Origin: a bacterium
GTDB taxonomy: Bacteria > Zhuqueibacterota > Zhuqueibacteria > Oceanimicrobiales > Oceanimicrobiaceae
Length of the DNA: 33,473 bases
Assembly (NCBI GenBank): GCA_046757025.1
Contig: JBHHXN010000046.1
Coordinates: 1-33,473, forward strand
Reading direction: 5' to 3'
How positions within the stretch are numbered: position 1 is the stretch's first letter; each line of letters starts with the position of its first letter. Of this stretch, positions 1-33,473 are shown in pieces. The notes under the pieces were generated by a model, which saw only the letters and a program-made list of their open reading frames with translations, was not told the origin of the DNA and ran no database searches. The translations under genes were made by a program, and so were the position numbers.

Positions 1-86
1 ATAGACAAGCCTACTCTGGAATTCCTTTTTGCGAATTTCGCTTTTCGGTTTGCGGTTTTTCGCTGCATTAGGATTTCTTCAATGTC

Positions 87-188
87 AATTTTTAGGAGTC
101 CTGATGGAGAGACCATCTCAATCATTTGAAATGCATCAGAACTCCTCAAAATTCAAAACCTTCCAGGTCTTGAAGATCTGGAAGGTTT
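87..188. repeat. Two adjacent stem-loops (REP-like / possible terminator) downstream of the large secreted protein gene
   Basis: Imperfect IR AATTTTTAGGAGTCCTGATG (87-106) / CATCAGAACTCCTCAAAATT (134-153). Hairpin AAACCTTCCAG (156-166) / CTGGAAGGTTT (178-188) lies 6 bp beyond the stop codon at 194. Confidence 0.6.
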
Positions 189-193
189 CAGAG

Positions 194-3100
194 CTACTTC
201 AACAGCAACATGCGCTTGGACATGATAAATTTGTCGCTGGCTTTCATCTGGAAAATATAGATACCTGAGGCGACCTGACGTCCAAACTGATCTTTCCCAT
301 CCCACTTTATCGAATAGATGCCCGCAGGCTGTTCTTTATCGACTAAGGTGATGATTTCCTGGCCCAGTACGTTGAATATTTTCAGCGTGACATTGGACAG
401 TTCAGAAAGCTGATATTTAATTTGTGTTTCTGGATTGAATGGGTTAGGATAATTCTGGAACAGATCGAAGTTATCGGGCGCGGTGCTAAGACTTTGACCG
501 TCTTCCACACTGGTGACGTTGTCCGTGGCCAGACTCATATTGACGCCGGAAGCATCCTGACCGTTGCCCACGCTTACGGCCGCTGCGTTGTCAGCATTGG
601 AACCGCCGTGGTAAGCATCAGCGTATCCCACACCTGTGGCTTCAATTTTATAGGTGCCGGCAGGCAGTCCCGAAAGAATATATTTTCCATCCGCATCGGT
701 GACGGCATTAAACTGTATTTCGTTATCCGCACGGGCTTGCACCAGAATGCCTTCAATGGGGGCGTTGGTTTCCTGCGACACTATTTGACCGCTGACGGCA
801 TAAATACCGTGTCCGCCTTTCGGAGCGAGACCAAAATCGATGCCATTGGTTACCACTCCAGCATGCACGAACACCGGATCGGCATTGCGGAACCGATGCG
901 CATCTTTGTAGAATTCGCCAATAAATCCATCGGCCCAGGCAAACACAAAATACTTTCCGGGCGGCAAATCTGTTAATTCATAATGTCCATGCGGCCCGGT
1001 AAAGGTAATGTACGGGAAACGAGTTCTTGGCGACACGGCTACAATCACTGCGCCTTCCAGCGGCGCATGGTCTTCATCAGAGAAAACCACGCCTGCAATG
1101 GTTCCTCGTTTCGGTATGAACCTGTTCAGAAAGAAATCGATGCTATCGGTTTCAGCAGGGGCGGTCACTGGCACCGGCGTGGCATTTTTTCTGCGATGAA
1201 CGTTGTTGTAATATTCCGGGAAATACCCCTTTGCGATAACCTGCACAATGTATTCCCCGGTTGGCAAGCCGCCAATTCGGTATTTGCCATCTTCGTGCGT
1301 GTAGGCGCGTCGATACAATCTCACATTCACACCCCAAACCTGCACCAGTGCTCGGGGGATTGGCATGCTGTCTCGTTCTGCCGCCACAAATCCTGAGATC
1401 GCCCCGCCAACTTCAAGTGTGAAGTTGATCTCTTCTACCACAGCGCCATCCTCAACGCCGACCATTTTTGCACCGTCTTTTGCGGGCGACTCCTCGAAAA
1501 ATTCCGGCAGATATCCTTCTGCCACCGCACGCACCAAATATTTGCCCGAAGGCACGTTTTCGATCAAATATTTTCCCGAAGAATCGGTTTTTGCACGATA
1601 ACCCACTAAACTGTTGGCCGCATCCAGTAACACGTTTTCCTTGAATGCTTCCACCAGAGCGCCGTAAATGGGTTCGCCGGTAACTTGATCCTTCACAACA
1701 CCGGTGATCGCACCGCGCGGGGTAAGCTCAAAATCGATACCTACCGTGTGCGAATCCGGAAATACGTGCACCATGGTGGCTTCTCGAAGATTGCGGGCAT
1801 CATCGTAAAATTCGCCGTTAAAACCTCGGGCAGAGGCGTAAACATAGTACGCACCCTGACGGATTTGTACGATGTATTCGCCGTTTTCATTGGTGCGGGT
1901 CTCGCGGTAAATTTTGTGATGGAATGCCAAAACCGGCCCGATAAATACGCGAATGCGCGCATTGGCGATAGGGGTGCCGTCCACGCTGTTTTTAACGACG
2001 CCCAGAATCGCACTGGAGGTGGCCAGCTCAAAATCCGTGCTGTCGCGTGTGGTACCTTCCACGATATTTAACAATTCAGCGTCTTCGAAGCGATGTGCAT
2101 CATCGTAATATTCACCTTTGTACCCTACCGCGTTGGCTTTCACGATGTACGTACCCTGCGGCAGACCGTCGATGATGTACGAGCCATCTTCTCCGGTTAG
2201 CGTATTGTGTGTAATTCGATGATTCACTCTTAGAAAGGCCACCACATGGGCATGCGGTAAAGGTAGGCTGTCTTCATCTGCGACCACGGTGCCGACGATT
2301 TTACCGCCTTCATTGAGCCCAAAGTTTTTATCCGTCAGGGAATCGCCTTCAGCAATTCTTAAAACCGTAGCTTCGGTATATTTCCGGGTGTTATCAAAAA
2401 ATTCACGGATATAACCTTCGGCTTTTGCGATCAAAACGTAGTCACCTGGAATCAACTCCTCAATGACATAATTGCCGTCGGCGTCGGTTTTGGCTTTACC
2501 CACCCAGTGAATCCGACCAAGCCGTATGGCTTTTATTTTAGCTCCTTCAAGTGGCAGACCACTGTCATCGTCCACTACGTTACCCGAGATGGCCCCCGAA
2601 GCCGGCGGACTGACAACGACTTTCGCTGCACCGCGAAAAGTCAGACCGTCGATTTGGACATACGCAACCACGCGCCCCTGACCCACTTCACTGCCAGCGG
2701 TAAACAATCCATCGTCCGTGATGGTGCCAAGATCATGTGGCCGCACTTCCCACCGGACACGCTCGGGCCGAACTTTTTTGTCACGGTAATTGTAAACGAC
2801 GACTTTAAATTGTTTATTTGTGTTAACGGGAACTACAGCAAAATCAGGTACGACTTTTACTCTAAAATGTGGTTTTGGCAAACGGCCAATGATAATGGTG
2901 ATGATTTTAACGAATTTACGATTTTTGATGAAAATGGTCGCCTCGATTTCGGCTTTTCCGATATATTTGCCAGCAACAAAATAACCGTCATCTGTAATGG
3001 TTCCAATTGAATCTGGTGCCATTCTCCATTTTACATCATCGATATCGATGGGCTTTTTAACCCCATCCATGGTAAAGGCAAATACTTCGAGCTGAATGCT

Positions 3101-3232
3101 GCCGCCGGGTTCGATTTCCACTTCATCCGGAGTTACGAGTACATCGATATCTTGCGCAAAGGCGGGTTGAAAGAATGCAGTGCATAAAATAAACACCATC
3201 AAGATGGTTTTAATTGATCTAAGTGTTATCAT
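194..3232 (-). CDS. Large secreted repeat protein: signal peptide, 2 Ig-like domains, 7 carboxypeptidase-regulatory-like (transthyretin/CnaB-like) repeats, C-terminal Por/T9SS type A sorting (FlgD-Ig-like) domain
   Basis: ATG at 3232 with GGAGG 7 nt upstream; signal peptide ending AFA-Q. Seven ~98-aa repeats G-x-I-x-G-x-V...P-[LI]-x-x-A...G-x-Y-x-[IL]-x-x-L-x-x-G-x-Y...EFY..A..A...DF-x-L. C-terminus FDLFQNYPNPFNPETQIKYQL...WDGKDQFGRQVASGIYIFQM...KRMLLLK. Confidence 0.9.
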   Translation of the reverse strand: MITLRSIKTILMVFILCTAFFQPAFAQDIDVLVTPDEVEIEPGGSIQLEVFAFTMDGVKKPIDIDDVKWRMAPDSIGTITDDGYFVAGKYIGKAEIEATIFIKNRKFVKIITIIIGRLPKPHFRVKVVPDFAVVPVNTNKQFKVVVYNYRDKKVRPERVRWEVRPHDLGTITDDGLFTAGSEVGQGRVVAYVQIDGLTFRGAAKVVVSPPASGAISGNVVDDDSGLPLEGAKIKAIRLGRIHWVGKAKTDADGNYVIEELIPGDYVLIAKAEGYIREFFDNTRKYTEATVLRIAEGDSLTDKNFGLNEGGKIVGTVVADEDSLPLPHAHVVAFLRVNHRITHNTLTGEDGSYIIDGLPQGTYIVKANAVGYKGEYYDDAHRFEDAELLNIVEGTTRDSTDFELATSSAILGVVKNSVDGTPIANARIRVFIGPVLAFHHKIYRETRTNENGEYIVQIRQGAYYVYASARGFNGEFYDDARNLREATMVHVFPDSHTVGIDFELTPRGAITGVVKDQVTGEPIYGALVEAFKENVLLDAANSLVGYRAKTDSSGKYLIENVPSGKYLVRAVAEGYLPEFFEESPAKDGAKMVGVEDGAVVEEINFTLEVGGAISGFVAAERDSMPIPRALVQVWGVNVRLYRRAYTHEDGKYRIGGLPTGEYIVQVIAKGYFPEYYNNVHRRKNATPVPVTAPAETDSIDFFLNRFIPKRGTIAGVVFSDEDHAPLEGAVIVAVSPRTRFPYITFTGPHGHYELTDLPPGKYFVFAWADGFIGEFYKDAHRFRNADPVFVHAGVVTNGIDFGLAPKGGHGIYAVSGQIVSQETNAPIEGILVQARADNEIQFNAVTDADGKYILSGLPAGTYKIEATGVGYADAYHGGSNADNAAAVSVGNGQDASGVNMSLATDNVTSVEDGQSLSTAPDNFDLFQNYPNPFNPETQIKYQLSELSNVTLKIFNVLGQEIITLVDKEQPAGIYSIKWDGKDQFGRQVASGIYIFQMKASDKFIMSKRMLLLK

Positions 3233-3305
3233 GTTCAAACCTCCATGAAAGCAATTCAAATTGTTGTTGATTTTCTGGTTAAATAAAATTACATTAATTA
3301 ATCTG

Positions 3306-3319
3306 AAGTAACGTTACTT
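3306..3319. promoter_or_regulatory. Perfect 14-bp palindrome, possible operator
   Basis: AAGTAACGTTACTT, ~75 bp upstream of the 3232 start codon; central AACGTT resembles LacI-family operators. Confidence 0.35.
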
Positions 3320-3358
3320 TCAACTGCCCAAATTTTACTACACAATATCATCTGACTC

Positions 3359-3459
3359 AGCCCCGTCTATTTCGAAACCATTCCATGGGCCTAAAAGGTT
3401 TCAATGCCAAGGGCGGGGCTTTTTGTTTAAGGTTATTTGTGGCAACTCACCTCCTTTCT
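3359..3459 (-). promoter_or_regulatory. Intercistronic structured RNA element with an orphan extended Shine-Dalgarno
   Basis: Minus strand AGAAAGGAGGTGA (3447-3459). Stem AGCCCCG (3359-3365)/CGGGGCT (3414-3420) with inner stem GAAACC (3374-3379)/GGTTTC (3397-3402). Confidence 0.5.
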
Positions 3460-3469
3460 TCATTTGTGA

Positions 3470-4990
3470 TCAATTTTTGGGTAACCCTTTTAAGCTTTTT
3501 CTTACCAATTCGAAGGCAACTTGAATGCCTTCTTCGGCAGCGCTCAGGTTGCCTTTTTGCAGGGCTTGCACCACGAATTGCCGAATCTCTTTCGCCCCCT
3601 CTAACATGCGTTGATTCCATTCCTGTCCGGATGCACTGATTCGTTTTTCTGCCTCGGTAATAGCCTGATCCAACTGACTTAAGCGCTGTTGAATTTTTCT
3701 CAGGGACACCGCTGTCGTTTCATGAGCATTTAAAAGTCTTTCTGCTCTGGAAAGAAATTTTTGAGCAGCCAAAACCGATTCCAGCGCGAAACGAACGTGT
3801 CCGGTTCTTGAAGCCTGTTCCGCTCTGGCAATGGCAAATTCAGCCATATTCAGCAGTACCAGGATATCTTTGGATACGTCGGCTGCCATCTGGCTTTTCA
3901 TTTCAGCCATATCGCTTTTTGCATTCTCGATTTCTTGAGCAATCCGTCTTGAAAGGCCGGGCCGGTCTTTATTTTCTGCCAATCTCCTCGCTTGTACAAT
4001 CATATTTTCAGCCAATTCAATTTTCCACATGGCTTCGTGCGCGTGGCCGTTTTTAGCCGCTAATTCGGCTTCGCTGGCGAATCGCCGGGCTCTTTCAAAT
4101 AATATTTTTGCTCTTTGATTGTCGGATTGTTGAATACCCTCTCGGGCACTATCAATATGTTCACGAAGCCGGAACAACGCCGCTTCCACGTGACTTACCG
4201 ATGCCGGTGTATCTCCCTTTGCAATATCCATCGCTCTCAATAACAATAAAACACTTTGATTGTAGAATTTTTTGGCCAATTGAAAATTGCCATTTCTAAC
4301 AGACTCTTCAGCCGAAATGGCCAATTTTATGGCTTGATCATAAATTTGTTTGGCACGAACATCCCGACTCTTTACGATGAGATCGTGTGCCCGATCCTTT
4401 AAAATCTCGAATTTTCGTTTTTCTTCTAAAATACGATCCAGGGTGGAAGAATTGGCCTTGTGTACCATGTCCAAAGCTTTATCTACCTGATTCAACGCAA
4501 CACGAAAAAGCTCAATGGCTTTGCGCACGTGCTGATTCGCCAGGGCTCTTTCTGCGGCATCGCGATTGGCTTTGGCCTGCCGCAGAATCCGTTCAGCTTC
4601 TTTGTACTGCCGCCCCTGAATCTCATGTTCAGCTTTGCGCAGTTTTTCTTCCAGACGGCTTCGCCATCTTCGCACCGGTCCGTCCAGTGTGATTTTGACA
4701 GCTTGCTCGAGTATGGAAAAGGCCACTTTAATTTTATTGCTGGCTACCCCAAATTTTTTGTTTTGAATTGCCTGAACTGCTTCGTTTCTCAACGTTTCCG
4801 CTCTTAAAACCAGATCCCAGGCTTTGGTATTTTTGAAAGTATGCACGATTTCCCTAACCAATTTCAGATCACGATCAAGCTTTTCAATGGCACGAACAAC
4901 TTCGTTGGGGGTTTGACTCCAGGAAAGGTCGGGAATGAGGAAGCTGCAAGCTATCAAAACAATGACAAATTTTGCTGACAATCTGAACAT
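3470..4990 (-). CDS. Exported all-alpha-helical repeat protein of unknown function (506 aa, six ~80-aa repeats)
   Basis: Long ORF, AGGA RBS, Sec-type signal peptide (MFRLSAKFVIVLIACSFLIPDLSWS-Q). Ala/Glu/Lys/Arg/Leu-rich, with recurring A-x-x-L-x-x-x-A...A-E-x-A-x-x-x-G-[HN]-x-x-x-A pattern. Confidence 0.85.
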   Translation of the reverse strand: MFRLSAKFVIVLIACSFLIPDLSWSQTPNEVVRAIEKLDRDLKLVREIVHTFKNTKAWDLVLRAETLRNEAVQAIQNKKFGVASNKIKVAFSILEQAVKITLDGPVRRWRSRLEEKLRKAEHEIQGRQYKEAERILRQAKANRDAAERALANQHVRKAIELFRVALNQVDKALDMVHKANSSTLDRILEEKRKFEILKDRAHDLIVKSRDVRAKQIYDQAIKLAISAEESVRNGNFQLAKKFYNQSVLLLLRAMDIAKGDTPASVSHVEAALFRLREHIDSAREGIQQSDNQRAKILFERARRFASEAELAAKNGHAHEAMWKIELAENMIVQARRLAENKDRPGLSRRIAQEIENAKSDMAEMKSQMAADVSKDILVLLNMAEFAIARAEQASRTGHVRFALESVLAAQKFLSRAERLLNAHETTAVSLRKIQQRLSQLDQAITEAEKRISASGQEWNQRMLEGAKEIRQFVVQALQKGNLSAAEEGIQVAFELVRKSLKGLPKN

Positions 4991-5034
4991 AACTCAATCC
5001 TATTTTAAAACGCGTTTTATTCAAACCGATTTTG

Positions 5035-5049
5035 GCAATCCCTGTGCCA
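5035..5049 (-). promoter_or_regulatory. sigma54 (RpoN) -24/-12 promoter
   Basis: Minus strand TGGCAC-AGGGA-TTGC, an exact match to TGGCAC-N5-TTGC, 45 bp upstream of the 4990 start codon and next to a sigma54 activator gene. Confidence 0.85.
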
Positions 5050-5157
5050 CACTTTTATTCATTGTTGCTTATTAAGTATTAGTTTCTGATATTTAATCAG
5101 TTAGGAATGTTTTATTTGATTCCAGAAAGGCAATTCAAGAAGCCGGCCTGATAATTT

Positions 5158-5197
5158 TGTACCGTAGAGTACAATTACAAATGTACACAACGGTACA
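5158..5197. promoter_or_regulatory. Tandem palindromic upstream activator sequences (bEBP binding sites)
   Basis: TGTAC-CGTAGA-GTACA (5158-5173) and TGTAC-ACAACG-GTACA (5182-5197): same 5-6-5 palindrome, 24-bp period, ~110-150 bp upstream of the sigma54 promoter with an AT-rich spacer between. Confidence 0.7.
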
Positions 5198-5291
5198 CTA
5201 TATCAAACATCGATTCGATTTTATTAATACTTGAATAAATAGAATGAAACTTGCATTTTCTCCTGAACGTGTTGGGGAGGGTAAGACACTG

Positions 5292-5364
5292 GGTGTTCAG
5301 GCTTTAGAGCCTGTGTGAAAAAGTGTTCTCGCCCCTCACTCCCACAAACTAAAGCTTGAACACC
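5292..5364. repeat. REP-like inverted pair interrupted by a MITE end
   Basis: GGTGTTCAGGCTTTAG (5292-5307) / CTAAAGCTTGAACACC (5349-5364). GAGCCTGTGTGAAAA (5307-5321) is identical to the terminal repeat of the MITE at 21469-21648. Confidence 0.6.
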
Positions 5365-5409
5365 GCCATTGCCACCATTGTGAATCGCACAATTTAAGCG
5401 AAAGTAAAA

Positions 5410-6759
5410 TTAAAACGCCCCCAATCTCTCCATCATAGAATAGAGTTTTCGGCGGGTGATCCCCAGCATTTTGGCGGCCTTGCTTTTGTTGCCGCCGGCT
5501 TTGGTCAAAGCGTTCTTTATCATGTTGATTTCCATCTGTTCCAGGGAGAGCCCTTCGTTGGGCAGTTCCATGGTGTCGCTGCTGGCGAAAGTGGGTGTTT
5601 GCCGGATGTGCGGCGGCAGATCTGCTTCTCGAATTACGTTGTCACTGGACATGATCAGCGCTCGTTCGATGATGTTTTCCAACTCGCGCACGTTGCCAGC
5701 CCAGTCGTATTTTATGATTCGTTCCAGAGCATTGCGTTCGATGGCTTCTTCGGTTTGACCAAATTTTTTAAGAAAATGTGTCACCAGCTCCGGGATGTCC
5801 TCTTTTCGCTCCCGCAGCGGCGGCAAAGTGATGGGAAATACGTTGATGCGGTAGTAAAGGTCTTCTCGAAATTGTCCGTTTTTCAGCGCCTCTTCTAAAT
5901 TGCGATTGGTGGCAGCAATGGTGCGGGCTTTTATCTGGATGGTTTTGGTTCCGCCCAGCCGCTCAATTTGCCGGTTTTGCAGCACACGCAAAAGTTTGAT
6001 TTGAGTCGATGGGGAAACCTCGCCTATTTCATCAAGAAAAATGGTGCCACCGCCGGCCAATTCAAACCGACCGGGTTTCATTTTATCGGCGCCGGTGAAC
6101 GCGCCTTTTTCGTGGCCAAATAGCTCGCTTTCCAGCAGGTTATCCGGCAAAGCGCCACAGTTTACTGCGATAAACGGTTCGGCAGCCCGGGGACTCAAAT
6201 TGTGAATGGCCAGCGCCACCAGCTCTTTTCCCGTGCCGCTCTCACCGCGTATCAAAACCGTGGCATCGGTTGGCGCCACTTTTTCGACCATTTTATAAAC
6301 TTCCTGCATAAGGCCGCTATTACCCACCATGTTTTCAAGCGAGTACTTGCTTTTGAGCTGCTTTTTAAGCAGCACGTTTTCCTCGGTTAGCTGTCGTTTC
6401 TCCATGATGTGCCGCACTTTCAGTTTCAGCTCATCCATCTCAAATGGCTTGATGATGTAATCATACGCTCCTTTTTTCATGGCCTCGACCGCGTTTTGCG
6501 CCGTAGCATAAGCGGTCATCATGATAACCTCGGTTTTGGGAGACTGCTTTTTGACTTTCTCCAAAACAAAAAGCCCGTCCTTACCCGGCATTTTCAAATC
6601 GGTGATCACCAAATCAAACGGCTGCGCGTTGAACCGCTCCAAGCCGGTTTCGGCATTTTCCGCGGTGGTGACTTTGTGACCGTCTGGTTCCAGAGCAAAT
6701 TTCAGAACTTTGCACATTTTCGGTTCATCATCGATGATCAGGATATTCCCTTTTAGCAT
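5410..6759 (-). CDS. sigma54-dependent two-component response regulator (NtrC/AtoC/ZraR family)
   Basis: REC domain (IIDDE, DLKMP), AAA+ Walker [15 protein letters not shown] loop, [18 protein letters not shown]-terminal Fis-type HTH ([18 protein letters not shown]). Confidence 0.95.
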
Positions 6760-6863
6760 AACAAATAACCCCGTTGTTGGATATTTTGGTATTTGTATAA
6801 TAATTTAATTTTATTCATCTGGAAATTCTAAATACCTTTAATGATTTCAAAATGAAAAGTATT

Positions 6864-6924
6864 AAATGCAAAGTGTAAAATTAATAAATCGAAGCGCTTT
6901 TGTATTTTACAACTCTTTGCATTT
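6864..6924. repeat. AT-rich imperfect inverted repeat between kinase and regulator genes
   Basis: AAATGCAAAGTGTAAAAT (6864-6881) / ATTTTACAACTCTTTGCATTT (6904-6924). Confidence 0.4.
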
Positions 6925-6968
6925 TTTATTTTAACCACACCAGATTTCGTTTGATTGTTTCCAAATGA

Positions 6969-8363
6969 TTACTCAACAGATGCCGGCAAATGAAAACGCA
7001 TGGTAGTGCCCTGTTTTTTTTTGCTTTCTACTTCGATCCAGCCCTGGTGTTTTTCGATGAGCCGTTTGCAAATGGCCAGTCCCAATCCGCTGCCGGAGGT
7101 TTTGGTGGTGAAAAACGGTTCAAATATTTGTTCTGGATCGCCTTCAAACCCGCAGCCGGTGTCCTGTACCGCCACCGCCACCAACGGCTTGCCTTTTTTG
7201 GTTTCGTTATGCAAGCGTATGCGCAATTCCCCGCCGCCATTCATGGACTGAATGGCGTTGAGGATGAGATTTAACATTACCTGCCCGACAGCGTCTTCGT
7301 CATGAATGACTTTCTCTAACGCTTCGGTTTCAAAAGACAATTTCACCTGAGCTTGTTTGATTTCTTCTTCCAGCGTGCTCAGGGTCTTTTCCACGGTTTT
7401 TTGCAGATCCGTGGCATTGGCTTCCAGTTCGCGGTCCCTGGCAAACGCCAAAAAGTCGCTCACCAGTCGATTCAAGCGGCGCACTTCACTGGGAATAAAT
7501 TCGAACAGCTCATCGGGTTCTTCTTTGGATTCGTACTTGGATTGCAGAACGTCGGCGGTGCTTTTGATGATGCCCAGCGGATTGCGAATTTCATGCGCCA
7601 CCGTCGCCGCCATTTGCCCCATGGCCGCCAACCGTTCGGTTTTGCGCAGCGATTCATTGGTTTTGATCAGCAATTGAATTGCCCAAAAAAGAAATACCGA
7701 AAACAAAACCGCCAGCGCCACGCTCACCAAACCGCCAAAAATCAAACCTCTCTGAAACACTCGCAGGAGATCAAAAAAATCGGCGCTTGCCTGCACCACC
7801 ACGATGGCCGCTACGTCGCCCAGCGAGCCAAACACCGGCGCATAGGCGTTTTTAAATCGATTGCCCGCCACGAGCTGCAGCGGCGCTGCTACCGCGATCC
7901 CGGACAGGGCTTGATCTAATGCGAGACTGTCCTCTTCCACAAAAGTCAATCGGTCGCCAAAGGTGAAAATGTCCGGGCTCGCCGCCAGGGTGCGGTAAAA
8001 TTTATCCACCAGATATACCCCCTGCAATTGATTGTCCTGGTGTACCTGCCGCAAATCGTGCTGTAACGAAGATAAAATAAACTCCAGATTGTCCGATTCC
8101 AGGTAGTACGAAAAATCTTTGGCCGCGATGATATTTGACGTTAAAGTCGCCACAGATCGCAAACGCGTTCCTAATTCTTTTTCTAAAAACAATTCCATGT
8201 TTTGCAGAAATTTCCAGCTTCCCAGGATAAATCCGAACAAAATCATCACCGTGAGCGCCACGATACCGATGACCATGACTTTACGCCGGCGCAGCAGTTT
8301 TTCATCCAGATTGGCCGGCGCTCCGGTTTGCTTTTTTATTTTTCGCCAAATATTTCCAGCCAC
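6969..8363 (-). CDS. Membrane sensor histidine kinase (2 TM, periplasmic sensor, HisKA, HATPase_c)
   Basis: H-box AHEIRNPL, N-box NLILNAIQSM, G1 DTGCG, F-box IFEPFFTTK, G2 GSGLGL; two hydrophobic helices flank a ~150-aa periplasmic domain. GTG start overlaps the upstream gene. Confidence 0.93.
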   Translation of the reverse strand: MAGNIWRKIKKQTGAPANLDEKLLRRRKVMVIGIVALTVMILFGFILGSWKFLQNMELFLEKELGTRLRSVATLTSNIIAAKDFSYYLESDNLEFILSSLQHDLRQVHQDNQLQGVYLVDKFYRTLAASPDIFTFGDRLTFVEEDSLALDQALSGIAVAAPLQLVAGNRFKNAYAPVFGSLGDVAAIVVVQASADFFDLLRVFQRGLIFGGLVSVALAVLFSVFLFWAIQLLIKTNESLRKTERLAAMGQMAATVAHEIRNPLGIIKSTADVLQSKYESKEEPDELFEFIPSEVRRLNRLVSDFLAFARDRELEANATDLQKTVEKTLSTLEEEIKQAQVKLSFETEALEKVIHDEDAVGQVMLNLILNAIQSMNGGGELRIRLHNETKKGKPLVAVAVQDTGCGFEGDPEQIFEPFFTTKTSGSGLGLAICKRLIEKHQGWIEVESKKKQGTTMRFHLPASVE

Positions 8364-8818
8364 TTGGCTAATTCCTCCTGAGAAAGTTCTTTATCGAACT
8401 TTTGATAAAATTCATCCTGAACAGATTTTTTCGACAAGCGGTCGTAGAAGTCCAGCGTTGAAATCACATGCGCCTGATGGGCTTTCGCGAATTGCTTGAT
8501 CTCAGCATCATCGCTGACCACCAGCACGCTTTTTTTCCTGGGCGCCTTGGCAATGAGATTTTTGATGAGCGGATCTGCTTTGAAAGGCGGTCGCGAAAAA
8601 ATCACCTTCAATGAACGAAAGTATGATTGAGAATCGATTCCTAGTGGCGGACTGCAACCGTCAAAAACCAGCGTGATTTTAACTTTTTTGTTGAGCAGAT
8701 AGGTTTTCAACTGCTGAATCAACGCCTCGCGTGCGGCTTCCAGACTTTCGGCCAGGTGCTGGCTGAGCCGCGGCACCCGGTGAATCAGGTTGTAGCCATC
8801 AATGATGATTTGGTCCAT
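8336..8818 (-). CDS. NYN-domain (YacP/Rae1-like, PIN fold) putative ribonuclease
   Basis: Motifs IIIDGYNLIH, LVFDG, ADPLI, VVSDD typical of NYN_YacP. Confidence 0.85.
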   Translation of the reverse strand: MDQIIIDGYNLIHRVPRLSQHLAESLEAAREALIQQLKTYLLNKKVKITLVFDGCSPPLGIDSQSYFRSLKVIFSRPPFKADPLIKNLIAKAPRKKSVLVVSDDAEIKQFAKAHQAHVISTLDFYDRLSKKSVQDEFYQKFDKELSQEELAKWLEIFGEK

Positions 8819-8825
8819 GACAAAC

Positions 8826-9638
8826 TTACTCCGTTAGTTTGCCGAGTTTGCCTTCGTAAATGAGAGCGACATTTCCCGTTAAAAGCAATCGCTTGTCCCG
8901 TGGATCGAGCGCCACCAGCAGGGTACCTCCGCGGGTCACAACTTCTGTGGGCAGCTTTGTGCGGCCGGCTAATTGCGCGAGAAAAGCCGAAGCCAGACAG
9001 CCGGTACCGCAGGAAAGAGTTTCTTCCTCCACTCCTCTTTCATAAGTTCGCAATTTGATTTTGGTGATCGAAACGATTTGCACGAAATTCACATTGGCGC
9101 CAGCCGGTTGAAATCTCACGTGCCGGCGATATTGTCTCCCTATTTTATTTACATCGACTTGTTCGAGATTCTCGCAAAACAAAACAAAGTGCGGCACGCC
9201 GGTGTTGACAAAACCGCCGTCCTCAAAACCGGCCTCTTCGACCACGTGCACGTCGATGTTCACCTCTCTGGCAGCTGACATTTTCAGTTTCACCGCCTGG
9301 TCGTTCACCTGTGCTGAATAAACTTCCCCGCCAACCGTGAACGTCATGTCGCTAGCTGCAATCCGGTGGTGAAAGGCAAAATGGGCAGCCGAACGAGCCC
9401 CGTTGCCGCAGGTGGCTTCGCTGCCATCGGCATTAAAATATCGCATGCGGAAGTCGTGTTCGGAGCTGTTTTCGATCAGCAGCACGCCATCGGCGCCCAC
9501 CGCTGTACGGCGCTGGCAAATCTCGCGAAAGAAATCCACCTCCTGTCCCGTAAAATGGCCGGCGCGATTATCGAACAGAATGAAATCGTTACCGGTGGCG
9601 GAATATTTATAAAAAGTGATTTCGGAAAGATCGCACAT
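8826..9638 (-). CDS. dapF: Diaminopimelate epimerase
   Basis: KYSATGNDF, GADG, NADGSEATCGNG, NTGVPH, NVNF, ERGVEEETLSCGTG (both catalytic cysteines present). Confidence 0.95.
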   Translation of the reverse strand: MCDLSEITFYKYSATGNDFILFDNRAGHFTGQEVDFFREICQRRTAVGADGVLLIENSSEHDFRMRYFNADGSEATCGNGARSAAHFAFHHRIAASDMTFTVGGEVYSAQVNDQAVKLKMSAAREVNIDVHVVEEAGFEDGGFVNTGVPHFVLFCENLEQVDVNKIGRQYRRHVRFQPAGANVNFVQIVSITKIKLRTYERGVEEETLSCGTGCLASAFLAQLAGRTKLPTEVVTRGGTLLVALDPRDKRLLLTGNVALIYEGKLGKLTE

Positions 9639-9669
9639 TTTCTAGGAACGGTTAAGTAAGACTAATTCG

Positions 9670-9698
9670 AATATACTAAAGCTGACTTCGAAAGTCAA
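9670..9698 (-). promoter_or_regulatory. sigma70-type promoter of the dapF-NYN-kinase unit
   Basis: Minus strand TTGACT-N17-TATATT, 32 bp upstream of the dapF start; palindrome TGACTT-CGA-AAGTCA overlaps the -35 box. Confidence 0.65.
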
Positions 9699-9854
9699 AA
9701 ATAAATTAGTTCAGCGAGTAACACCTCAGTTTTAGAGGGGCAAGCATTCGTTTGGGCAGTCCAAAAAGTCCTCAAATACACACAACTTCAAGCTGAGTCC
9801 CGAAGTAAATTTGGGAAAGTATGTCTGTTTTTAATCAACTTATAACACTCTTCG

Positions 9855-10075
9855 TACGGCTATCCAGTTAGCTCAGAAACGGGGTTATTACTGAATTCAG
9901 TATTTAAAAGAATGCTATAGTCAGTCATTCCCGCGAAAGCGGGAATCCATTTAGAAACAAAGATTTGAGGCGGTCGAAACCTCTGGATGCCCGCCTTCGC
10001 GGGCATGACGATTAAGGTTTATATCAATCGAAAAGAGCTTTTATAAGTTCAAGCTGAGTTAACTGGATAACCGTA
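9855..10075. mobile_element. Inner MITE with 22-bp TIRs and 9-bp target-site duplication
   Basis: TACGGCTATCCAGTTAGCTCAG (9855-9876) / CTGAGTTAACTGGATAACCGTA (10054-10075). Flanking direct repeats CACTCTTCG (9846-9854) and CACCCTTCG (10076-10084). Confidence 0.7.
9924..10009. repeat. REP doublet of the GTCATTCCCGCGAAAGCGGGAATCCA (dRS3/RPE-like) type
   Basis: GTCATTCCCGCGAAAGCGGGAATCCA (9924-9949) and inverted copy TGGATGCCCGCCTTCGCGGGCATGAC (9984-10009). Confidence 0.8.
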
Positions 10076-10192
10076 CACCCTTCGACGCAGTCTATTCTGA
10101 TCTTGTCGAAGGACTCAGGGTGAAGAAACACGACTTTTTAGACAGCCCCAACAAGATCAATGGACTCCCCTCTGCGTTAGTGAGGTTTTGGT

Positions 10193-10942
10193 TCAGCGAT
10201 AATCCCGCTCCCAGGAGCCGTAAGTGGGATTGGGCAGCATGAAAAATTTTGTTCCCCAGCGCTCGTCCCCGGGCAGCTCTTTCGTACGGTATTTTTTTGC
10301 TTTTTCGGCGCCCACCACTTCCATAAAATCACGAATGTTGTCTCCCAGCAGAGCGACGATCACCAGCGGGCCATTTTTTTTGCAGCGGCCCGTACCGGCT
10401 TCCAGGCAACGGCGGCGATCAGATTTTTTGTCCTGGCGATTTTTGCGGGTGAGCATGGTATCCCCCGGCTTGAATAAACCGTATTTTTGGAGATTTTCGA
10501 TGGTGGCCTGCTCATGCTCAAAATTGCGGTTGGTAATGTACGCAATGTGCGCATTCGGACCCAGACTGCGTACCCCGTCGATAAATTCTTTGGCTCCTGG
10601 CACCAGCATGGCTTCCTTGCGGAAAACCCATTCTGCCCAGGATTGCGGGGTGAAACCCGAATCGATTTTGGTTCGTTCCACCGCATATTGTGAATTATCG
10701 AGCACGGTTTCATCCACATCCAAAACCACCACCCAGTTATTAGTTTGCGTCTGCGCGGCTTGCTGCACTGCCTGCCAGGCGCTGCGGTAGGTCTGCGTGC
10801 ACAATGCCGCGTATTCAACGGATGAAGTCACCCACTTGATGTCGTTGCGGAGCTGGGCATAAGCCGGCAAAACTCCCAACGCATAAACGACAAACATGAC
10901 AACGAAACATTTCACTACATAAACCAATTTGTTCTCTTTCAC
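10193..10942 (-). CDS. Class C acid phosphatase / 5'-nucleotidase e(P4) family (HAD superfamily IIIB), secreted
   Basis: VLDVDETVLDNSQY, ITNR, LGDNIRDF, LPNPTYGSW motifs; signal peptide ending AYA-Q. Start taken as GTG at 10942 after GGAGG; the ORF track extends to 10987. Confidence 0.9.
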   Translation of the reverse strand: MKENKLVYVVKCFVVMFVVYALGVLPAYAQLRNDIKWVTSSVEYAALCTQTYRSAWQAVQQAAQTQTNNWVVVLDVDETVLDNSQYAVERTKIDSGFTPQSWAEWVFRKEAMLVPGAKEFIDGVRSLGPNAHIAYITNRNFEHEQATIENLQKYGLFKPGDTMLTRKNRQDKKSDRRRCLEAGTGRCKKNGPLVIVALLGDNIRDFMEVVGAEKAKKYRTKELPGDERWGTKFFMLPNPTYGSWERDYR

Positions 10943-11001
10943 AGTCTCCTCCATTGCATGAGATTTACTCATTCTAATCTGATTCAATTTTTATTGGAAG
11001 G

Positions 11002-11030
11002 AAAGTAAACAGAAATGGCAAAAATCTCAA
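11002..11030 (-). promoter_or_regulatory. Putative sigma70-type promoter of the acid phosphatase gene
   Basis: Minus strand TTGAGA-N17-TACTTT. Confidence 0.4.
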
Positions 11031-11063
11031 GTTAAATTTACGCCACTACCTCATCCTGCTAAA

Positions 11064-11219
11064 GCGTGTCTGAACTAAAACGACCCTGTCTTCTCGAAGG
11101 GCGCCTGGCTGAGGGTGAAATCCTGCTCAGCTCGGCGGAGTCTGTCCTGAGCTTTGTCGAAGGGACGCCTTCGCAAAAGAGCATGTCTATCGCGCATTTT
11201 CGAGTTTTCGGAGGGACAC
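11064..11219. mobile_element. MITE, family 'GAGTGTCTGAAC...GGACAC', 4-bp TSD TAAA
   Basis: Ends GCGTGTCTGAACTAAAACGAC and TTTTCGGAGGGACAC; TAAA at 11060-11063 and 11220-11223; internal REP-like CTGTCCTGAGCTTTGTCGAAGGG. Related copies at 17865, 20284-20410 and 33438. Confidence 0.7.
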
Positions 11220-11420
11220 TAAATAAGCATTCATCCACGATTGTGGTTCAGGGAGATTTTATTTGGATGTCGCGTGCGGTCTGCTAAAAAATCTTTTCCA
11301 AAATGACATCAAAGGGTATGTAACGGAACTCTTGCCTGAAAGTGATTATTTTCCCTTGCATATTAATTTTCAACTCTATATTTTGTTTCCTTTAAAATAT
11401 ATCCCCAACAAAAAGTTTCC

Positions 11421-11948
11421 ATGAAAAAACTCGTTCACTACATCGATTTGTTAAACGAGAAAGTCGGCTACAGCGTCTCGTGGTTGACCACCGCGTTGGT
11501 GGTGCTGGTGTGCTATGATGTCTTCACCCGCTACTTACTCAAAAAAAGCAGCATCGCGGTACAGGAGTTGGAATGGCATTTATTCGCGATTATTTTTTTA
11601 TTAGGAGCGGCTTACACGTTGAAACACGACCGGCACGTACGGGTGGATGTGCTCTATCTGAAATTCTCACCCAAAATACAAGCTTGGATCAACTTTTTTG
11701 GCAGCTTGGTATTTTTAATTCCTTTCTCGATTCTGGCCATTTACACCTCAAAAAATTTTGTACTGAATTCCTTTTTGATCAATGAAACCTCACCCGACCC
11801 GGGGGGACTGCCTGCACGCTTTATCATCAAAGTCTGTATTCCTTTAGGATTTTTTCTTTTATTTTTACAAGGCGTTGCACTGGCCAGTAAATCCTTAACA
11901 ACCGCCCTGAATAAAGACCGGACTAACGTGGAGACCATAGATGGCTGA
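11421..11948 (+). CDS. dctQ: TRAP transporter small permease subunit
   Basis: Four TM helices, ELEWHLF, HVRVDVLY, PDPGGLP; overlaps the dctM start. Confidence 0.93.
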   Translation: MKKLVHYIDLLNEKVGYSVSWLTTALVVLVCYDVFTRYLLKKSSIAVQELEWHLFAIIFLLGAAYTLKHDRHVRVDVLYLKFSPKIQAWINFFGSLVFLIPFSILAIYTSKNFVLNSFLINETSPDPGGLPARFIIKVCIPLGFFLLFLQGVALASKSLTTALNKDRTNVETIDG

Positions 11949-13260
11949 GACCATGCCCTTTCTGCTTTTCGGCTCGCTGTTTTTACTTTTGTTGTTGGGA
12001 TTTCCGGTATCTTTTACGCTCGGCGGAGTTTCGCTCATTTTTGGACTTTTAACTTTCGGTTTGAATTTTTTCAATTTACTGCCATTGCGAATCTGGGGCA
12101 TTATGACCAATTACGTGCTCATCGCGGTGCCGCTGTTCGTTTACATGGGGGTAATGCTGGAAAAATCCGGGCTGGCGGAAGAGTTGCTGGAAACCATGGC
12201 GTTGCTTTTCGGGCGATTGCGAGGGGGTCTGGCCATTTCGGTGGTGGTAGTGGGCGCCATGCTCGGCGCCTCCACCGGCATCGTCGGCGCCACCGTAGTT
12301 ACCATGGGACTGCTGAGTTTGCCCACCATGCTCAAACGCGGCTACAGTCCAGAAATCGCCACCGGCACCATTTCCGCTTCCGGCACCCTCGGTCAAATCA
12401 TTCCACCGAGCATCGTGCTGGTTTTGCTGGGTAGCATCTTAAACGTTTCCATCGGTGATATGTTCATCGGCGCGGTCATTCCCGGCGCCATTTTAGTTTC
12501 ATTATATCTGATCTGGATCGTGGTCATCAGTATTATCAAACCGGATTCATCTCCTTGCATGCCTAAATCAGAGCTCGATAAATTCAAAGGCAAACTGATG
12601 ATAAAAAGAGTCTTGCAGGCTTTTATTCTGCCTTTCTTTTTGGTGCTGGCGGTGTTGGGTTCGATTTTCGCGGGCATCGCCTCGCCAACCGAAGCTGCGG
12701 CCGTGGGTGCACTCGGCGCCACTCTGCTGACGATTTTTCAGGGTCGTTTCAGCTTCACAGCCCTGAAAGCGGTGATGAAAGAAACCACGTTGTTGACCTG
12801 CATGGTGTTCATCATTCTAGTGGGGGCCACGGCTTTTGGACTGGTGTTCCGTGGCATGGGCGGTGATCGTCAGCTCACGGAGCTCATCTTGAATGCCGAC
12901 TTGGGGCCGCACACGTTCCTGGCTGTGGTGATGGTTGTCATTTTTATCGCTGGCTTTTTTATCGATTTTATCGAAATCACCTTCATCATCGTGCCGGTGG
13001 TGGCTCCCATTTTCATAAAAATGGACGTGGATTTGCTGTGGATCGGCGTGCTCATCGCCATGAATCTGCAAACGTCGTTTTTAACTCCCCCATTCGGATT
13101 TTCATTGTTCTATTTAAAAGGCGTGGCGCCGGCCGGGATTACCACCGGCCAGATCTACAAAGGTATTATTCCATTTGTGATCATCCAATTGATCGGCTTA
13201 ACCTTTCTGCTGCTTTTTCCTGAGACGGTGAACTGGTTGCCGCGTGTTACTTTAAAATGA
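11941..13260 (+). CDS. dctM: TRAP transporter large permease subunit
   Basis: Very hydrophobic 439 aa; GTLGQIIPPS, SPTEAAAVG, NLQTSFLTPPFGFSLFYL. Confidence 0.95.
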   Translation: MAETMPFLLFGSLFLLLLLGFPVSFTLGGVSLIFGLLTFGLNFFNLLPLRIWGIMTNYVLIAVPLFVYMGVMLEKSGLAEELLETMALLFGRLRGGLAISVVVVGAMLGASTGIVGATVVTMGLLSLPTMLKRGYSPEIATGTISASGTLGQIIPPSIVLVLLGSILNVSIGDMFIGAVIPGAILVSLYLIWIVVISIIKPDSSPCMPKSELDKFKGKLMIKRVLQAFILPFFLVLAVLGSIFAGIASPTEAAAVGALGATLLTIFQGRFSFTALKAVMKETTLLTCMVFIILVGATAFGLVFRGMGGDRQLTELILNADLGPHTFLAVVMVVIFIAGFFIDFIEITFIIVPVVAPIFIKMDVDLLWIGVLIAMNLQTSFLTPPFGFSLFYLKGVAPAGITTGQIYKGIIPFVIIQLIGLTFLLLFPETVNWLPRVTLK

Positions 13261-13412
13261 TTCCTGATGGAAAAGATTCGGTTTCCCGCAGGAAGACAGG
13301 ACAAATTGCCAGCCATTTGTACACTCAGATGAGCGGACGTGTTTTTCATGATCAACTTGAATGCGGTTCTGCAAAGCCAGGTAGAATGGCGTCGCAATCC
13401 TGGTATGACAAC

Positions 13413-14534
13413 TCAAATTTCATTAAACGTGTGGTAAACTTTCTCTGAAATCTCCGCCCAATTGGTCACTTGTTTTCTAAAAGTGTCGAACGATTCATAG
13501 GCCTTTTTGCTAGCGGGATCTTTTGCCGTCATTTCTTCGATGACTTCCGAAGCATATTTTTTCAAGGATGAAAGCACGTCATCCGGAAACTTGCGCACAT
13601 CGACTTTTGATTCCTGAATTATTTTCTGTAAATAACCATGGTTTTTGGATTCGAATTCAGAAAGCATCCAGATGTTGGCGCGCGCCGCGGCCGTGCGGAT
13701 GATCATCTGCAGATCTTTCGGGAGGTTGTCCCAGGCATTTTTGTTGACGGTGAGCTCCAGCACCGGTCCGGTTTCATGCCAGCCGGGATAATAGTAATAT
13801 TTTGCAATTCGGTGAAAACCCATCAGATAGTCATGGTACGGTCCCACCCATTCGGTGGCGTCGATGACGCCGCGCTCGAGATTAGTGTAGATTTCACCGC
13901 CTGCGGTCAGAATGGCCGAGCCCCCGGCTTTGGCGATGACTTTTGCGCCCAGGCCCGGAATACGCATGCGCAATCCCCGCAGGTCGCTGGCGGTGTTGAT
14001 CTCTTTGTTGAACCAGCCGCCCATCTGCATGCCGGTGTTACCTGCCGGAAACGGCACCAGATTAAACGGTGCATACACTTCTTCCCACAGTTTCCAGCCG
14101 CCGCCGCTGTATAACCAGGCGTTCATCTGCTGGGCGTTCATACCGAATGGCACGGCTGCAAAAAACTGCGCGGCTGGCACTTTGCCAGCCCAGTAGTATG
14201 CCACTCCGTGTCCCATTTCAGCCACCCCTCCACTGACGGCGTCGAACACCTCCAGCGCGGGCACCAGCTCGCCACCGCCGTAAACCTGAATTTGCATCCG
14301 CCCGTCCGACATCTCATCAATCCACTGCGCCATCATGTCCGCGCCTTCTCCCATCACCGGAAAATGCGGCGGCCAGGTGGTGACCATTCTCCACTGGTAC
14401 TTTTTTTTGGTCTGAACCACTGGTGCATCCCCAGATTGTTCGGTTCCGCTGCAGCCAAATACGAAGGATGAAGCCCCCACTAAAGAAGCTGCTGAGCCCT
14501 TTTTTAAAAACTCCCGTCGTTTGATTTTTTTCAT
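13413..14534 (-). CDS. dctP: TRAP transporter substrate-binding protein (TakP-like), Tat-exported probable lipoprotein
   Basis: ATG at 14534 after GGAGG; twin-arginine RREFLK and VFGC lipobox; WRMVTTWP, GNTGMQMGGWF, LRMRIPGLG, DATEWVGPYHD, YYYPGWHE. Confidence 0.93.
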   Translation of the reverse strand: MKKIKRREFLKKGSAASLVGASSFVFGCSGTEQSGDAPVVQTKKKYQWRMVTTWPPHFPVMGEGADMMAQWIDEMSDGRMQIQVYGGGELVPALEVFDAVSGGVAEMGHGVAYYWAGKVPAAQFFAAVPFGMNAQQMNAWLYSGGGWKLWEEVYAPFNLVPFPAGNTGMQMGGWFNKEINTASDLRGLRMRIPGLGAKVIAKAGGSAILTAGGEIYTNLERGVIDATEWVGPYHDYLMGFHRIAKYYYYPGWHETGPVLELTVNKNAWDNLPKDLQMIIRTAAARANIWMLSEFESKNHGYLQKIIQESKVDVRKFPDDVLSSLKKYASEVIEEMTAKDPASKKAYESFDTFRKQVTNWAEISEKVYHTFNEI

Positions 14535-14589
14535 TTTGCCTCCCGGATTAATTATCGGTTGTGTCAAAAGTTTTTCGTTGGTATTGATC

Positions 14590-14631
14590 TAAGCGCTTAC
14601 AGCGCCTACATCGACAAAACTTTGTCGATGT
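14590..14631. repeat. Palindrome plus strong hairpin marking the probable right end of the transposase-like element
   Basis: TAAGCGCTTA (14590-14599) and ACATCGACAAA-AC-TTTGTCGATGT (14608-14631), 15 bp beyond the stop codon at 14646. Confidence 0.6.
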
Positions 14632-14645
14632 TTGTTGGATTAATT

Positions 14646-16242
14646 TTATGCTGCAATGCCCAAAGAGTTGAACAATTTTTTCATTTCTAACTGGATGTTC
14701 TGATAATGCTTGTTTACCAGCGGCGGATTTTTGGGTTTTGGTCCTGGTTTTGTCTTGACAACACCGGCCAAAATCGGCTTAACTATTTTGTCCCGCAAGA
14801 CCAAGAGAGCCACTATAGCCTGCACTCCTTCCGGAACGGGTTCGTACTTTCTGGAGTTTTCGATCTTGCGAATGAGGTTTTTGCAGCGAAATTTCTTAAG
14901 GTCATGAGAGGCTTTTCGCGGCGAATAATTTCCATGAACAATTGGGTCGCGCGTCCGTATGGCAAAAGCAAGCTCAGCGGCAGTAAATCCCTGGGGGTTA
15001 GGCTCCAGACTGATTATCGCTTCCATGACCAGTCTGATGCGAGGCTTATTGATATCGATACCGCCAACTCGTGTCTGACCAATTTGAAAGGATTTGGGTA
15101 ATTCATCAAACCTGCCATCATCAATCGACGAGAAGTCGATACAACTGACTGCATCCAGGAATCGGTTGAGTATTTCTTTGAGGTGCGTGATGATCTCAGC
15201 GAAATTACTGAGCGACCGCCGGCAACCCAAAACTTTGGTGTTATGAACGATAGCTTCTGCGCGGAGAAGGCGTTCGCCTTTAGCATAAAACTTTACAGTG
15301 AGTGCATCAAAGTGAATCTTGAACACCGTCAAGCCATACGTAGGTCTCTCGATCACCAACTCCAGCCGAGGCTTTTTTCGTCTCTTCTGAGAGGGACGCT
15401 TTTTGTTACCAAAGATGTTTTTGATTCTCTTGATATCCAGTTCCGTCCGTGTAGGCTCTATTACCCCGTTAAAAACCTGGTCCATTTCTCGGCCTCGGGC
15501 AAACAGAAGATTCCGACTATATTCTGCCTGAAAGACCGAAAAACGGTAATGAAAACCACCGCTCACACACTTGGGTCAAGCGCCCTATAGCCCCATGATG
15601 ATGGGACAAGTTAACTGCGACAAGTCCAAGATGGTGAGCGTCGGTTATATCTGTAAAACAGTTGCCGTCTTTGGTAAATTTAATGCCTGCTTTTCTTGCT
15701 TTGCGTTCTACATACTCATGACCATTGAGCATGATTTGGGCATGGAACGGTGGATGTCCGCAAATCTTGATGGTGATATGCCCCCATTCTGGGTCCATGA
15801 TATGGAACGAATAATGCTTGACATAAGGCAGCGGCTTTTTCTTGGCAATGTTGGTGATTTTGCCATTTTCGTTGGAACGTTGAATATCGAAAACCACCGC
15901 CGGGGTGCGGCCGACAAGAATCACAAACACGCCCACAAAGTGCTCATCCGTGGGAAGATACTCTTGGGCTATTTCATGCTTGCGCTCTCCGGCGTGACAG
16001 TGTCTTATCGGTATCTTCTGATTTTTGGCATAGGCATGAATCCGGCGACTCATGCGACCAGCAAAACGCATAAGGTGTTGGTTATTTAAATGCTCATCTG
16101 AGCCTTTTAGTTGACGCCACCAGGTTCGGAAACCAGCCGGGGAACAACCAAGGGGGAAATAGGCATTCAGTACAATACGGTCGACACAATCGTAGGTAAA
16201 ATCCAGATAAGACGAATAATAATCAGTAAACGAGTCTAACAT
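14646..16242 (-). pseudogene. Frameshifted putative transposase-like gene (~530 codons; C-terminal winged helix; no recognisable DDE triad)
   Basis: Overlapping ORFs 15517-16242 and 14646-15566 read as halves of one protein (CVDRIVLNAY..GFRTWW..HYSFHIMDPEWGH..LNGHEY..VCERW / GFHYRFSVFQAEYSRNLLF..KFYAKGERLLRAE..DLKKFR..IAA). Frame change near 15556-15560; hairpins at both sides. Family assignment is from recollection of similar mobile 'hypothetical/MarR-annotated' proteins, not from a search. Confidence 0.65.
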
Positions 16243-16397
16243 TGGCTAAAAGACCTTAGGTAAAGTTTTCAATAGCAACTGTCTAAAGAACAGAGCCTTT
16301 CCCTCGCACATGATGACTTCTGTCATCCGAACAAATATAGGCAAAAGGTCAATAATAAACAAACATCTTAACAACAGAACATTCTCCGAAATTAACT

Positions 16398-16438
16398 GCC
16401 CGAAGGGCCACTTTTTCCAAGCGAAGTCTTGGAAAAAG
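16398..16438. repeat. Two hairpins upstream of the transposase-like gene (possible left end or terminator)
   Basis: GCCC-GAA-GGGC (16398-16408); CTTTTTCCAAG (16411-16421) / CTTGGAAAAAG (16428-16438). Confidence 0.5.
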
Positions 16439-16503
16439 CGTAGTATCTGAGAAGTTAAATTCTGTCACTTTTTGGCAAGATATGAAAATTCAAATCCCAA
16501 AAA

Positions 16504-16632
16504 GCAAAGATTTCACGCGAAGGCGCAAACGGATTGCAAAGAAAAACCTTGGCGTATTCTTTGCGTCTCTGTCCCGCCTTTATGCGGGATGCGCTTTTAA
16601 ATATTTTTTGGTTCCGGCTTGTCCGGGTTAGG
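16504..16632. repeat. Degenerate palindromic repeat element ending in GGTTCCGGCTTGTCCGGGTTAGG
   Basis: Repeated GCAAAG/GCGAAG/GCGCAAA units opposed by CTTGGCG/CTTTGCG; inserted hairpin TCCCGC-CTTTAT-GCGGGA; terminal CCGG-CTTGT-CCGG hairpin at 16610-16632. Confidence 0.45.
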
Positions 16633-16662
16633 AATTAATCAGGATAAATTCAATTCCTTTAT

Positions 16663-17688
16663 TTATTTCCCCAAGACCTCTTTCGATATATGCATACTCA
16701 CCAGCATATTCGGCATGTCCACCACCTCGGCGATGTGCAGGTCGGCGCCCAGGGAGCAGAGCACGTACGCGTCGTTGCGGGTCAAACCGTGTTCCGCAAC
16801 GAGATAATCCACCATGTAGCGGGTGGCCTGTTTTGCGGCTTCATCGATGGTGGTGGCAAACGCGGTGACCGCATAATAGTCGTCGGTTTCATACTCCGGC
16901 GACTGAATGGAGCGCCCGCCTTTTTTGACTTCCACCTGATAGACAATGCGCATGGGCGCCTCGATGGCGGTGCCGCAAACCTCGCCCATGCCCTGCGCTG
17001 CGTGGGTATCCCCGATGGAAAAAAGGGCGCCTTTCACAAAGACTGGAAAATAAATGGTCGTGCCCTCAGTCATTAAAGCGTTGTCCATGTTGCCGCCATT
17101 TTCCCGCGGCGGAATGGTGGAGAGCATCTCCTCTGTAGCCGGCGCCACGCCCATGACGCCCGGAAACGGCTTCAATGGCACGGTTACTTTATCGGTGAAC
17201 TGCAGAGATTTGGCGTCTTTCGGGATGGTAAACGTTTTCAAATACGGCTCGGTGAATTCATCCGCCAGGAAGCCGAAGCCTGGAAAAATGCCAGCCCAGC
17301 CCCAGTCGCCAATTTCTATTTTGTGCAGTGTGACCGCTAACACATCCCCGGGCTCCGCCCCTTCCACGTAAACCGGTCCCGTTAAGGGATGGATAGGGTC
17401 GAATTGTACGTTCGGTACGTCGGCCGCGGTTGAATTCACGGTGAGCTGCGCATCGGATGCTTCCTCGGTTTGCACTTCAATCACCGCACCCGAGGGCACG
17501 GTCAAGACCGGCGGAATGGCGCTGCTCCATTTATTGTGCGTTTGGTCGCGGGTTAGAAAATACTGCGGTTCGGGTGTGCTCTTCTGCTGACTGTTTTCTT
17601 TATCTAAGCCAGGGCAACCAAAAAGTATAATTGCCACAAAGAAACAGATAAACTTCAGCGCCAAACTTTTTTGAAGTGTTCTTTGCAT
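16663..17688 (-). CDS. Acetamidase/formamidase family protein with lipoprotein-like signal peptide
   Basis: HPLTGPVYVEGAEPGD, PFPGVMGVAP, PPRENGGNMD, GDTHAAQGMGEVCGTAIE, AYVLCSLGADL; N-terminal hydrophobic stretch ending LFGC; GGAGGG RBS. Confidence 0.9.
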   Translation of the reverse strand: MQRTLQKSLALKFICFFVAIILFGCPGLDKENSQQKSTPEPQYFLTRDQTHNKWSSAIPPVLTVPSGAVIEVQTEEASDAQLTVNSTAADVPNVQFDPIHPLTGPVYVEGAEPGDVLAVTLHKIEIGDWGWAGIFPGFGFLADEFTEPYLKTFTIPKDAKSLQFTDKVTVPLKPFPGVMGVAPATEEMLSTIPPRENGGNMDNALMTEGTTIYFPVFVKGALFSIGDTHAAQGMGEVCGTAIEAPMRIVYQVEVKKGGRSIQSPEYETDDYYAVTAFATTIDEAAKQATRYMVDYLVAEHGLTRNDAYVLCSLGADLHIAEVVDMPNMLVSMHISKEVLGK

Positions 17689-17733
17689 AGTTATTCCCTC
17701 CTGTTAATAAATGCAACACGATGATTTAATAGA

Positions 17734-17981
17734 TTACTTCATCAGTGCCCGGTTTAAACTCGTGGATTAAAATCTGAGCTGCCCTCCCTAAATCCCCCTC
17801 GAGAGGAGATCCCGCTAAGCGGGAGGGGATGATTACTGCCAAACAATCAAAGCAAGACACTATAGAATGATTGAACGAAAACGACCCGATCTTCCCGAAG
17901 GCCTCTAGGCCGAGAGTGAATTTCTGCCTGGCTCAGCGGGGCCTGTCCTGAGCTTTTTTTAACTGGACACTCATGATGTAA
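17734..17981. mobile_element. Composite MITE/REP cluster with 25-bp imperfect terminal IR
   Basis: TTACTTCATCAGTGCCCGGTTTAAA (17734-17758) is inverted with 17957-17981. Contains hairpin TCCCGCTAAGCGGGA and a 92-nt ungapped homolog (17865-17956) of 11064-11155. Confidence 0.55.
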
Positions 17982-18103
17982 CTAATTATTTAACCGGGTG
18001 AGCATAACAATCTTAAATAATTTGTAAAAATAAGCAAGTAAAATTATGCCATTGTTTCGGGATTGAAATGGGATTCACTCTACTCTGACATTTTCGACAA
18101 AGT

Positions 18104-19174
18104 TTACTTCCAGGTGGTCGAAGGCATTTCCAACACCAGGAAATGTTTGTCAAAAACCGAGCCGATCAACAGTGTGTCGTCAAACAAGGCGGCCACACTC
18201 GAACCCGACAGGGTTTCACCGGCATCCAAAAATACTTCATCGATCAGGTGGTGTTCCGAGCTAGCGGCAGAAATTTTCAAGACCTGAGACGGCGAGAGAT
18301 TTTTCTCATCTTTAGCATGATCCACAAACGTCAACAATTTTGGATGAGCGGCAATCCAGAGATTCCCTTCCTGATCCAATTCGATATTGTCCACGCCGGT
18401 GCCGAGGTCGATGGTTTTCCGTATTTCCAGCGCACCTGTGGAAAGATTACGGTCAAAGACATGAATTTTACCGCCGGTGGTGGCAGCCACGTACACGGTT
18501 TGACCATCGTGGCTGACGTTAATGCCGTTTGCGTACAAAATATTTTCCGCCGCAACGGTGAATTTGCTGCCATCAAAATAGAGAACATTGGATTTAGCCA
18601 GTCGCAAATATTCTTCCAGCGTGCGGCCAAATTCAGAGACGCTGCCGTGATCGTTGCTGACGTAAAAACTTCGCGGGCCCACCGCCACCAGATCGTTGGG
18701 GCTGTGCATGAGCGCATCCTGAATGGATTCTAAATGCACAAGCTGCTGGCCTACACCCTCAATTTGAAATATCTCCACAAAATGACCTTGTCGGCGATGA
18801 TTCACCACAAACAAGCGTTCTTCGCCGGCTGGACTGATAAATAAAGAAATCCCATGTGGATGGAATTCCTGCTCAAAATTGCTGGTGACATTTTGCAGCT
18901 CAGGATTTTCAGATTTGAGATCATACACAAAAATCATTCCTTGCGTTTCCCGTCCCGCTAAATTTGCCCGTCGGTCATCGCAGGAAAGGTAAGCCAGGCC
19001 AGCTTGCGGATGGATGGTGATATCCTCGGCGCCGATCACGCCGGGCACTTTTTCCACCTTCCCAGCCACATGCGGTTCGATATTTTTAAATTCTCCGGCA
19101 TCCTTCACGGTATCGAAGACCATCCACCCGGCCAAAATAAGAATGACAAATAGAGAGACCAACAATATTTTCAT
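18104..19174 (-). CDS. Paraoxonase/arylesterase-like six-bladed beta-propeller lactonase (SMP-30/gluconolactonase/PON family)
   Basis: GAEDITI, FHPHGIS, LFVVNH, PNDLVAVGPRSFYVSNDH, ANGINVS, VDNIELD, WIAAHP, SPSQVLKI, GSSVA, LLIGSVF; N-terminal membrane anchor. Confidence 0.9.
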   Translation of the reverse strand: MKILLVSLFVILILAGWMVFDTVKDAGEFKNIEPHVAGKVEKVPGVIGAEDITIHPQAGLAYLSCDDRRANLAGRETQGMIFVYDLKSENPELQNVTSNFEQEFHPHGISLFISPAGEERLFVVNHRRQGHFVEIFQIEGVGQQLVHLESIQDALMHSPNDLVAVGPRSFYVSNDHGSVSEFGRTLEEYLRLAKSNVLYFDGSKFTVAAENILYANGINVSHDGQTVYVAATTGGKIHVFDRNLSTGALEIRKTIDLGTGVDNIELDQEGNLWIAAHPKLLTFVDHAKDEKNLSPSQVLKISAASSEHHLIDEVFLDAGETLSGSSVAALFDDTLLIGSVFDKHFLVLEMPSTTWK

Positions 19175-19273
19175 TTATGCTTCCTTTCTTGTAAGCTCAA
19201 ATAAAGTAAACTTCTGCTTGTTTTTTGATTTTCAATAAAATCGATTAGAGTTGCAGCTCCCCCAGGTACACAT

Positions 19274-20257
19274 TCACTTTTTGAAAGAAACGTCCACCAA
19301 AAGCTGTTCATTGACATGGAGCTGAAACACATCCGGCCGGGTGTAGTGCCCGCTGACGTCCAGCGCCATCTTGCCTTCAGTGACTTGCTCTGGTGAAATT
19401 GTCGCGCACAGAATTCCGACTTCATCATGAAGCGGACCAGCCAGGCAGACGCCATCCGGAGCAAATATCGTGCTGCCGCCGCGTAAAATCAAGTCTTCAT
19501 CCTTTCCAGGGATTTCATTTAAAAGCTGTCGGGCTAAACTCGCGGTTTTACTATTTTGTGGCAATCCGTCAAACAATTCGCCTCGCCGCAACACGCAGCC
19601 TGCCGCCAGCACAAAACACCGGCCTTCAAACGCATAATGCCGGGACGCCACCAGATTCATTTCTTTCACCATGGGCCACTGCGCCACGTGCAACAGCTCT
19701 TGTTTTGCATGCATGGCGGTTCGGGCCAACGGCATCCAGTGCTCCCAGCAGATCAGCCCGCCAACACGGCCGATGTCGGTGTCCACCACCGCGAGCGTGC
19801 TGCCATCGCCCCGACCCCAGAGCAACCGTTCGGTGTAGGTGGGGATCAATTTTCGATGGATAGCCGCCAAATCGCCACTCGCGCTAAAATACAGCATGGT
19901 GTTGTAAAGCGTGCAGCCCAGACGCTCGTGCGCGCCCATCACCACCACAGATTTTGCCGCCTTTGTCGCTTTTGCTAATTTTTGCACGTGAGGACCCGAA
20001 AGTGTGACGCTGTTTTCGAAAAGAATGGTGAAGATCGCTTTGGCAGGTGGGTGATCCCACAGACCGGCACCCGGCGCAAAATCCAGCCAAACGGGATAAC
20101 CCGGCAGCCAGGTTTCCGGAAAGGCAATGAGCTGCGCGCCTCGTTTAGCTGCCTGCCCGATTAGGGCACAGGCTTTCTCTACGCTACGATCTAAATTCAA
20201 AAACACCGGCGTATCTTGTATGATCGCGACCGTAATTTTCTGATCATTTTCAGGCAT
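19274..20257 (-). CDS. Nitrilase (carbon-nitrogen hydrolase family, branch 1)
   Basis: Catalytic triad motifs FPETWLPGYP (E), HRKLIPTYTER (K), GGLICWEH (C); C-terminal DVSGHYTRPDVF. Confidence 0.92.
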   Translation of the reverse strand: MPENDQKITVAIIQDTPVFLNLDRSVEKACALIGQAAKRGAQLIAFPETWLPGYPVWLDFAPGAGLWDHPPAKAIFTILFENSVTLSGPHVQKLAKATKAAKSVVVMGAHERLGCTLYNTMLYFSASGDLAAIHRKLIPTYTERLLWGRGDGSTLAVVDTDIGRVGGLICWEHWMPLARTAMHAKQELLHVAQWPMVKEMNLVASRHYAFEGRCFVLAAGCVLRRGELFDGLPQNSKTASLARQLLNEIPGKDEDLILRGGSTIFAPDGVCLAGPLHDEVGILCATISPEQVTEGKMALDVSGHYTRPDVFQLHVNEQLLVDVSFKK

Positions 20258-20283
20258 GGTCTATTTTGATTGATTCGTAATTA

Positions 20284-20410
20284 GTGTCCATCCGTAAAGA
20301 ACCTTTTTTTGTCAATCCGCAATCTTTAAGCGGGAATCCATTGTTCCGTTAGGCACGAGATTCCCGATTTCTCGGGAATACACAAATGAGTCGTTTTCGT
20401 TCAGACACTC
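20284..20410. mobile_element. MITE of the same family as 11064-11219 (opposite orientation), 4-bp TSD ATTA
   Basis: Ends GTGTCCATCCGTAAA and GTCGTTTTCGTTCAGACACTC; ATTA at 20280-20283 and 20411-20414; internal GCGGGAATCCA...ATTCCCGATTTCTCGGGAAT REP-like cargo. Confidence 0.7.
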
Positions 20411-20571
20411 ATTACATGTTCACTTCATTTTACGACAAAAGTCTTCAGGTTATTTGAATGGAAACCGGGTGAAATCGCTCAAAAAAAAAGGTGCTTTTTC
20501 ATTTTTAAATACGGAAGTGACCTTTCTTAACCTGGATTGGAAATTTCTGGCAATGCAAGAACCGTCGAACG

Positions 20572-21375
20572 TTATTCACTGATCTCCTTTTGCGCCCGGA
20601 GCCAGCCCTGTGAAGCGCCGCTCCATTTCGAGATCAGCCGAGAAAGTTTCGGAGCCAGGCTGGGTAAAATGGAAACCACCAACCGCACCCGTCCGGGCAC
20701 GAACACTTCGATGGCGTTTTTTTCTATCGCTTTGCGAACGGCTTTCGCCACGTCTTCGGGCTGCACCAACGGCGTGAGAAAATGCCGGGCTACGCCCTCA
20801 GCCAGACGCGTATCGGCCATGCTTGGACAAATCCAGCTCACGCCAACTTTGGTATCCTGCAATTCTGCACGCAAGGCAGAGCTGAACCCCACAACCCCGT
20901 GCTTGGCAGCGGCATAAACCGCCACGCCTTCGGTTCCGAATTTGCCAGCGATGCTGGCGATATTTACAATGTGAGCCGCGTTTTTTTGAAGCAGATGCGG
21001 CAGAGCGGTGTGCGTCAAGTGTATAAGCCCGATTAAATTGACCTCGACTACCCTACGCCAGGATTTGAATTCCCGATCCGCAAAATAGCCTGAGGGCAGA
21101 ATGCCGGCGTTGTTTACCAGCACATCAAAACCGCCATTGGTACTGGCAACGGTATTGATCAATTCACAAGCCGTTCTTTCATCGCTGATGTCACAGGCAA
21201 AGCCGGTGAATTTCTGCCCACGGCTGTGAACGGCTTTCTCTGTGCTCTGCAAGTCGTTCAGGCGCAAGTCGACCCCGATGATATTGGCACCGGCGCTGGC
21301 CAGTTCAACTGCAATCGCTTGACCAATTCCACGGGCGGCTCCGGTAATGAGCGCGGTTTTGTTTTTAAACTGCAA
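20572..21375 (-). CDS. Short-chain dehydrogenase/reductase (SDR) family oxidoreductase
   Basis: TGAARGIG, VNNAG, NIASIAG, YAAAK catalytic motif; TTG start. Confidence 0.92.
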   Translation of the reverse strand: MQFKNKTALITGAARGIGQAIAVELASAGANIIGVDLRLNDLQSTEKAVHSRGQKFTGFACDISDERTACELINTVASTNGGFDVLVNNAGILPSGYFADREFKSWRRVVEVNLIGLIHLTHTALPHLLQKNAAHIVNIASIAGKFGTEGVAVYAAAKHGVVGFSSALRAELQDTKVGVSWICPSMADTRLAEGVARHFLTPLVQPEDVAKAVRKAIEKNAIEVFVPGRVRLVVSILPSLAPKLSRLISKWSGASQGWLRAQKEISE

Positions 21376-21403
21376 AATGGTATTTCTCTAATTTAGTGAA
21401 TAC

Positions 21404-21724
21404 CTAAATTGAGCGATTCCTGACCGAGTAGGGAGCGTGTGCCGGTGTGAGGGAAAAAACACGCTGAACAGACTGTGTGAAAACGCACAAACTACGCTTC
21501 TGTCATCCCGCAACCGCGGGATCTTTTTTGTTTGGACGTAAGGTGCTGTTTATTAAAAAGCGCCTTCCAGCCTGTCCCCCCAAGGCGGGTTATGACAAAA
21601 GTGGCGAAATCGGTTTTTAGTTTGAAATTCGAATTTTCACACAGGCTCTGAAGCGTGAACTCCCCTGATTCTGAACACTTGAACCCGTTGATAGGATCAT
21701 TCAACTATTAATCGCTCAATTTAG
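21404..21724. mobile_element. Outer MITE-like element with perfect 15-bp inverted repeats
   Basis: CTAAATTGAGCGATT (21404-21418) / AATCGCTCAATTTAG (21710-21724). Confidence 0.6.
21469..21648. mobile_element. 180-bp MITE with 15-bp TIRs and 4-bp TSD TGAA, inserted in a REP hairpin loop
   Basis: CAGACTGTGTGAAAA (21469-21483) / TTTTCACACAGGCTC (21634-21648); TGAA at 21465-21468 and 21649-21652. The empty site reconstructs to CACGC-TGAA-GCGTG. Internal TGTCATCCCGC...GCGGGTTATGACA repeat. Confidence 0.78.
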
Positions 21725-21898
21725 AGAATCGTGTTTTATTTTTCTGATAAGCTTGTCTTTATCCTGAAAATTTTCGCAAGAGTCAGGCGGCTGACCCGGG
21801 AATATCGTTTGTCCACAACGGCGAGTAGTTCCGTCTGTGACACTTGCCCGCCCGGGTAACCATGTTACACAAAATAATCCATTGGAGTTTGAACAGCA

Positions 21899-22252
21899 TT
21901 AATCGATAAATCGAATCGTAAATGGATATTTATACGTCTCGCCGTTGCTTATTTTCACCGATGCCATGATGACCAGAACGATCTGCGCGATCAACAAACC
22001 GATCAAAATCGGTATGCCGATGATAAAAATGCACATAATGCCGGCCACGATCAAGTAAATGGTAATGGAAATTTCAAAGTTGAGGGATTCCTTGCCTTCC
22101 TCATCTACTTTAGGAATGTCATCTTTTTTGATGAGCCAGACAATTAAGGGACCGACGATATTTCCGAATGGCACGCCTACCCAGCATGACAGCGCCGCCA
22201 GATGACAAAACATGCCCCAGGTACGGGCTTCTTTTTCATCGTTTTTTTGCAT
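21899..22252 (-). CDS. DUF4870 family membrane protein
   Basis: WGMFCHLAAL, GNIVGPLIVWLIKK, GKESLNFEIS, YKYPFTIRFI; AGGAG RBS. Confidence 0.9.
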   Translation of the reverse strand: MQKNDEKEARTWGMFCHLAALSCWVGVPFGNIVGPLIVWLIKKDDIPKVDEEGKESLNFEISITIYLIVAGIMCIFIIGIPILIGLLIAQIVLVIMASVKISNGETYKYPFTIRFID

Positions 22253-22296
22253 TGGGTTTTCTCCTACGTTTTCAAAGTTGCTGTTTTCTTTTTTAT

Positions 22297-23772
22297 TTAC
22301 TGTAAATCCTTCAACTTGTTGTCCAAAATTTCTTTGACGCGATTCAAATGTGCACGAGTAGTGCGCAGATTCCCGATGGCCAGTCGCAGCACAAATTTTT
22401 CATTCAACTTGGTGTGTGAAAGAAACACCTTACGGGTTTCATTAATGGCGGTTATTAATCGTTCATTTAACGACTGCAACTCGACTTCTTGGTGCAAATT
22501 CTTGGGATGTGCGCGAAAGCATACGGTGCTGAACGGCGTGGGCGCCATGCGTTCAAATTCTGCATGGGCATCCACCCAGTCGGCAAACTCTCGGGCCATT
22601 TCAATATGATGGCGGATTCGCCGTACGATGCCCTCGACGCCGAAATAGCGCAAAACAAACCACAGCTTCAACGCCCGAAACCGCCGGCCAAGCTGCACCC
22701 CGTAATCCATGTAATTTTGTACATCGGGGTCTTCCTGAGTGCGCAGATATTCCGGCACCAGGCTGAATGCCCGTTTTAGTACGTGCGGTTTGCGCGTGTA
22801 AAAGGCGCTCAAATCCACCGGCACAAACAGCCACTTGTGGGGATTCACTACGAAGGAATCCGCGCGCTCGCAGCCGTCTAAAATATGACGCCTTTCGGGC
22901 ACGACCGCCGCGCTGCCACCGTAAGCGGCGTCCACATGCAGCCACAGAGATTCCCGTTGACAGATCTCGGCGATGGACGGCAGCGGATCGACACTGGTGC
23001 TGGAGGTGGTGCCCACCGTAGCCACTACACAAAAAGGCAACCAGCCTTGTTGGCGATCTTCAGCGATGGCCTCGGCCAACGCCTGCGGGCGCATCCGGTA
23101 CTTTTCATCAACTGGAATTTTTCGAATACCAGCCAAACCCAAACCCAGAGTGATGGCCGCTTTATCGATGGAGGAATGCGCCTCCTGCGATGCATACAAA
23201 CGCAAGCGTGGTAACTCCTGGCGGCCCGCCAGGCCTTGTTCGCGAATGTTTAAGTCGGCAAGCTGTTCGCGGGCAGCGGCAATGGCGTGCAGACTGCTCA
23301 CTGAAGCCGTATCGTAAATGATCCCCCAGAAATCTTGCGGCAGGCCGAGCATTTGCCGAAGCCAGTCCAGCGTCACTTGTTCGAGCTCGGTGGCGGCCGG
23401 ACAGCTCTTCCAGAGCATGCCGTTGATGTTAAATGCCGCACTCAACAGCTCTCCTAAAATGCCCGGACCGCTACCCGTGATGGAAAAATAAGCGTGAAAG
23501 CTGGGATGGTTCCAGTGGGTCATTCCGGGCATGATTTTATCATCGATGTCAGCGAGTATTTCCTGCATGGCTTCACCAGTGGCAGGCGGGGCAGCAGGAA
23601 GGGAGCGACGGATTGCGCCCGGCTTGACGTCTGGCAGCACTGCATACTCATCAATATTTTCCAGTAAAGAGGCCATCCAATCCACTAGCTCATGGCCGAA
23701 TTTGCGAAACTCGTCGGGCGGCATATCGCCAAAGTATTGCTGCTCGGTTTCTTGCGCAGGCTGGTCAGTCAC
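22297..23772 (-). CDS. PLP-dependent aromatic-L-amino-acid decarboxylase (group II)
   Basis: PGMTHWNHPSFHAYF, SCPAATELE, AHSSIDKA, ATVGTT, WLHVDAAYGG, NPHKW (PLP lysine), LGRRFRALKLW. Confidence 0.93.
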   Translation of the reverse strand: MTDQPAQETEQQYFGDMPPDEFRKFGHELVDWMASLLENIDEYAVLPDVKPGAIRRSLPAAPPATGEAMQEILADIDDKIMPGMTHWNHPSFHAYFSITGSGPGILGELLSAAFNINGMLWKSCPAATELEQVTLDWLRQMLGLPQDFWGIIYDTASVSSLHAIAAAREQLADLNIREQGLAGRQELPRLRLYASQEAHSSIDKAAITLGLGLAGIRKIPVDEKYRMRPQALAEAIAEDRQQGWLPFCVVATVGTTSSTSVDPLPSIAEICQRESLWLHVDAAYGGSAAVVPERRHILDGCERADSFVVNPHKWLFVPVDLSAFYTRKPHVLKRAFSLVPEYLRTQEDPDVQNYMDYGVQLGRRFRALKLWFVLRYFGVEGIVRRIRHHIEMAREFADWVDAHAEFERMAPTPFSTVCFRAHPKNLHQEVELQSLNERLITAINETRKVFLSHTKLNEKFVLRLAIGNLRTTRAHLNRVKEILDNKLKDLQ

Positions 23773-23895
23773 GATATTTTACTTTCAAAATAAAATGAGA
23801 TTGTTTATATTTTACCACATTGGAAATTTTAATTTAAGATATGAATAGAAACTTAATCCTTTTAAAGAAAAATTGCAAGGATATTTTCTGTCTGA

Positions 23896-25008
23896 TTGCA
23901 GCACCTCACTTTTAGTGGCGGCAAACATTCGTTCCAAAAGAAACTTTGGAAACAAGAAATGAAAGTGCTCAGCCGACTGTTTTATTTTCTGTCGCTATTC
24001 CTGATTTATTTTATTTTAAGAGAATTGTTAGAGCTGTATGTGCTCACCAATTCCATCCATCCGATTCTGGGTTACGCCACGCTGCTGCTTCTACTGGGAT
24101 TGATCATCTATTTTATTGTAGCGCCCATTTATATAATCATCAAAATCCCCAAAAATTATGCCCCCCTCCGGGATAAGAACCGCGTGCCAGAAATGCTCAG
24201 CCGCCGCATTCGAAATTTTAAAAGCAATCCTTTTTTATTGAATTCAGAGCTGAATCTGGAATCCCTCGCGGACGATGAGGAAAGCTACGACCGCGTCATC
24301 GAAACTTTACAAAAAGAAAGCGAGCAGATTCGAAAGAAATACGTTTTGCGCCTTTTTTACAGCTCCAGCATTTCCCAGAACGGCTTTCTGGATGCCATCC
24401 TCATCCTGTCTTCCAGCGTCAATCTGGTCAAAGAGCTGTTCATTTTGTATCACGGCCGGGTATCGAACAAAGATTTGTGGGCCATCGCCAAAAAAGTGTA
24501 CCTTTCCATGGCCATCGGCGGCTCCGAGGGCGTGGAATACGCCACGCAGGAGCTGTTCTCAAAATTCGCCACCGATGGTTTCAAAAGCGTGCCTTTTGCC
24601 GACAAAATTTTGGGATCCCTGGCAGACGGGTTTGTCAATGCCACCATGCTAACCCGTATTTCATTGATTACAGAAAACTACTGCAAAAAGCTCTTCATCG
24701 AGTCTGACCGCGACCTCTACCCTTCTGCGGAATTTATCCTGAGAACCACCAAATTCATCACCTCAGACATCGTGGAAAAAATGACTGTGGAGCTGCTGCG
24801 CATGAGCAAAGAAAAAACCGTGGACTACGTCATGCTGGCGGTGAATCCGGTGGGGCACCTTTTTGCTCGTACCATGGGCCGGGTGCTCGAAGGCACCTCT
24901 AAATTCACTTCTTACCAAATGGAGATGATTAAAGACGTGGCCACCCTCGCCAACAAACCCTTTGTGTTCGGTATAGGACTGCTGACGGGCATTTTCAAAA
25001 AAAAATGA
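23896..25008 (+). CDS. DUF697/YcjF-like membrane protein
   Basis: Two N-terminal TM helices and ISQNGFLDAILIL...LVKELFILYHGR, ADGFVNATMLTRI segments; start may instead be ATG at 23959. Confidence 0.7.
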   Translation: MQHLTFSGGKHSFQKKLWKQEMKVLSRLFYFLSLFLIYFILRELLELYVLTNSIHPILGYATLLLLLGLIIYFIVAPIYIIIKIPKNYAPLRDKNRVPEMLSRRIRNFKSNPFLLNSELNLESLADDEESYDRVIETLQKESEQIRKKYVLRLFYSSSISQNGFLDAILILSSSVNLVKELFILYHGRVSNKDLWAIAKKVYLSMAIGGSEGVEYATQELFSKFATDGFKSVPFADKILGSLADGFVNATMLTRISLITENYCKKLFIESDRDLYPSAEFILRTTKFITSDIVEKMTVELLRMSKEKTVDYVMLAVNPVGHLFARTMGRVLEGTSKFTSYQMEMIKDVATLANKPFVFGIGLLTGIFKKK

Positions 25009-25332
25009 ACTGAGGAAAAATCCCTTGCATTCTATTCGGAAATCAATTAGTTTTGCAAAATTTTCTGAACTTTTATTGTTACCTTTTCAAAGAGACTTTC
25101 GGTTAAATCGTGTTTGGACGAAAACCCTGTTTTTGGTCATTCTAATGAATCCTTGGCCAGCGCTAGGATTCGGCTCTGAGCCGCGCGAAGGGCTAAACTC
25201 TACGACACAGAATCGACGTCTTTTCGCAACACCGTTTGCTAAAAGAGGTAAACACGAACAATCGTTCTCATTTTTAAACAGGAAACGAATTTAGTATTTC
25301 TAATAAAAACAAATAAACTAAAGGACGGGAAA

Positions 25333-26961
25333 ATGATACCTCAAATTGAAAAATTCTTCCGTGAGAAACATCAGCTAATACAACTTTCTTGTATCCTGTT
25401 CATTGGACTAGTCATTCATCACCACGCGCCGCTTCCAGCGAGCGAGCCGCTTCCCGATGCCGCCCGGCCGGGATTTGAAGCCATCCGTGCTGAGAACATG
25501 CAGGCGGTCCTAACTTTTCTCGCTTCCGATGAATTGGAAGGCCGCAGCGCCGGCGAACGCGGCCTGAAAATCGCGGCGAAATTTCTGGAAAGCCAGTACC
25601 GGCTGGCCGGTCTGACGCCGGCGCCCGGCCAAAATTCCATGCTGCAAAAAATGCATTTTATCAAAAGCAAAGTCGATGCCGCCACTACCATTACCATTCT
25701 TTCCAATCAAAATGAGAAGAGGAAAGAACGGCCATTTCACCTTTACGAGGATTTTGTTTTAACAGCGAAGATCAGTGAGAATGATATCAAACAGGCCCCG
25801 GTGATTTTTGCGGGATTTGGCTATCAAAATGATTCAACCGATTACAACGATTACGACAAATTGCAGGTGCAAGGCAAGATTGTTTTGATTTTATCCGGCA
25901 TCCCCGATATCGCTCTCAAAAAAGATTCAGCCGACAACACATTGCACGCAGGCCGTTTTCGCGCAAGACGAGCCAAAATCAAACTTGCAGAGGACGCGGG
26001 TGCAGAAGCGCTTTTGGTCGTGAACAATCGATACATTCCTAAAGACGAAAATCAAATTGCCCGCTGGCAGCGCCGTTCCTCCTACAAGCTGCCGGGTGAT
26101 GAAGACGGTTTCCCGACCTTTTACGTCAGCGAACCACTCGCCGATGCACTTTTGGCATTCACTGGCTGGACCGTGGACAGCTTGCGCACCCAGATGCTAA
26201 ACCAAAAAACCTCTGTGACGTTTCCAATTGTTGGCGCTCAAATTCGGCTAAATGTTAAAATTCAAACCGAATTAAAGGAAACGCAAAATGTGGTGGCTTA
26301 TTTAAAAGGTTCCGATCCAGCGCTGCAGCATGAAGTGGTGGCGTTCAGCGCCCATTACGATCACCTCGGCATGGACGCGCAAGGCAACATTTACAATGGT
26401 GCCGACGACGACGGAAGCGGCACCACCGGCTTGCTGGAGGTGGCTCGTGCTTTTGCGAAAAATTCCCCACGGCCCAAAAGAAGCCTGATTTTTATCTCGC
26501 ACACCGGCGAAGAAAAAGGCTTGCTGGGCTCACGCCATTACACCGACCACCCGCTGATTCCTTTAGACAGCATGGTGGCCCTGCTCAACATGGATATGAT
26601 TGGCCGCAACCAAGAAAATTCAGTTTATATCATCGGCTCCGACTTCCTCTCTAAGGAGCTGCACCAGATCAATGAAGCCGCCAACCGTCATGTGGGGCTT
26701 GAGCTGGACTACACCTACAACACCCGCAACCATCCCGAGCGATTTTACTACCGCAGCGATCATTATAATTACGCCAAACACGGCATTCCCATCATCTTTT
26801 ATTTTTCGGGAACGCACGAAGATTATCATAAAAGCACCGACACCGTCGAAAAAATCGACTTCATCAAAATGCAGCACATAGCGCGTCTGGTCTATTTAAC
26901 CGGCTGGGATGTGGCAAACCGCCAGCACCGCATTCGGGTGGAAAGAGATGTGGTAGATTGA
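25333..26961 (+). CDS. M28 family metallopeptidase with PA domain
   Basis: LASDELEGR, SAHYDHLG, NGADDDGSG, GEEKGLLGS, NMDMIGR, RSDHYNY, HEDYHKSTD. Confidence 0.93.
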   Translation: MIPQIEKFFREKHQLIQLSCILFIGLVIHHHAPLPASEPLPDAARPGFEAIRAENMQAVLTFLASDELEGRSAGERGLKIAAKFLESQYRLAGLTPAPGQNSMLQKMHFIKSKVDAATTITILSNQNEKRKERPFHLYEDFVLTAKISENDIKQAPVIFAGFGYQNDSTDYNDYDKLQVQGKIVLILSGIPDIALKKDSADNTLHAGRFRARRAKIKLAEDAGAEALLVVNNRYIPKDENQIARWQRRSSYKLPGDEDGFPTFYVSEPLADALLAFTGWTVDSLRTQMLNQKTSVTFPIVGAQIRLNVKIQTELKETQNVVAYLKGSDPALQHEVVAFSAHYDHLGMDAQGNIYNGADDDGSGTTGLLEVARAFAKNSPRPKRSLIFISHTGEEKGLLGSRHYTDHPLIPLDSMVALLNMDMIGRNQENSVYIIGSDFLSKELHQINEAANRHVGLELDYTYNTRNHPERFYYRSDHYNYAKHGIPIIFYFSGTHEDYHKSTDTVEKIDFIKMQHIARLVYLTGWDVANRQHRIRVERDVVD

Positions 26962-27021
26962 CCAGCGTTAATTATTTTCGTTTAGTTGAATATCATTGAA
27001 CCAAAAAAAAGCGAGGGAGCG

Positions 27022-28248
27022 ATGTCATTTAAAAATATTTTAAGTATTTCGTTGTTGATTCTTGCCATTGGCTGTCAAAGTTCCTCGACAACAAATCAGG
27101 ATGAAACCAGCCTGCAGAAAAAAGCTCAGCAGCTTGCCCGTTCCACCATCATTCTGGACGGCCACGTGGATGTACCCTATCGATTGAACGCGAAAATGAC
27201 CGACATCTCCAACGCTACTGAAACCGGCGATTTTGACTATCCACGCGCCAAAACCGGCGGGCTGGATGCGCCGTTCATGTCCATTTACATTCCAGCGGCT
27301 TATCAGAATACCGCGGGAAAATCCAAATCCCACGCAGACAAGCTGATTGCCATAATGGACAGCGTCATCGCCGCCAACCCCGACAAGTTCGCACGGGCCA
27401 ACACCCCTTCCGAGATACGCGCGAATTTTTCAGCCGGGCTTATCTCCTTTCCTTATGGCATGGAAAACGGCTCGGCCGTCGAAGATGATTTGAGCAACGT
27501 TGCCTACTTTTTTGAGAAAGGAATCCGATACATCACATTGACTCACAGCAAAAAGAACCTCATTTGCGATTCCTCCTTTGACTCCGACAAAAGTTGGAAT
27601 GGTTTGAGTCCGTATGGCAAACAGGTAGTCAAAGAAATGAATCGGTTGGGAATACTGATCGATATCTCGCATGTTTCGGATTCAACGTTCTATCAGGTGC
27701 TGCGGCTTTCGAAAGCGCCGGTGATCTGCTCGCATTCGAGCTGCCGGCATTTCACCCCCGGCTACGAACGCAACGTCGATGACGACATGCTTAAAGCGCT
27801 GGCAAAAAACGGCGGCGTCATTCAAATCAACTTCGGCTCGAGCTTTCTCACGGCAGAAGCCAACAAATATGACGTTCAGAAATACGGCTACATTCAGAAA
27901 ATAATGGCCGACGAGGGCATCGCTAATTTTAATCATCCGCAAATCGAAGCGGAGATGAAAAAGTACCAGGAGGAAAAACCCTATCCCTATGCCTCGGTTG
28001 AGGATGTGGTGGATCACATCGACCATGTGGTGGAAGTCGCAGGCATCGACTACGTCGGTCTGGGCTCGGATTTTGATGGCGTGGGCGACACCCTGCCCAC
28101 GGACCTGAAATCGGTGGCCGATTATCCGAACATTATCTATCATCTGTTGAAACGCGGCTATTCCGAGCAAGACATCGAAAAAATCTTGAGCCGCAACGTG
28201 CTGCGGGTCTGGCAGCAAGTGAAGGATTATTCTGCACTACAGCCATGA
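27022..28248 (+). CDS. Membrane (renal-type) dipeptidase, peptidase M19, lipoprotein
   Basis: LDGHVD, GMENG, YITLTH, IDISHVS, SHSS, RNVDD, GLGSDFDG; lipobox AIGC; ATG at 27022 after GAGGGAG. Confidence 0.93.
   Translation: MSFKNILSISLLILAIGCQSSSTTNQDETSLQKKAQQLARSTIILDGHVDVPYRLNAKMTDISNATETGDFDYPRAKTGGLDAPFMSIYIPAAYQNTAGKSKSHADKLIAIMDSVIAANPDKFARANTPSEIRANFSAGLISFPYGMENGSAVEDDLSNVAYFFEKGIRYITLTHSKKNLICDSSFDSDKSWNGLSPYGKQVVKEMNRLGILIDISHVSDSTFYQVLRLSKAPVICSHSSCRHFTPGYERNVDDDMLKALAKNGGVIQINFGSSFLTAEANKYDVQKYGYIQKIMADEGIANFNHPQIEAEMKKYQEEKPYPYASVEDVVDHIDHVVEVAGIDYVGLGSDFDGVGDTLPTDLKSVADYPNIIYHLLKRGYSEQDIEKILSRNVLRVWQQVKDYSALQP
28145..28221 (+). repeat. Direct repeat copy 1 (3' end of dipeptidase gene)
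   Basis: 28145-28217 is identical to 29053-29125 (73 bp; 76/77 to 28221/29129). Confidence 0.95.
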
Positions 28249-28361
28249 TGGTGTTTTAAATCCCGACTACTACATCAAAACTGAGACTACGATAGAAGTT
28301 AATTCTGAATAATACACATTTCACTAAACAACTTGACAAACACCTAATTATTTAATAAAGT

Positions 28362-28646
28362 ATGAAAATAAATCAAGTTGTGATACTTAAAGACTTTGCA
28401 CAAAAAATTCAACGCAAGCATCAAATCGACACAGATGAAATATGTGAAGTTTTTCAAAATCAACCAAACTTTCGTAAATTAGAAAAGGGGGATATATTAG
28501 GTGAAGATGTATTCGGTGCGTATGGAAGGACGAACTCTGGTCGTTATCTAAGCGTTTTCTTTGTTTACAAATTTAATCAGAATGCTTTGATTATTAGCGC
28601 CCGAAACATGAATAAAAGTGAAAGGAAAAAGTATGCCAAAAAGTAA
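28362..28646 (+). CDS. brnT: BrnT-family type II toxin (ribonuclease)
   Basis: 94 aa; KIQRKHQI..EICEVF, GRTNSGRYLSVFF, IISARNMNKSERKKY; AT-rich; overlaps the downstream antitoxin gene. Confidence 0.85.
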   Translation: MKINQVVILKDFAQKIQRKHQIDTDEICEVFQNQPNFRKLEKGDILGEDVFGAYGRTNSGRYLSVFFVYKFNQNALIISARNMNKSERKKYAKK

Positions 28647-28923
28647 AGTGTTTCCAAAATTCAACTCATACGAAAAAGCTGCTGAATGGCTGGATAGCCA
28701 CTCCACCGCTAATTTAGAGGTTACAGAAATCCAATTTGAGGTGGCATTGCCTCTCAAACTCCAACTTCTCGATTCGTTAGGTGAGATAGAAGACACCATC
28801 ATGCTGGAAAAGGAAATCAGCCAGCAAATTCAACAAATTGCAAAGAAAAAAGGAATTTCCACTCATAAGCTAATCCACAAATGGCTTCAGGAGCAAGTGG
28901 CCAAATGTTCACGCATTGACTGA
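28633..28923 (+). CDS. BrnA/CopG-like antitoxin
   Basis: PKFNSYEKAAEWLDSHSTA N-terminus and C-terminal ribbon-helix-helix-like TIMLEKEISQQIQQIAKKKGISTHKLIHKWLQE; ATG at 28633 after AGGA. Confidence 0.8.
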   Translation: MPKSKVFPKFNSYEKAAEWLDSHSTANLEVTEIQFEVALPLKLQLLDSLGEIEDTIMLEKEISQQIQQIAKKKGISTHKLIHKWLQEQVAKCSRID

Positions 28924-29052
28924 ACGTAATTTATATTTAGCTATATTGCCGCAGTTGAATTTAATGAAATCGATTCAAAATCTAAAAATAAGGATTGAAT
29001 AAGACATCTGTATGGGTATCAAGTTTTAAAGGAAGAAGTGGACCATTTCCTG

Positions 29053-29159
29053 TGTTGAAACGCGGCTATTCCGAGCAAGACATCGAAAAAATCTTGAGCC
29101 GCAACGTGCTGCGGGTCTGGCAGCAGGTGGTAGATTTTGCACAGGGTAAAACAGAATAA
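29053..29159 (+). pseudogene. Direct repeat copy 2: orphan 3' fragment of the dipeptidase gene with an alternative C-terminus
   Basis: Reads LKRGYSEQDIEKILSRNVLRVWQQVVDFAQGKTE* (stop 29157-29159) versus ...QQVKDYSALQP* in the intact gene. Confidence 0.85.
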
Positions 29160-29332
29160 AAATAAAAAACCTCTGCAAATTAACAGCTCAAACTGTATAA
29201 AAATAAGGAATCGCCATCTGATCAAAAAAAAATAACAAGAAGAGTCCGGAAAGGACTTTTCCATAGATTAGAATTTGCAACCTGGTGAAATCCCAAAATC
29301 GATGCGAGCGCTTAAAGTATGCTACTGAGTAA

Positions 29333-31843
29333 ATGATCTCTAACCAAAATACACCGGCTGCGCCAAAATTTCTTCTGTGCTTATTTTTTGTAAGTCTCAT
29401 CAGTTTGCAGCCAGGCTGCAGTCAAATCGAAACTTTTTTTGACCCGCGGTCCGGCCCCTTTCCATTTACATTTCAGAAAATTCAGGACGCCACTCACCAG
29501 GACCGTTATATCGATTTTGATCACGACGGCCGTGACGAATGCATGCGGGTGATAAACGAGCGCGACCCCCGTATCACTCCCAGCCGAATTCAAATATTGG
29601 ACCACGAGTTCACCTTTATCGAAGAAGTCAATTTCAATGGACAGCTTACAAAAATTGCCGCATTCGACTGGAGCAATAACGGTGTCGATGACATTTGCGC
29701 GACTTATACTCGTCAGGACACTTCGTTTTTACGAATCATCGACTACCAGGGTAAAATAATTCAAGATGACGTGCCCCTATTCATCGGCAAAGCCCGCAAC
29801 GACAGCAGCGGCGCCTACAAATGGGAAGGACACATCTCTCAGATTTTATATTCCGATTTGGAAGACGACGGCTGCCCGGAATTGATTCTCTTTCCTTCCG
29901 AAGGATACGCTCAGAAACCACGCGGCGTCTATGTGTATGATGCGAAATCATTCAAATTAAAATGGCATTACGATGTCGGCCCGGCCTTGAATCAACCTGC
30001 CATTTTCGATTTTGACCGGGATGGCAAAATGGAAATTCTCCTTTCCACCAAAGCGCCCAAAAACGGTAATCGCGCCAACGGCACAACCGATGAAAATGCG
30101 CATTTATTTCTTTTCAATAGCGCTGGGGACACTTTGTGGACGCGGTCGTATATCGATAGCTATTCCAATGTTGAAGCCCGAATCGAAGACCTCGAGGCCG
30201 ATGGTGAATATGAAATCATCGCTTTATTATATGACTCATTTTTCAGAGGCTTTTCGCCCAGAATAGAGATCATTCAACCGCAAACCGGACAGCTTATGCA
30301 ATCCAGAAATTTGCCGGGTATTTTTGGCAGCTTTACAACGGCACGAAGGGATCACAAGACCAATAAAGAAATTCTCTACGCCAGCTCTGAAGGGATTTTG
30401 ATTTCCATAAATAACCAGTTGCAAGAAACACTAAAAAAGGAATTTAAATTCAATATATCAAAAGTAGTTAGTTGTGAAGATTTGGATGGCGACGGATTGA
30501 ATGAGATTGTGCTAACAACGAACGACGGCTCCGCATGGCTGGAAAATCAGCTCAATATTAAAGCAAAATATGCATCCGTACGATTTATTAGGCAGAGAAT
30601 TCAAACTTATCATCGTCGCAATAAGAAGCCGCTCATTTTATTGCAGAGCGGTGAAAGCAGTGCGCTGTTTTCCCTTGAAAAAAATAACCATTATCTTCTG
30701 TCCTTTTACGCTCCTTTTGTGGCAGTCCTTTTTAGCGGGGCTTTTCTGATCTTGCTTTTCATCAATAATGTACGCTACTACCGCCAGCGCCGTAACTCCA
30801 GACAACTTTTTGAACTGCTGTCTTCACTGCAACACGATCCGCTTTTATTGCTCAACCGCAACCATCAGGTAATGTCTGCAAATAGCAACGCGCGGCAACT
30901 GCTGCAATGTAACGGCAAAAAGCTTCCCCTTGAAATCGCTGCACTCGATATCAACGGCGAGCTGAAAGCCGCGTTATCGGAGCTGCCAAACAATCCGCCG
31001 GTTCGTTTCGAAAGGGAGGTTCAATTCCAGGCTTCTGCCAGCCACAAGGTACGCCTGCTGGCCGAGCCCATCAAATTGGCATCATCAAGTTATCAGTGGT
31101 TGGTTCTCTTGCAAAACGATCACACCAAAGAGGAGAGGGAAAAAGCAAAAACCTGGTCCGCCATGGCACAGCGCATCGCCCACGACATCAACAATCCGCT
31201 CACCAGCATTCAGCTCACCCTGCAGCGTTTGCAAATGGAATACCGCGATCAAGAAAGCCAGAAGGTCTTGAAATACGAACAATTTACCAACAAAATCATG
31301 GAGCGCATTGAGTCGTTGCGCCGCATGAACCGCGGCTTCATGAAATTTCTCAACCTTGAAAAACTCAATCTCCAGTCCACAGAAATCAATCAATTTATAG
31401 AAAATTTGTTCAAAAATAAAATCATCGAATTGCCGCAGGACATTCAATTGCAGAAAAAATTCAATCCCGATTTACCCGCCACCAATCTGGATCAGGAGCA
31501 AGTACAAAACCTGCTGGAAAATTTAATTGCCAACGCCATCAACGCCATGCCGGACGGCGGCACGCTTTCCATCAGCACCAGTCTGGCATCGGATTTGCAA
31601 TTTGATGAGCCTGATTCCCAGCCGCGTGATTACTGCATAATCGAAGTCATGGACACCGGCGTGGGTGTGCCGGCCGATATTCGGGAGAAACTCTTTCAGC
31701 CGTTCACCTCGCGGTCGCATACCGGCACGGGATTGGGACTCACCATCGTCAAAAAAATAGTAGATGATCACCAGGGAAAGATTGAATTCCATAGCGAAGA
31801 AGGGGTGGGCAGTTCGTTTGAGGTGTATCTGCCGGTTGCATAA
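29333..31843 (+). CDS. Sensor histidine kinase with extracytoplasmic FG-GAP/VCBS-like repeat domain, TM helix, PAS-like region, HisKA and HATPase_c
   Basis: DFDHDG, DWSNNG, DLEDDG, DFDRDG, DLEADG, DLDGDG motifs; TM near aa 460-480; AHDINNPL, NLIANAINAM, DTGVG, FQPF, GTGLGL. Confidence 0.92.
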   Translation: MISNQNTPAAPKFLLCLFFVSLISLQPGCSQIETFFDPRSGPFPFTFQKIQDATHQDRYIDFDHDGRDECMRVINERDPRITPSRIQILDHEFTFIEEVNFNGQLTKIAAFDWSNNGVDDICATYTRQDTSFLRIIDYQGKIIQDDVPLFIGKARNDSSGAYKWEGHISQILYSDLEDDGCPELILFPSEGYAQKPRGVYVYDAKSFKLKWHYDVGPALNQPAIFDFDRDGKMEILLSTKAPKNGNRANGTTDENAHLFLFNSAGDTLWTRSYIDSYSNVEARIEDLEADGEYEIIALLYDSFFRGFSPRIEIIQPQTGQLMQSRNLPGIFGSFTTARRDHKTNKEILYASSEGILISINNQLQETLKKEFKFNISKVVSCEDLDGDGLNEIVLTTNDGSAWLENQLNIKAKYASVRFIRQRIQTYHRRNKKPLILLQSGESSALFSLEKNNHYLLSFYAPFVAVLFSGAFLILLFINNVRYYRQRRNSRQLFELLSSLQHDPLLLLNRNHQVMSANSNARQLLQCNGKKLPLEIAALDINGELKAALSELPNNPPVRFEREVQFQASASHKVRLLAEPIKLASSSYQWLVLLQNDHTKEEREKAKTWSAMAQRIAHDINNPLTSIQLTLQRLQMEYRDQESQKVLKYEQFTNKIMERIESLRRMNRGFMKFLNLEKLNLQSTEINQFIENLFKNKIIELPQDIQLQKKFNPDLPATNLDQEQVQNLLENLIANAINAMPDGGTLSISTSLASDLQFDEPDSQPRDYCIIEVMDTGVGVPADIREKLFQPFTSRSHTGTGLGLTIVKKIVDDHQGKIEFHSEEGVGSSFEVYLPVA

Positions 31844-31937
31844 ATGCAACATAGTTGCAACGGGTAACTCTGAAGCCGATGGCTAACTTGATTTTAATAA
31901 AATTAAAAAATGAATTTGCTTTTGGATATCACTCTGC
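31835..31937 (+). promoter_or_regulatory. Overlapping palindromes and a weak sigma54-like -24/-12 element upstream of the response regulator
   Basis: GTTGCA-TAAA-TGCAAC-ATA-GTTGCA (31835-31859); TGGATATCACTCTGC (31923-31937) keeps GG-N10-GC spacing. Confidence 0.35.
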
Positions 31938-31958
31938 GACAAAAATTACTCTCTTAAA

Positions 31959-33320
31959 ATGAAATTACACGCGAAAATTTTAATTGTCGATGACGATGCT
32001 TCGGTCCGCGAAAGTCTCAATGAAATTTTGAGCTACCACAATTATGATTGCATGGAAGCCGCAGACGGTAAGGAGGCGCTGCAAAAATTAGAGGAGACTC
32101 ACGTCGATCTCATGCTGCTCGATTTGCGCCTGCCGCGCATCGACGGCATGGAAGCGCTGAAACATAGTCTTTGCAATTATCCAGAAATACCCGTGGTTAT
32201 GATCAGCGGGCAGGGTACCATCGCACTGGCGGTGGAAGCCACCAAACTGGGCGCTTACGATTTTCTGGAAAAGCCCCTGGAAGCGGAGCGCACCCTGCTC
32301 ACCATCCACAATGCCCTGGAAAAAAGTCGCCTCAAAATGCAGCGGGATCAATTGCTGACCGAAACCCGGCAGCGCTACCAGATGATCGGCAGCGATCCCA
32401 ATATGCAGGAGGTTTTTGCGCTCATCGACCGCGCCGCCACAGTCAACAGCAAGGTTCTGATTTCGGGCGAAGCCGGCACCGGTAAAGAATTGGTGGCCCG
32501 CGCCATTCATAACAATGGTCACCGAGCCGGAAATCCTTTCGTGCCGGTAAATTGTTCAGCCATTCCCGAATCTTTAATTGAAAGCGAGTTGTTTGGTTAC
32601 GTAAAGGGTGCATTTACTGGCGCCACGAGCGACCGGTCTGGTAAATTTCAGCGCGCGCACCAGGGTACGCTTTTCCTGGATGAAATCGGCGACATGAGTC
32701 TGATGATGCAGGCAAAAATTCTGCGCGTGCTCGAAGATGGCTGTGTTGAGCCGGTGGGCAGTTCGAAATCCATGCTCGTGGACGTTCGAATTATCGCCGC
32801 CACCAACAGATCGCTCCCCAATGAGATCGAAGAAGGCAACTTTCGCAGCGATCTATTTTACCGCCTTAACGTCATTTCCATCGAGCTGCCGCCGTTGCGC
32901 TTGCGTAAAAACGACATTCGGCCATTATCGGAACACATTCTGGAAGAGGTTTGTACGGCTCAAGGACTGGCGCAAATGACGTTCGCAAACGGCGTTTGGC
33001 CGCTGCTAACCAAATACGATTGGCCGGGCAATGTGCGAGAGCTGCGCAACGTCATCGAACGGGCGGCGGTGCTGACTCCGAACAACACCATCGAAGCGGC
33101 TGCTCTGGCAGAAGCGCTGCAGAGCAAGCTCTCCCCCACTCAATCAAGTGACGTCCAGCAGACTTTGCGCCAGGCGCGCGCGGAGTTCGAACGCGATTTC
33201 ATCCTCGCTACCCTTGCCGCGCAAAACGGCAAAATCCAGGAAACTGCTCATGCACTGGGCATTCAGCGCAGCCATTTGTGGAAGAAGATGAAGCGGTATG
33301 GAATCAGCGCGAATAAATGA
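31959..33320 (+). CDS. sigma54-dependent response regulator (NtrC/NtrX family)
   Basis: REC (IVDDD, DLRLP), GEAGTGKE, GAFTGA, FLDEIGD, WPGNVRELRN, Fis-type HTH (TAHALGIQRSHLWKKM). Confidence 0.95.
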   Translation: MKLHAKILIVDDDASVRESLNEILSYHNYDCMEAADGKEALQKLEETHVDLMLLDLRLPRIDGMEALKHSLCNYPEIPVVMISGQGTIALAVEATKLGAYDFLEKPLEAERTLLTIHNALEKSRLKMQRDQLLTETRQRYQMIGSDPNMQEVFALIDRAATVNSKVLISGEAGTGKELVARAIHNNGHRAGNPFVPVNCSAIPESLIESELFGYVKGAFTGATSDRSGKFQRAHQGTLFLDEIGDMSLMMQAKILRVLEDGCVEPVGSSKSMLVDVRIIAATNRSLPNEIEEGNFRSDLFYRLNVISIELPPLRLRKNDIRPLSEHILEEVCTAQGLAQMTFANGVWPLLTKYDWPGNVRELRNVIERAAVLTPNNTIEAAALAEALQSKLSPTQSSDVQQTLRQARAEFERDFILATLAAQNGKIQETAHALGIQRSHLWKKMKRYGISANK

Positions 33321-33437
33321 CTACTGTATTTTCAGCGATAGAACAAATCTCCCTTGCGTTTTTACTGTTATGTGTATTATTTATACCTTAAATCATGCGC
33401 ATTGCTGGAGGCACTAAATGAACATGGTAAGGTTAAA

Positions 33438-33473
33438 TAGTGTCTGAACGAAAACTCGATTATTCATGTCATT
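33438..33473. mobile_element. Left end of another MITE of the 'AGTGTCTGAAC' family, cut by the window edge
   Basis: TAAA followed by TAGTGTCTGAACGAAAAC, matching the ends at 11064 and 20410. Confidence 0.55.

Follow-up and report, generated by a model that had tools for sequence, protein, structure and literature searches.

The adjacent sensor kinase and sigma54 activator encoded in the window (the whole stretch of bacterial DNA analysed, 33,473 nucleotides; GCA_046757025.1, JBHHXN010000046.1:1-33473) are predicted to run a sigma54 regulon with envelope targets that is apparently undescribed. This proposal of an earlier sequence-only reading is supported by a conserved enhancer, promoter and gene linkage. 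In a search of mostly open papers, no published regulon was found for the uncultured phyla concerned, nor any publication on KSB1 sigma54 or KSB1 type IX secretion; the papers listed for KSB1 two-component systems, for T9SS distribution and for the binding motif included none on this system. Uncultured phyla now have a predicted regulator with its binding motif, promoter and list of targets, and three unnamed protein families (a helical rod, a small lipoprotein and an outer-membrane barrel) are joined into one testable unit. Within this conserved two-component module, the rod may be the periplasmic partner that links the kinase to the barrel, a role for which the case is evenly balanced.

Regulatory pair and its predicted binding site

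The kinase gene (6969-8363, minus strand) encodes 464 aa with HisKA and HATPase matches and two hydrophobic membrane segments at approximately residues 27-53 and 205-235. A periplasmic Cache-like domain of ~150 aa lies between the segments, while HisKA and HATPase follow the second one; the H-box histidine is His257. The sCache_3 family was weakly matched in 9/37 sensor regions of orthologous kinases. Kinase matches occur in 116 of the 167 genomes of the phylum, 106 of these being strong. The NtrC-type activator (5410-6759, minus strand, 449 aa) combines a receiver, an AAA+ domain with GAFTGA at 219 and Walker A/B motifs, and a Fis-type HTH. These are the domains of a Group I (receiver-type) sigma54 enhancer-binding protein, and the setting is also that of Group I, with the sigma54 gene rpoN in the genome, a -24/-12 promoter and tandem palindromes upstream. 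Thus, both genes of the two-component pair are present as originally described, and the expectation that the genome should carry rpoN was borne out.

Two TGTAC-N6-GTACA palindromes, the distal at 5182-5197 and the proximal at 5158-5173, are predicted activator sites by motif and conservation. The -24/-12 promoter TGGCAC-AGGGA-TTGC lies on the minus strand at 5035-5049, with a predicted transcription start near 5023. The tandem palindromes and the exact TGGCAC-N5-TTGC element were found where they had first been read, and their occurrence is not due to chance. The upstream location of the enhancer also holds, with a small correction to the ~100-150 bp first cited as typical of such activators: measured from the predicted start, the palindrome centres are ~142 and ~166 bp away. 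An IHF-like site (5079-5091, minus strand) occupies the spacer, which is 70% A+T. The IHF consensus is WATCAR-N4-TTR, and the site shows one mismatch to it. Sites of this kind were found in 31 of 55 spacers, as against a mean of 13.1 and a maximum of 19 in shuffled sequences. Sigma70-like promoters were at chance level (14 vs 12.6), and an Rfam search of 1-11500 gave no match. RNA runs listed for the stretch numbered zero, which has no bearing on the promoter prediction.

The 5.96-Mb genome contains four perfect palindromes. A single palindrome is at chance level, because other gap lengths yield 0-4 each. Two of the four sit 24 bp apart in the window, with ~1e-5 expected. When a matrix trained on relatives only was applied, the window site ranked first genome-wide (56.0 vs 39.4 for the next). 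Among KSB1 relatives, the conservation of the motif that had been predicted was observed: the tandem site lies no more than 650 bp from the helical gene in 61/80 loci (reversed control 0), and 55 of 62 loci, the window among them, have a -24/-12 promoter with at most one mismatch after the tandem, with the reservation that related genomes are non-independent samples in these counts. Elsewhere, eight tandem sites were found in 1.13 Mb (reversed control 1), five of which head a rearranged operon. A loose tandem pattern occurred in at least 87/167 genomes with many control matches; the counts therefore rest on the 80-locus scan and on a stricter pattern, present in 31/67 genomes (control 1). Among 80 enhancer-plus-promoter matches fetched from a scan of 185,579 species genomes, the helical gene stood behind 25 of the 33 best-scoring ones. 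The low-scoring matches, including glnK-type loci, were set aside as sites of other activators.

The recognition helix of the activator, GITRRKLYS, is absent from the 43 other activator-like matches of the genome, and the orthologues form a clade of 19 members (support 0.987). The helix follows the motif, and this also holds for the variants that planctomycetes and two other phyla carry. In two planctomycetes, where the motif precedes different genes, the same activator type is encoded directly upstream. In the two other phyla, the same activator type is encoded immediately upstream in 24/24 loci, of which only 14 reach a tandem score of at least 15; a support of 0.32 does not settle the placement of their activators in the KSB1 clade. 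These associations bear on the alternative that the palindromes are read by a NifA- or VnfA-like activator and that the adjacent pair is a bystander. The window site does satisfy both the NifA sequence TGT-N10-ACA and the proposed VnfA sequence GTAC-N6-GTAC, as given in PMC7294313, and 43 further candidates are available in the genome. However, the activator is of the receiver type, accompanied by a kinase, and scores under the NifA cut-off (401 vs 528.85 bits), no nifH exceeded the cut-off in the genome while two controls did, and the activator type accompanies the motif in the 24 loci and in both planctomycetes. A bystander role of the pair is very improbable, and the likeness of the sites is likely a convergence of HTH specificity.

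Composition and probable extent of the operon

The helical gene (3470-4990, minus strand) encodes a predicted periplasmic rod of 506 aa with a signal-peptide-like N-terminus, six tandem three-helix bundles and a basic pI of 9.9. The six repeats align pairwise with hhalign probabilities of 97.4-99.3; the AF2 model has a pLDDT of 93 and a pTM of 0.52, the geometry of the rod being uncertain. The open reading frame and the six-repeat exported architecture ascribed to it were thus confirmed. Pfam searches for LTXXQ and Metal_resist at E up to 0.01 gave no match to the rod, and the same models detected a neighbouring protein in one related locus (L040). Foldseek matched nothing to it at E up to 0.001; a sequence search of solved structures yielded mainly designed helical and TPR proteins. 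The rod is matched in 103/167 genomes of the phylum.

The repeat protein (194-3232, minus strand, 1012 aa) starts at an ATG preceded by GGAGG. A hairpin between the rod and repeat-protein genes was not significant (z -0.11). The protein contains two Ig-like domains and seven CarboxypepD_reg-like beta-sandwiches and is acidic (pI 5.3); no catalytic domain was found by domain search. Its C-terminal T9SS type A sorting domain, TIGR04183, scores 35.5 bits over a cut-off of 23, and Pfam Por_Secre_tail is slightly under its own (25.9 vs 27). With the N-terminal signal-like segment, judged by eye, it has the features of a T9SS type A cargo, and the sequence-only description of a beta-sandwich repeat protein with a Por/T9SS-type tail is upheld. 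The genome encodes the translocon protein SprA over cut-off (contig C139), 19 PorV-like matches (best 237 vs 250 bits) and at least 150 T9SS-sorted cargoes, only one of which is preceded by a strong site. A regulated cargo of T9SS type is shown here in a lineage where GldM of the GldLM motor gave no match, the control genomes being equally without one.

The window begins with an ~80-bp interspersed repeat (1-81) at the contig end, with copies on more than 25 contigs; this repeat probably broke the assembly. Contig C1 (3-2432) likely contains the rest of the operon: it opens with genes for the barrel and for a LiaF-like protein, in an order that relatives keep. No sequence overlap joining C1 to the window's contig, C46, was found. 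The first description of the regulon as self-contained is only partly right: the operon probably extends beyond the end of the contig, and further targets lie elsewhere. The tandem site travels with the head of the operon when genes are rearranged or split, and split-off genes have sites of their own: the barrel gene in four loci (L180, L181, L184, L185), the repeat-protein gene in one (L175) and the gene of a lipoprotein, F10, in two (L158, L159).

The barrel model shows a plug-less predicted outer-membrane protein of 20 strands with a three-helix N-terminal domain. Fold searches give generic large barrels only; leads among the atlas look-alikes are clusters such as BBP2_2 and SlipAM. Its identification as a TonB-dependent receptor (22 strands and a plug) was rejected on the strand number, the N-terminal domain, the lack of any match in a Pfam search, and a TM of at most 0.47 to solved receptors.

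Conservation and the proposed role of the rod

In two other phyla, the gene order kinase, activator, rod, barrel is found in 16/16 loci, and the repeat protein is absent. Their barrels match the KSB1 barrel with a probability of 99.6 over 394 columns. A small lipoprotein is often present in these phyla, whereas in KSB1 it is fused to the barrel. It matches the N-terminal bundle of the barrel (95.6) and rod repeat 6 (94.7), values at which helical-bundle profiles can also match through generic amphipathic patterns; the values for matches to rod repeats 2 and 5 are low, at 32-61. In KSB1, 20 genomes keep rod and kinase with neither the repeat protein nor a barrel (by the KSB1 profile) being found; the rod can therefore persist without a detectable barrel. 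Judged by gene content, the deepest conserved unit is kinase, activator, rod and barrel. The helical and repeat proteins, first taken for a pair, are a KSB1-specific combination that was not found in those 20 genomes, and the two other phyla pair the rod with the barrel. Linkage to the two-component system is conserved, as expected, but kinase or activator lies in the examined neighbourhood of only 25/80 KSB1 loci.

The best co-occurrence partner of the rod is the kinase (phi 0.70; 91/100 rod genomes), which would fit a feedback partner. The kinase occurs without a rod match in 15 genomes and the rod without the kinase in nine, many assemblies being incomplete. The repeat protein, strongly matched in 79/167 genomes, has the barrel as its best partner (phi 0.85; 75 genomes with both, 4 and 9 with one alone).

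This co-inheritance would also suit a different function under the same regulation, in which rod and barrel form an export or assembly conduit for the repeat protein, the lipoprotein or a polymer, with no feedback on the kinase. Precedents for a helical scaffold plus barrel are AlgK-AlgE, PelB, BcsC and Slam. A helical scaffold adjoins a plug-less barrel here as well, the BBP2_2 and SlipAM leads point the same way, and rod orthologues are basic (median pI 9.4) where repeat-protein orthologues are acidic (median 5.05). Contig C134 carries a similar cluster of activator, helical protein, barrel and repeat protein; its helical protein was dropped as a rod paralogue, having no match to the rod profile. 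However, the repeat protein itself carries a T9SS sorting domain, in a genome with the corresponding export genes and cargoes; loci of the two other phyla share no flanking family of cargo or polysaccharide genes; and rod and kinase persist where barrel and repeat protein were not found. A conduit is rather unlikely on this evidence.

The same regulation would also suit a generic envelope-stress response, the rod being a stand-alone holdase with a Spy/ZraP-like role and the barrel and repeat protein unconnected outputs. Known periplasmic holdases are basic, as the rod is. The neighbours or co-targets, which include LiaF-TM, LTXXQ/Metal_resist, DUF1800/DUF1501 and WXXGXW proteins, would be in line with such a response. 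No site was found before the DUF1800/DUF1501 genes of the window's genome. ZraP, which according to a study cited in PMC6737893 is both a chaperone and a repressor of ZraSR, provides a precedent. This explanation is unlikely, as it explains neither the fixed order of rod, (lipoprotein) and barrel in three phyla nor why the barrel carries a fused bundle of rod type, and the rod has no LTXXQ match.

Proposed mechanism

In the preferred reading, with the rod as kinase partner, an envelope cue would be sensed by the Cache-like domain, and the kinase would phosphorylate the receiver, as the domains of both proteins suggest. Activator dimers would occupy the two palindromes, IHF would bend the spacer and the sigma54 polymerase would open the promoter near 5023; binding is likely by analogy with the known working of such activators. 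The transcript would comprise the rod, the T9SS-type repeat protein (in KSB1), the barrel and the LiaF-like membrane protein, the join across the contig break being likely from the gene order seen in relatives. These three steps are highly probable.

The rod could then dock with the three-helix bundle of the barrel, a bundle of the rod repeat type that other phyla encode as a stand-alone lipoprotein. Together the two would bridge the periplasm and, in the manner of QseG with QseE, exert feedback on the kinase, a step about equally balanced between being right and wrong. If rod and barrel do relay to the kinase, a surface signal would have a new route across the periplasm. Finally, a T9SS-like translocon would export the repeat protein; its co-inheritance with the barrel suggests that it may need the barrel, for instance as an anchor. 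Of the functions first proposed, chaperone or feedback partner for the helical protein and adhesin for the repeat protein are candidate roles. Since E. coli can express each of the parts, neither the regulatory step nor the contacts would need a culture of the organisms to be tested.

Comparison with known systems

The QseE/QseG/QseF system (GlrK/YfhG/GlrR) of Enterobacteriaceae likewise has a sigma54 activator, upstream sites and envelope-related targets (PMC6075780). Its accessory protein, QseG, links the outer membrane with the kinase: from across the periplasm it binds QseE and activates it (PMC12691602). The rod is the candidate accessory protein here. Unlike QseF/GlrR, the window activator scores far under the GlrR cut-off (366.8 vs 763 bits). 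In QseEGF, the accessory is a lipoprotein encoded between kinase and regulator and co-transcribed with the kinase, whereas the candidate here is a six-bundle rod with a barrel, induced by the system itself, which argues against a QseG-like partner.

ZraSR-ZraP is similar in that a sigma54 two-component system acts on a neighbouring promoter to express an exported helical protein. The comparison, drawn in the sequence-only reading, stands as an analogy and not as kinship: the activator reaches 421 bits against a ZraR cut-off of 760 and the kinase 200 against 479 for ZraS, the 506-aa rod differs in size and predicted fold and has no LTXXQ or Metal_resist match, and a barrel and a T9SS-type protein are among the products of the operon. 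The PrsK/PrsR/PrsT system of PEP-CTERM bacteria, found by phylogenetic profiling, comprises a kinase, a sigma54 activator and a helical protein, with a repeated enhancer plus a -24/-12 site ahead of sorted surface proteins (PMC1569441). The window activator is under the PrsR cut-off (431.6 vs 502.6 bits); the sorting tail is TIGR04183 instead of PEP-CTERM, and the strong site precedes one of the T9SS cargoes.

The three-helix bundle of the rod repeat resembles DUF4398 (PA2901; Z 11.5, rmsd 1.7, 73 aligned) and the spectrin-like rods of Borrelia BB0323 and EzrA (Z 10.6 and 10.1), 11.5 being the highest Z among natural proteins. For helical bundles a Z becomes meaningful at ~13, which none of these reaches, so that kinship is not established. 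With the DUF4398 profile, one rod repeat scores 18.8 bits, under the Pfam cut-off of 27.9.

TonB-dependent cell-surface signalling of the FecA-FecR-FecI type has an ECF sigma factor as its output. The present system resembles it in that an outer-membrane barrel is induced and has, at its N-terminus, a periplasmic domain through which a signal could pass inward; it differs in the predicted 20 strands, the missing plug and the output through a kinase and a sigma54 activator. Tentatively, and with clear doubt, the parts could be read as a trans-envelope machine running from the plug-less barrel through the three-helix bundle and the spectrin-like rod to the Cache kinase and the sigma54 activator. 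The activator would induce more rod and barrel, and the T9SS-exported repeat protein would be the barrel's surface antenna in KSB1. Such a machine, shared by three or more uncultured phyla, would be the sigma54 analogue of TonB-dependent cell-surface signalling.

Conservation of the Enhancer and Promoter

All elements named in the sequence-only reading were found on the minus strand: the kinase (6969-8363), the activator (5410-6759), two TGTAC-N6-GTACA palindromes (5158-5173 and 5182-5197), the -24/-12 promoter (5035-5049), the gene of the helical protein, here called the rod (3470-4990), and that of a T9SS-sorted beta-sandwich repeat protein (194-3232). In keeping with the proposed sigma54 regulon, rpoN is present in the genome, a 5.96-Mb assembly (94.8% complete) whose contig C46 makes up the entire window. 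Perfect TGTAC-N6-GTACA palindromes occur four times genome-wide, and those with other gap lengths zero to four times; one perfect palindrome alone is a chance-level occurrence. Here, two perfect palindromes lie 24 bp apart and precede one of the genome's 27 strict -24/-12 sites.

The same helical gene stands behind the same motif in records titled 'candidate division KSB1', a phylum (Zhuqueibacterota) described as uncultured in the accessible text of PMC11683472. The rod was matched in 103 of the 167 phylum genomes, and 80 loci were fetched with preference to stronger hits and longer contigs. A tandem, defined as two sites with at most two mismatches each, 20-33 bp apart, is found no more than 650 bp from the rod gene start in 61 of these 80 loci. 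The remaining 1.13 Mb contained only eight tandems, five of which head a rearranged operon with a lipoprotein gene and/or the repeat gene first; the reversed-pattern control gave none near the gene and one elsewhere. A -24/-12 site follows the tandem in 55/62 loci (window counted), mostly by 90-125 bp; the motif side of the previously suggested neighbourhood check was borne out. IHF-like sites, defined by the general IHF consensus, are enriched in the tandem-promoter spacers (31/55 vs. a shuffled mean of 13.1), and the genome possesses two HU/IHF-family genes.

Likely Reader of the Palindromes

The adjacent activator is likely to read the palindromes. Its recognition helix, GITRRKLYS, was found in none of the genome's 43 other activator-like hits (a few of which end before the helix) and is carried by activators in 19/80 loci; the window activator and 18 orthologues form a single clade (support 0.987). 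Scanning 185,579 species genomes for the promoter with the tandem yielded 97 stretches, 80 of which were fetched. Among the 33 best-scoring of these 80, 25 lie upstream of a rod gene, five before other KSB1-type targets, two are planctomycete and one is unexplained. Both planctomycete loci adjoin an activator with the identical helix. In L207 and L258 (Planctomycetota records), what a kinase and same-helix activator drive is not a rod but a secreted protein of low complexity and a TPR protein.

The palindrome also satisfies the NifA and VnfA consensus as given in the available part of PMC7294313. No nifH was found in the genome, and the activator falls below every named NCBIfam cut-off among the 25 matches listed. 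Regulation of the operon by the adjacent kinase/activator pair via sigma54 is well supported at the sequence level. A YacP-like NYN gene (8336-8818) overlaps the kinase start and adjoins the kinase in 16/16 KSB1 loci where a kinase was seen, including rearranged ones.

Operon Extent and Wider Regulon

The linkage of genes was kept in part: the repeat gene lies inside the fetched region in 62/80 loci, the kinase or activator in only 25/80. The regulon is thus not self-contained as first proposed, since the operon probably runs past the contig end and further tandem targets occur elsewhere. Another contig, C1, opens with the gene of a ~550-aa protein (the barrel) and a LiaF-like gene, and C46 terminates in an interspersed repeat; the operon therefore probably continues on C1, with no sequence overlap joining the two contigs found. 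The barrel gene is present in 40/80 loci, many of the 80 ending early. The ~80-bp repeat at 1-81 has copies on >25 contigs, many at contig ends, and a second palindromic repeat lies at about 156-190. Downstream of the operon, selA (24/81 loci) and a serB-like gene (8) are often found, e.g., L112:2781-5425, which is probably plain synteny.

Forty more tandem sites, picked as absent from the 80 loci, were fetched. Among the matches listed, four lie before the barrel gene, one each before the repeat gene, the rod gene and DUF1800/DUF1501, two before lipoprotein family F10, two at a Flp pilin promoter, four (probably five) before WXXGXW proteins and five before a family of small secreted proteins that match nothing in Pfam; others precede several proteins with nothing but the sorting domain in common. 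About 10 of the 40, lacking a convincing promoter, may be chance. In two KSB1 genomes (L150:4043-4276 and L151), a strong tandem with promoter heads a Flp pilin/tad-like region. In the genome under study, the next-best sites score lower; they stand in front of a WXXGXW gene on C11 and a lipoprotein gene on C86. The lipoprotein at C86:12011-13072 follows one perfect palindrome, and its homologue in L239 (Eisenbacteria record) follows a related tandem.

Co-Inheritance and Other Phyla

After dropping weak matches (3 rod, 10 kinase, 9 repeat protein), the 167 genomes contained the rod in 100, kinase in 106, repeat protein in 79, barrel in 84 and all four in 66; these counts are descriptive, the genomes being kin and partly incomplete. 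The best partner of the rod is the kinase (both 91, rod alone 9, kinase alone 15), and that of the repeat protein is the barrel (both 75, alone 4 and 9).

Outside KSB1, the rod profile was matched in 79/101 sampled genomes of one phylum, which Atlas look-alikes point to as Krumholzibacteriota, and in 4/7 of the phylum of a record titled Zixibacteria SM23_81. In 24/24 short loci of both phyla, the activator lies directly upstream of the rod on the same strand with a -24/-12-like site present; the tandem score was reached in 14, and a barrel-family profile match lies downstream in 21. All 16 longer loci have the order kinase, activator, rod, barrel, and no repeat-protein orthologue was found in them; the pairing of rod and repeat protein seen in the sequence-only reading is KSB1-specific. 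A small lipoprotein gene is found at the locus in 13/33 distinct genomes (19/42 loci, duplicates included), between rod and barrel in the loci inspected; its product matches the bundle fused to the barrel in KSB1.

Proteins and Possible Mode of Action

The rod model (pLDDT 93) comprises six three-helix bundles, formed by mutually homologous repeats, in an overall shape that is uncertain (pTM 0.52). Its structural matches are generic bundles (e.g., DUF4398, BB0323, EzrA), all below the meaningful threshold. The repeat protein, unlike the basic rod, is acidic. It belongs to a set of at least 150 proteins with a sorting domain in this genome, where an SprA gene and 19 PorV-like matches also occur. 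GldM gave no match there or in any control genome; the T9SS is possibly motor-less or divergent. The ~550-aa protein is modelled as a three-helix bundle with a 20-stranded barrel and C-terminal Phe, for which family, Atlas and fold searches found no specific family. Its bundle matches rod repeats 6, 4 and 1 (probability 95, 91 and 90), the remaining repeats weakly. The kinase sensor is weakly Cache-like.

The fixed kinase-rod-bundle-barrel linkage and the fusion of bundle to barrel point to a putative physical chain across the periplasm. AlgK-AlgE, PelB, BcsC and Slam are comparison systems for an export conduit, and FecA-FecR for cell-surface signalling. That rod and barrel form such a conduit is rather improbable; the rod is tied more strongly to the kinase, which favours a part in signalling to it or in feedback on it, for which QseG-QseE is a precedent (available text of PMC12691602). 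This signalling chain is weakened by 20 genomes that keep only rod and kinase, no barrel being detected in them, and by the rod being induced, not co-transcribed with the kinase. A plain holdase regulon is judged slightly less probable than the conduit. LiaF-like, LTXXQ and DUF1800/1501 neighbours hint at envelope stress as the cue.

As far as the accessible portions of the reports show, ZraSR-ZraP (PMC6737893), QseEGF (PMC6075780) and PrsKRT (PMC1569441) work similarly, but the module misses the membership scores of each. The module is real and conserved. It is also apparently undescribed, as had been supposed: a search with most subscription papers outside its reach found no published account.

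Possible Further Modules

A second cluster of similar design lies at C134:2145-10299 of the same genome (L114): the gene of a sigma54 activator is followed by those of a secreted helical protein of 338 aa, a barrel of 359 aa, a lipoprotein and a repeat-protein paralogue, with a -24/-12 site preceding the lipoprotein gene. The 359-aa barrel matches the barrel profile weakly (E 5.5e-6), and the 338-aa protein gave no match to the rod. Another kinase/sigma54-activator pair, in the window itself (29333-33320), has an FG-GAP propeller-like kinase sensor. In Acidobacteriota records (L193, L217, L221, L232, L254, L262, L264), related palindrome pairs with a -24/-12 site adjoin an activator (helix RRTLQYR where read) and mostly precede a small secreted protein, possibly another undescribed sigma54 module. 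L199, L214, L225 and L235 mostly have (T/C)GTCC-N6-GGAC(A/G) tandems upstream of efflux- or ABC permease-like genes, and two of them adjoin an activator with a different helix.

Follow-up and report, generated by a model that had tools for sequence, protein, structure and literature searches.

A BrnT/BrnA toxin–antitoxin cassette between duplicated dipeptidase gene ends in a Zhuqueibacterota genome

The dipeptidase end and its insert

We analysed a stretch of 33,473 nucleotides (contig JBHHXN010000046.1 of assembly GCA_046757025.1, hereafter the window), in which a toxin–antitoxin (TA) pair is enclosed by a duplication of a dipeptidase gene end. The features of the region are the following.

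27022..28248, + strand: membrane dipeptidase (peptidase M19), the intact host gene, with ATG at 27022 and ending in ...WQQVKDYSALQP*
28145..28217, + strand: left copy of the 73-bp repeat, coding for LKRGY...VWQQ; the identity reaches 28221 in sequencing runs X2 and X3
28218..28248, + strand: functional tail VKDYSALQP*, orthologue-like, equal to the other tail at 13 of 31 bases
28333..28361, + strand: promoter-like TTGACA-N17-TAAAGT immediately 5' of brnT, from a site scan
28362..28646, + strand: BrnT-family ribonuclease toxin, 94 aa; 72% aa identity to its nearest homologue found, which occupies this host site in locus L107
28633..28923, + strand: CopG/BrnA-type antitoxin, 96 aa, overlapping the toxin 3' end
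29053..29125, + strand: right (displaced) copy of the 73-bp repeat, with an abrupt 5' edge
29126..29159, + strand: displaced tail VVDFAQGKTE* (right-hand GGTGGTAG tail), in the frame of the repeat
29333..31843, + strand: FG-GAP-repeat histidine kinase, directly 3' of the dipeptidase at the empty site of genome G013

The direct repeat is exact (28145-28217 and 29053-29125, period 908) and constitutes the top-matching repeat family within the window. It is unique in the genome, where only a 77%-identical paralogue exists elsewhere, and no homology to the dipeptidase gene was found 5' of its second copy. A previous sequence-only reading had described an AT-rich BrnT/BrnA pair between two identical copies 908 bp apart, and both copies as continuing in frame into different tails. 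Indeed, the insert has a GC content of 0.35, and both tails, VKDYSALQP* (stop at 28248) and VVDFAQGKTE* (stop at 29159), can be read in the dipeptidase frame.

Pfam identified the host gene as an M19 dipeptidase (E 7e-99; the longest open reading frame opens at TTG 26986), the toxin as BrnT (PF04365, 43.2 bits, cut-off 34.5) and the antitoxin as a CopG antitoxin (PF12441) at 27.1 bits, slightly below the cut-off of 28. The family-invariant residues of BrnT are present, and the only PDB match was weak (7vd7, E 0.04). On the basis of these family matches the insert is assigned as a BrnT/BrnA type II TA, with BrnT upstream of and overlapping a CopG/RHH-type antitoxin; it holds no other mobile-element gene. 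Promoter-like sites occur in the region at chance level (4 versus 3.5 in shuffles), and TTGACA together with the AT-rich block after it is conserved in the cassette of L107. Because the variable tail lies beyond the dipeptidase Pfam domain (residues 51-411 of 420), a change of tail would be expected to have little effect on the enzyme.

The window was also said to lack a recombinase gene, and genome-wide searches agree. None was found on the contig of the window; tyrosine recombinases occur only on contigs C96 (XerD-like) and C300 (an Xer-like fragment at the contig end), and a single large serine recombinase lies on C210. The C300 fragment scored best to generic Xer-type models, all below the cut-off. 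Two overlapping reading frames on the minus strand of the window (14646-16242; 241 and 306 aa) look by eye like a frameshifted transposase-like gene, for which Pfam and NCBIfam returned no match. REP/MITE-like dispersed intergenic repeats are found at 11059-11155, 17860-17956, 20390-20414 and 33433-33459 of the window and are frequent elsewhere in the genome.

The Logan contigs of all four runs end at the repeat and include the junction from the cassette to the right repeat; the runs stem from one study, and X1 is possibly the source sample. The junction from the left repeat to the cassette is also present in X2, X3 and X4. None of the listed runs holding the locus is an RNA dataset. In X2 and X3 the repeat piece measures 77 nt, which implies a G at 28218 in the left copy, where the window and X4 have an A, so that identity ends at different positions in different samples. 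One could ask whether the arrangement is an assembly artefact, or an empty chromosome and a free 908-bp circle collapsed to a single contig. Graphs of 31-letter contigs do not separate the integrated form from circle plus empty site, and no listed contig piece covers the entire locus. However, the junctions recur in four out of four runs, the two tails differ, and a like arrangement stands in L107, an independent assembly of another lineage, so that we regard this explanation as extremely improbable. Cassette depth below that of both flanks (10.8 vs 14/13.1; 8.9 vs 11.3/11.1; 7.09 vs 11.4/10.5; 5.87 vs 8.16/7.66 in the four runs) was considered as a sign of an empty allele and dropped, because ordinary short contigs of C62 fell equally low (6.8 and 8.28 vs about 11).

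The same site in relatives

The best-scoring dipeptidase orthologue belongs to another genus (G013, contig C131). Its gene ends with ...VVDYAETQK*, and directly after it come the same two genes, for a histidine kinase and a response regulator. With neither TA nor repeat, the locus represents an empty syntenic site. An empty allele before the kinase had been anticipated and is thereby found; the anticipated ending VVDFAQGKTE, however, was seen on no empty allele. Among 27 dipeptidase orthologue loci checked, 5 of them with less than 700 nt downstream, a second gene-end copy was detected at one, L107 (JGI contig Ga0247727_10008257), where the region upstream of the dipeptidase is syntenic with the window. 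At the dipeptidase end of L107 an array (7152-8987) is made up of BrnT-BrnA, a gene-end copy, an AbiEii-type TA and a third copy, which answers the earlier suggestion to look for other cargo at this site. The BrnT-BrnA of L107 is fused through the loss of one base, and its gene-end copy (82 bp) is 89% identical to its own dipeptidase gene.

BrnT and BrnA of the two carriers share 72% and 67% of their amino acids, and the next-best BrnT match reached 59% both in 125 genomes of the class and in the protein collection. At the nucleotide level the TA is 73% and the dipeptidase 70% identical. The non-coding parts of the cassette gave no informative match in the loci compared. In the dipeptidase tree the window gene groups with G008, G012, G013 and others (97/94 support), L107 groups with G010 and G020 (92/81 support), and both clades include relatives without a gene-end copy. 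As judged from tree and alignments, two separate clades carry one TA lineage at one host site, and both have neighbours that lack the copy. The displaced copies of both carriers start within about three codons of each other and are still in frame, and we infer from this that renewal has kept them from decaying. A recent event or ongoing conversion had been proposed from the perfect identity. A recent date fits the repeat identity alone, given that a roughly 70%-identical lineage has the orthologous TA at this very site.

In two more genera a TumE gene lies directly 3' of the dipeptidase orthologue (G003:C5 21983-22210, locus L161, and G008:C183 209-382). The G003 locus holds no spare copy within 8.3 kb, and the G008 contig ends there. 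The dipeptidase end may be a TA hotspot.

The tails themselves were compared next to the repeat core. The two tails of the window are as divergent as orthologues of different genera, and the dipeptidase orthologue cores match at 48-62 of 73 bases. The left tail has the length of nine residues and the penultimate Q that are both found in several orthologues, while the right tail has V at position 2 and adjoins the kinase like the empty allele. We had considered the downstream tail as ancestral, and dropped this since DNA and protein comparisons came out even. The claim that the insertion swapped the dipeptidase C-terminus is not supported as stated, since the left tail is as orthologue-like as the right one (18 versus 16 of 31 bases shared with G013). 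Nor does a plain single crossover, by which a small circle had been suggested to integrate, suffice: it leaves unexplained 73 identical bases beside tails that agree at only 13 of 31. Because a single crossover with a diverged donor gives no perfect 73-bp core, conversion or repeated within-species recombination would have to be added to the crossover.

DFAxGK is common to the displaced tails of the two carriers (21 of 31 bases), and a tail of this type is absent from all 23 functional orthologue tails listed. This bears on a different history, in which the dipeptidase end received a single insertion long ago that passed down by vertical inheritance, was homogenised by conversion, was mostly lost and is now immobile between lineages. 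Such a course would account for the equal divergence of TA and dipeptidase between the two carriers and for displaced copies with almost coincident start points and a GK tail in common, and the G/A polymorphism at 28218 fits conversion. It would, however, require many losses, given that 26 of the 27 orthologue loci are without a copy (5 with less than 700 nt downstream), and loss by recombination between the repeats should leave a GK-type tail on the gene, which none of the 23 listed tails has. In addition, a dead fragment would hardly stay in frame across 30% divergence, and the third-position bias at other loci (see below) points to donors. We consider vertical descent of the whole structure unlikely.

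Gene-end copies at other toxin–antitoxin loci

A scan of 4941 open reading frame ends of the source genome, spurious frames included, gave two high-identity, non-paralogue duplications around a low-GC insert, namely that of the dipeptidase and one on contig C62. At the latter (G000:C62 4584-5672; L045, L082), TumE and an 88-aa partner lie between copies of an OPT transporter 3' end (136 bp, 91%, period 953), with a stop codon in the spare copy. A search of the genome for other gene-3'-end duplications around TA modules had been proposed, and a second one is thus present. On contig C15 (L172:234-1297) the 3' end of an ABC permease gene is duplicated 84 nt downstream, and a nucleotidyltransferase (DUF6036/AbiEii-like) pair follows outside the permease-end copies. 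On contig C14 a 5'-end duplication of a cysteine-desulfurase-like gene (about 230 bp, 95%, at 384 and 8775) surrounds an 8.4-kb block.

We then surveyed BrnT, TumE, DUF433, ParE and HicA loci in 23 genomes of the order, taking the best 27-30 loci per family with flanks of 1.5 kb, by which longer inserts are missed. A flanking direct repeat of at least 40 bp was present at 27 of the 151 TA loci, and at 17 of the 151 (about one in nine, by manual sorting) copies of a host gene terminus stood on both sides. Fifteen of these use the 3' side and two the 5' side of the host gene; two lie in the source genome and 15 in ten relatives. The host genes are unrelated to each other and include ackA, dut, an AcrB-family gene, an LptD-family gene and a zinc dehydrogenase. 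Excluded from the 17 were L067, L075, L076, L223, L234, L281, L283, L295, L299 and L300, with non-coding, TA-internal, paralogue or ambiguous repeats, and also L040, which overlaps L039.

Housekeeping controls were never flanked by gene ends (glyoxalase 0/30, thioredoxin 0/30). The difference between 17/151 and 0/60 has a Fisher p of 0.004, or 0.007 without the source genome, with related loci that are not independent. Accessory controls (four-helix-bundle and DUF559 genes) gave 0/57 by manual reading, which makes 0/117 for all controls, yet non-coding or simple repeats frequently stood beside them (15/57), so that TA loci are no richer in flanking repeats of at least 40 bp as such (27/151). 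From this data gene-end flanking appears TA-specific among the families tested, and repeat flanking as such does not, a contrast that rests on manual sorting. Around DUF559 genes (L431-L457) paired palindromic repeats were frequent, and around four-helix-bundle genes (L401-L430) simple repeats; each of the two has the look of a separate small mobile unit.

Searching the genome contigs for BrnT with the single protein gave no matches, and the alignment search returned 43 loci, among which L181 and L197 carry gene-end copies and L203 and L210 carry TA arrays; among further class-level BrnT loci, one of 29 did so (L382). Arrays of three to four gene-end copies were found at L162, L163, L107 and, in a Blastocatellia genome, L181. 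Gene-end copies alternate with TA pairs in G010 (two loci), L107 and the Blastocatellia genome (four copies). At L165:929-3210 (G011) a 6-phosphogluconolactonase-family gene has a TA on each side, with a PIN pair behind a 5'-end copy and BrnT/BrnA before a 3'-end copy.

Comparison of the genes with their spare copies in 22 pairs, one of them non-coding, gave 78, 36 and 224 mismatches at codon positions 1, 2 and 3, four long pairs contributing 130 of the 224 third-position differences. Many diverged copies hold identical tracts of 50-83 bp. Since the mismatches pile up at third codon positions, the spare copies would seem to derive mostly from working orthologues rather than from decaying local duplicates, in a pattern suggestive of mosaic recombination. 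C62 shows no third-position bias (5/4/3). The repeats measure 47-647 bp across the cases, and no 6-8-mer was shared at the 24 copy edges beyond shuffles; variable lengths and motif-free edges argue against one site-specific enzyme. The 69 proteins scanned contain no recombinase or transposase family besides the two recombinases of the genome itself, which had been included deliberately.

The duplication could alternatively have arisen locally during illegitimate TA capture, by a template switch or break repair that copied 73 host bases twice, with one-sided homology and no portable spare arm. The perfect identity and the abrupt 5' edge at the dipeptidase are what such an event would leave, and for long target duplications double-strand breakage has been put forward by Furuta et al. 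(PMC2853133). Most other spare copies, however, have a diverged, synonymously changed 5' part that is impossible to obtain from the host's own gene, and the same TA with the same edge occurs again in a second lineage. As a general explanation local duplication is very unlikely; it may be the origin of the first duplication.

Insertion mode and known systems

We think it probable that the recombinase-less BrnT/BrnA cassette entered, and still moves, by RecA-type recombination, with the gene end as homology handle. DNA of a relative, consisting of gene end, TA and spare gene end, would enter the cell; comEC, dprA and recA are present in the genome. With recombination at both the gene and the spare copy, the TA would then come to lie behind an intact gene in any downstream context, and crossover or conversion between the copies would keep the shared core identical and the outermost tails different. 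A later cassette could reuse the same gene end, which would give arrays. Cells that lose the cassette through recombination of its flanking repeats would be eliminated by TA addiction; the dominance of TA cargo is proposed to follow from this elimination.

Several observations weigh against this RecA-type route. The conversion or repeated crossover step that it needs for a 73-bp core beside unlike tails is assumed. The shared DFAxGK of the displaced tails fits common descent of the whole structure and is not predicted by simple crossover, and the TA has diverged about as much as the dipeptidase, as vertical descent would give. C62 has no third-position bias, and its spare copy contains a stop. 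Competence genes are widespread and do not by themselves demonstrate competence. Finally, two relatives carry TumE behind the dipeptidase, one of them (G003) without a spare copy.

Gene 3' ends are also replaced by integrase-encoding elements. Phage 21 and e14 integrate into icd, whose 3' end is replaced, leaving icdC. The likeness is evident: a duplicated gene 3' end, a whole gene and a displaced fragment downstream. These elements, however, bring an integrase of their own and cross over at one fixed point, whereas the inserts described here are of 0.7-1.9 kb with variable edges and no integrase. No integrase gene lies beside the putative attachment site, and a similar edge in the two BrnT carriers stands beside 24 edges without a shared motif. 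Orphan C-terminal arrays of Rhs/CDI systems and integron cassette arrays with TA likewise consist of modules that are separated by homologous repeats and renewed by recombination. In contrast, the repeat here is an ordinary host gene end and the payload a separate TA operon. Neither an attC-like motif nor an integron integrase was identified; the C300 fragment, as noted, scored best to generic Xer-type models below the cut-off.

A recombinase need not be encoded by the element itself. According to the part of PMC3191183 used here, the microcin H47 island of E. coli excises and integrates without a recombinase of its own and independently of RecA; RecA dependence is therefore not assured for our cassette either. 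Like the cassette, the island is small, recombinase-free, lies between long imperfect direct repeats and forms hybrid sites; it differs in its one fixed site and its RecA independence, while the TA cassettes use many host genes. The locus might accordingly be the remnant or trans-mobilised passenger of an integrase element that replaces the gene 3' end, or move independently of RecA like the H47 island. The equal 5' edge in two lineages points in this direction, as do the serine recombinase and the Xer-like fragment elsewhere in the genome (94.8% complete), the H47 precedent and the proposal, in the sections of PMC13617665 considered, that TA-only islets remain after mobile-gene loss. Opposed to it are more than 15 unrelated host genes, repeats of 47-647 bp at 3' as well as 5' ends without an edge motif, BrnT and AbiEii copies of L107 that start about 26 nt apart, scanned inserts without a recombinase, and viral contigs without a relative of the window BrnT. 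We hold this possibility to be decidedly unlikely and retain RecA-type recombination as the preferred route.

The locus works like an insertion that duplicates a long target stretch, a mode known from restriction–modification (RM) systems. As described in the portions of PMC2853133 (Furuta, Abe and Kobayashi 2010) at hand, where Nobusato et al. 2000 is cited for this insertion mode, RM genes are inserted with a long, variable target duplication and no other mobile genes. These duplications often span start or stop codons and occur mostly in competent species; experimental proof of release and reinsertion is not given there, and the word toxin does not occur in the main text. The parts of a 2013 review consulted (PMC3874152) assign the mode to RM systems only. 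The cassette shares with such insertions the presumably addictive cargo, the absence of another mobile gene, the repeat above 30 bp, the empty site in a relative, and repeats that often reach across a start or stop codon without disrupting the gene. In the terms used for RM systems, the direct repeat of more than 30 bp surrounds an insert below 20 kb (73 bp, period 908), a relative of another genus (G013:C131) has the single-copy empty site, and the repeat is unique in the genome. In place of R and M genes, however, the cargo is type II (and IV) TA with RNase-type toxins, and the DNA-cutting trigger suggested for RM systems is absent. Further differences from RM insertions, as far as these are set out in the same source, are orthologous, synonymously diverged copies with two different tails, cassettes that stack into arrays at one gene end, and one cassette that has kept its site in lineages of about 70% identity.

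A 2026 study of Photorhabdus (PMC13617665) describes, in the text available, TA-only islets without mobile genes and explains them by mobile-gene loss and recombination at flanking core genes, with spread proposed to occur by homologous recombination. Those islets use two flanking core genes and need no duplication, whereas our cassette brings its own second arm; the term direct repeat does not occur in that text. We found no paper on type II TA cassettes between duplicated gene ends in the literature that could be searched, most of the subscription literature being unsearchable. What is new here is hence the TA cargo, the stacking into arrays and a persistence at one gene end that spans lineages; the insertion mode itself is known for RM systems.

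Rather doubtful, yet worth stating, is a wider reading in which type II TA pairs would be minimal selfish mobile elements. The spare host gene end would serve as a self-renewing arm and make them faithful to a gene across genera; natural transformation would let them cycle between filled and empty sites, and integron-like arrays would build up. If true, this would be a general arrival route of orphan chromosomal TA systems.

How chromosomal TA pairs enter without nearby mobile genes is, according to PMC13617665, still an open matter. In the order surveyed, roughly every ninth of the sampled TA loci keeps a spare host gene end as a readable footprint, which speaks for homology-driven insertion and from which target, donor and arrival order can be predicted. 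Long target duplication is thereby extended from DNA-cutting RM systems to RNase-type toxins. By analogy this suggests addiction, and not DNA cleavage, as the possible common factor of RM and TA insertions. The 908-bp unit lends itself to easy testing in a laboratory strain.

Long TA arrays of another kind were seen at L203, L210 (Anaerolineae), L170 and L171. They are split by repeats of 40-150 bp without a mapped host gene end and are possibly integron-like cassette arrays.
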